NCBI GenBank assembly: GCA_964016885.1
Contig: OZ024753.1
Location: 13,082,001 to 13,146,000 of the forward strand
Direction of reading: 5' to 3'
Length of the DNA stretch: 64,000 nt
DNA from: Eledone cirrhosa
Lineage: Eukaryota
The position numbers and the translations under genes are program-made. Positions 1 to 64,000 of this stretch are shown piece by piece. The notes under the pieces were generated by a model. It was not told where the DNA came from and made no database searches. It saw only the letters and a list, made by a program, of their open reading frames with translations. Position 1 is the first letter of the stretch. Every line of letters starts with the position of its first letter.

Positions 1-148
1 ACAAATAGCGCAGCTCCCTAATTCATAGTCTTCAAATGGCTGCGATAGCTGGCACCTTCAAAATTTGCAAAACATTCTTGCGATTTAAGGGATGACAAGG
101 TGGCCGGTCAAAAAAAAATATACTCGAAATTAAGAGAAAGAGATAACA
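1..148 (+). mobile_element. 3' end of an R4/Dong-like non-LTR retrotransposon, same family as 942-4745
   Basis: Near-identical to 4570-4745 apart from a short deletion in the 3' UTR; followed by (CATA)n. Confidence 0.85.
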
Positions 149-941
149 CTCATACATACATACCTATCCAATAATACATACATATATACCTACGTACATA
201 CATACATACCTATCCAATAATACATACATATGTACATACATATGTACATACATACATACATACATACATACATACATACATACATACATACATACATACA
301 TACATACATACATACATACATGGTGTCTGCCAACTCGTTTTCGAGTACGGCCACTACTTTATATCCATGTAGGAGAATCCCTACCGATGCGCTGAACGAG
401 TGTGATTTTTAGTCCAGCCAGCGACTTGAAAACTCTGGTACAAACACTACACATGTGACAATTATTGACACATAGTGCTGGGCCCATGGTACCATGTGAC
501 GACAAGTGCAGAGAGATCTCCAGATATAAAGCAATGCCTGTGCCGTGAAGCTTTTATAGTGAGAAAAGGCACTGCACAAAGCCAGTCCCACTCTCTTAAC
601 CAAGATGATATTTACCAAAAAGAAGAATAAGTCAACATCATATGTATGTATTTATACATACATAAATATAAATATACATACATACATATATATAAATATA
701 CATACATACATATATATAAATATACATATATATGAATATACATACATACATATATATAAATATACATACATACATATATATAAATATACATACATATATA
801 TAAATATACATACATACATATATATAAATATACATACATACATATATATAAATATACATATATATAAATATACATACATACATGCATACATATAAATATA
901 CATACATACATGCATACATATAAATATACATACATACATAT

Positions 942-3900
942 ACTAAGTAACGGTTCTTTTTGTTCTCGATTCAAACGATTCAAGAACAACGTTTAAAACA
1001 CAGTTGTAGAATTAAAAACTAACTGAAAAGAAATATTACCCAAGCTGTGAATAACTTTAAATTTGATTCTGACAGAACTTTGTCGTAACTTTTAAAGAAG
1101 ATCATCGACTATTTAAAAAAAATAAATACAAAATATTTGTGAATAGACGAACTCATCATGGCAAAAAGTACAAGTCTCCTTCGACCAAATCGCAATTACA
1201 ACCGTTGTATACAGTGGAGCTACGAGCTTAACAAAGAATTATATGAAGCATACAAACAATCTGAACCCCAAAAGTTCGGTTTTATGCAAAGGCTAAAAAC
1301 TTTATGGAACTCCAAACACCCAGAATTAGACTTTTCTCCAAAGCATCTAAATGAACAGGCAAAACGTATCATTAGATGTAAATTGATACATCTAACGGAA
1401 TCGAGTGATACTACAAATACAGCCCTTGTAGACAACCACCCCACCTCCACTGACAGACAAAGAGAATGGCCAGCTAAATCTAACAGTGAACAGCTCACCG
1501 ACAATTTTGCTGAAATCCATCCCACTTCCACTGAAGAACAGCGAGAAAGGTCAGCTGACTCTAGTAGTAATTGTCACCACATCAACAACGAGGCTGCAAT
1601 TCATGACTCTACTGAACAAACAGAGCACCAAAAACTTGTGGGCACCCTACAAGTGATATGGAACGATATGTTTCAAGAGATACACAGCCTTAATGTGAGT
1701 GACAGACCATACAACACTAGAGTCAGTAAAGAACCCACTAAATTGGAATTGGAAGCGGTGAACGAAATAGCTGGCAATTATCTGAAGGCTATACGATCTA
1801 AAGGTGTAGAAACGACATTTGAAACGCTCAATGTTTTGTTATGTTTCAGCTGTCACATTGCTATCATATAACACACATCTAAAACCACGCAATCAAGATA
1901 CAAACAGAAAGCCTGAACCAGCGTGGATACGAAATTTAAAAACCAAAATTTTGTCCCTGAGACGAAGTATCTCACACATCGCAGTCGTTATGAAATGCAA
2001 CATAGAGAGAAACTTCACACGACACCAGGAAGACCTAAAGAAAAAGTTAGAGAGACGATTTGGAGATACCAAATTTAAAACTTTGAACTCCAAATTACAC
2101 CAGTTGAAACAACAACTCACAGCTACAACAGAAAGACTAAAATATAAGTCAACAGCCCATAAACGACAAGTGCTAAATATTTTGTTTGCCAGAGATCCTA
2201 AATCAGTTTATCGCAGCTTCGGTGGCAAAAGCTCAATCCCTGTAAACGACACCCCTTCAAAAGAACAGGTTGAGAACTACTGGAGATCTGTATGGGAAAC
2301 GGATGACGGATTCAACAGACAAGCTAATTGGTTAAAACAACTGGAACAGGACTACTGCCAACATGTCCAGACAAAACAATATGACATAGATGGGTCAATA
2401 CTGGAAACAGCTCTACAGAAAATGTCGAATAGGAAATCGCCAGGCCCAGACCTCATTACAGGATACTGGTTGAAGAATTTCACTTTCTATCGGCAAGATC
2501 TCATACGGCTGTTTACAGAAACCATTAAGGGCACACAAGAACTGCCCAGATGGTTATCAACTGCCACTACTCTCCTCATTCCCAAAAATAGCCAAACCAC
2601 CCTTGCTAAAAATTACCGCCCAATTGCCTGCCAAAACATCATGTATAAATTATATACTGGGTGCCTTAACCTGTTCTTACAGGATCACTGTGCTACCAAC
2701 AACATCATAACACCTGAGCAAGCTGGTTGAAAGAGGGAGGTGTGGGGTTGCATAGATCACCTACTAACTAACAAAATGATTCAGGAAAAAACAACAAAGA
2801 ATCGCAGAAACATGACTGTCGTGTGGCTGGACTATTAAAAAGCATTTGATAGTGTACCTCATGGGTGGATTATTAAGGCTTTACAGTTAGCTAAAGTCCC
2901 ACAACCATTAGTAGCTGCTGTTGAACGCCTGACCAAGAACTGGTACACCAATTTGATCCTTAGAGGTGAGAAGGAGCAGGTTAAGACTGATAGGATACAT
3001 TACCAGAAGGGCATCTTTCAGGGTGATAGCTTGTCAGTACTACTCTTCGTTCTCTCACTGAATCCACTATCTTACCTACTCAGGAAACAAGGTGGACAAA
3101 GAAGTGGGACCAGAAGTATCTCCCATCTTTTCTTTGTTGATGACCTGAAGTTGTATGGGCCAAATATCAATGACATCAAGAAACAATTGGACCTCATTAC
3201 ACAATTTTCAACCGACATCAAAATGAAATTTGGTGAGTCCAAGTGTGCATATTTGGCAGTAAAACGTGGAAGAGCTGTGCCCTCCTCTAGAAATCTAGAT
3301 ATGAACGGCCTGACAATACAACCTCTGCAGTCAGGTGACAACAACAGATATCTTGGACAGGATGAGAATGTCAGATATGATGGACCCATAAATAAGGAGA
3401 GAACCAGAACTGAATACCTCAGAAGAGTAAAAAAAATATGGTCATCAGAACTGTCAGCATACAACAAATACATTGCCCACAATACCTATGTTGTGCCAAT
3501 TCTAACGCCAACATTTGGCCTACTGAACTGGTCATTGCAAGAACTAAGTGAGATGGATGTTAGAACTCGAAAACTTCTCAGTGTTACTGGGAACTTTAAC
3601 ATCAATGGTGATGTGGATAGGCTATACTTCTCACGCAAGGAAGGTGGCCGGGGTCTAAAATCAATATTAACAACATATGAGACCCGGATAGTAACACTGA
3701 AGCAACACCTTCAACAGAGGAAAAAGGTTGGCGACCATCTTGCTCAGGTTTATGAGCATGAAAAAAGAAATATCATTAGAATAGCGACTGATCTGGAGGA
3801 GAGATATGGAATAAAGCCTGATATAAATCTCTCACCCAGAGAAATCGGAAGATCCTATTCAATGTTCAAACAAGAAAAAAAAATTGACCAATTTACAGAG

Positions 3901-4745
3901 AAAGTTGTGCATGGATACTTGAGGCGTAAAACACAGACCATAGAGGGGATAAACCACTCAAAAAGCCTGGCATGGAGTTCCGACAAGTTTATGACATCAC
4001 ACCTTGAGGGATATCTCTATGCAATACAGGAACAAGAACTCCCTACCAAATATCTGCTGCACAAAAGAGGAGGGCCAGCAGCTGACAATAAATGTAGGCT
4101 ATGTAAAACAAAGATCGAGGATGTAAGCCACATTGTTGCCAGCTGCGAAAGAATGTCATCTCGCTACTACCTCCCCATGAGACACGATGGGATAGCTAGA
4201 ACTATCTGGAACGCACTTCGGAAAACAAAATTAACAACAAACGAGGAAGAATATATTGAGACAGATGGCACTAAGGAATACTGGTGGAACCTGAAAATAA
4301 AAACTGCCACCAAATTAAAGCACAACCGGCCTGATATTGTAGTTTGGGACCACACATTGAAAACGTGTTCTGTTGTGGAGATCAGCTGCCCACTTGATGT
4401 AAACGTTGTCAGAAAAATACAGGAGAAGGAGGACATCTACGGACCATTGATGAGGAGCTTACAAATCCAGTATCCATATACACCTTTAGCTTCATACCCA
4501 TCATTATTGGTGCTACGGGTTATATACCAACCCGCTTGGACCAAAGTATGACCGAACTTGGATTTGCGGACAAAAAGCGCAGCTCCCTAATTCATAGTCT
4601 ACAAATGGCTGCGATAGCTGGCACCTTCAAAATATGCAAAACATTCTTGCGATTCAAGGGATGACAATTTCTTTTCTTTTACAACCTTGCCTCCAGGAAG
4701 GTGGCCGGTCAAAAAGAATATACTCGAAATTAAGAGAAAGAGAAT
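942..4745 (+). mobile_element. Near full-length, degraded R4/Dong-like non-LTR retrotransposon (RT + restriction-like endonuclease)
   Basis: ORF pieces 1158-1871, 1819-2730 and 2953-4551 give KSPGPD, NYRPIAC, GIFQGDSLS, FFVDDLKL, DRLYFSRKEGGRGL, CRLC..H..C, RHD and RPDIVVWD..E. In-frame stops at 2728 and 2836, frameshifts near 1840 and 4480. (TACA)n-type repeats on both sides. Confidence 0.9.
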
Positions 4746-4923
4746 ACATATACATACATACATACATATATATATATACATACATATACATATATACATA
4801 CATACATATACATACATATACATACACACACATACATACATATATATACATACACATGGTGGCTGGGAACTCGTTTTCGAGTATGGCCACTATTTTATAT
4901 CCATATATATATATATATATTAG

Positions 4924-4954
<31 letters not shown>

Positions 4955-4956
4955 TA

Positions 4957-4990
<34 letters not shown>

Positions 4991-4995
4991 TAGTA

Positions 4996-5026
<31 letters not shown>

Positions 5027-5194
5027 TAGTATATAGGTATATATATATATAAACATAGTATATTAGGGAGAGGATCAGGGGTGTATAACACTCCACTTAT
5101 CCAACAGGCAGTATAAGGTTAGCTCGATGTCTGAGGACAGAGCCGTGATATAATCAACAACAAAGAACGCCTATAGCATATGCATATCTTTACT

Positions 5195-5240
5195 TGCTAA
5201 CATTGTTTCATCCGCACTATAAGTGGGACTCATCAGAGCA
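5195..5240 (-). ncRNA. Minimal type I hammerhead ribozyme motif
   Basis: Reverse complement of 6900-6945. Confidence 0.8.
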
Positions 5241-6899
5241 TAAAGGTTGATTACATATCACACAAGCAATAACAAATCCAAGACATTGAAGAAATAAAGA
5301 ATAAAAATAAAAAATAACAAAAAAATATTGAGGAAGTAAAAATAAAAATAAACATTGAAAAATAAACATTGAAAAATAATTGAAAAATAAGGGGTGCTAT
5401 CAGTCACAGTTGGGCGGGGTGCTGTCAACATATAGTTACATACAAGCATACACATGGATAAGAGAACAGACAAGAATAGATAAGATAGATAGGAGTAGGT
5501 AAGAATAGATAAAAAATAGGTGAAAAATAGGTAAAAAATAGACATATAATATATATAAGAAAATATAAAAAACATACATATAAAATATACAGATAATAGT
5601 GATACAGGGTAAGGAATGAAATAAAATAAAATAAAATTAAATTAAAATTAAAATTATATAAAATAAAATATAATATAATATAATAATAAAATAAGATAAA
5701 ATAAAATAAAATAAAATAATATAAAATAAAATAAAATAAAATAAAATAAAATAAAATAATATAATATAAGATATAATTAAATAAAATTAAATAAATAAAA
5801 TTAAATAAAATGAAATGAATTAAAATAAAATAAAATAAAGTAAATTGAGATAAGATATATATTTTTTTAGAATATATTTCTTGAATATATCAGGGGCCCA
5901 CGAAGGCCCTAAGTGTCACAGTTATCAGTATCACTTGACCATTGCAATGCAATGGAGACGTCCCAGGTTGGGCAGTCTCAAAAGTTCACTCGAAAGTCAC
6001 GGGTGTGCATTCACACAGTTGAGCGGTGGGGTAATCACAAACCTGTTCACACCCGGGCAGGAGTCCAATGGTCAACAGAGGTACATCGAAGGAAGGTAGG
6101 AGAATTCACGTGCAGCAGCAAGAGGCAGACAAGTGGGCCGAAAGCAAACAGGTGCAGGCGGGCTAGCCGAAAGCAAGCAAGTACAGTGGGTCAGGCGGGT
6201 TAATATGCATACTCAACAGCGCATACAAAAGATATATAAAAAATAGCTTCAAGAGCCAATATCATGAAGTCACCGCATTGGGACATCTCAAGATTATACA
6301 CACCAATATGTTCTGCACGTATATGCACATATACACACCACATGCATATGCAGAGACGGTATACATATATATATATTTTTATATACAGACATATACAACC
6401 ACCTACACCCATACACATATAAATGTATACACAGACACACACGCACACAGCGTAGGACACCCGGGTCAAAGCTGATATTAAACACAGAAATACCACATCA
6501 GGCAAGACCCACCCTGTATCACTATTATCTGTATATTTTATATGTATGTTTTTATATTTTCTTATATATTATATATCTATTTTTTACCTATTTTTCACCT
6601 ATTTTTTATCTATTCTTACCTACTCCTATCTATCTTATCTATTCTTGTCTGTTCTCTTATCCATGTGTATGCTTGTATGTAACTATATGTTGACAGCACC
6701 CCGCCCAACTGTGACTGATAGCACCCCTTATTTTTCAATTATTTTTCAATGTTTATTTTTCAATGTTTATTTTTCAATGTTTATTTTTATTTTTACTTCC
6801 TCAATATTTTTTTGTTATTTTTTATTTTTTTATTTTTATTCTTTATTTCTTCAATGTCTTGGATTTGTTATTGCTTGTGTGATATGTAATCAACCTTTA

Positions 6900-6945
6900 T
6901 GCTCTGATGAGTCCCACTTATAGTGCGGATGAAACAATGTTAGCA
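6900..6945 (+). ncRNA. Minimal type I hammerhead ribozyme motif
   Basis: TGCT-CTGATGA-GTCCCAC ttata GTGCGGAT-GAAAC AAT GT T-AGCA: intact core with stems I, II and III. Confidence 0.8.
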
Positions 6946-7011
6946 AGTAAAGATATGCATATGCTATAGGCGTTCTTTGTTGTTGATTATATATATACAT
7001 ATATATATATT

Positions 7012-7051
<40 letters not shown>

Positions 7052-7154
7052 TATATATATATATATATTTATATATACATATATATATATATATACATAT
7101 ATAGAAATATACATATATATATATATACATATATATACATATATATATATATAC

Positions 7155-7325
<171 letters not shown>

Positions 7326-7386
7326 CATATATATATACATATATATATATTAGTATATTCACTTATATATACATATATATATATTA

Positions 7387-7524
<138 letters not shown>

Positions 7525-7548
7525 TAGTATATATATATATATATTTTA

Positions 7549-7595
<47 letters not shown>

Positions 7596-7596
7596 A

Positions 7597-7630
<34 letters not shown>

Positions 7631-7739
7631 CGTTTCTGAATTTGTTTAGCAAGATTCTTTATCTGAAATCGTGTGTTGAAACCGATATTGTTATACTTTG
7701 GGAGGGTCATGTTGCCAATAAGAAACACACGCACCAGTT

Positions 7740-8560
7740 GCTTTCACTTCAATTTATTATATATTTATAAAGTTATAAATTTACAAATCTACAAACCTAT
7801 AAATTTCTGGTTGGTTGGTTGGTTCCACAACCAGATAGTTGTTTATATATAGTCATAGTCCTTTCGTCACACACTCAGTGACCTCTTCAGTGACTGGGGA
7901 TTCCTTCCTTTGTTTCTGTGCCTTTCCTTTCTTCTGTCCTACGCCATTTTGTTTCTGTGTGTGTGTTGTGTGCTCAGTTTGCGCATGCGCCACATCCAGG
8001 TGTCTGTGTGTGTTTGTGTTCATTTATCTATTTGTTTATTTATTTATTTATTTACATGTTGTTGGTTGGTTGTTTGTTCTATGTGTGTGTGTGTTTTCAT
8101 TTTGTCCTTAATTGTAAGTTGTGATGTTGCTGTTCCACTCATATTTTCTATTTAATTTTGGTTGTAATTCTTTTATGCTTACTGCCTCTGTAATTTGCCT
8201 AAACATTGCATCTTTTCTGTGTGTGGATTCTATTTTTATTTCTATGTTCTCTAATTTAGCCTTGTGCTCTATCTTAGCATGTTGGTAGAGCACAGATGAT
8301 TCTTTATTATCTTGAAGGTCTCGCCAGTGTTCATTTATTCGTTCCCCTATAATACGAGCTGTCTCACCTATGTACACTATATTTTTGTTTCTACATTGTC
8401 CTTCAGTACATCTCATGCTATACACTACATTTCTAGTTTTACAGTTAATATGGGGGCTTATTTTACAGGTTATACATTTCTTGTCTATACCTGAGGGTCT
8501 TTGGAACGGGTATGTCTTGCTAATAAGTGTTTTTACGGAGGTACCTGGTCTAGATACAAT
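7740..8560 (-). mobile_element. 5'-truncated Penelope-like element (GIY-YIG endonuclease and 3' region), distinct from the Naiad-type copies
   Basis: ORF 8108-8425: VYSMRC..C...YIGETARIIGERINEH...EAVSIKELQPKLNRK; hammerhead in its 3' region; boundaries approximate. Confidence 0.8.
7851..7895 (-). ncRNA. Minimal type I hammerhead ribozyme downstream of a Penelope GIY-YIG fragment
   Basis: Minus strand AGTCA-CTGAAGA-GGTCAC tgagtgt GTGAC-GAAAG GA CT A-TGACT. Confidence 0.8.
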
Positions 8561-8854
8561 ATAGACACAAACACATATATATAGTTTACATAATTTACAT
8601 AAATCTTTCGTTGCACATCTGCAACATCGTCAGTGGTGTTATATTTTTTCCTCCTGTTGTGTTGTATGTCTACGCCATTTTTTATTCAGTCTGTATATTA
8701 GTAAGTTAGATCGCAGATATAAAAGACAGCGTGAAGCGAAAACCAGCCAAACAGTGAGTGTGTTCTGTTATTAATTCTGGCAATATTACGCAAATATGAC
8801 CCTCCCCAAGTATAACAGTATATATATATATATATAGTATATATATATATATTA

Positions 8855-8890
<36 letters not shown>

Positions 8891-8905
8891 TATATATATA
8901 TATTA

Positions 8906-8945
<40 letters not shown>

Positions 8946-9182
8946 TATATATATATGTATATTAGTATATATATATATATATATTAGTATATATATATAT
9001 ATATATATTAGTATATATATATATATATATTAGTATATATATATATATGTTAGAGTATATATATATATATATTAGTATATATATATATATATATATTAGT
9101 ATATATATATATATATATTAGTATATATATATATATATATATTAGTATATATATATATATATATATATTAGTATATATATAT

Positions 9183-9993
9183 AAAATATTAAAAAAATAA
9201 TGAATAAAACAATGAAACAGTTCCTTATATTAAACAAAAAAAGTTCATTATTTAACGATCGTTTCTAGGATATATATGTGTTAGAATTGGCATGCATATT
9301 CAACAGATCTATGTACAAAATTATACAAAATTATACAAACTATCAAAATTAAATATACATACCAAACACATATATATGCCGTCTTCAGAAATAATGAAAT
9401 ATATTTATTGATAATAACAACAATTCAAAATTTCAGGTCTGTTTGGGAACAGAATTCAAATTGACCAATGAAAATACAAAAAGTTTATGCAGTTAGGTGT
9501 GTGTATATACATGTAATTAACTTCGTTCACAGATATGCATAAAGATATGTGTTCACATGCATACGCATGCCAAAAAGATGTATGTAAATACAAAAATTCA
9601 AGGCTAATGTCTCTGTAAGTTTATAATCTACAGATAAAATGCGTATAGATACATAATTATAAAATAAATATATACACACATTCATATACTCACACATATT
9701 CGTACACTCACACACACACGCGCGTATACGCATAAACATACACATAACTACGAACATACATACACACATACACCCCCACACACATATATATGTGTATATA
9801 CTATTATCATAAGCATATGGACATTAATGCACGCACATAAACACTGCCACACATATCTAGATCCAGATACAGAAATTAGGTGGGGGGGGGGGAGAGGTCA
9901 GTATTCAACGGTGTCAGCAGACTGCCTATTTATAAATGTATCTATAAACTTAGAAATAAAAAGAAAAGAAAAAGAAAAAAGAAATATATCAAG

Positions 9994-10034
<41 letters not shown>

Positions 10035-10439
10035 ACACACACACACACACATATACACATACATATATACATATATATATACACACATATACACACATAT
10101 ATACATATACACACATATATATATACATATACATACACACACATATATATATACAAACAAGTAAAATATAAAATATACATCGATATACATACATATACAC
10201 ATATATATATATACACACACATACACACACATACATATACATACATATACATACACATATATACAAACACATACATACACATACATATACATACACATAC
10301 CATATAAATACACATACACATACACACACGCATACATATAGAGACACATATATATACACATAAATACATAGACATATACACACATACACACACATATATA
10401 TATATATTTTTTTTTTTTACACATATATACACATACACG

Positions 10440-10473
<34 letters not shown>

Positions 10474-10539
10474 CATTCACAACACACGTATATATATACA
10501 CACACATATATATATATATATACATATATACATATACAC

Positions 10540-10578
<39 letters not shown>

Positions 10579-10689
10579 CACATCTACACACATATATATA
10601 TATAAACACACTCATATATATACACACAAACACATACATACCCACATATAAATATATATATATATATATATATACATACACACACGCAT

Positions 10690-10766
<77 letters not shown>

Positions 10767-10864
10767 CATATACACACACATACACATATACACACACACA
10801 CATACACACACATACACATACACATATATAAAGATATATATACACACACACAGACACATAATAA

Positions 10865-10899
<35 letters not shown>

Positions 10900-10900
10900 C

Positions 10901-10933
<33 letters not shown>

Positions 10934-11480
10934 CATATATACACATACATATATACACACATACATACATACACACACACATACATACACACACATACAT
11001 ACTCATACATAGACATAGATATATATTCACACACACATACACACTTACATATACGCATATATACAAATACATACACATCCATATATGCGTATATACATAC
11101 AAACACCACTACTCGCTCACACAACTCAGACATACAAAGAAAAAGGTATATACATACATATATATACATATATAAATAGAGATACATATACATATATAAA
11201 TATATACACACGTACACACATAAAAACACACATACATACACATACATACACACATACATATATATATACACACACACAAACACACACATATACATATATA
11301 TATATATATATATACATATATTTATATATATATATATATATATACATATACACATATATATATATATATATACACACACATATACATACATACATACATA
11401 CACATACACATACATATATATAAAAAAATAAAGAAATAAGATAAATAAAAAAATAAATAAATTAATACACACAGTCAGAC
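9183..11480 (-). repeat. Diverged extra copy of the hammerhead-bearing distal segment of the Penelope 3' region
   Basis: 9183-9990 is clearly homologous to 11871-12725; the right boundary is approximate. Confidence 0.75.
9244..9398 (-). ncRNA. Type I hammerhead motif with long stem II
   Basis: Paralog of 22262-22415. Confidence 0.7.
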
Positions 11481-11609
11481 AAAAATGCACGCACATACAT
11501 ATACATATATATATATACACACACACATATACAACCACATATATACATATACATACATATACATACACATACATATGCATATAAATACATATACACACAT
11601 CAACTACAA

Positions 11610-11672
<63 letters not shown>

Positions 11673-11695
11673 TATATATATATATTATAATAATA

Positions 11696-11738
<43 letters not shown>

Positions 11739-11931
11739 GATAAATCTACCAAGAGTTTACGGTAGTGTCCAATCCGTATGAAGAACTCAATGTATTCCGG
11801 ATATCATGGAAAGAAGAGATGTAATGAAAAATCACTTTCGGTGAAAGATAAACGGTATACAGAGTCAAGATAAAATATTAAACAAATAATGAATAAACAA
11901 TGAGACAGTTCCTTATATTAAACAAAAAAAG

Positions 11932-12085
11932 TTCATTATTTAACGATCGTTTCTAGGATATATATGTGTTAGAATTGGCATGCATATTCAACAGATCTAT
12001 GTACAAAATTATACAAAATTATACAAACTATCAAGATTAAATATACATACCAACACATATATACGCCGTCTTCAGAAATAATGAA
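11932..12085 (-). ncRNA. Type I hammerhead motif with long stem II
   Basis: Reverse complement of 22262-22415. Confidence 0.7.
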
Positions 12086-12719
12086 GTATATTTATTGATA
12101 ATAACAATTCAAAATTTCAGGTCCGTTTGGGAACAAAATTGACCAATGAAAATACAAAAGGTTTAATGCAGTTCGGTGTGTGTATATACATGTAAAACCC
12201 TTACACATATTTTACAAAAATGTATGCATAACTTGTATACGCATACTAAAAGGATGGATGCAAATACAAAATTTCAAGGTTAATGTCTCTGTAAGTTTAT
12301 AATGCACAGATAAGATGCGTATAGACACACAAATATGAAATAAGTGTATAGATATATTTTCATACTCACACATATCCGTACAATCACACATACACGCGCG
12401 TATATGCATAAATATACACATAACCACGAACATACAAACAAACACACACCCCCACTCACATATATATATATATGTGGATATAAAATCATAAGCACATGGA
12501 TATTAATTCACTCACATAAACACTGGCACACACATTTAGATCAAGATACAGAAATTAGGTGGGAGTGGGGGAGAGGTCAGTATTCAACGGTCTGGGCAGA
12601 CTGCTTAATATAGATGTATCTATAAACTAAGAAAATAAAAAATAATAAATAATAAATAAACATTAAAAAGGAAAGAATAGAAAAAGAAAAAAGAAAAAAG
12701 AAAAAAGAAGTATATCAAG

Positions 12720-12799
<80 letters not shown>

Positions 12800-12945
12800 C
12801 ACACACATACACACATACATATATATACACATATACAAACTCATACATACATATACACACATCCACACTAAGAACATACATACACACACATATATAAACA
12901 TATACATATACACACATACATACATATACACACATACATATAAAT

Positions 12946-13018
<73 letters not shown>

Positions 13019-13340
13019 CATACACACATACATACACATATAATCACACATACTATATAGACACACATATATATACACACATACACGCACATATACATAC
13101 ACTTACATACTTATATACATACAGATATACACATACATAGCTATATATACACACAAATACATACAGACATACATACATACATACAGACAAATACTTACGC
13201 ATCTATATATCGGTATATACATACAAACACCACTACACTATCACACAACTCAGACATACAAAGAAAAAGGTATATACCTATACACACATACATATACAAA
13301 TAGAAAAACATATAGATATATATACATATATATACACATA

Positions 13341-13376
<36 letters not shown>

Positions 13377-13589
13377 CATATACACATACACACACATACA
13401 CATACATACACATACATACATGTACACACACATAGAAATATATACGCATACACACATACACACATACATATAAAGTCATACACACACATACACCTACACG
13501 AACATACACATACACATATATAAAGATATATATACACACACACACACACACATACACACACACACATATATATAAAAAATAAATAATAA

Positions 13590-13646
<57 letters not shown>

Positions 13647-13973
13647 CATATACATACACACATACATAGACATATATGTACATACATACACATACATAGA
13701 TACATACACACACATACATACATATATATATACACACATAGACATATACATACATACACACACAACTTACATACACACATATATATTCATACATAGAATT
13801 AGATATATAATCATACATACATATGCACTTACATATACTCATATATACAAATACATACGCATCCATATATGCGTATATACATAGAAACACCACTACAACC
13901 TCACCCAACTCAGACATACAAATAAAAAGGCATATGCATATACATATATACACGCATTAATAGAGATATATAT

Positions 13974-14019
<46 letters not shown>

Positions 14020-14243
14020 ACTCATACATATATATACATACCCACACACACATACCACCATAAATACACATACAAACACCCACATATACATATATATACA
14101 CACATATATATATATATACACACACATAAAAAACAGACATGCACATATATATTTTTTTACACATATATATACACATATTATATACATATACACACCCTCA
14201 CATATACACACATACACATAAGTTATATTATAATAATAAATAA

Positions 14244-14298
<55 letters not shown>

Positions 14299-14550
14299 GA
14301 ATATAGACATATATACACACATAGACACCTATATATATATATATACACACATACATATACACAGACACATATACACACTCACATATATATGTGTGTGCAC
14401 ACACACATATATACACATACACACATATATACATAAACACATATATGTGTATACATGCACACACACACATATATCCACATAGATACGAAGATAGACATAT
14501 AAATAGAGAGACATACATATATATACACACACACATATACATACATACAT

Positions 14551-14623
<73 letters not shown>

Positions 14624-15951
14624 CACACATACACATACACACACATATACACATGCATATATACACATATACACATACATACACACACACATATATACAC
14701 ACACAATCTTACATTCATATTTGCATGCGCATATATGTATTTTTATATTCAGATATAAATACCCAAACATATATACACCTACCTACATATATATTCATAC
14801 ATACACGCTTACAAACACAGATGATAATAGTATGGGGGAAAGGGGGGGGGGTTGGAGAAGGGGATTATAGTAAATATATGTTTCAAGAAACATAGAATAT
14901 TATCCGTATCTGGATCCAATGTATGTTTTTACATAGTTTCAGTGTTAGGAAATACAATAAACAAGAAATAAGGCAAAATTTATGCATTTCAAAATAAATA
15001 AGTATACCATTAATTATATGTTAACTAAACCAAAGATAGTTAACATATTGATTTCTAAGGTGTAAATTAGTTAGGTTTATAATATTTGAAGCAGAATTTT
15101 GAAGTTAAATAGTAGTATAGTATTAATTATAGTATAACTAAATTAAAGTTAATAACGTTATGGTATCAATATTAGGAAATGAATTTAGTAATAGGGAAAA
15201 AACAAATAAAGTATTACATCGGTAGTAGAATATAAATTATAGGTTAACTAAATTAAAAATTATATATTTATTTCTATAGTATATGTTAATTAGGTATATA
15301 ATAAATAAAACAGATATTGTATTTTATCAATAGCAGAATATAATTATATGCAAATAGAAATCAAAATTAATACATATACATATACATATACATACACATA
15401 CATATATACATATATATACACATATATATATATACATATATACACATATACACACACACACACATACACATACACATATACATATACATATTTTTTTCAA
15501 AAAATTGCATAGAATATATTAACTAGGTATATATCCAAAACACATCCCATTCTATGATTACATGACATTCTGCAATTCGTCTGTATAAGGATACTAATTT
15601 TAAGCAAATTAAATTAAATTTTTAGGTTGATTAAAATTAAAACCAAATTATAAATATATTTCTAAAATGTATATTAATTAGGTCTATAATACTAAAAATT
15701 ATTTCTCTGTCATTGGATACACGATATTATTTTGTTATATTTTATCTGTAAAAGAATTATAATAAAAGGTTTAAATAAATTAAAATTAATCTATAAATTA
15801 AATTACTAAGTATATATTAGTAATATTTAAAGGTTTTTCACAATTTATGATTACATAATATTTTATATTCTCATCTGTAATAAAATTTTAATTAAATTAA
15901 ATTTATAGGTTAACCAACATTTAAATTAAATTAATTTCTAAAATAATGTTA

Positions 15952-17290
15952 TTAATTAGGTTTATAATATTTAAATGTTTTTTTTAGTTTATGATTACAC
16001 GATATAATTAATTCCTGTCGTTTATTTAATAAGATATCCTTAGATTTCATTATTTCAAATAGTTCTTGGGAACATAATCTACATTCATTTCTATTATTTT
16101 GATAAGGGGTGGCTCTTTTGAGCACACTCCAGGTCAAATCATATTCTATATTCTTATTTTTATAACTATTGATTTTTTCTGCTAGAGATGTTGTATTAGC
16201 CAGTGCGGCATTTTTAAAACTATGCTTGTGGGTATTAAACCTTGTCTTAAAATTGTTAGAGGTAGCTCCTATATATGAGCAAATAGAATCTTTAGTTTTA
16301 ACATTACATTTATAGACTATGTTGTTAACAAGACAATTCCCTTTTAATGGGCAGTTTGCTTTGTTTCTACAGTTACATCCTTTCGTTAATTCTGTATTTG
16401 AGGAGATATTATGGTTAATTTGATGTACTGGTGGTATACTTATGGTTTTCTTACATTTATATGCATTATAGGCACTTATATTTTGTTTTATGTTATTTGT
16501 TGTAGAGTATGAGAATTTAACTGTAGACCTATTTAAGATTTGATGGTATTTGTGGTTTGGCGGGAAGTTTTTCTCTAGGATATAAAAAAATTTTTTAGCA
16601 ATATTATCCTTAATTTGTAAATTAAATGGAGCATTATACCAAGTAACCCGTCTATTACGGTTTCTATGTTGTTTATTATTTTTATTATTTTTATAGGTTG
16701 TATCGTGATTTTTACTAGGAGGATTAATGTTAATGATCTCACCACAACCATTTTTAGTTATATTTGTAGATTTAGGTGTTTTATCCTTTTTATTAGGAGT
16801 TTTATTATTAATATTTATTAGAGTTGTATGATGAGTAGTTTTTTGAGAGTTACTATACTTTATATTAGAAGATTTGGTATTTTGGGGTATAGTGTGGGTG
16901 GCATTTAGGTGTGTACTTTTCATTTGGTGTTTGTTGGTAATATTAGGTTGTATGCTTTCAGTATTTTTAGTAGAAGGTATATATTCTAATCTATTTTTGT
17001 GGCCACTTCTATCTAGAGCTTCGTTATAGAAGGTCGCATTTTTATCAAATACATCTTGGTTAGAAGAAAGGTTAGAAATTCTAAGTGATATATTATATGC
17101 AAGGTTTTTAAGGATAGATTTAGGGTGATTAGATTGTGAGTGTATGTAATGTAAGTTTTGGTTAGGTTTATGGTAAGGTTGGTAGATACCCGTAGCTAAA
17201 TCTAAAGTTATATCTAGGAAATTTACTACTTTACTTGTTTTTTCAAAAGTAATATTAAGATTATAATAGTCTTTAAGGAAAGTTCTAATA
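15952..17290 (-). mobile_element. 5'-truncated Naiad-type Penelope ORF (RT C-terminus, linker, GIY-YIG)
   Basis: Closely matches 23884-25213; WYNAPF, CNCRNKANC, IVYKC...YIG, CRLC. Confidence 0.9.
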
Positions 17291-18437
17291 ATAATATATC
17301 ACTTAGAATTTCTAACCTTTCTTCTAACCAAGATGTATTTGATAAAAATGCGACCTTCTATAACGAAGCTCTAGATAGAAGTGGCCACAAAAATAGATTA
17401 GAATATATACCTTCTACTAAAAATACTGAAAGCATACAACCTAATATTACCAACAAACACCAAATGAAAAGTACACACCTAAATGCCACCCACACTATAC
17501 CCCAAAATACCAAATCTTCTAATATAAAGTATAGTAACTCTCAAAAAACTACTCATCATACAACTCTAATAAATATTAATAATAAAACTCCTAATAAAAA
17601 GGATAAAACACCTAAATCTACAAATATAACTAAAAATGGTTGTGGTGAGATCATTAACATTAATCCTCCTAGTAAAAATCACGATACAACCTATAAAAAT
17701 AATAAAAATAATAAACAACATAGAAACCGTAATAGACGGGTTACTTGGTATAATGCTCCATTTAATTTACAAATTAAGGATAATATTGCTAAAAAATTTT
17801 TTTATATCCTAGAGAAAAACTTCCCGCCAAACCACAAATACCATCAAATCTTAAATAGGTCTACAGTTAAATTCTCATACTCTGCAACAAATAACATAAA
17901 ACAAAATATAAGTGCCTATAATGCATATAAATGTAAGAAAACCATAAGTATACCACCAGTACATCAAATTAACCATAATATCTCCTCAAATACAGAATTA
18001 ACGAAAGGATGTAACTGTAGAAACAAAGCAAACTGCCCATTAAAAGGGAATTGTCTTGTTAACAACATAGTCTATAAATGTAATGTTAAAACTAAAGATT
18101 CTATTTGCTCATATATAGGAGCTACCTCTAACAATTTTAAGACAAGGTTTAATACCCACAAGCATAGTTTTAAAAATGCCGCACTGGCTAATACAACATC
18201 TCTAGCAGAAAAAATCAATAGTTATAAAAATAAGAATATAGAATATGATTTGACCTGGAGTGTGCTCAAAAGAGCCACCCCTTATCAAAATAATAGAAAT
18301 GAATGTAGATTATGTTCCCAAGAACTATTTGAAATAATGAAATCTAAGGATATCTTATTAAATAAACGACAGGAATTAATTATATCGTGTAATCATAAAC
18401 TAAAAAAAAACATTTAAATATTATAAACCTAATTAAT
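17291..18437 (+). mobile_element. Inverted, more truncated copy of the same Penelope ORF
   Basis: Reverse complement of 15952-17096; an extra A in the terminal homopolymer shifts the last codons. Confidence 0.9.
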
Positions 18438-19766
18438 AACATTATTTTAGAAATTAATTTAATTTAAATGTTGGTTAACCTATAAATTTAATTTAATTAA
18501 AATTTTATTACAGATGAGAATATAAAATATTATGTAATCATAAATTGTGAAAAACCTTTAAATATTACTAATATATACTTAGTAATTTAATTTATAGATT
18601 AATTTTAATTTATTTAAACCTTTTATTATAATTCTTTTACAGATAAAATATAACAAAATAATATCGTGTATCCAATGACAGAGAAATAATTTTTAGTATT
18701 ATAGACCTAATTAATATACATTTTAGAAATATATTTATAATTTGGTTTTAATTTTAATCAACCTAAAAATTTAATTTAATTTGCTTAAAATTAGTATCCT
18801 TATACAGACGAATTGCAGAATGTCATGTAATCATAGAATGGGATGTGTTTTGGATATATACCTAGTTAATATATTCTATGCAATTTTTTGAAAAAAATAT
18901 GTATATGTATATGTGTATGTGTATGTGTGTGTGTGTGTATATGTGTATATATGTATATATATATATGTGTATATATATGTATATATGTATGTGTATGTAT
19001 ATGTATATGTATATGTATTAATTTTGATTTCTATTTGCATATAATTATATTCTGCTATTGATAAAATACAATATCTGTTTTATTTATTATATACCTAATT
19101 AACATATACTATAGAAATAAATATATAATTTTTAATTTAGTTAACCTATAATTTATATTCTACTACCGATGTAATACTTTATTTGTTTTTTCCCTATTAC
19201 TAAATTCATTTCCTAATATTGATACCATAACGTTATTAACTTTAATTTAGTTATACTATAATTAATACTATACTACTATTTAACTTCAAAATTCTGCTTC
19301 AAATATTATAAACCTAACTAATTTACACCTTAGAAATCAATATGTTAACTATCTTTGGTTTAGTTAACATATAATTAATGGTATACTTATTTATTTTGAA
19401 ATGCATAAATTTTGCCTTATTTCTTGTTTATTGTATTTCCTAACACTGAAACTATGTAAAAACATACATTGGATCCAGATACGGATAATATTCTATGTTT
19501 CTTGAAACATATATTTACTATAATCCCCTTCTCCAACCCCCCCCCCCCTTTCCCCCATACTATTATCATCTGTGTTTGTAAGCGTGTATGTATGAATATA
19601 TATGTAGGTAGGTGTATATATGTTTGGGTATTTATATCTGAATATAAAAATACATATATGCGCATGCAAATATGAATGTAAGATTGTGTGTGTATATATG
19701 TGTGTGTGTATGTATGTGTATATGTGTATATATGCATGTGTATATGTGTGTGTATGTGTATGTGTG

Positions 19767-19829
<63 letters not shown>

Positions 19830-20025
19830 ATGTATGTATGTATATGTGTGTGTGTATATATATGTATGTCTCTCTATTTATATGTCTATCTTCGTATCTA
19901 TGTGGATATATGTGTGTGTGTGCATGTATACACATATATGTGTTTATGTGTATATGTGTGTATGTGTATATATGTGTGTGTGCACACACATATATATGTG
20001 AGTGTGTATATGTGTCTGTGTATAT

Positions 20026-20066
<41 letters not shown>

Positions 20067-20095
20067 TGTCTATGTGTGTATATATGTCTATATTC

Positions 20096-20158
<63 letters not shown>

Positions 20159-20380
20159 ATTTATTATTATAATATAACTTATGTGTATGTGTGTATATGT
20201 GAGGGTGTGTATATGTATATAATATGTGTATATATATGTGTAAAAAAATATATATGTGCATGTCTGTTTTTTATGTGTGTGTATATATATATATATGTGT
20301 GTATATATATGTATATGTGGGTGTTTGTATGTGTATTTATGGTGGTATGTGTGTGTGGGTATGTATATATATGTATGAGT

Positions 20381-20428
<48 letters not shown>

Positions 20429-20745
20429 ATATATATCTCTATTAATGCGTGTATATATGTATATGCATATGCCTTTTTATTTGTATGTCTGAGTTGGGTG
20501 AGGTTGTAGTGGTGTTTCTATGTATATACGCATATATGGATGCGTATGTATTTGTATATATGAGTATATGTAAGTGCATATGTATGTATGATTATATATC
20601 TAATTCTATGTATGAATATATATGTGTGTATGTAAGTTGTGTGTGTATGTATGTATATGTCTATGTGTGTATATATATATGTATGTATGTGTGTGTATGT
20701 ATCTATGTATGTGTATGTATGTACATATATGTCTATGTATGTGTG

Positions 20746-20782
<37 letters not shown>

Positions 20783-20995
20783 TTATTATTTATTTTTTAT
20801 ATATATGTGTGTGTGTGTATGTGTGTGTGTGTGTGTGTATATATATCTTTATATATGTGTATGTGTATGTTCGTGTAGGTGTATGTGTGTGTATGACTTT
20901 ATATGTATGTGTGTATGTGTGTATGCGTATATATTTCTATGTGTGTGTACATGTATGTATGTGTATGTATGTGTAAGTGTGTGTATGTGTATATG

Positions 20996-21031
<36 letters not shown>

Positions 21032-21355
21032 TATATGTGTATATATATGTATATATATCTATATGTTTTTCTATTTGTATATGTATGTGTGTATAGGTAT
21101 ATACCTTTTTCTTTGTATGTCTGAGTTGTGTGATAGTGTAGTGGTGTTTGTATGTATATACCGATATATAGATGCGTAAGTATTTGTCTGTATGTATGTA
21201 TGTATGTCTGTATGTATTTGTGTGTATATATAGCTATGTATGTGTATATCTGTATGTATATAAGTATGTAAGTGTATGTATATGTGCGTGTATGTGTGTA
21301 TATATATGTGTGTCTATATAGTATGTGTGATTATATGTGTATGTATGTGTGTATG

Positions 21356-21406
<51 letters not shown>

Positions 21407-21552
21407 ATTTATATGTATGTGTGTATATGTATGTATGTGTGTATATGTATATGTTTATATATGTGTGTGTATGTATGTTCTTAGTGTGGATGTGTGTATA
21501 TGTATGTATGAGTTTGTATATGTGTATATATATGTATGTGTGTATGTGTGTG

Positions 21553-21622
<70 letters not shown>

Positions 21623-22261
21623 CTTGATATATTTCTTTTTTCTTTTTTCTTTTTTCTTTTTCTATTCTTTCCATTTTAATGTTTATTTATTATTTATTAT
21701 TTTTTATTTTCTTAGTTTATAGATACATCTATATTAAGCAGTCTGCCCAGACCGTTGAATACTGACCTCTCCCCCCCCCTCCCACCTAATTTCTGTATCT
21801 TGATCTAAATGTGTGTGCCAGTGTTTATGTGAGTGAATTAATATCCATGTGCTTATGATTTTATATCCACATATATATATATATGTGAGTGGGGGTGTGT
21901 GTTTGTTTGTATGTTCGTGGTTATGTGTATATTTATGCATATACGCGCGTGTATGTGTGATTGTACGGATATGTGTGAGTATGAAAATATATCTATACAC
22001 TTATTTCATATTTGTGTGTCTATACGCATCTTATCTGTGCATTATAAACTTACAGAGACATTAACCTTGAAATTTTGTATTTGCATCCATCCTTTTAGTA
22101 TGCGTATACAAGTTATGCATACATTTTTGTAAAATATGTGTAAGGGTTTTACATGTATATACACACACCGAACTGCATTAAACCTTTTGTATTTTCATTG
22201 GTCAATTTTGTTCCCAAACGGACCTGAAATTTTGAATTGTTGTTATTATCAATAAATATAC

Positions 22262-22415
22262 TTCATTATTTCTGAAGACGGCGTATATATGTGTTGGTAT
22301 GTATATTTAATCTTGATAGTTTGTATAATTTTGTATAATTTTGTACATAGATCTGTTGAATATGCATGCCAATTCTAACACATATATATCCTAGAAACGA
22401 TCGTTAAATAATGAA
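22262..22415 (+). ncRNA. Type I hammerhead motif with ~115 nt stem II region
   Basis: TTCATTATTT-CTGAAGA-[long insert]-GAAAC GATC GT T-AAATAATGAA: perfect 10 bp stem I and palindromic stem III. Confidence 0.75.
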
Positions 22416-22468
22416 CTTTTTTTGTTTAATATAAGGAACTGTCTCATTGTTTATTCATTATTTGTTTA

Positions 22469-22507
<39 letters not shown>

Positions 22508-22676
22508 TCACATATATATGCGCACATACGTACACATATACACATACACACATATACACATAGACATATACATGTGCATACATGTACATACACACATATA
22601 CCCAAGATACACATATATACAGAGACATACATATACACACGCATATATACACACACATATACACATATATATATAT

Positions 22677-22713
<37 letters not shown>

Positions 22714-23883
22714 ATCATACACCCTTATTTGCATGCGCATATATGTATTTTTATACTCACATATAAACACCTAAACATACATACCTACCTACATATACAT
22801 ACATACATCCACGCTTACAAATACAAATAATAATAGTGGGGGGGGGGATTATAGTAAATATATGTTTCAAGAAACATAGAATATTAATCTGCATTTAGAA
22901 CATAATATGTGTTTACATAGTTTCAGTATTAGGAAATGTAAGAAAGAAGGCAAAACTATGCATTTCAATATAAGTATACCATTAATTATAGGTTAACTAA
23001 ACTAAAGATAGTTAATATATTGATTTCTAAGGTGTATACTACTTAGGTTTATAATATTTGAAGCAGAATTTTGAAGTTAAATAGTGGTAGAGTATTAATT
23101 ATAGTATAACTAAATTAAAATTATTAACGTTATGGTATCAATATTAGGAAATGAATTTAGTAATAGGGAAAAAACAAATAAAGTATTACATCGGTAGTAT
23201 AATATAAATTATAGGTTAACTAAATTAAAAATTATATATTAATTTCTATAGTATATGTTAATTAGGTATATAATAATTAAAACAGATATTTATTTTATCT
23301 ATAGTAGAATATAATTATAGGTAAACAGAAATTAAAATTAATACATACACATATACATATACATATATATATACATATATATATATATATACACATACAT
23401 ATATATACATACACATACATATTATTTCAAAAATTGCAAAGAATATATTAACTAGGTATACATCCAAAACCTATCTCATTCTATGATTATATGACACTCT
23501 GCAATCCATCTGTATTAGGATACTAATTTTAAGCCAATTAAATTAAATTTTTAGGGTGACCAAATTTAAAACCAAATTATAAATATATTTCTAAAATGTA
23601 CATTAATTAGGTCTATAATACTAAAAATTATTTCTCTGTCATTGAATACACGATATTTTGTTATATTTTATCTGTAAAGGAATTTTAATAAAAGGTTAAA
23701 TAAATTAAAATTAATCTATAAATTAAATTACTAAGTATATATTAGTAATATTTAAAAGTTTTTCACAATTTATGATTACACAATATTTTATAATCTCATC
23801 TGTAGTAGAATTTTAATTAAATTAAATTTATAGGTTAACTAACATTTAAATTAAATTATATATTAATTTCTAAAATAATATTA

Positions 23884-26013
23884 TTAATTAGGTTTATAAT
23901 ATTTAAATGTTTTTCTTAGTTTATGATTACACGATATAATTAATTCCTGTCGTTTATTTAATAGGATATCCTTAGATTTCATTATTTCAAATAGTTCTTG
24001 GGAACATAATCTACATTCATTTCTATTATTTTGATAAGGGGTGGCTCTTTTGAGCACACTCCAGGTCAAATCATATTCTATATTCTTATTTTTATAACTA
24101 TTGATTTTTTCTGCTAGAGATGTTGTATTAGCCAGTGCGGCATTTTTAAAACTATGTTTGTGGGTATTAAACCTTGTCTTAAAATTGTTAGAAGTAGCTC
24201 CTATATATGAGCAAATAGAATCTTTAGTTTTAACATTACATTTATAAACTATGTTGTTAACAAGACAATTTCCTTTTAATGGGCAGTTTGCTTTGCTTCT
24301 ACAGTTACAACCTTTCGTTAATTCTGTATTTGAGGAGATATTATGGTTAGTTTGATGTATTGGTGGTATACTTATGGTTTTCTTACATTTATATGCATTA
24401 TAGGCACTTATATTTTGTTTTATGTTATTTGTTGTTGAGTATGAGAATTTAACTGTAGACCTATTTAAGATTTGATGGTATTTGTGGTTTGGCGGGAAGT
24501 TTTTCTCTAGGATATAAAAAAATTTTTTAGCAATATTATCCTTAATTTGTAAATTAAATGGAGCATTATACCAAGTAACCCGTCTATTACGGTTTCTATG
24601 TTGTTTATTATTTTTATAGGTTGTATCATGATGTTTACTAGGAGGATTAATGTTAATGATCTCACCACACACATTTTTAGTTATATTTGTAGATTTAGGT
24701 GTTTTATCTTGTTTATTAGGAGTTTTATTATTAACATTTATTAGAGTTGTATGATGAGTAGTTTTTTGAGAGTTACTATACTTTATATTAGAAGATTTGG
24801 TATTTTGGGGTATAGTGTGGGTGGCATTTAGGTGTGTACTTTTCATTTGGTGTTTGTTGGTAATATTAGGTTGTATGTTTTTAGTATTTTTAGTAGAAGG
24901 TATATATTCTAATCTATTTTTGTGGCCACTTCTATCTAGAGCTTCGTTATAGAAGGTCGCATTTTTATCAAATACATCTTGGTTAGAAGAAAGGTTAGAA
25001 ATTCTAAGTGATATATTATATGCAAGGTTTTTAAGGATAGATTTAGGGTGATTAGATTGTGAGTGTATGTAATGTAAGTTTTGGTTGGGTTTATGGTAAG
25101 GTTGGTAGATACCCGTAGCTAAGTCTAAAGTTAAATCTAGGAAATTTACTACTTTACTTGTTTTTTCAAAAGTAATATGAAGACTATAATAGTCTTTAAG
25201 GAAAGTTCTAATATGCTTTTTGTTTTTTTCTATTTCTGAAAGGCTAAGGTTGTTGGGAAGAAGAAGACAGTCATCACGATATAAACCACCTTTAAGGTGG
25301 GGAAAGGAGGCATTTATGTTGAAAAGGAGAAAGAGGCCCACAAGATCAGTAATTTGGGCGGAATCGCTTGAACCCATAGTAATATCAAATAGATTACTAT
25401 ATGTGTTTCTGGTCCAGTATTCATTCTGAAATTCAATAAGTGTTAGTCTAGCATGTGTAATAATATTAATGTCATCCAAAGTTAAGTTAGATCTATTTTT
25501 AGCAAATATCAATGCTTTGTTCAGGAGTATAGGTGATATAGAAGAATAGTAATTATCTATATCAAATTGTAGAAATGAAGCAGAAGATTTACATCTAATA
25601 TTTTTAAACCAGTTAATTACCTGGGAAGTGTTTTCCCAGAGTGGTAAAATAACGTGTTTTCTTATTTGTGGGATGACTCTATCCAAAATTTTTTTGCTAA
25701 TTATTCCAATATCAGATTTGGAGGGACATATAAGTCTTATAGAAGGATTTGAGTTAAAGTTTGATTTATGATCCTTCAGGTTGAAGTGTGGTCTTTTCAA
25801 TGCCAAAGGTTCAGTTCTATCTTCAATGTTTAGTTTTGTTACTATGTTGTGTGTTTTGTTGTTGATGTTGGTGAGTGACGCATTATTAGATTTTTTATAA
25901 TTTTTCCTGAGTTCTTTATATATGAACTCATTATAATCTTCAATATCCATGTGATACAAGTTACCAGTTTTGTCCGAGTGGACATGGATTTTTTTAGACT
26001 TTTTTAGGTCCAA
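23884..26013 (-). CDS. Penelope-like (Naiad-type) reverse transcriptase + GIY-YIG endonuclease; uninterrupted 709 aa, 5'-truncated
   Basis: DKT motif, [33 protein letters not shown], CxCx5C linker, IVY...YIG, C-terminal CRLC and CNH. Confidence 0.92.
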
Positions 26014-26022
26014 TAGGGTAGA

Positions 26023-26052
26023 ATATTAGTATATATATATATATATATATTA

Positions 26053-26125
<73 letters not shown>

Positions 26126-26354
26126 TATATATATATATATATATATTAGTATATATATATATATATATTAGTATATATATATATATATATATTAGTATAT
26201 ATATATATATATATTAGTATATATATATATATATATTAGTATATATATATATATATATATTAGTATATATATATATATATATATTAGTATATATATATAT
26301 ATATATATTAGTATATATATATATATATATTAGTATATATATATATATATATTA

Positions 26355-26405
<51 letters not shown>

Positions 26406-26548
26406 TATATATATATATATATATATTAGTATATATATATTAGTATATATATATATATATATTAGTATATATATATATATATATTAGTATATATATATAT
26501 ATTAGTATATATATATATATATATTAGTATATATATATATATATATTA

Positions 26549-26600
<52 letters not shown>

Positions 26601-26645
26601 CTATATATATATATATATAAATATAGTATATATATATATATATAT
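26023..26645. repeat. (TA)n microsatellite periodically interrupted by TTAG
   Basis: Seen directly; similar tracts at 4905-5060, 8820-9180 and 27040-27430. Confidence 0.9.
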
Positions 26646-26646
26646 G

Positions 26647-27027
26647 TATATACAATATTAAATAAATGGAAAACTATATTTATAAAACCATATTTATTTC
26701 ATTATATATATTTCGGGGATATCATATTAACAATATGCTATGCCTTCATCAGACAAAATACAATATAAACAGTTTTATAGATAAATATATTCGACATACC
26801 GTAATAAACATCGACTTCATTTGAAGAGGTTTACGCTAGCAGTCTCTCTTCAAATGAAGTCGATGTTTATTACGGTATGTCGAATATATTTATCTATAAA
26901 ACTGTTTATATTGTATTTTGTCTGATGAAGGCATAGCATATTGTTAATATGATATCCCCGAAATATATATAATGAAATAAATATGGTTTTATAAATATAG
27001 TTTTCCATTTATTTAATATTGTATATA
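26647..27027. repeat. Hairpin of ~180 bp arms with 17 bp spacer; hammerhead motif in each arm (26695-26760 minus, 26914-26979 plus)
   Basis: Arms are reverse complements; plus arm TATTTTGT-CTGATGA-stem II-GAAAT ATAT AT A-ATGAAATA. Confidence 0.88.
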
Positions 27028-27044
27028 TATATATATATATATAG

Positions 27045-27098
<54 letters not shown>

Positions 27099-27244
27099 TA
27101 ATATATATATATATATATACTAATATATATATATATATATATACTAATATATATATATATATATATACTAATATATACAAATATAAATTAGCGAGAATCG
27201 TTTTCAGCTCAGGAATTAACGAAAATCAACGTCCGATATGTATA

Positions 27245-27282
<38 letters not shown>

Positions 27283-27299
27283 TATATATATATATATTA

Positions 27300-27716
<417 letters not shown>

Positions 27717-27718
<2 letters not shown>

Positions 27719-28046
27719 ACAAACTGGCCAAGGAGGCTGAAGAGTACGTAAAGGTAATACAATCCCCCAATTCCGATGCTATCAAGAAACATGAAGAGAT
27801 TAAAGAAAATGTAACAGACATGACAAACTGAGTTCATCACTGAGCGTATTAAATGATACTTTGCAGTATATTGTAGGATATCTCGTATTTGGTAGTATTC
27901 TTAGTTGTTGTCTTACAACTTACGGAATAATAAATAACTTATTACGAAATAATACGGATTCATACATTTATGTATTACTTACGACGTTCGGCTTCCTGTT
28001 TTACTGGATTATACTAGTTTTGTTGGGCCTCCGTTTACATATATCG
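27717..28046 (+). pseudogene. 3' fragment of a type A gustatory-receptor-like exon
   Basis: Highly similar to 45690-46020; 1 bp frameshift near 27808; GTAAGT donor at 28047. Confidence 0.8.
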
Positions 28047-28589
28047 GTAAGTCTATATATAAATGTCTGTGATTCTGTCACAACACGTAAACAGAGAGGG
28101 GTAGTTTGATTACATCATACTACTCCTCTCTCTTTATGTCTGCTGACTGCGTGAATGTATGTGTGTGTAAAAGGAAGGCAGGAGGTGGTGAAAAACTATA
28201 GTGGTTGGCGTTCCACTTGTTATGCTGTACATGCGTGTATGTTTGTGTGAATGTAAGTGTGTGTGTTTATGTGAATGTATATCTAGATGTGCGTGTGTGT
28301 ATGTGTTTGTGTGAATTAGTGTTTGTGTGAATGTATGTATGTGTTTTCATGAGTGTATGTGTATGTTTGTGCGAATGTATGTCTAAATGTGTATTTTTGT
28401 AAGTGGGTCCATGTTTGCACGTTTATATTAATATACTCGTACATATAAATGTATGTATATGCATATACACACATGCGCGTCAGTGTGTTGAATAATTTTA
28501 TATAATATCTATACATTATGCATTCTGTCAATACCTGATTTTATACACATGTGTATTTGTATGAAACACAGTTTTCTGTAGTTTATCCT

Positions 28590-28918
28590 CACCCCTTCCT
28601 TCCTCAGTCATATCTAATGCGTGACGTCATCACCCCTTCCTTGCTAAGTCATATCTAATGCGTGACGTCATCACCCCTTCCCTCCTCAGTCATCTCTAGT
28701 GCTGGACGTCCATACATACTTCCTTCCTTCCTCAGTCATCTCCAGTGCGTAACGTCATCACCGCTACCTTACTCAATCATCTTTAGTGTATGACGTGATC
28801 ATCCTTTCCATCCTAAATCAGCTCTAGTACGTCACGTTATCCCCCCCCCCCCCTCATTTCCCTCCTCAGTCATCTCTAGTGCGTGACGTCCATACTCCTT
28901 CCTTCCTTCCTCAGTCAC
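28590..28918. repeat. Degenerate ~40-46 bp tandem repeat (CCTCAGTCATCTCTAGTGCGTGACGTCATC core)
   Basis: About 7 imperfect units visible. Confidence 0.75.
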
Positions 28919-29404
28919 CGCTATTGTTTGACGGACGGACGGAGGGAAGTGTCTCAAATTTCTATATAGATTGAAGGGGTGTGTTTTAGTGGTAGCCAGC
29001 TCAAGATCGGAAGGTGAAGAGTTTGATTCACGGCGATATGTTGTGTCCTTGGACAAGAGAATATATTTCCAGATATTCAACATATATCCTACGATTGTGG
29101 CTGTGCAGGATTTTTTTCTTTACTTTCTGAAACCTAGCTGTACATAGTACATCCATTACATAACTATCTTCCACTTCAATCAACTTTCTTTCACCGTCAC
29201 AACATTTCATATACAATCTATCAATATTATCTTTTTGACAAAACATTTCTTAAATCTTACTAATTTTTTCTATTCTGTAGTTGTTGGTTCTACCAGTTGA
29301 TGATGGATATACACTTTGTAGTTGATCATCACTGTTTTTATATCAGAGACAGATGTTTGAGATGTTCAGTTGGGGCATGTGGTACAAAAGGTTGGGAACC
29401 ACTG

Positions 29405-29711
29405 TTCTAGTGTGTTTACCTATCATTGCCATCAACATTCTTTATTAGTTTATTGTATTCGCTCCTCGAACACACACACACATACACACACACACGGGAT
29501 CTAGTGGACAATGTAAAACCTGCAGCTACATTGTGGAGATAATCGTAGCCCCTTCTAGTGTGTTTATCTATCATTGCCATCTACATTCTTTATTAGTTTA
29601 TTGTATTCGCTCCTCAAACACACACACACATACATACACACACATACACACACATACACAGGATCTAGTGGACAATGTAAAACCTGCAGCTACATTGTGG
29701 AGATAATCGTA
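29405..29711. repeat. Direct duplication of ~145 bp containing (CA)n
   Basis: 29405-29548 matches 29553-29711. Confidence 0.85.
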
Positions 29712-29739
29712 GACACATAAATATATGTAATTAACACAC

Positions 29740-30178
29740 ACTACACTGTGTTAATTACATAACTACACTGTTTTAATTAATTAACTACATTATTTTAATT
29801 AAATAACTACACTTTTTTAAATGAATCACTACAATGTGTTAATTAACCAACTACACTGTTTTAATTAAAAGTCTACACTGTTTTAGTTAACCAACTGCAC
29901 TATTTTAATTAAAAGTCTACACTGTTTTAATTAACCAACTGCACTGTTTTAATTAAAAGTCTACACTGTTTTAATTAACCAACTGCACTGTTTTATTTAA
30001 AAGTGTGCACTGTTTTAATTAACTAACTATACTGTTTTAATTAAAAGTTTACACTGTTTTAATTAACCAACTGCACTATTTTAATTAAAAGTCTACACTG
30101 TTTTAATTAATTAACTATACTGTTTTAATTAAAAGTTTACATTGTTTTAATTCACTAACTATACTGTTTTAATTAAAA
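29740..30178. repeat. AT-rich minisatellite, ~20 bp unit (ACTACACTGTTTTAATTAA..) with dimeric higher-order structure
   Basis: Seen directly. Confidence 0.85.
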
Positions 30179-30462
30179 GACTCGCTCTGCTAAGAAATCA
30201 CTTGAAATACTTTCAACTGTTACTTCTGTACTTTTGTCAACCGAAAGCAAGGCAATAAATCCCGGGGTAGACCACAACAAAGATGGCTGCAAAACATCCA
30301 TTAGCTCTGTTTATCTCCCTTGAGGCCCCAGCTGAATTAATTAGAGAGAGACGGTTGCTTCTAACTCCACGATCCTCTCAGAAATAAGTATAAGAAGAAA
30401 TAAAACAATCAAAGTGTCATTAATTCTATAAATTATATGTATAAAACGTCATTATACAAATA

Positions 30463-45030: not shown

Positions 45031-46020
45031 ATGCATAAGATTACAAGTATTGAAGAAGGCCAACACAGTGAAAGCTTGAAAATAAAAGACACGATATTTT
45101 TCAAGTTCCTGAAATATTTTTTAGAACATAATTATATGAGATTAAGTGAAATGATATCTTTACTGAAATCACACACGTTCAAAGCATTGTGTTTGCTAGC
45201 TATTTATATTGTGGTCTTTATATATTTGATTCTAAACCCTATTTGTCTCATTGTTAATTTAACAACCTTAAAAGGTATACCTGATGCCAACATATTTATG
45301 TATGTCTACATTACATTTTGCTGGTGTATGATGTCTGTCCTATGTTTAATGAAATATTTCAAAGAGCCTCATTTCAAGGACATAATTGAAATATTCTCCA
45401 AAATTGAAATTGAAGAGAAAGATGGAAAACTGTACAGTTTCATATATTCATATAAGTCACTTTCTATATTAACAGCTGTGTATAGTATTTCTATCATAAT
45501 TACAGAGCTCATAATACCTATTTTTAGTAAAGACAGTGATCTGTTGGATTTTCTAGTATTTCAAATGACGATGGATTATAAGTACCTCATGGTAATTTTA
45601 AAATTTACACTACAAATTCTTTCCACTGTACCGCTGATGATTGATCTGTATATAAGCATTATACTTGAGCTTAATCTTACTCATGAGTTTAACAAACTGG
45701 CCAAGGAGGCTGAAGAGTACGTAAAGGTAATACAATCCCCCAATTCGGATGCTATCAAGAAATATGAAGAGATTAAAGAAATATGTAACAGACATGACAA
45801 ACTGAGTTCATCTCTGAGATTATTAAATAATACTTTGCAGTATATTTTAGGATTTCTCGTATTTGGTAGTATTCTTAGTTGTTCTCTTACAACTTACGGA
45901 ATAATAAATAACTTATTACAAAATCATACGGATTCATACAAGTATGTATTAGTTATGGCGTTCACCTTCCTGTTTTACTGGATTATACTAGTTTTGTTGG
46001 GTCTCCGTTTAAATATATCG
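45031..46020 (+). CDS. Intact large first coding exon (330 codons) of a type A gustatory-receptor-like (7TM chemoreceptor/ion channel superfamily) gene; C-terminal exon(s) not found
   Basis: About six hydrophobic segments; long loop HEFNKL...EICNRHDKLSSSLRLLNNTLQYILGF resembles the GR pre-TM5 H..L.....LN pattern; phase-0 GTAAGT at 46021, equivalent in all paralogs. Family assignment is by eye. Confidence 0.72.
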
Positions 46021-46044
46021 GTAAGTCTATATATAAATGTGTAT

Positions 46045-46136
46045 GTCACCCATATATTTATGTTTCTGCTGTGTTTGGCACCAGCCTGGCCTTTCTTAAT
46101 ATAATCTTTTCTTGTGCACTCCGGTTAAACAGATCG
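46045..46136 (+). pseudogene. 3' tail of a second type B GRL exon, followed by its intron start
   Basis: Matches about 32460-32550; similarity continues through the donor (46137) and the intronic SINE. Confidence 0.8.
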
Positions 46137-46182
46137 GTAAGTTACATCTTCGTTTTCCTTTTCTTTACATTTTTAGTATTAT

Positions 46183-46605
46183 GGATTGGCAGTGTCGGTA
46201 GAGCGTCAGACACCATGCTTTGTAGCATAGTGTTATGGCCCTTTACGTTCTGATTTGAAATCCCGCCGTGATTCACTTTGCTTTTCATCTTTACGGGGTT
46301 GATAAATAATGTACCTTAATGCATTGTGGTTGATTTAATCGACTTTCCCTTCCCCCAAAATTGTCGGCCTCGTGCCTAAATCAGAAATTATTATTTCCAT
46401 TATTATTCTTATGGCGGTGGATTGGCAGTATCGGTAGAGGGTTGGACGCCTTGCTTTGAAGTACAGAGTTACCTCCCTGTATGATCTGAGTTCAAATCCT
46501 GCCGAGGTTAACTTTGCCTCACATCGATAAAATATAGTACCAGTAATACATTGTGTTAATTGCTGGCCTTGTGCCAAAAGTAGAAATAATTATTATTATT
46601 ATTAT
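46183..46605 (+). mobile_element. Two tandem SINE copies, positionally paralogous to 32595-32998
   Basis: Same consensus and same position relative to the type B donor. Confidence 0.75.
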
Positions 46606-46791
46606 TACACATGTGGTAATTTACGCACGGCTGAGTCTTTCTCCAAATTTGTTTACTTACACCAACAATGGTGGGCCGAAATTCTTATTCGTTTTAATAA
46701 TTTCTAAAACAACGAAACGTGATATTGTGGTTCTGTTAATATTTTGAAAGATTCAAAATGACATGTTCAGATGTTGAAAAGAGAATGGCAG

Positions 46792-47700
46792 CCCCTCCCC
46801 TTCTATGTAAGGTAGTAGTAGTAGTAACTCCCCCTCCTTCTATGTACGGTAGTAGTAGTAGTGACTCCCCCTCCTATGTACAATAGTAGAAGTGACTCCC
46901 CCTCCTATGTACAGTAGCAGTAGGAACTCCCCCTCCTTCTATGTACGGTAGTAGTAGTAGTAACTCCCCCTCCTATGTAAGGTAGTAGTAGTAGAAACCC
47001 CCCTCCTCCTATGTACAGTAGCAGTAGTAACTCCCCCTCCTCCTTTGTACAGTAGTAGTAGTAACTCCCCCTCCTATGTACGGTAGCAGTAGTAACTCCC
47101 TCTCCTTCTATGTACAGTAGTAGTAGTAACTCCCCCTCCTATGTACAGTAGCAGTAGTAAACCCCACCCCCTCCTCCTATGTACAGTAGCAGTAGTAAAC
47201 CCCACCCCCTCCTCCTATGTACAGTAGCAGTAGTAACTCCCTCTCCTCCTATGTACAGTAGTAGTAGTAACTCCCCCTCCTCCTATGTACAGTAGTAGTA
47301 GTAACTCCCCCCCTCCTATGTACAGTAGTAGTAGTAACTCCCCCTCCTCCTATGTACAGTAGTAGTAGTAACCCTCCCCCCTCCAATGTACAGTAACAGT
47401 AGTAACTCCCCCTCCTCCTATGTACAGTAGCAGTAGTAACTCCCCCTCCTATGTAAGGTAGTAGTAGTAACACCCCCTCCTCCTATGTACAGTAGCAGTA
47501 GTAACTCCCCCTCCTCCTATGTACAGTAACAGTAGTAACTCCCCCTCCTCCTATGTACAGTAGCAGTAGTAACTCCCCCCCCTCCTATGTACAGTAGTAG
47601 TAGTAACTCCCCCTCCTCCTATGTAAAGTAGCAGTAGTAATCCACCCTCCTCCTATGTACAGTAGTAGTAATAACTCCTCCTCCTCCTATGTAAAGTAGC
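46792..47700. repeat. ~32-37 bp minisatellite (CCTCCTATGTACAGTAGTAGTAGTAACTCCC)
   Basis: About 26 imperfect units. Confidence 0.92.
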
Positions 47701-47974
47701 AGCCCCACGATGTGGAGTGGCTGTTCTATTGCGTGTCCCTCGACTTCCTCCGGGTGCCAGAGATGGAGAGTAAGTTATTTAGAGGTGGAGGATACTCGTT
47801 GGGACGTCACATATATATATATATATACACACATACACAAAATAAAGGAAAAATTTGTAGATAACAAAAAACATATAACAACAACTCCAAATATAACAAC
47901 ACTTGCAATAACATTCACTAAAGCTACAGAAAGTAATCACAAGAACAATAACAACAATAACAATGAAAATCTAT

Positions 47975-49375
47975 AACTCTTTCCTACAATCAGACCTAGA
48001 CACAATGCAGCGATGGATCACAGACAGGCAACTGAAGCTGGCTGTGGACAAGTGTACCACCATGCATTTGGGGAGGAAAAATCCAGCCTCCACATACTCC
48101 CTCCACAACACTGATATCAAGAAGTCCTCTTGTGAACGTGACCTAGCCATGACTGTCAGCAGCGATTTGTGTTGGACAAAGCTCATCTCTAAAATTGTCC
48201 TGAAGGCCGAAGGTGTCTTAGCATCACTCAGCAAGACCTTTGTTAGCCGCTCTCCAGCCATCTATTTAAAGCTGTATCATCAGTCTGGAACCCCTATCTT
48301 GCTCAGAACATTCACCGCCTGGAAACTGTTCAGAGACGTGCAACCAAGCGCATAGCCTCCATCAGACACCTACCATACTCTGAACGCTTTGCTTCCCTGG
48401 GCATGGATTCATTGAAGATCCAACGTCTGGCAATGGACTTGGTAAACACCACCAAAAGTTATTAACCATCTCGCCAATAACAACCCTGAGAACCCTTTTA
48501 ATCTCCATGTGTCTAACATACGTGGACATACCTACAAAGTCAGAAAATAGCATAGCTCCCATGACTTTCGGAAACATTTTTTCACGCTTAGACTTGCTGA
48601 AACATGGAACAAACTGCCTGCGTCAGTTGTTAGCTGCCGAGACACTGCATCCTTTAAAACCTCCATGCAACAAACTGCCTGTGTCAGTTGTTAGCTGCCG
48701 AGACACTGCATCCTTTAATACCTCCACGGAACAAACTGCATGCGTCAGTTGTTAGCTGCCGAGACACTGCATCCTTTAAAACCTCCATGGAACAAACTGC
48801 CTGCGTCAGTTGTTAGTGTCGAGACACTGCATCCTTTAAAACCTCCATGGAACAAACTGCCTGTGTCAGTTGTTAGTGTCGAGATACTGCATCCTTTAAC
48901 ACCTCCACGGAACAAACTGCCTGCGTCAGTTGTTAGCTGTCGAGACACTGCATCCTTTAAAACCTCCATGGAACAAACTGCCTGCGTCAGTTGTTAGTGT
49001 CGAGATACTGCATCCTTTAACACCTCCATGGAACAAACTGCCTGTGTCAGTTGTTAGTGTCGAGATACTGCCTCCTTTAACACCTCCACGGAACAAACTG
49101 CCTGCGTCAGTTGTTAGCTGCCGAGACACTGCATCCTTTAAAACCTCCATGGAACAAACTCCCTGCGTCAGTTGTTAGCTGCCGAGACACTGCATCCTTT
49201 AAAACCCTCATGCTTCCCGAAATTCGCCAAAACTACACCTGATGTCCTCCTTCCATACACATGCACACGTGTATATCATGACTCATGCACTGTTTATTTT
49301 CCTGACGTTTGTATATTACCCTATGTACTATACATACACCTTTGATGAGTTGTAGTGCACCTGAGCACTGTACAT
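47975..49375 (+). mobile_element. 5'-truncated CR1-like LINE 3' portion with an internal minisatellite
   Basis: LQSDLDTMQRW, KCTTMHLG, ERDL, VWNPY, LETVQRRATK, RGHTYK, FF....ETWNKLP; 3' boundary approximate. Confidence 0.85.
48603..49210 (+). repeat. 60/61 bp minisatellite, 10 units, derived from the CR1 ORF2 C-terminal codons
   Basis: Unit encodes WNKLPASVVSCRDTASFKTS; paralog at 55722-56025 has 5 units. Confidence 0.92.
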
Positions 49376-49490
49376 CCTCCGGGGAAAACGCCTTCTCCAT
49401 TCTGTCCTCCGGCGCTGTGGGGCGGCCAGCACGTGGGTCCCCATTTGCTCATTAAACAGAGAGATTGGGAGGGCGATAGAGATGGGAGCG

Positions 49491-49835
49491 ATTACGGTGG
49501 GAGTTCGGCTCTTCCGTGTTCCGACACATTGGGGCGAGACAGATGGGGGCGATTACGGTGGGAGTTCGGCTCTTCCGTGTTCAGACACATTGAGGCGAGA
49601 GAGAAGGGGTCGATTACGGTGGGAGTTCAGCTCTTCCGTGTACCGGCACATTGGGGCGAGAGAGAAGGAGTCGATTACGGTGGGAGTTCGGCTCTTCCGT
49701 GTTCCGACACATTGGGGCGAGAGAGATTGGGGCGATTACGGTGGGAGTTCGGCTCTACCGTGTTCCGACACATTGGGGCGAGAGAGATTGGGGCAATTAC
49801 GGTGGGAGTTCGGCTCTTCCGTGTTCCGACACATT
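49491..49835. repeat. 61 bp GC-rich minisatellite, about 6 units
   Basis: ATTACGGTGGGAGTTCGGCTCTTCCGTGTTCCGACACATTGGGGCGAGA...; paralog at 56308-56530 has about 4 units. Confidence 0.92.
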
Positions 49836-50011
49836 GTACCTATCAAGGGTGTATTTTCATACTTGTAACGAACATTGTGAATTCCTATTTATAATTTGAA
49901 TATAGCAAACAACTTGTTCACTGTTATTCCTTCTCCAATAATAGCTACTAACAGACCTATTAATAAAGGCGGATCAGAACCTTCTTCTGCTGCTCCTGTA
50001 AGGATAATAAT

Positions 50012-50192
50012 AATTATTTCTACATTTGACACAAGGACAGCAATTACACCAGTACATTACTAGTACTTTATTTTATCGACTCCGTAAGGATTAAATGAAA
50101 AGCAAAGTTAACCTCGGCGAGATTTCAACTCAGTCTGTAAAGAACCGTAACTCTATGCTGAAAAGCATGGCGTCCGACCCTCTACCGATACT
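50012..50192 (-). mobile_element. tRNA-derived SINE, mostly deleted in duplicate copy B
   Basis: Same consensus. Confidence 0.75.
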
Positions 50193-50357
50193 ATTCAAAC
50201 GCAACACAGGGTTTTCAAAAGAACTTGACGATATGTGACAAAATAGATAAGTTCCAGAGCTCTATAGCCGTAAAACTTGTGTCAAATATAAAAAAGCAAA
50301 GAGAGAAAGAGTTCTCGCTCGTGGACAACACAATGATCTATACGTTTGTATCCCTTA

Positions 50358-50441
<84 letters not shown>

Positions 50442-50937
50442 CTGAGAAATGGTATGAGCATAGGCCAGAGGCGGTGATGGAGAACAATCAGGTGAAGGTG
50501 CTGTGGGATTTTAGGATACAGACGGACAAAAAACTGGAACACAATAGACCTGACCTGGTGGTTGTGGACAAAGAAAAAAGATCGTGTCTGATTGTGGATG
50601 TGGCCTGCCCGTTCGACACGAGAGTGCAAGAGAAGGAGAGGGAGAAAATTAACCGATACCAGGACCTAAAGTGGGAGATGAAAAGGATTTGGAACTGCCA
50701 TGAAGTCAAAGTGATCCCGATTGTCATAGGCGCACTGGGGACTATCTCCAAAAGTTTCCAGGGATGGTTAAAGAAAATCGGCCCCTTCACGCTTTTTGGA
50801 ACGCTTCAAAAGGCATGCTTGCTTGGAACAGCAAGAACCCTCCGATACGTCCTGAATATCTGAGGCTGCAGGTAGTGGCTTGATATTCAATCCAACGGAC
50901 TTTCCAGTTAACCAACATCAATGACTGAGATTCAAGG
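50442..50937 (+). mobile_element. Heavily 5'-truncated R4/Dong-like element (RLE domain + 3' UTR) in (TAA)n
   Basis: KWYEH.P, LWDFRIQTD..LEHNRPDLVV, DVACP, KINRYQDL, PIVIGALG; TAA repeats on both sides. Confidence 0.9.
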
Positions 50938-50975
50938 AATAACAACAATAATAGTAATAATAATAATAATAATAA

Positions 50976-53900
50976 AGAAAAAGAAAAAGAGAGAAAAATG
51001 GTCAAGGGAAGATAATAAAGAAGTCCTTGAGGCTTTCTACACTGCCATGTACTACCCATCAAATACATCGAATACAGAACAGACATATATCAACTGGAAA
51101 AAGAAACATCCCGAAAACAGAGGCTATATTGACAGTAACAAACTAGCCAATATACGAAGAAATATTGTAAGAAAAAAGTTACTAACTGATATAGAAATTG
51201 ATCAGATCAAGCTATTAGCACAAAGTCAGCGAAGGGAAAATGAAACATGTGTCAGTGAAAACGAGGTAAACTGTAACACTTCGAATCCCAGGGTTGGGGC
51301 GGAATCACTGGCAACAGAACAAATTAAAGAAAGGATCGAAAAAGTGGAGGGAGTGCATGCTCAGGATGAAACTCCAAATGAAAATAATGAGATCGTAAAT
51401 TATAAGGAAATGAATGAGAATGAACTTGCCAACTTGAAGGATGAAATTATGATCGAATGGATGAAAATGAAAGAATCTGACATGGGACAACGAGACACCC
51501 TCCCTAAGATCCAGAACTCCAAACAGAACCAAAAGATAATACACAAGACTAACATAATTCTCAAAAACATTATCATCACAAAAAAACTAAACATTACTGA
51601 TTTAAATCATCTCTATTATGCATCGGCTAAAGTCACCACTCACTTATGTGGAGTGAAGATGAAAAAACAAAGGAATTCCCACAAGAAATCTACTTGGCAA
51701 GAGAACATCAATCGCCAAATAAACCTTCTCCGATCTGACATAGAAGTTTTAACAAACTATAAAGTAGGTGAACATGTTAAACAAACTAAACTTAGAAAAT
51801 TGAAAAAAAAGTACAGTATAAAATCAACATGTGACATAGACATGCTGATAGAAATAATCAAGCAAAAAGTGTCGGCCAAAGCTGCTCGTATAAGGCGCTT
51901 TGAAAAACGATCTAGATTCTATAAGGACAATAATATGTTCAAAAACAACCAAAGAAACTTCTACAGAAAAATTGGTAAGTCAACAATAACTGCTAAATCA
52001 ATACCACCCAAGGAGGAAGTGCAAGAATTCTGGGAAAAGATCTGGGCCGAAGAAAAAGTTCATAACATACATGCCCCATGGATAGACAGACAAATGAAAG
52101 ATACAGCTCACCTTGAGGAACAAACATGGGAAAATATAACAGTTGAACAGTTGCGCTTGGCTCTAAGAAAAACCAGCAAATGGAAATCCCCAGGAAAAGA
52201 CAAAATACAAAACTTTTGGATAAATGCCTTCACAGAGTCTCGTGAGCTGTTAGCCCAACTTTACAATGAAATAGTTAAGGAGCCAGAAAAGATACCGTCA
52301 TGGCTAGTTAACGGCATTACATTCCTGCTTCCGAAGAATGATGAGACAAACAATCCCAAAAATTACAGACCGATAACTTGCTTGACCACAATGTATAAAA
52401 TTTTAACATCAGTCCTAACTGAATACACATATGACCACCTGATAACAAATGACCTATTTCCCATTGAGCAGAAAGGGTGTTTACGAGGCTCATATGGCTG
52501 TAAGGATCAGCTTCTGGTTAACAAAATGATACTGGAAGATTGTCATAATAGACACAAAAATCTATCGATTGCTTGGATAGATTATAAAAAAGCATTTGAT
52601 AGTTTGCCACACAGTTGGATTGAAAAATGTTTAGAGATTTTCAAAGTATCCCCCGTTGTCAGGAGGTTTTTGTCATTCAGTATGAAGACAGGGAAATAAA
52701 ATCACTGGAAGCTGGAGAAGTTAATATTAATTGTGGAATTTTTCAGGGTGACTCTTTATCACCGCTTTTATTTTGCATCGCACTTATACCATTAAGTAAA
52801 ATGCTCAATGAAACAAAACATGGATATAAAGTCTATGACAAAACCATTAATCACCTGTTCTACATGGATGACCTGAAACTATTTGCAAAAAATGATGAAC
52901 AATTGCAAGGGCTATTATCCACTGTGAAGCAGTTCAGTGATGACATTAAAATGGAGTTTGGACTAGATAAATGCGCCAAAGCAACGTTCACCAGAGGAAA
53001 GCTGCTGAAGAGTTCAGACATTAATCTTGATCGGGGGAACGTGATAAGAGAACTTGATCAAGAAAAAACTTACAAATATCTAGGTGTTTGTGAAGGAGAC
53101 GGAATCAAGCACTCGACAATGAGGGAAAGGATAAGGAAGGAATGTTACCGCAGAGTAAGAGCAATCTTAAGAACGGAATTGAATGCAAGGAATAGGATCG
53201 ATGCCATAAACACGCTTGCCATACCAGTAGTAACCTACAGTTACAATGTCATCAACTGGTCAAGCACAGAGATCCGTAGGCTCGATACAAAAATTCGAAA
53301 ATTCTTAACCATGCACAGAATGCATCACCCTAAGGCAGATATAGATAGAATATATCTCCCTAGGAAAGAAGGAGGACGTGGGTTAATCCAGTTAGACATT
53401 GCGTTGAAAACTGCAACAATTGGATTATCTACATATCTAAGGGAATCACATGACTGGATGAACAAACTCGTTTTGAAACACGAAAGCATCAAAAGATCAT
53501 ATTCCATTACAAAAGATGCACAAAGATACAGTAATGGACTACAAATTTCAGAAGTCCCATTTACTGCTGAAATGGAAAACACAGAAAAAGCAAAGCAGGT
53601 AAAAGTAACTGCAAAGAAAGAACTGCTACAGAAACTGGCTAAGAAATGGCAAGAAAAGCCTCTGTATGAAAAATACCCAGAGCGAGCTAACAATCCTGAT
53701 GTTGACAAAACGTTAACCCATCAGTGGTTGGCATCCTCTGGACTGAAATCGGAGACTGAAGGACTGATTATATCGGCACAAGATCAGTGTCTGCCAACAA
53801 AAAATTACCAAGCCAACATAATAAAAAATGGGTGCAGCCCATTATGCCGTGTATGCAAAAAACAACCAGAGACCATTGACCATATAATTTCAATGTGCAG

Positions 53901-54554
53901 TCCTATAGCTCCAACCGAATACCTAAACAGGCATGACAGAGCTGCACAATACATACATTGGATAATGTGTAAGCATTTTGACCTGCCCCATCAAAAGAAT
54001 TGGTGGGAGCATCAACCACCTCCCATACTTGAAAAAGATCACATCTCAATCTTGTGGAACTTTAGCATCCAAACAGACCGAAAAATAGATGCAAACAGAC
54101 CTGATATAATATTGAAAGACTTTCAAAAGAGGGTATGCCTGCTAATTGATATGTCTGTTCCAATAGACAAGAATGTATCTATAAAAACATTTGAAAAATT
54201 GAGCAAGTATAAGGACCTGGAGATAGAAATTGGAAAAATGTGGAAATTGAGAAGTAAAACAATACCAGTGGTTGTAGGCGCTCTGGGAATGATACCTAAG
54301 GGGTCTAATGATTACATATCGCAAATCCCAGGAAACCCGCGTATAGGAGAAATACAAAAGATAGTACTAATGGGAACTGCCCATATACTAAGGAAGATTC
54401 TCTCAATATAAGTACATCACAAGTCTAAACACTAAAGATGCATGTGTGAATATGTATGTTCTTTCTTGAACATGGCGGACCTTGTTGTCTCTTGAGGTCA
54501 CTGGTTGTGACTTGGTGATAATTCGTATGAACATAAAGCAAGATAAATGCAACT

Positions 54555-54556
<2 letters not shown>
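50976..54556 (+). mobile_element. Near full-length R4/Dong-like element in (TAA)n, one frameshifting lesion near 52690
   Basis: KSPGKD, NYRPITCL, DYKKAFDS, GIFQGDSLSP, FYMDDLKL, DRIYLPRKEGGRGL, CRVC..H..C, RHD, RPDI. Confidence 0.93.
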
Positions 54557-54603
<47 letters not shown>

Positions 54604-54607
<4 letters not shown>

Positions 54608-54792
54608 TGTTTCTACTTTAGGCACAAGGCCAGCAAATACCCAGTGCATTACTGGTACTTTATTTTATCGACCCCGTAAGGATGAAAGGCAAAGTCAACC
54701 TCGGCGGGATTTAAACTCATATCGTAAAGGGACGTGACTATGCTGGAAAGCATGGCGTCCGACCCTCTACCGATACTGCCAATCCACCGCCG
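54604..54792 (-). mobile_element. tRNA-derived SINE whose (ATT)n tail holds the Dong-like insertions
   Basis: Full consensus; 3' end runs into the (TAA)n at 54557-54606. Confidence 0.85.
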
Positions 54793-54812
54793 TTTAATAA
54801 CAATAATAATAA

Positions 54813-54956
54813 CTAGCAGAATGGCCCGGCGTTGCTCGGGATTTGTTCTAGGGTTCTTATATATTTAATATATATTTATCCTTATCGAGCTTCGTGAAAT
54901 AAATACTTTTGTTTATATTTTGTTATTGTGTATGCAAAAATATCCTGACACGAATA

Positions 54957-55033
<77 letters not shown>

Positions 55034-55160
55034 ATGTATATATATATTAAAATAACAGATTAAAGTTTAAGCAAAGAATCGCTGCTTTCACCCATAACGG
55101 GATCTTCTGAAACTAAAAAAATCAATCTGTGAACGCAGAAGTAAATATTTCGAAAAACGT
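54813..55160 (-). mobile_element. 3' half of a non-autonomous Helitron, cut by the duplication junction
   Basis: Matches 63147-63522. Confidence 0.7.
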
Positions 55161-55161
55161 T

Positions 55162-56190
55162 AAAAATCCAGCCTCCACATACTCCCTCCACAACACTGAT
55201 ATCAAGAAGTCCTCTTGTGAACGTGACCTAGCCATTACTGTCAGCAGCGATTTGTGTTGGACAAAGCACATCTCTAAAATTGTCAAGAAGGCCGAGGGTG
55301 TCTTAGCATCACTCAGCAAGACCTTTGTTAGCCGCTCTCCAGCCATCTATTTAAAGCTGTATATAGCTATGGTACGGCCACACTTGAAATTCGCATCATC
55401 AGTCTGGAACCCCTATCTTGCTCAGAACATTGACCTCCTGGAAACTGTTCAGAGACGTGCAACCAAGCGCATACCCTCCATCAGGCACCTAACATACTCA
55501 GAACGCTTTGCTTCCCTGGGCATGGATTCATTGAAGCTCCGACGTCTGGCAATGGACTTGGTAAACACCAACAAAAGTTATTAACCATCTCGCCAACAAC
55601 AACCCTGAGAACCCTTTTAATCTCCATGTGTCTAACATACGTGGACATACCTACAAAGTCAGAAAACAGCATAGCTCCCATGACTTTCGGAAACGTTTTT
55701 TCACGCTTAGAGTTGCTGAAACATGGAACAAACTGCCTGCGTCAGTTGTTAGCTGCCGAGACAATGCATCCTTTAAAACCTCCATGGAACAAACTGCCTG
55801 TGTCAGTTGTTAGCTGCCGAGACACTGCATCCTTTAAAACCTCCATGGAACAAACTGCCTGCGTCAGTTGTTAGTGTCGAGATACTGCATCCTTTAACAC
55901 CTCCACGGAACAAACTTCCTGCGTCAGTTGTTAGCTGCCGAGACACTGCATCCTTTAAAACCTCCATGGAACAAACTGCCTGCGTCAGTTGTTAGCTGCC
56001 GAGACACTGCATCCTTTAAAACCCTCATGCCTCCCGAAATTCGCCAAAACTACACTTGATGTCCTCCTTCCATACACATGCACACGTGTATATCATGACT
56101 CATTCACTGTTTATTTTCCTGACGTGTGTATATTACCCTATGTACTATACATACACTTTTGATGAGTTGTAGTGCACCTGAGCACTGTAC
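55162..56190 (+). mobile_element. Duplicate CR1-like fragment
   Basis: Paralog of 48077-49375; retains the YIAMVRPHLKFASSVWNPY segment partly deleted in copy A. Confidence 0.85.
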
Positions 56191-56852
56191 ATCCTCCTTG
56201 GGAAACGCCTTCTCCATTCTGTCCTCCGGCGCTGTGGGGCGGCCAGCACGTGGGACCCCATTTTCTCATTATACAGAGAGATTGGGAGGGCGAGAGAGAT
56301 GGGAGCGATTACGGTGGGAGTTCGGCTCTTCCGTGTTCCGACACATTGGGGCGAGACAGATGGGGGCGATTACGGTGGGAGTTCGGCTCTTCCGTGTTCC
56401 GACACATTGGGGCGAGAGAGATGGGAGTGATTACGGTGCGAGTTCAGCTCTTCCGTGTTCCGACACATTGGGGCGAAAGAGAAGGGGTCGATTACGGTGC
56501 GAGTTCAGCTCTTCCGTGTTCCGACACATTGCACCTATCAAGGGTGTATTTTCATACTTGTAACGAACATTGTGAATTCCTATTTATAGTTTGACTATAC
56601 CAAACAACATGTTCACTGTTATTCCTTCTCCAATAATAGCTACTAACAGACCTATTAATAAAGGCGGATCACCCTCTACCGATACTGTTCGAACGCAACA
56701 CAGGGTTTTCAAAAGAACTTGACGATATGTGACAAAATAGATAAGTTCCAGAGCTCTATAGCCGTAAACCTTGTGTCAAATATAAAAAAAGCAAAGAGAC
56801 AGAGTGTCCCCGCTCGTGGGCAACACAATGATCTATACATTTGTATCCCTTA

Positions 56853-56886
<34 letters not shown>

Positions 56887-57149
56887 GTAATAATAATAAT
56901 GATTTCTTTATTAACCACAAGGGTTTACATAAAGTAGACATTAAGGACAGTGCAGGACAATGCAGGACGGTACAAAAGGGCATTTCTGCGTGTAAAAAAC
57001 AAAAACAGAGGATGTAACAAAAATAACAATGAAAAATTCCCCAATAGGGGGGAGACTTCGGAGGGACATTTGTGGAGAAAGCCCAGTAAAAAGCCACAAT
57101 GACCCTGACCACCAAGGCAAGTGCCCTCTCCCAGTTTTCCACCTTTAGT

Positions 57150-60100
57150 TTACAGATATATACTCAGAGTCGGCCCATTCACTCGGGCCATTCTTGCTTC
57201 TCTCACCCATCTTTCAACAAAATGCTGGGAAGAGAGCACTTCCCTCTCTACTCTGATTTTCCTTTTCAAATGAAATTTGAAAAAGTCAATCAGAGCATCA
57301 CCGAAGAGGTAAGTGCTCGTCTTCAGCCCTTTCAAACGTGTCCACCATACTATCTCTTTCGCCATGGCCACCAGACAGATAAAAACTGCCTGCCCTTCCC
57401 GGCTAAAGGAGGAGGGCGGGGCAATCCTCACGATAGACTCAGATGATAGCTGGATCCGTCCTAAACGCGACAGCAGGTGTTCGACATAAACCCACAAGTC
57501 AGCAATTTTCGGACACTGGACGAGTGCGTGCAGGACGGTTTCGTCGCCCTGCGCGCATCTCGGACATGCCCGGCTGACGGCACCTCCATGCCTGTAGAGT
57601 TTATCCCGAACTGGCAAGGCTCCTCGGTAGCACTGCCAGGCCAGAGATTTCTGGAAGTTGTCCATAGGCCCTGGCCCGAAAGTTCTTCCGAAGAGATTGG
57701 CTAGTTGATTTTCGTCGACGCCTAGAGTTTCCCCAAGTACGTCGTCGCTCTTCCCCTCCACTAATCCTCTATAGAACGCCGAGGTGGAGTTTCCACCGAT
57801 CACATTGCCCGATTGGTCGAGGGCTGTGAGCGCCTGAAGACATTCCAGTCTCCAGGCGCTCCCTCTCGGTCTTCGCTTGACCCAGGACTGCAGCTCCGTC
57901 AAGGAAACGAGCTGGGGAAAAACGCGTCTAGCAAACGGCGACCACACCTGATCACCGTCGAGGAAGAGGTGGGGATGTCGTAGCCTGAGCGCGTGCCTGC
58001 GCATCATCAGCCACGGCATGCCCAGCCCTCCACGTAGCGGGTGTTGACAACAGATGGACCGCCTGACCATCGGAGCACGTCCCTTCCACAAAAAGCGAAA
58101 GAGCAAACGCTCCAGCGCAGTCAGGCGAGGCTTAGGACAAGGTACGACGGTTAGGCGGTAGCAGATGATAGACGCGATGTACGCGTTAGCCACCTCCGCT
58201 CGACCTTTCAGGGATAGCTTCCTCTCCGCCCATTTCTGGGTGAGAGAAGCCACCCTGCTCGTCACCTCGTCCCAGTTTTTGTCCGTCTGGAGGTCCGGAC
58301 CGAACCAGACCCCTAGCAATTTAACCGGTCCGTCCGTCCAGCGCCCGACGACGCTGTTGGACGGCATGGACCTGCCTCTCCAGGTGCCGAGCTGCAGGCC
58401 CACTGACTTTTCCTGGTTGATCATTGCTCCTGTCACCGCTTCGTATTCTCTTAGTGTAGTGCCGATCGCCTCGATGTGTTTGGCGTTCGACACCACTACG
58501 GTGACATCGTCCGCATATGCTGACACGGATCTTCCGCATCCTAGTTCGCGCGGGACTCCCCTCAACGTCTCCAGTTTGTGCAGTAATGGCTCGAGAGTCA
58601 ATACGTACAAGAGGGACGAGAGGGGACATCCTTGGCGGACCGAGCGCATGATGTTGAACGGTTCCGACAGGTGACCGTTCACTCTCACCACAGAGCAGAT
58701 GTCGCTGTGCATGGCAGCGATCCAGCCTCTGAAGACGGGCCCAAAGCCAGCCGCCCTCAGGACTGCCGCTAGGTAACGATGGTCGACCCTATCGAAAGCT
58801 TTCGACTGATCTAAATTGATCAAGGACCCACCCGTGCCAGGTTACCTAGCTACCCTCTCTACGATGTATCGCATGAGGTGGAGGTTGTCGTGGATGGATC
58901 TGTCGGGAATGGCGCATGTCTGCGCCTCTCCCACCAGACCACCAACGACAAGCGCCAACCTCTTTGCTAGCACCTTGGCCAAAATCTTAAACTCTGTGTT
59001 TAGCAGAGTTATGGGCCGGAAATTGTCTATGTTATCCCCCTTGTTCGGATCCTTTCTCAGCAGTGCCACCGCTCCTCGGCTCACAGAACTGGGAATTCTC
59101 CCGTTCTGTTGCCAGTTGCAGTAGACGTCCGCCAAGAGGCCTCCGAACAAGTCTGGCATCTGTACGTAAAGTTCATAGGGCAGACCATCCAAACCAGGCG
59201 ATTTACCCCTTGTGCAGCCAGTCATTGCCTCCCGTACTTCAGCGGCTGTTATCGGCTTTTCGCAACACTTCGCCTCAGTGGCCGAGAGCCGCGGCAGTCC
59301 GTCGAGGTAGACACTAAAGTCCATCCCTCTACCCGGCCCCCCGCTGCCCCCGAACAGCTGAGCGAAGTGTCGCTGAAAAGCTTCACACATTTGCCCGGAT
59401 TCGAGTAGCATGCGCCCGTCGTGGTCCACCAAAGACCGGATCGTGGCTTTGTTGCCACGACGCGCCTCCGCCACTCGGGCCCATTGAACGGCTTTCGTCC
59501 CCTCGTGTCTGAGAGCACGCACCCTAGCTCTGACAACGCAGCCTTCGTGCTTTGCATTGAAGAATTGGTCAAGGGCCAATTTTGCCGCAAGCACGTCGGT
59601 CGCAATGCCTTTGCTAAGCGCCTCGTCTAATTTTCTAACTAGTTCTCCCTCTGCTCTATTTTTCTCTATTGCTAAATCCTTACTAAACCTAATCGATTCT
59701 ATTCTAATCGCTCTTTTCAGAGCAAACCACCACTTGTTGTTGACGATGGCCCCCGTCAACGCCCGCTTAACTAGTTCGCTAATCCGGTCTCTGTAGGCCT
59801 TGCGCGCTGGTAAGGACGCGTTTAGCTTCCAGTAGCCGGGTCCTCGTCTATGAAGCCTATCTAAGTCAAGCACACAGGTCACGAATTTGTGGTCCGTGTA
59901 GCTGACTATCTTGAATTGTGGACAGCCTATGCTAGACCTATCTATTTCCCTACAAAATACTCTATCTAGATATGATCTGGATGACCCTATGCGGTTTGTC
60001 CAAGTCCACATTGGCACATTCGGGAAATCCAATCGGTACCTGTCAGACAGTTCAAAACGCCTGAGCAGGTTGGTGAGGCTCTTGCACCCTCCACCCCTAT

Positions 60101-60569
60101 CCGCTAATCCCACACAGTCCCAGCGTGCATCTAAGATCCCGTTCCAGTCGCCCACTAACACTAAAGAGCGGGACGTTCCAAGAAAGGTCTCCAGACGCCG
60201 GAAGAAATCAGGCCGCCCTGCTCCTGTCGGGGCATAGACGGCCACTAGCCTGAAAGCTTGCCCGTCTCCGCTGGTCACGTCCAGCACCACCAGCTTACCC
60301 TCTGGGTCCAGGAAGATGGCCCGTATGGCGAGATCTAAACCTCTCCGAAAAAGCACAGCAACTCCTCCACCCGATCCAGGACGGCTGGGAGATGTGTACA
60401 CATCGTAGCCGCCGAAGATCGGTGCGAAGGCCCGTGCTTCGGAGATTCTGGTCTCGCTGATGGCCACTACATCTACGTTTAGTGACCTGAGGTCGTTGAG
60501 CAGGTGACCCTGCTTCCATGACGACCCCAAGCCACGCGCATTTATGCTGCCTATTCTGAGTGAGGTCAT
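57150..60569 (-). pseudogene. Tx1-like ORF2 (APE endonuclease, RT, C-terminal CCHC) with one in-frame stop
   Basis: SINARGL, SETR, VYAP, GDWN, LDRV, TDH; KSPGLDG, FRPITLLN, KAFDRV, RQGCPLS, YADD; CPRC..ETVLHALVQC. The two ORFs share a frame, separated by TAA at 58842-58844. Confidence 0.92.
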
Positions 60570-60604
60570 GTTTAAAATATAGTGGAAAAGATGGGAAAGA
60601 CCAC

Positions 60605-62701
60605 TTACCGTACTTTTGGTAGAGGAGGGATGGTTTTTACATCCCTTTTCACTTGATCGTCTGGTGAAGGGACCGTTGAATCGTCCCTTCGGCTGGTCGT
60701 CGGCTCTTCTAAGAGAATGTCTGAATATACTCTTCGATTGATGGTTCCTCCTAGGTCCCTGAAATCACCAACTGCGTTGGGGAATTTCGTTTTAATGTTT
60801 GTGTATTCTTTCTGTGCTATTTTTAGCAGTCTTATGTTAGTTGGCGTTTTGATTGGTGCTGGTATTATGTAGTCCTGTTGTGAAATGTCTGTGTGTTCAA
60901 TTATGTAAGTCATTAGTTTCTTGTTGTGTGTGTTTATTGCCGTGCATTTGTTTTTCTGGGGGTGGGGTGTGGTTCTGCTATTTTCTTGTCGTTGTTGCTG
61001 GGTGTGTGTGTTTTGTTGTTGTGTTTGCGATGTTGGTGCTTGTGGTGGTGGTGTTGAAGGTGTTGTTGGCGGTGGGGTTGTCGCCGGTGGTGATGGTGGT
61101 GCTGGTGTGGGTGGTGATGGTGTTGGTGGTGTTGCTGCTGTGGGTCTCTTTGCAGTAGACTTTATCCTTTTCTCATTTCTTTCCTCCCTTTTCAAAGGCG
61201 ACGATGCGCTGCTTCTGCGTTTGTGCCTTCTTGCGACCTTTTGCCATCCCTCTCCCACCTCACACTCCATGTCTGATTCTGTGAGGTCGGGGAGGGGTAC
61301 CAGCTCCACTCTTTCACTTGTTGTTGTTGGTGATGTTTGCACTGGAGTCTCTGTTGCAGCTGCATTTGGTATTGCTGTTGTTGTTGTTAATATTTCCACT
61401 GCTGCTGCTGTTTTTGATATCCGTGGAGTCGGTATCGGTGCCACGGGCCTATCGTTCCTGGTTGCCGCTTGTCCTGTTGCTGGTGGCCGTGGAGCCGGAT
61501 TCGGAAGGAGGGGGGTTTTCTCCTTTCTCAGGGTCTTCTCGTTGCAGAAGGCCCTGAGGTGAGTCTTCGATCCACAGCGAAAGCATTTCGGGCGTTTGCC
61601 CTCAACACTTATGGGCAGTTGAGTGCCGTTATCGAAGTCTATCACATCCGGGATAGCTTCGATGCACTCCTGGTTGGTTTGGATTAGCATCTCAATGGAG
61701 GAGCCGACCCAATCTTCTCTTACTTTTTTCTGTACTTGCAGTACAGTTGTTTTGTCCTCGATTCCGACGAGGACAGACGCGGCCAGCCAAGAAGGGGTCA
61801 TTCCGGGGGAGACGTGGGTCAGTTTGACCCTCACAATTTTTTGCCCGCAGTAGGAGGGCACCAACACCATTTCCTCGCTCCTTAGGGTCACTACTGATTG
61901 GGCCTTTGCCTCCTGGGGTGTGGCAAAAAGTACGTCTACGGTGGAATATTTTTTGCCTCGGGTGATGTGCGTTTTCCGCTGCCACACAGACCCCAAGGCT
62001 TTTTGTATTTGGGCCTCTGTGGCTCTTTCCACCCTACGGGATTTTGTACTTACTGTACGGTACGTGACCGTACAGTGCTCTTGGGTTTCGAAAAATTTTT
62101 CCGCTGCCTTGCAGATTGCTCGGTGTCCGTTCTTTGTCACCATCTTCTTCGCTTCCTCTAATTCCTCATTTGTTATGAGGATTGTTTCCAAGTTTTTCGC
62201 AATACCTGCAAATGAGATTGGTTTTTCTCTGCTGTTGTTGTTGTCGTCAGAGCTGCTGGTACTTTTGTTGTTGCTGCAGGTACTACGACTACTGCCTCCG
62301 CCGCTGTTGCTGTGGTTGTTGTTGGTGTTGCTGCTGCTAATGCTGTTGTTGTTTATGCTGCTGGTGATGCTGTTGCGGCTGCTACTGTTGTTTTCATTGT
62401 CACTGTTGCTGTTGTTATTACGGCTGCTACTGCTATTATTCCTGACGTCAGACGAATGAACTGGGTTTTCGTATTTCCTGCACACCTGTTTCGTCGCTGT
62501 CGTCGTCGTCGTGGAGAAACCTTGCACGCTTTGCACGAGACTTTTCTTTTCTTTCGTCACTTGCGAAAGAGAAGGGAGGGAGAGAGACACATTTAAAGAA
62601 GGGAGGGAGAGAGACAATCTTCTCTCTGCTGTAGTGATGATTGAGGAAGAAGAAGACGGAATGAGTGGGAGTGACGTATGAAATTTCTTTTTCGTAGCCA
62701 T
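60605..62701 (-). CDS. Tx1-like ORF1 with zinc knuckle, 698 aa
   Basis: CFRCGSKTHLRAFC (CX2CX4HX4C), low-complexity S/N and P/T regions, directly upstream of ORF2. Confidence 0.88.
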   Translation of the reverse strand: MATKKKFHTSLPLIPSSSSSIITTAERRLSLSLPSLNVSLSLPSLSQVTKEKKSLVQSVQGFSTTTTTATKQVCRKYENPVHSSDVRNNSSSSRNNNSNSDNENNSSSRNSITSSINNNSISSSNTNNNHSNSGGGSSRSTCSNNKSTSSSDDNNNSREKPISFAGIAKNLETILITNEELEEAKKMVTKNGHRAICKAAEKFFETQEHCTVTYRTVSTKSRRVERATEAQIQKALGSVWQRKTHITRGKKYSTVDVLFATPQEAKAQSVVTLRSEEMVLVPSYCGQKIVRVKLTHVSPGMTPSWLAASVLVGIEDKTTVLQVQKKVREDWVGSSIEMLIQTNQECIEAIPDVIDFDNGTQLPISVEGKRPKCFRCGSKTHLRAFCNEKTLRKEKTPLLPNPAPRPPATGQAATRNDRPVAPIPTPRISKTAAAVEILTTTTAIPNAAATETPVQTSPTTTSERVELVPLPDLTESDMECEVGEGWQKVARRHKRRSSASSPLKREERNEKRIKSTAKRPTAATPPTPSPPTPAPPSPPATTPPPTTPSTPPPQAPTSQTQQQNTHTQQQRQENSRTTPHPQKNKCTAINTHNKKLMTYIIEHTDISQQDYIIPAPIKTPTNIRLLKIAQKEYTNIKTKFPNAVGDFRDLGGTINRRVYSDILLEEPTTSRRDDSTVPSPDDQVKRDVKTIPPLPKVR

Positions 62702-62931
62702 GTTGTTTTTTGTTTAAAATGAATACAAAACCCCAATAACTGGTTATTTAACCCCGAAGGGCCAAATAACGGACAGAAAGACCCCTCTCACGAGGAGGAC
62801 GGTGTCTTTATCAACAATTTGGTTCAAGTTTTAAACAATTTACAATTGTTTTAACGGTTAAAAATTACTATACCTTACAGAGCCGAGCCTCCGTCAACCA
62901 TGGCATTCAATAATAATAATAATAATAATAA

Positions 62932-63120
62932 TAATTGTTTCTACTTTAGGCACAAGGCCAGCAAATACCCAGTGCATTACTGGTACTTTATTTTATCGAC
63001 CCCGTAAGGATGAAAGGCAAAGTCAACCTCGGCGGGATTTAAACTCATATTGTAAAGGGACGTAACTATGTTGGAAAGCATGGCGTCCGACCCTCTACCG
63101 ATACTGCCAATCCACCACCG
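62932..63120 (-). mobile_element. tRNA-derived SINE whose (ATT)n tail holds the Tx1-like insertion
   Basis: Paralog of 54604-54792. Confidence 0.85.
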
Positions 63121-63146
63121 TTTAATAATAATAATAATAATAATAA

Positions 63147-63290
63147 CTAGCAGAATGGCCCGGCGTTGCTCGGGATTTGCTCTAGGGTTCTTATATATTT
63201 AATATATATTTATCCTTATCGAGCTTCGGGAAATAAATACTTTTGTTTATATTTTGTTATTGTGTATGCAAAAATATCCTTACACGAATA

Positions 63291-63355
<65 letters not shown>

Positions 63356-63358
63356 ATT

Positions 63359-63411
<53 letters not shown>

Positions 63412-63843
63412 TAAAATAACAGATTAAAGTTTAAGCAAAGAATCGCTGCTTTCACCCATAACGGGATCTTCTGAAACTAAAAAAAATCAATCTGTGAACG
63501 CAGAAGTAAATATTTCGAAAAAGGTTACACACTATATATATATATAAACACACACACTATATATACATATATACACACACACATACACACAAACAGCTAC
63601 GTCATAATGTCGTAATGCAGACAGCCAGGCATACAGACAGATATTATAAGGGCGCAACGTTATATCTATGTATCTATCTAAAAAGAAAGACTGAGAGAGA
63701 GAGATCGCTAAATCGCCTAATGCCGTCCCTAGGGCATTGAACATTTGAAATATATTTTTTCTCAAAACACTCACAGGAAAATAAGTATTACATGTGTAAA
63801 GTTTGAAAACAATCGGTTGGGTGGTTCGCGAGTTTTGGGGAGT

Positions 63844-63901
<58 letters not shown>

Positions 63902-63923
63902 TTTTCTGTTTTCGATATATAGA
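63147..63923 (-). mobile_element. Non-autonomous Helitron
   Basis: Minus strand A|TC ... CCCGAGCAACGCCGGG hairpin ... CTAG|T; (CTGT)n near the 5' end. Confidence 0.8.
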
Positions 63924-64000
63924 TAATGATGACGATGATGATGGTGGTGCTGGTTGTGTCGTTGTCTTCTTTTTCTCTTATTAGTTACTGGTTGTGGTTT

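Follow-up and report, generated by a model that had tools for sequence, protein, structure and literature searches.

Candidate variable first exons of a gustatory receptor-like channel family in the octopus Eledone cirrhosa

Results and Discussion

A long open first exon and three copies on the same strand

We analyzed a window of 64,000 nucleotides from Eledone cirrhosa (assembly GCA_964016885.1, contig OZ024753.1, forward-strand positions 13,082,001 to 13,146,000), an AT-rich stretch of animal DNA dense in dinucleotide repeats and retroelement remnants. Within it lies exon A (45031-46020, + strand), an intact long first coding exon that runs stop-free for 330 codons from an ATG. The longest stop-free run in 2,000 shuffles of exon A averaged 46 codons and reached 149 at most. 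The 3' edge of the exon, TCG followed by GTAAGT, is a phase-0 splice donor (46021-46026, + strand) that is also supported by relatives and falls at the end of helix S6. The 330 residues comprise N-terminal helices and S1 to S6 of a predicted gustatory receptor (GR)-like seven-transmembrane (7TM) ion-channel subunit. Six hydrophobic peaks are present (Kyte-Doolittle score of at least 1.5; residues 50-68, 88-106, 144-162, 186-204, 268-286, and 306-324), and an AlphaFold model of exon A likewise contains six helices. An earlier sequence-only reading of this DNA had described a 330-codon open exon with about six transmembrane segments, which the stop-free ATG frame and the six peaks bear out. That reading had also called the protein intact. 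The exon is indeed open from end to end, but the seventh, pore-forming helix is neither encoded in exon A nor found in the window. Thus, because helix 7 is missing, exon A is not a whole receptor.

Contigs from four public runs cover exon A, and the complete indel table for them lists no exon-internal indel; all four runs belong to a single study, and the source sample may be among them. Among the contig matches listed for these runs, no joint starting at the 46020 donor appears. Contigs with 9 to 11 differences over 120 to 180 nt sit on exon A beside near-identical ones, a hint of further A-type copies elsewhere in the genome.

Exon B (31603-32550, + strand), recognized by alignment and by a profile match of 330 bits, is a full-length paralogous first exon of 316 codons with a phase-0 donor at 32551. 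Its codon 170 is an in-frame TAA (32110-32112), possibly a sequencing error or a polymorphic allele. Exons A and B are identical at 114 of 320 positions (36%), and their local alignment score is 491, against 46 ± 7.5 (maximum, 80) in 1,000 shuffles. The distant neighboring paralog claimed from the sequence alone is therefore real, and the nine anchor motifs named as common to types A and B all occur in both copies in the same order.

Two further copies are fragments. Fragment C (27717-28046, + strand) is the 3' third of an A-type exon and has a 1-nt deletion, with the donor kept at 28047; it matches exon A at 330 of 351 nt (94% DNA identity) and is its sister in the tree with support of 100/100. 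Fragment D (about 46050-46136, + strand) preserves the terminal 29 codons of a B-type exon, with the donor kept at 46137 and then the start of B's intron, and 464 of 559 nt are identical to 32465-32999, intron included. Fragment D sits directly behind the exon A donor. An assembly error is an unlikely cause of this arrangement, because in two of the four runs listed a 110-nt contig covers 46013-46122 with no difference. The window thus holds four same-strand first-exon copies in the order C, B, A, D, and each keeps the phase-0 donor at the same position after S6. No fifth copy emerged when the window was scanned with the profile in all six frames.

Origin of the copies and the state of exon A

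Synonymous divergence (dS) is 0.044 between A and C and 0.047 between B and D, values that come from few sites (3 and 1 synonymous changes, respectively) and that fit one tandem duplication of an A+B unit. Under this model, C...B and A...D would be the two copies of the unit; after the duplication C, D, and B would have been damaged, with most of C and D lost, while A stayed open. An array of this kind would gain and lose exons by tandem duplication and decay. Repeats aside, we found no flanking sequence common to the two A+B units.

A palindrome with 198-nt arms (99% complementary) and a 17-nt loop occupies 26631-27043, and a second, partial copy lies 783 nt away at 27385-27716. The 5' part of fragment C is lost at this palindromic repeat, and C starts exactly where the second palindrome copy ends, which suggests that the element caused the truncation.

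The comparison of A with C yields 17 nonsynonymous and 3 synonymous changes (dN, 0.069). The amino acid changes fall on both sides, with seven on the intact copy, seven on the broken copy, and one tie. The data reject an average omega of 0.3 (P = 0.002) but not an omega of 1. This near-neutral pattern means that A may be drifting; either diversifying selection or a recent death of the exon could account for it.

We judge it unlikely that exon A has recently died or become an orphan, with a frame kept open by chance in a decaying array of this lineage. Three of the four window copies are broken, which would fit such a history, as would the near-neutral comparison of A with C and the long stem of the A/C lineage (0.92 changes per column), a lineage without a named ortholog in the first-exon tree. 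In simulations with substitutions only, a frame also escaped stops in 28% of runs at 3% divergence. However, none of 2,000 simulated frames was open at 30% divergence, and thus the A lineage has been under selection for most of its history. The start codon, frame, six helices, and donor of exon A are all intact, the family-conserved residues D205, H255, L258, N266, and Y289 are all kept, and the public runs list no indel within it. The excess of amino acid change fits receptor diversification too.

Exon A has the predicted fold and topology of insect odorant and gustatory receptors

We compared the AlphaFold model of exon A (built on an alignment of 20 sequences; mean pLDDT, 76.9) with 48,161 chains by VIA-align. 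The top eight chains were all insect odorant receptors (OR), Orco, or GRs, with Z scores from 19.3 to 12.5, and the next chain scored 7.8. The best was MhOR5 (Z, 19.3; rmsd, 3.6; 281 aligned), with BmGr9 at 14.8 and Gr43a at 12.5. The solved receptors MhOR5 (7lic), Orco (8z9a and 6c70), BmGr9 (8vc1), DmGr43a (8jm9), and DmGr64a (8jme) matched over exon A residues 16-330; identity in the structural alignments of exon A and of a full-length relative was 7 to 14%. The slightly higher Z scores for ORs than for GRs are no sign of OR membership. A model of a full-length Octopus sinensis isoform placed the same eight chains on top (Z, 21.4 to 16.1; next, 8.2), with its tail modelled at a pLDDT below 50. 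Foldseek also ranked OR/GR rows first for the exon A model (TM, 0.41 to 0.56), with no match at an E value of 0.001 or less. In the ESM Atlas feature search, the first hits (0.96) were 7tm_7 clusters, both for exon A and for the O. sinensis relative.

With helix limits set by hand, the N-tail, loop 2, and loop 4 contain 8, 6, and 9 lysines and arginines, respectively, and loops 1, 3, and 5 contain 1, 2, and 0. This positive-inside pattern predicts an intracellular N terminus, the reverse of a G protein-coupled receptor (GPCR). The loop between S4 and S5 has 61 residues and is, on the same prediction, a long intracellular loop 2 of the 7TMIC type.

Exon A alone has no match to Pfam 7tm_7. Its relative XP_036361419.1 reaches 27.4 bits against a cutoff of 26.6 (one of seven proteins), XP_052825892.1 stays under that cutoff at 25.1 bits (one of three proteins), and 2 of 23 alignment members match at an E value of 0.01 or less. 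Judged from sequence identity, the putative membership of exon A in 7tm_7 is transitive, through relatives to which it is 37 to 40% identical. A sequence search of the PDB gave no significant match; the best was Gr43a (E, 0.08 to 0.7), and for XP_036361419.1 it was unrelated proteasome chains. Sub-threshold matches to Pfam 2TM, HEF_HK, and others were set aside as composition matches.

These results agree with what had been proposed from the sequence alone, a divergent GR-like 7TM ion channel: insect ORs and GRs are the best structure matches (the top 8 of 48,161 chains), the N terminus of the six-helix protein is predicted to be intracellular by the positive-inside rule, contradicting the extracellular N terminus of a GPCR, and all named relatives are from Octopus. 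On the Pfam side, a relative reaches the 7tm_7 cutoff.

Octopus relatives switch to a TM7 tail at the exon A donor point

Relatives of exon A number 14 among 1.84 billion representatives, at 29 to 40% identity; two are named (O. sinensis and Octopus vulgaris) and 12 are Logan proteins. When the C-terminal part of the O. sinensis protein served as query, three more full-length Octopus proteins came up among 72 candidates. Every named relative is an Octopus protein annotated as "uncharacterized," and no non-octopus protein appeared by sequence among the named matches in the 1.84 billion representatives. The O. sinensis protein XP_036361417.1 is 37% identical to exon A over its residues 2-318. 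In a word-indexed protein search, none of 2,647 candidates passed with exon A alone and 1 of 8,000 passed with the first-exon alignment. The protein collection has no exact copy of exon A, of its read-through form, or of the first half of exon B.

The relatives locate the splice point and the missing helix. In read-through relatives, which are translated from DNA, Val-Ser stands at the exon A donor point (9 of 10 by pattern and the tenth in the alignment); this is the donor GTA AGT read in frame. Spliced Octopus proteins switch at the same point to a 71-residue tail, and in them the seventh helix is present. Passages of PMC9998090 and PMC7746228 give the GR tail motif as TYhhhhhQF, and the latter calls the TM7 motif (T/S)Yhhhhh(Q/K/E)(F/L/M) diagnostic, not definitive. 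The tails of the Octopus relatives end in TYILVVIQT, a variant that agrees with the GR motif at three of four positions and has Thr at the last. Every octopus tail seen has this QT ending in place of QF.

Annotated proteins of other octopus species suggest how first exons and tails combine. In the RefSeq protein models of O. sinensis LOC118764607, isoforms X1 and X3 have tails identical at 71 of 71 residues and N-terminal parts identical at 63 of 140 (45%), the first exon of X3 being represented by just 141 residues. The tail of the neighboring LOC118764608 is identical to that of LOC118764607 at 65 of 71 residues, and thus O. sinensis has at least two tails. The O. vulgaris protein CAI9727304.1 contains part of one first exon and, behind it, the beginning of a second, an arrangement that tandem exons would predict.

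A tree of 24 first-exon rows contains about ten deep lineages, some of them common to O. sinensis, Octopus bimaculoides, and Logan rows. Counts per genome are lower bounds, at least two lineages in the window and three exons in the O. sinensis annotation; we infer an expansion within one genome. Two sets of Logan proteins, each an N-half and a C-half, come from contigs of equal length (1,725 and 1,739 nt). Each set is likely one broken first exon, so that the relatives, too, include pseudogenic exons.

The copies are likely alternative first exons

Insect Gr and Or genes include loci in which tandem long first exons are followed, after a phase-0 intron, by short shared 3' exons, as passages of PMC6175461 describe. 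In E. cirrhosa, C, B, A, and D lie in tandem on the same strand without a tail match between them over 18.4 kb. We found no tail exon in the 64-kb window, where the best 14-residue windows score 23 to 32 against self-scores of 65 to 79. Our main reading, to which we give a probability of about 0.6, is that exon A encodes S1 to S6 of an OR/GR-fold (7TMIC) protein and is one of several variable first exons spliced to shared tail exons outside the window, and that the products are predicted tetrameric ligand-gated cation channels, likely chemosensory in octopus. The copies are thus likely alternative first exons and not separate genes.

We consider it improbable that exon A instead begins a stand-alone GR-like gene whose private tail lies more than 18 kb downstream, and that the copies are ordinary tandem genes and pseudogenes. 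Whole-gene duplicates would carry tails, yet none lies between C, B, A, and D or elsewhere in the 64 kb, and one O. sinensis locus joins two unlike first exons to one tail. Two points speak for a stand-alone gene: the pair of O. sinensis loci with different tails means that tails can duplicate, and nothing links A to a particular tail. On balance, we retain the reading of variable first exons with shared tails.

A proposed division of labor between first exon and tail

In insect GRs, S1 to S6 form an extracellular-facing ligand pocket, S7a and the inner S4 to S6 form the anchor of the four subunits, and S7b lines the pore, according to passages of PMC12635824. Mapped on insect GRs, the octopus exon boundary falls between the ligand-pocket and pore parts. 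By analogy, each variable exon would supply its own S1-S6 ligand pocket, and the shared tail would supply S7a as the anchor and S7b, with the TYhhhhhQ motif, as the pore. First-exon choice would then set ligand specificity, while the pore and much of the assembly surface stayed constant, so that isoforms could co-assemble into mixed tetramers. Judging by the tail motif, the change of the gate residue from Phe to Thr may alter gating.

The X2 isoforms of both O. sinensis and O. bimaculoides skip the same 14-residue in-frame exon just after helix S6, which implies a second phase-0 intron. This conserved skip lies in the predicted anchor region and could affect assembly.

From the pattern of divergence, tandem growth, and decay in the repertoire, and by analogy with insect receptors, we infer a chemosensory role. 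A variable-exon locus of functional 7TMIC channels could instead serve an internal, developmental, thermal, or light-related role, not external chemosensation, a prospect that we rate as low. Some GRLs outside insects are tied to development and not to sensing in passages of PMC7746228 and PMC7067487, and the former reports expression of Nematostella and sea urchin GRLs in early development as well as thermal, light, or motor-neuron roles for Drosophila GR28b isoforms and Caenorhabditis elegans homologs. However, many divergent ligand-pocket exons (30 to 45% identical), rapid turnover, and pseudogenes make an environmental repertoire pattern, like that of insect Gr genes in passages of PMC6175461. 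External chemosensation by OR/GR-fold channels stays our preferred role.

A GPCR or an unrelated membrane protein is a reading that we regard as almost certainly wrong: exon A lacks a direct 7tm_7 match and GPCR chains occur in the weak Foldseek list, but those rows have probabilities of at most 0.28, TM of at most 0.19, and rmsd of about 25 Å, every VIA-align match with a Z of at least 8 is an OR or GR, and the charge pattern puts the N terminus inside.

Relation to known receptor systems

The 7TMIC superfamily, GRLs in mollusks, and variable-first-exon splicing in insects are already known. GRLs (7TMIC superfamily; Pfam 7tm_7, PF08395) are reported from Mollusca, Annelida, Nematoda, and Cnidaria in passages of PMC7746228. 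The octopus family resembles animal GRLs in its predicted fold and predicted inside-N topology, its long first exon running to a phase-0 intron after S6, and the TYhhhhhQ of the Octopus relatives' tail, and differs in that the octopus motif ends in QT, not QF. The roughly ten divergent first-exon lineages, counted in a multispecies tree, compare with two GRLs per spionid annelid genome and with one to four per decapod transcriptome, as given in passages of PMC11730519 and PMC7067487, respectively.

Among insects, alternatively spliced Gr loci include Blattella Gr60a-m (up to 13 isoforms) and Drosophila Gr28b and Gr39a, and some isoforms are pseudogenic (passages of PMC6175461). The octopus layout is alike in its tandem long first exons and short shared 3' exons, the shared tail here being taken from the O. 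sinensis RefSeq models. It is unlike them in occurring in a cephalopod mollusk, in proteins 7 to 14% identical to solved insect receptors in the structural alignments. Those solved receptors are homotetrameric or heterotetrameric ligand-gated cation channels; they are the top structural matches, whereas sequence similarity to them is not significant (best E, 0.08, Gr43a).

Chemotactile receptors (CRs) are pentameric derivatives of nicotinic acetylcholine receptors (nAChR). Up to 26 occur in O. bimaculoides, according to passages of PMC11526382. CRs and the present family are alike as lineage-expanded ionotropic receptor candidates in octopus. They are unlike in fold: that of the present family is the OR/GR type, unrelated to the nAChR fold, and the listed fold matches include no nAChR, in keeping with the sequence-only reading, which had expected a family distinct from the CRs.

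Cephalopod chemosensation is discussed in terms of CRs, IRs, and GPCRs in passages of PMC11682238, PMC11526382, and PMC11886862. One sentence in the last of these places "gustatory receptors" in cephalopod suckers and cites chemotactile-receptor papers, in a passage without a gene family analysis. The available parts of the literature searched contained no description of a cephalopod GRL family and no report of a variable-exon layout in a lophotrochozoan. Five accession strings of octopus genes occurred in no paper of the literature searched, and the word "octopus" is absent from the main text of Eyun 2017 and Benton 2023.

Beside CRs, IRs, and GPCRs, candidates for a fourth class are O. sinensis LOC118764607 and LOC118764608 and O. 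bimaculoides LOC106880719, all "uncharacterized." Data already collected from suckers, olfactory organs, and single cells could be searched for these genes without delay. Screens that rely on 7tm_7 would miss part of the family, because most first exons have no annotated tail and escape Pfam. A ligand pocket separate from the pore would make a convenient system for the evolution of 7TMIC tuning outside insects.

A broader picture is possible, which we put forward tentatively and with more doubt than belief. Octopuses may have a second ionotropic chemoreceptor repertoire of at least ten fast-diverging GR-like ligand-binding exons, arrayed like protocadherin variable exons, which splicing would join to a constant pore cassette present once or twice. 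Sensory cells of the suckers or the olfactory organ would be tuned differently through the choice of promoter or exon, on a common channel with Thr replacing the gate Phe. Were this so, the locus would be the first variable-exon 7TMIC locus known from lophotrochozoans and would directly offer candidates for octopus receptors of distance or contact chemoreception outside the CR family.

Repeats and other content of the window

Behind exon A, 46182-46596 (no strand assigned) carries two copies of a very high-copy, probably SINE-like interspersed repeat with many matches across the window, which also occurs in the intron behind exon B. Summed contig depth rises to about 4 million over this repeat, against about 50 to 200 over exon A. 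ARAGORN found no tRNA genes in the window.

Long non-LTR retrotransposon frames lie at 1143-4551 (+), 50912-54411 (+), and 57150-62713 (-), each with an RVT_1 match. In the third, which looks near complete, an endonuclease frame and a long upstream open reading frame are present as well. Three frames on the minus strand (15952-18417, 23884-26025, and 34412-36321) resemble what we take to be Penelope-type reverse transcriptase/GIY-YIG elements; the two of them that were tested gave no Pfam match at an E value of 1e-4 or less.

Minisatellites with periods of 34 and 61 nt occupy 46814-47699, 48603-49206, and 49471-49836, and recur at about 55162-56903. The block 48077-50408 is duplicated about 6.5 to 7 kb downstream at 92 to 95% identity. 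Farther upstream, 14491-17290 and 22486-25213 form a 2.8-kb direct duplication with 90% identity that contains one retroelement frame.

Follow-up and report, generated by a model that had tools for sequence, protein, structure and literature searches.

The duplicated locus and its AAT/ATT tract

The window analyzed here, a stretch of 64,000 nucleotides, contains a tandem segmental duplication, delimited by masked self-BLAST, divergence and the junction between its copies, and in each copy a SINE adjoins an AAT/ATT microsatellite that holds LINEs: e1 and e2 (R4/Dong-type) in copy A and a Tx1-like element in copy B. The copies and the parts of the tract are listed below.

48077-55161: copy A of the duplication, measuring about 3 kb once the LINEs are excluded
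55162-63527: copy B of the duplication
50358-50441, plus strand: (AAT)28, the left-hand stretch of the copy A tract, 5' of e1, with a left flank that is the same in copy B
50938-50975, plus strand: degenerate spacer AAT AAC AAC AAT AAT AGT (AAT)6 AA between e1 and e2
54556-54607, plus strand: (AAT)17 on the 3' side of e2, contiguous with the SINE 3' end
54794-54813, plus strand: interrupted (AAT)n flanking the copy A SINE at its 5' end, read as the other copy of its target duplication
56853-56900, plus strand: (AAT)11 AGT (AAT)4, the left-hand stretch of the copy B tract
62909-62935, plus strand: (AAT)9 separating the Tx1 5' end from the SINE 3' end
63123-63146, plus strand: perfect (AAT)n of 24 nt flanking the copy B SINE at its 5' end

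The two copies are in direct tandem, with the junction at 55162, and diverge by 3.5% (of the 1554 non-repeat bases aligned, 54 are mismatched); their minisatellite copy numbers are unlike, and copy B lacks 201 bp of an older SINE, a part that copy A has at 50007-50192. The window also holds a membrane-protein ORF at 45031-46023, for which a homologue search found none.

Copy A reads GTATCCCTTA-(AAT)28-e1-38-nt degenerate AAT spacer-e2-(AAT)17-SINE 3' end (54608), and copy B reads GTATCCCTTA-(AAT)11-AGT-(AAT)4-minus-strand Tx1-like element-(AAT)9-SINE 3' end (62936), the AGT interruption of the e1-e2 spacer recurring in the left tract of copy B. The original prediction, that three different LINE families with two endonuclease types occupy one SINE-adjoining tract in two duplicates, is borne out in coordinates (to within 1 nt for the elements), motifs and flanks, as is the contiguity of the tract with the SINE 3' end in both copies. 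Nor are the repeats merely the elements' own tails, since the tract lies on both sides of the elements: the left tract sits 5' of e1 and so is not its tail, and the (AAT)9 of copy B sits 5' of the Tx1-like element and so is not that element's tail either. Left and right tracts are both also present in the other duplicate copy, and an age for the tract greater than that of the LINE insertions is supported.

Such tracts are rare. Only eight perfect AAT/ATT tracts of at least 12 nt (274 bp) occur in the 64 kb, seven of them at the locus, and every tract of at least four perfect units is the locus tract, the 5' flank of the locus SINE or the tail of another SINE (46589-46607). With AAT/ATT tracts making up 0.6% of non-LINE DNA and 4% of perfect microsatellite bases, the probability that at least three of 4-12 LINE insertions fall in them is 1e-6 to 5e-5, uncorrected for the choice of an interesting window. 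Target-site duplications (TSDs) cannot be delimited inside pure repeat.

LINEs with two endonuclease types

50442-50937, plus strand: e1, 5'-truncated R4/Dong-type LINE, the last 140 codons (RLE, PD..D..K motif) and 3' UTR
50976-54555, plus strand: e2, R4/Dong-type LINE, 5'-truncated just before a predicted Myb/SANT-like domain
56901-62908, minus strand: Tx1-like LINE, apparently full-length and nearly intact
62701-60605, minus strand: Tx1-like ORF1, 698 aa with a CCHC knuckle
60569-57150, minus strand: Tx1-like ORF2 (APE, RT, zinc finger), with one in-frame stop at 58842-58844

e2 has the traits of the R4/Dong clade, a single ORF with RT followed by a CCHC finger (CX2CX8HX4C) and a PD-(D/E)xK endonuclease (RHD and PD..D..K motifs), and is interrupted by no in-frame stop and one frameshift (a net 25-nt loss near 52690). 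e1, whose best match is P0112 (55% aa), is 41% identical to e2 over 137 residues, their best DNA match is 52 nt at 71% (E 0.067), and FastTree places them in different subclades; judged by these sequences, they are different families, each examined in one copy. Both copies are 5'-truncated, and truncation has removed the 5' region in which the HDV-like ribozyme of the clade (PMC3774820) would lie. The closest solved structures to e2 are R2 proteins (E 9e-14). Its N-terminal domain, lacking the extreme N-terminus, is modeled as four helices (pLDDT 90.6) whose best structural matches are Myb/SANT-type, all with Z below 8 (NgTRF: Z 5.9, rmsd 4.8, 75 aligned); R2 8ibw gave Z 4.7, and Foldseek returned no match for this domain at E 0.001. 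In the RT tree e2 groups with unnamed proteins and, more distantly, with Pediculus, Diaphorina, Penaeus and Anolis RTs, none of the 120 protein matches listed is named Dong, R4 or Rex6, and the protein-cluster Atlas yielded only generic RT clusters. For e2 and the Tx1-like protein alike, the 120 matches listed include none named from a cephalopod.

These elements resemble Dong, DongAg, DongBg and the ostracod Dong of the R4 clade (PMC3812793, PMC7998251) in their Myb/SANT-like helices (predicted in e2), RT, CCHC finger and RLE, in their single ORF, and in being flanked at either end by (TAA)n, read in sense, the last seen at the 5' and 3' junctions of one copy each of e1 and e2, where the 5' tract of e2 could be the tail of e1. 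e2 is also 44% identical to an RT (P0099) of Pediculus humanus corporis, a species in the R4/Dong alignment of PMC7998251. The likeness is drawn without a named Dong sequence, and, unlike in the Dong reports, two distant subclades share one tract here. Targeting of TAA repeats by Dong, on which the original prediction drew, is already published, molluscs included (PMC3812793, PMC7998251).

The Tx1-like element has the layout of the Tx1 clade, two ORFs with a CCHC knuckle in ORF1 and, in ORF2, APE (PF03372, E 4e-15), RT and zinc-finger (zf-RVT) domains with catalytic motifs. Its protein matches include an alligator protein named TX1, and it is at most about 40% identical to the named vertebrate matches. 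In an RT tree that contained no L1 reference it falls in its own clade with unnamed proteins (0.99), linked to the TX1-named group at an unsupported 0.12, and it is sister (0.99) to related loci that are 42-43% identical in amino acids; on this evidence it would represent a distinct, invertebrate-looking subclade. The window family was examined in one copy, and the related loci, which form head-to-tail tandem arrays, are all from one assembly. Junctions were counted in 34 of 38 of these loci, leaving out four that were too short after ORF2, with L037, L038, L041 and L042 (26-31% identity) outside the counts as too distant. An AAT/ATT tract flanks none of the 34, so ATT targeting is not lineage-wide.

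Kibi at (TC)n, Koshi at (TTC)n and the crocodilian Tx1 elements at (TTCC)n/(TTTC)n likewise have two ORFs, the APE-RT-zinc finger order and microsatellite insertion (PMC4494074, where target specificity means more than 20% of family copies). The window element differs from them in its target, (ATT)n rather than a TC-type repeat, and in having no poly(A) tail after AATAAA.

The SINE and its shared 3' hairpin

54608-54791, minus strand: SINE copy A, tRNA-like head by eye, hairpin GGC-CTTGT-GCC at 54621-54631
62936-63119, minus strand: SINE copy B, which shares 98% identity with copy A and has its hairpin at 62949-62959
56913-56925, minus strand: Tx1-like 3'-terminal hairpin AACC-CTTGT-GGTT, 16 nt from loop end to (ATT)n, as in the SINE

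The SINE is a dispersed short repeat (14 BLAST matches in the 64 kb) with TSDs and a simple-repeat tail. Motifs like A and B boxes were seen by eye only, ARAGORN found no tRNA in it, Rfam gave three weak unrelated matches only, and a search of plasmids gave no match. Among the eight copies other than those at the locus, six have TSDs of 8-18 bp (three of the six longer than 13 bp), six have TSDs starting with ATTAT (background frequency 0.0033 per position), and seven carry only 1-3 ATT units in the tail; at 46413-46607, three units lie 5' and six 3'. The window also has three dimers of one SINE after another, of which two may be paralogous. The locus SINE is flanked by (ATT)n at both ends, the 5'-side repeats (63123-63146 and 54794-54813) being absent from the original prediction. 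These flanks, with the ATTAT-starting TSDs, indicate that it landed on an existing ATT run. The proposal that SINE tails seed landing pads is favored by the link of all tracts of at least four perfect units to the locus or to a SINE, and weakened by the landing of the SINE in existing ATT; the SINE probably targets ATT runs and lengthens them, being both user and amplifier and probably not the first source.

The SINE tail consists of a C-rich stretch and the hairpin GGC-CTYGT-GCC, and it matches a hairpin conserved at the 3' terminus of the nearest Tx1 relatives for which DNA is available. In 30 of 34 related loci the CTYGT loop is closed by at least three pairs, and the remaining four have CTAGT on the same stem. 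The relatives' hairpin lies 18-22 nt before AATAAA, the ORF1 of the next unit follows 39 of 43 hairpins, and the L022 array edge begins directly after the hairpin. An internal AATAAA about 500 nt after ORF2 was considered as the relatives' 3' end and rejected, the true end lying about 230 nt further downstream.

In the window Tx1 element the loop is identical to that of the SINE and the stem is compensated (4/4 Watson-Crick), its 3' end fits 15 of the 23 columns conserved among 11 SINE ends, and its register with the ATT tail is exact. Outside the SINE and Tx1 3' ends the 15-column score is reached at only two window positions, neither with the stem, and a sequence pattern, defined after both the SINE and Tx1 sequences had been seen, has 12 matches in the window (11 SINE ends and the Tx1 end) and none in 42 related loci. 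Between one long SINE variant and L010, a match of 36 nt has 86% identity (E 1e-4), and against four loci the score of this variant was reached by 0-3 of 500 shuffles; in the shuffle test the second long variant and the short SINE gave weak scores or matched at another place. At the hairpin, the window Tx1 3' UTR is not alignable to the relatives and the C-rich stretch is absent. The covariation signal comes almost wholly from the single Tx1 sequence, with the structure drawn from the same sequences, the 3' ends of the SINEs have no folding advantage over shuffles, and of 12 such ends four have a competing fold as their best structure instead of the hairpin and two more fold otherwise. Descent of the tail from e1, e2 or the other RLE element was discarded, since these match at only 8-10 of 24, a level that shuffles also attain, and no RTE was found in the window with which to compare tails.

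The trait of a stringent SINE-LINE pair is present: the SINE tail has a conserved stem-loop and shows homology with the 3' end of a LINE, the best homology being that found between one long SINE variant and Tx1 relatives from another assembly. As the stems differ, the LINE that would mobilize the SINE probably belongs to a sister family and is not the window Tx1 element itself. A short terminal hairpin with a conserved loop, variable compensated stem and simple-repeat tail is also shared by eel UnaSINE/UnaL2 and maize ZmSINE2/LINE1-1_ZM (PMC3747384). That 2013 review describes tails in common with SINEs as rare among L1-clade LINEs: its Table 1 lists three L1-clade pairs (two from maize, one from an alga) among more than 800 families, and no animal L1/Tx1 pair. 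In crocodilians, SINEU and Tx1-Mar share a target and form tandem insertions, with trans-mobilization inferred (PMC4494074); its snRNA heads and poly(A) tails set SINEU apart from the window SINE, and a LINE with the SINEU-1 3' terminus was not found there.

Insertion history and significance

The LINE ORFs hold one stop codon against 6.9 expected (P 0.008), which supports insertion of e2 and the Tx1-like element after the duplication; the original prediction that all three postdate it is thus supported for these two, e1 being too short (P 0.69). Independence of the hits holds in that the families differ, and is qualified by the 3' hairpin common to the SINE and Tx1, which also have the same strand polarity and probably use one machinery. 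At a probability of about 0.58, we favor the reading that the (ATT)n/(AAT)n microsatellite is the common target of two retrotransposition machineries acting on opposite strands, the SINE sharing the hairpin and machinery of the Tx1 lineage. The SINE would have entered a short ATT run, as its flanks show, with target duplication and tail leaving ATT on both sides and a longer run, before the ~3-kb segment duplicated in tandem; two R4/Dong-type elements, with a predicted Myb-like domain and RLE, would have entered copy A with (TAA)n in sense, and a Tx1-like APE element may have entered copy B with (ATT)n in sense from a nick at approximately 5'-ATAAT^R-3'. The targeting ascribed to e1 and e2 is known for the R4/Dong clade and presumed for their families.

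Mobilization of the SINE by a Tx1-lineage LINE through its 3' hairpin would account for the common polarity and target, and it is likely that Tx1-lineage machinery targets ATTAT and mobilizes the SINE, with Dong attacking the other strand. We hold more tentatively, at somewhat less than even odds, that this is an abundant animal SINE with a Tx1-lineage tail, mobilized stringently through the hairpin and targeted to ATTAT in this host, whose insertions would each duplicate and lengthen ATT runs and whose spread would build targets for Tx1 on one strand and for several Dong families on the other. As in RTE-mobilized SINEs, the first TSD bases echo the 3' microsatellite (PMC6007223), and the expansion of RTE-BovB in cephalopods (PMC10294476) counts against the Tx1-SINE model; window TSDs of 8-18 bp, by contrast, are nearer the L1 range quoted in PMC6007223.

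It is unlikely that the SINE's own tail made the microsatellite from scratch by slippage and that three unrelated target-specific LINEs then used it. Birth of microsatellites from SINE tails is known (PMC3812793), and both the confinement of the longer tracts to the locus and SINEs and the 3-versus-6 asymmetry at 46413-46607 fit it, but a long ATT run also lies 5' of the locus SINE, an all-ATT TSD of 8-18 bp would need 3-6 units beforehand, and seven of the eight other tails hold few units.

Recognition by the Tx1 lineage of DNA just 3' of the hairpin, in its own end or the SINE tail, rather than of ATT as such, seems distinctly improbable. Such targeting would yield the relatives' arrays, the SINE-after-SINE dimers and the copy B insertion, and Tx1 families often target other transposons (PMC4494074); the relatives' units start about 30-35 nt past the previous unit's hairpin, and the copy B Tx1 5' end lies 43 nt past the SINE loop. 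However, SINE monomers sit at ATTAT without an adjoining upstream SINE (39382, 41101, 43832), no such hairpin precedes the initial unit at the L022 edge, and the arrays could also stem from unequal crossing-over.

Equally improbable, to our minds, is that e1 and e2 are one event, e2 reverse transcription having jumped to the 3' end of e1 RNA, which would make two hits rather than three; template jumping is also attributed to the R2 RT. The elements are head-to-tail on the same strand, both 5'-truncated, with e1 too short to date, and such jumps were invoked for 5' extensions in PMC4494074; the 38-nt spacer, however, has three interruptions against no stop in about 1,280 adjacent codons, and its AGT also occurs in the copy B tract, a weak point since AGT is one of three single-transition variants of AAT.

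We give little credence to a chance landing of a non-specific Tx1-like element at a T/purine step in an AT-rich tract, with a coincidental hairpin likeness: a single copy, relatives lacking ATT flanks and a window chosen after the fact would allow it, but the scarcity of such tracts, the profile match and stem in exact register, and a hairpin that is also terminal in the sister clade argue otherwise. Least credible are mis-assembly of haplotypes in tandem, or reciprocal loss of older LINEs by recombination between flanking tracts, for even though these tracts are direct repeats and the 55162 junction is known from the assembly alone, the divergence, 201-bp deletion, unequal minisatellites and overly intact LINE ORFs oppose both, and hits would stay independent even between alleles.

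Dong insertion into (TAA)n is already known; under the favored reading, with its two machineries on one repeat, an APE-type Tx1 on the other strand of that repeat would be new. Also new would be a Tx1-type 3' hairpin in an animal SINE, and such a pair would offer a way to compare stringent with relaxed recognition of 3' ends in the L1/Tx1 group. With its two copies, the duplicated site amounts to a natural experiment on target choice, run in duplicate. In O. vulgaris, SINEs make up 11.6% of the genome, and Dong-R4 and L1-Tx1 families have been recently active (PMC13282606); if the host is an octopus, the pair would name a partner for SINEs like those of O. vulgaris. Should SINE spread indeed build targets for Tx1 and Dong, the feedback loop could drive nested retroelement clusters genome-wide.

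Structure of the duplicated locus and timing of the insertions

The locus lies in AT-rich animal DNA (33% G+C) with many microsatellites, SINEs and LINEs, and is both real and unusual. Masked self-comparison resolves it into two direct tandem copies, A and B, that differ at 54 of 1554 non-repeat bases. Common to both are a left flank ending GTATCCCTTA, then an (AAT)n tract, and then a minus-strand SINE, 3' end first. LINEs interrupt the tract in each copy, with the RLE and APE elements in opposite polarity.

Features of the duplicated locus
48077-55161, copy A of the direct tandem duplication
55162-63527, copy B of the direct tandem duplication
50442-50937, plus strand, e1, R4/Dong-type RLE LINE splitting the copy A tract
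50976-54555, plus strand, e2, R4/Dong-type RLE LINE splitting the copy A tract
56901-62908, minus strand, Tx1-like APE-type LINE splitting the copy B tract

The copies also differ in other repeats. An older SINE is mostly absent from copy B, where a 201-bp loss leaves the 5' end alone (49977-50176 versus 56671). A 3' fragment that by eye resembles a CR1/L2 LINE (48077-49213 in A, 55162-56030 in B) has an end grown into a minisatellite of ~61 bp whose copy numbers differ between A and B, and a second 61-bp minisatellite lies downstream (49471-49836 and 56288-56531).

Perfect AAT/ATT tracts of at least 12 nt number eight in the 64 kb (274 bp), seven of them at this locus. Were 4-12 LINEs placed randomly, at least three would fall in such tracts with a probability of 1e-6 to 5e-5, a figure uncorrected for the window having been picked as interesting. 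The repeats might simply be the elements' own 3' tails; since e1 has the left tract on its 5' side and the Tx1-like element has the right tract on its own 5' side, and each tract is found in the other copy too, this explanation fails at this site.

The original prediction placed all three LINE insertions after the duplication. Neutral decay of the three ORF sets over half the A-B divergence would give 6.9 nonsense changes, versus one seen (P = 0.008; singly, P = 0.05 for e2, 0.13 for the Tx1-like element and 0.69 for e1). Given this deficit, e2 and the Tx1-like element most likely inserted later than the duplication, as predicted, while e1 is undatable. Possibly, e1 was joined to e2 by a template jump; the spacer between them, however, contains three interruptions, one of which (AGT) recurs in the copy B tract, and these speak weakly for an older genomic tract.

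The RLE and Tx1-like elements

Element e2 encodes a reverse transcriptase, a CX2CX8HX4C finger and a PD..D..K endonuclease, with R2 proteins as its nearest solved structures, and has no in-frame stops and a single frameshift (net loss 25 nt). It starts ~70 residues inside the ORF of its relatives. A protein search returned 709 longer proteins with E values no higher than 1e-30, of which the top one, 62% identical, is unnamed. The first 85 residues have a confident predicted fold of four helices; Foldseek gave no significant match to this N-terminal model, and the best structural matches, all sub-threshold, were Myb/SANT domains. The modeled fold agrees with the Myb-like domain that R4/Dong elements are described as carrying (PMC7998251). 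Element e1 comprises the last 140 codons of a different family, 41% identical to e2, and a FastTree phylogeny (46 of the 117 full-coverage matches plus the three window elements) puts it in a subclade apart from e2, a placement from 140 residues only. Dong elements of insects, molluscs and cnidarians are reported to target (TAA)n (PMC3812793, PMC7998251); the Dong part of the locus is of a known kind.

A third, deep-branching RLE family (31% amino-acid identity to e2) is present twice, as a near-complete copy with stops (943-4743) and a 3' stub, and its flanks are ATAC-type repeats, not AAT (family and flanks at 1-150, 322-371, 654-942, 943-4743 and 4744-4907). Downstream of both copies come (CATA/ATAC)n and a common ~50-bp sequence (88% identical), possibly the mark of an ATAC-targeting family that sits within another repeat's tail, or else of an old duplication. 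Several Penelope-like elements (9184-26025 and 34412-36321) lie inside long (AT)n tracts; their copies, some inverted and some direct, reach 99.9% identity and have an RT-like ORF whose end resembles GIY-YIG (one weak Pfam match, E 6.5e-4). An ~880-bp mariner-like element (39784-40664) with 103-bp terminal inverted repeats (94%) and, by eye, a broken transposase-like frame is inserted in (TA)n. Three paralogous ORFs or fragments of multi-pass membrane proteins (44989-46104, 31600-32667, 27717-28066) appear chemoreceptor-like by eye; a near-length protein search found no homologues.

The copy B element encodes a 698-aa ORF1 with CCHC and an ORF2 with APE, reverse transcriptase and zinc finger, interrupted by one in-frame stop. 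Among the matches listed, its best relatives are unnamed proteins (37-49% identical), and an alligator TX1 protein is among the named ones. It likely belongs to Tx1, with a placement that the tree does not pin; in a 54-row tree it is sister to the clade of related loci (support 0.99).

The SINE as user and amplifier of ATT runs

That SINE tails seed the tracts, as originally predicted, holds insofar as every long tract in the window is tied to SINE ends. At the locus, though, ATT runs flank the SINE on both sides (5'-side runs at 63123-63146 in B and 54794-54813 in A). Among eight other SINE units in the window with a 3' end, six have target-site duplications (TSDs) of 8-18 bp starting with ATTAT two bases past a conserved AGAAA (in one of them the 5' side is offset by 5 nt, and two are perhaps paralogous); of the others, one has a doubtful 6-bp match and one no TSD. 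Against a background of 0.0033 per position, these TSDs identify ATTAT as the family's insertion site. Tails of seven of the eight carry 1-3 ATT units and the remaining one six, and an all-ATT TSD at the locus implies at least 3-6 units there before the SINE. SINE insertion copies and lengthens the run, the SINE being its user and amplifier, and the order of events was ATT run, SINE, duplication, and then the LINEs (most likely e2 and Tx1, with e1 undated). Also on the side of the prediction, three SINEs sit directly behind another SINE's tail; in these dimers (30459-30892, 32596-32999 and 46182-46607, the last two in paralogous segments) a short variant comes after a long one that has a C-rich insert.

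The SINE and the window's Tx1 carry (ATT)n on the same strand, and their 3' ends share 15 matches in the last 24 bases (reached in 18 of 20,000 shuffles); the ends of e1, e2 and the third RLE family matched the SINE end no better than shuffles. A profile with 23 conserved columns was derived from 11 SINE ends and no other sequences; the Tx1 end agrees with it at 15 columns, in exact register, and has the same CTTGT loop on a four-pair stem of other sequence. Outside SINE and Tx1 3' ends, two window positions reach this score, neither with the stem, as do 27 positions in 11 related loci, one with the stem. The best fold of the window's Tx1 includes the hairpin (z -2.1), and SINE ends folded no better than shuffles; pair counts exceeded shuffled and slid controls, mainly from one Tx1 sequence and with a structure drawn from these sequences. 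An RTE element may instead have been the SINE's mobilizing partner, and TSDs echoing their own tails are reported for RTE-mobilized SINEs (PMC6007223). The SINE tail looks Tx1-derived, and the key evidence is the hairpin of the Tx1 relatives described below.

A conserved hairpin and a candidate mechanism

A genome contig search recovered 42 related Tx1-like loci, 38 of them relatives with 42-43% identity from one assembly, whose contigs (L001-L036, L039, L040) are labelled as a bacterial MAG and evidently are eukaryotic DNA. The relatives make up most of these contigs as head-to-tail arrays with a period of about 6.4-6.9 kb and several 5' UTR/ORF1 subfamilies. A GGC-CTYGT-GCC hairpin occurs in 30 of the 34 with enough DNA after ORF2, the other four having CTAGT on the same stem. 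It lies 644-729 nt past the ORF2 match, after a C-rich stretch and 18-22 nt before AATAAA, with the next unit's ORF1 following in 39 of 43 cases; at the sole array edge seen (L022), the start equals that of internal units, just after the hairpin. The hairpin is kept in two families with a DNA identity of only about 65%, and is within the best fold of three of four relatives examined. Between it and AATAAA, the relatives have a second hairpin of variable sequence (L013:1864-1900 and equivalents; z down to -3.2), absent from the SINE and the window's Tx1.

A long SINE variant (46180-46400) is 86% identical to the relatives' hairpin region across 36 nt (E 1e-4); in tests with four loci its score was attained by 0, 0, 0 and 3 of 500 shuffles. 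For a second long variant the figure was 5 of 500 at one locus, with no significance at three, and the short SINE, like the 3' UTR of the window's Tx1, matched the relatives weakly or in other places. The relatives lack AAT/ATT tracts (0 of 34 after ORF2, 0 of 38 anywhere), so that ATT targeting by Tx1, which is based on one insertion and the SINE TSDs as a proxy, would be host- or family-specific.

In a literature search, mostly at listing level, three things failed to surface: a Tx1 that targets (ATT)n, a Tx1 tail on a cephalopod SINE, and SINE tails serving several LINEs as a common target (Repbase, Dfam, supplements or older papers might hold such cases). The Tx1 insertion that converges on this repeat and the SINE's Tx1-type tail are probably new. 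Among the reported targets of Tx1 families are microsatellites and other transposons, and these families can bring SINEs there too (PMC4494074). We posit that Tx1-lineage ORF2 could recognize its own RNA and that of the SINE by the terminal hairpin, nick at about 5'-ATAAT^R-3' and prime on ATT, while Dong proteins, bound via their Myb-like domain, would nick the opposite strand.
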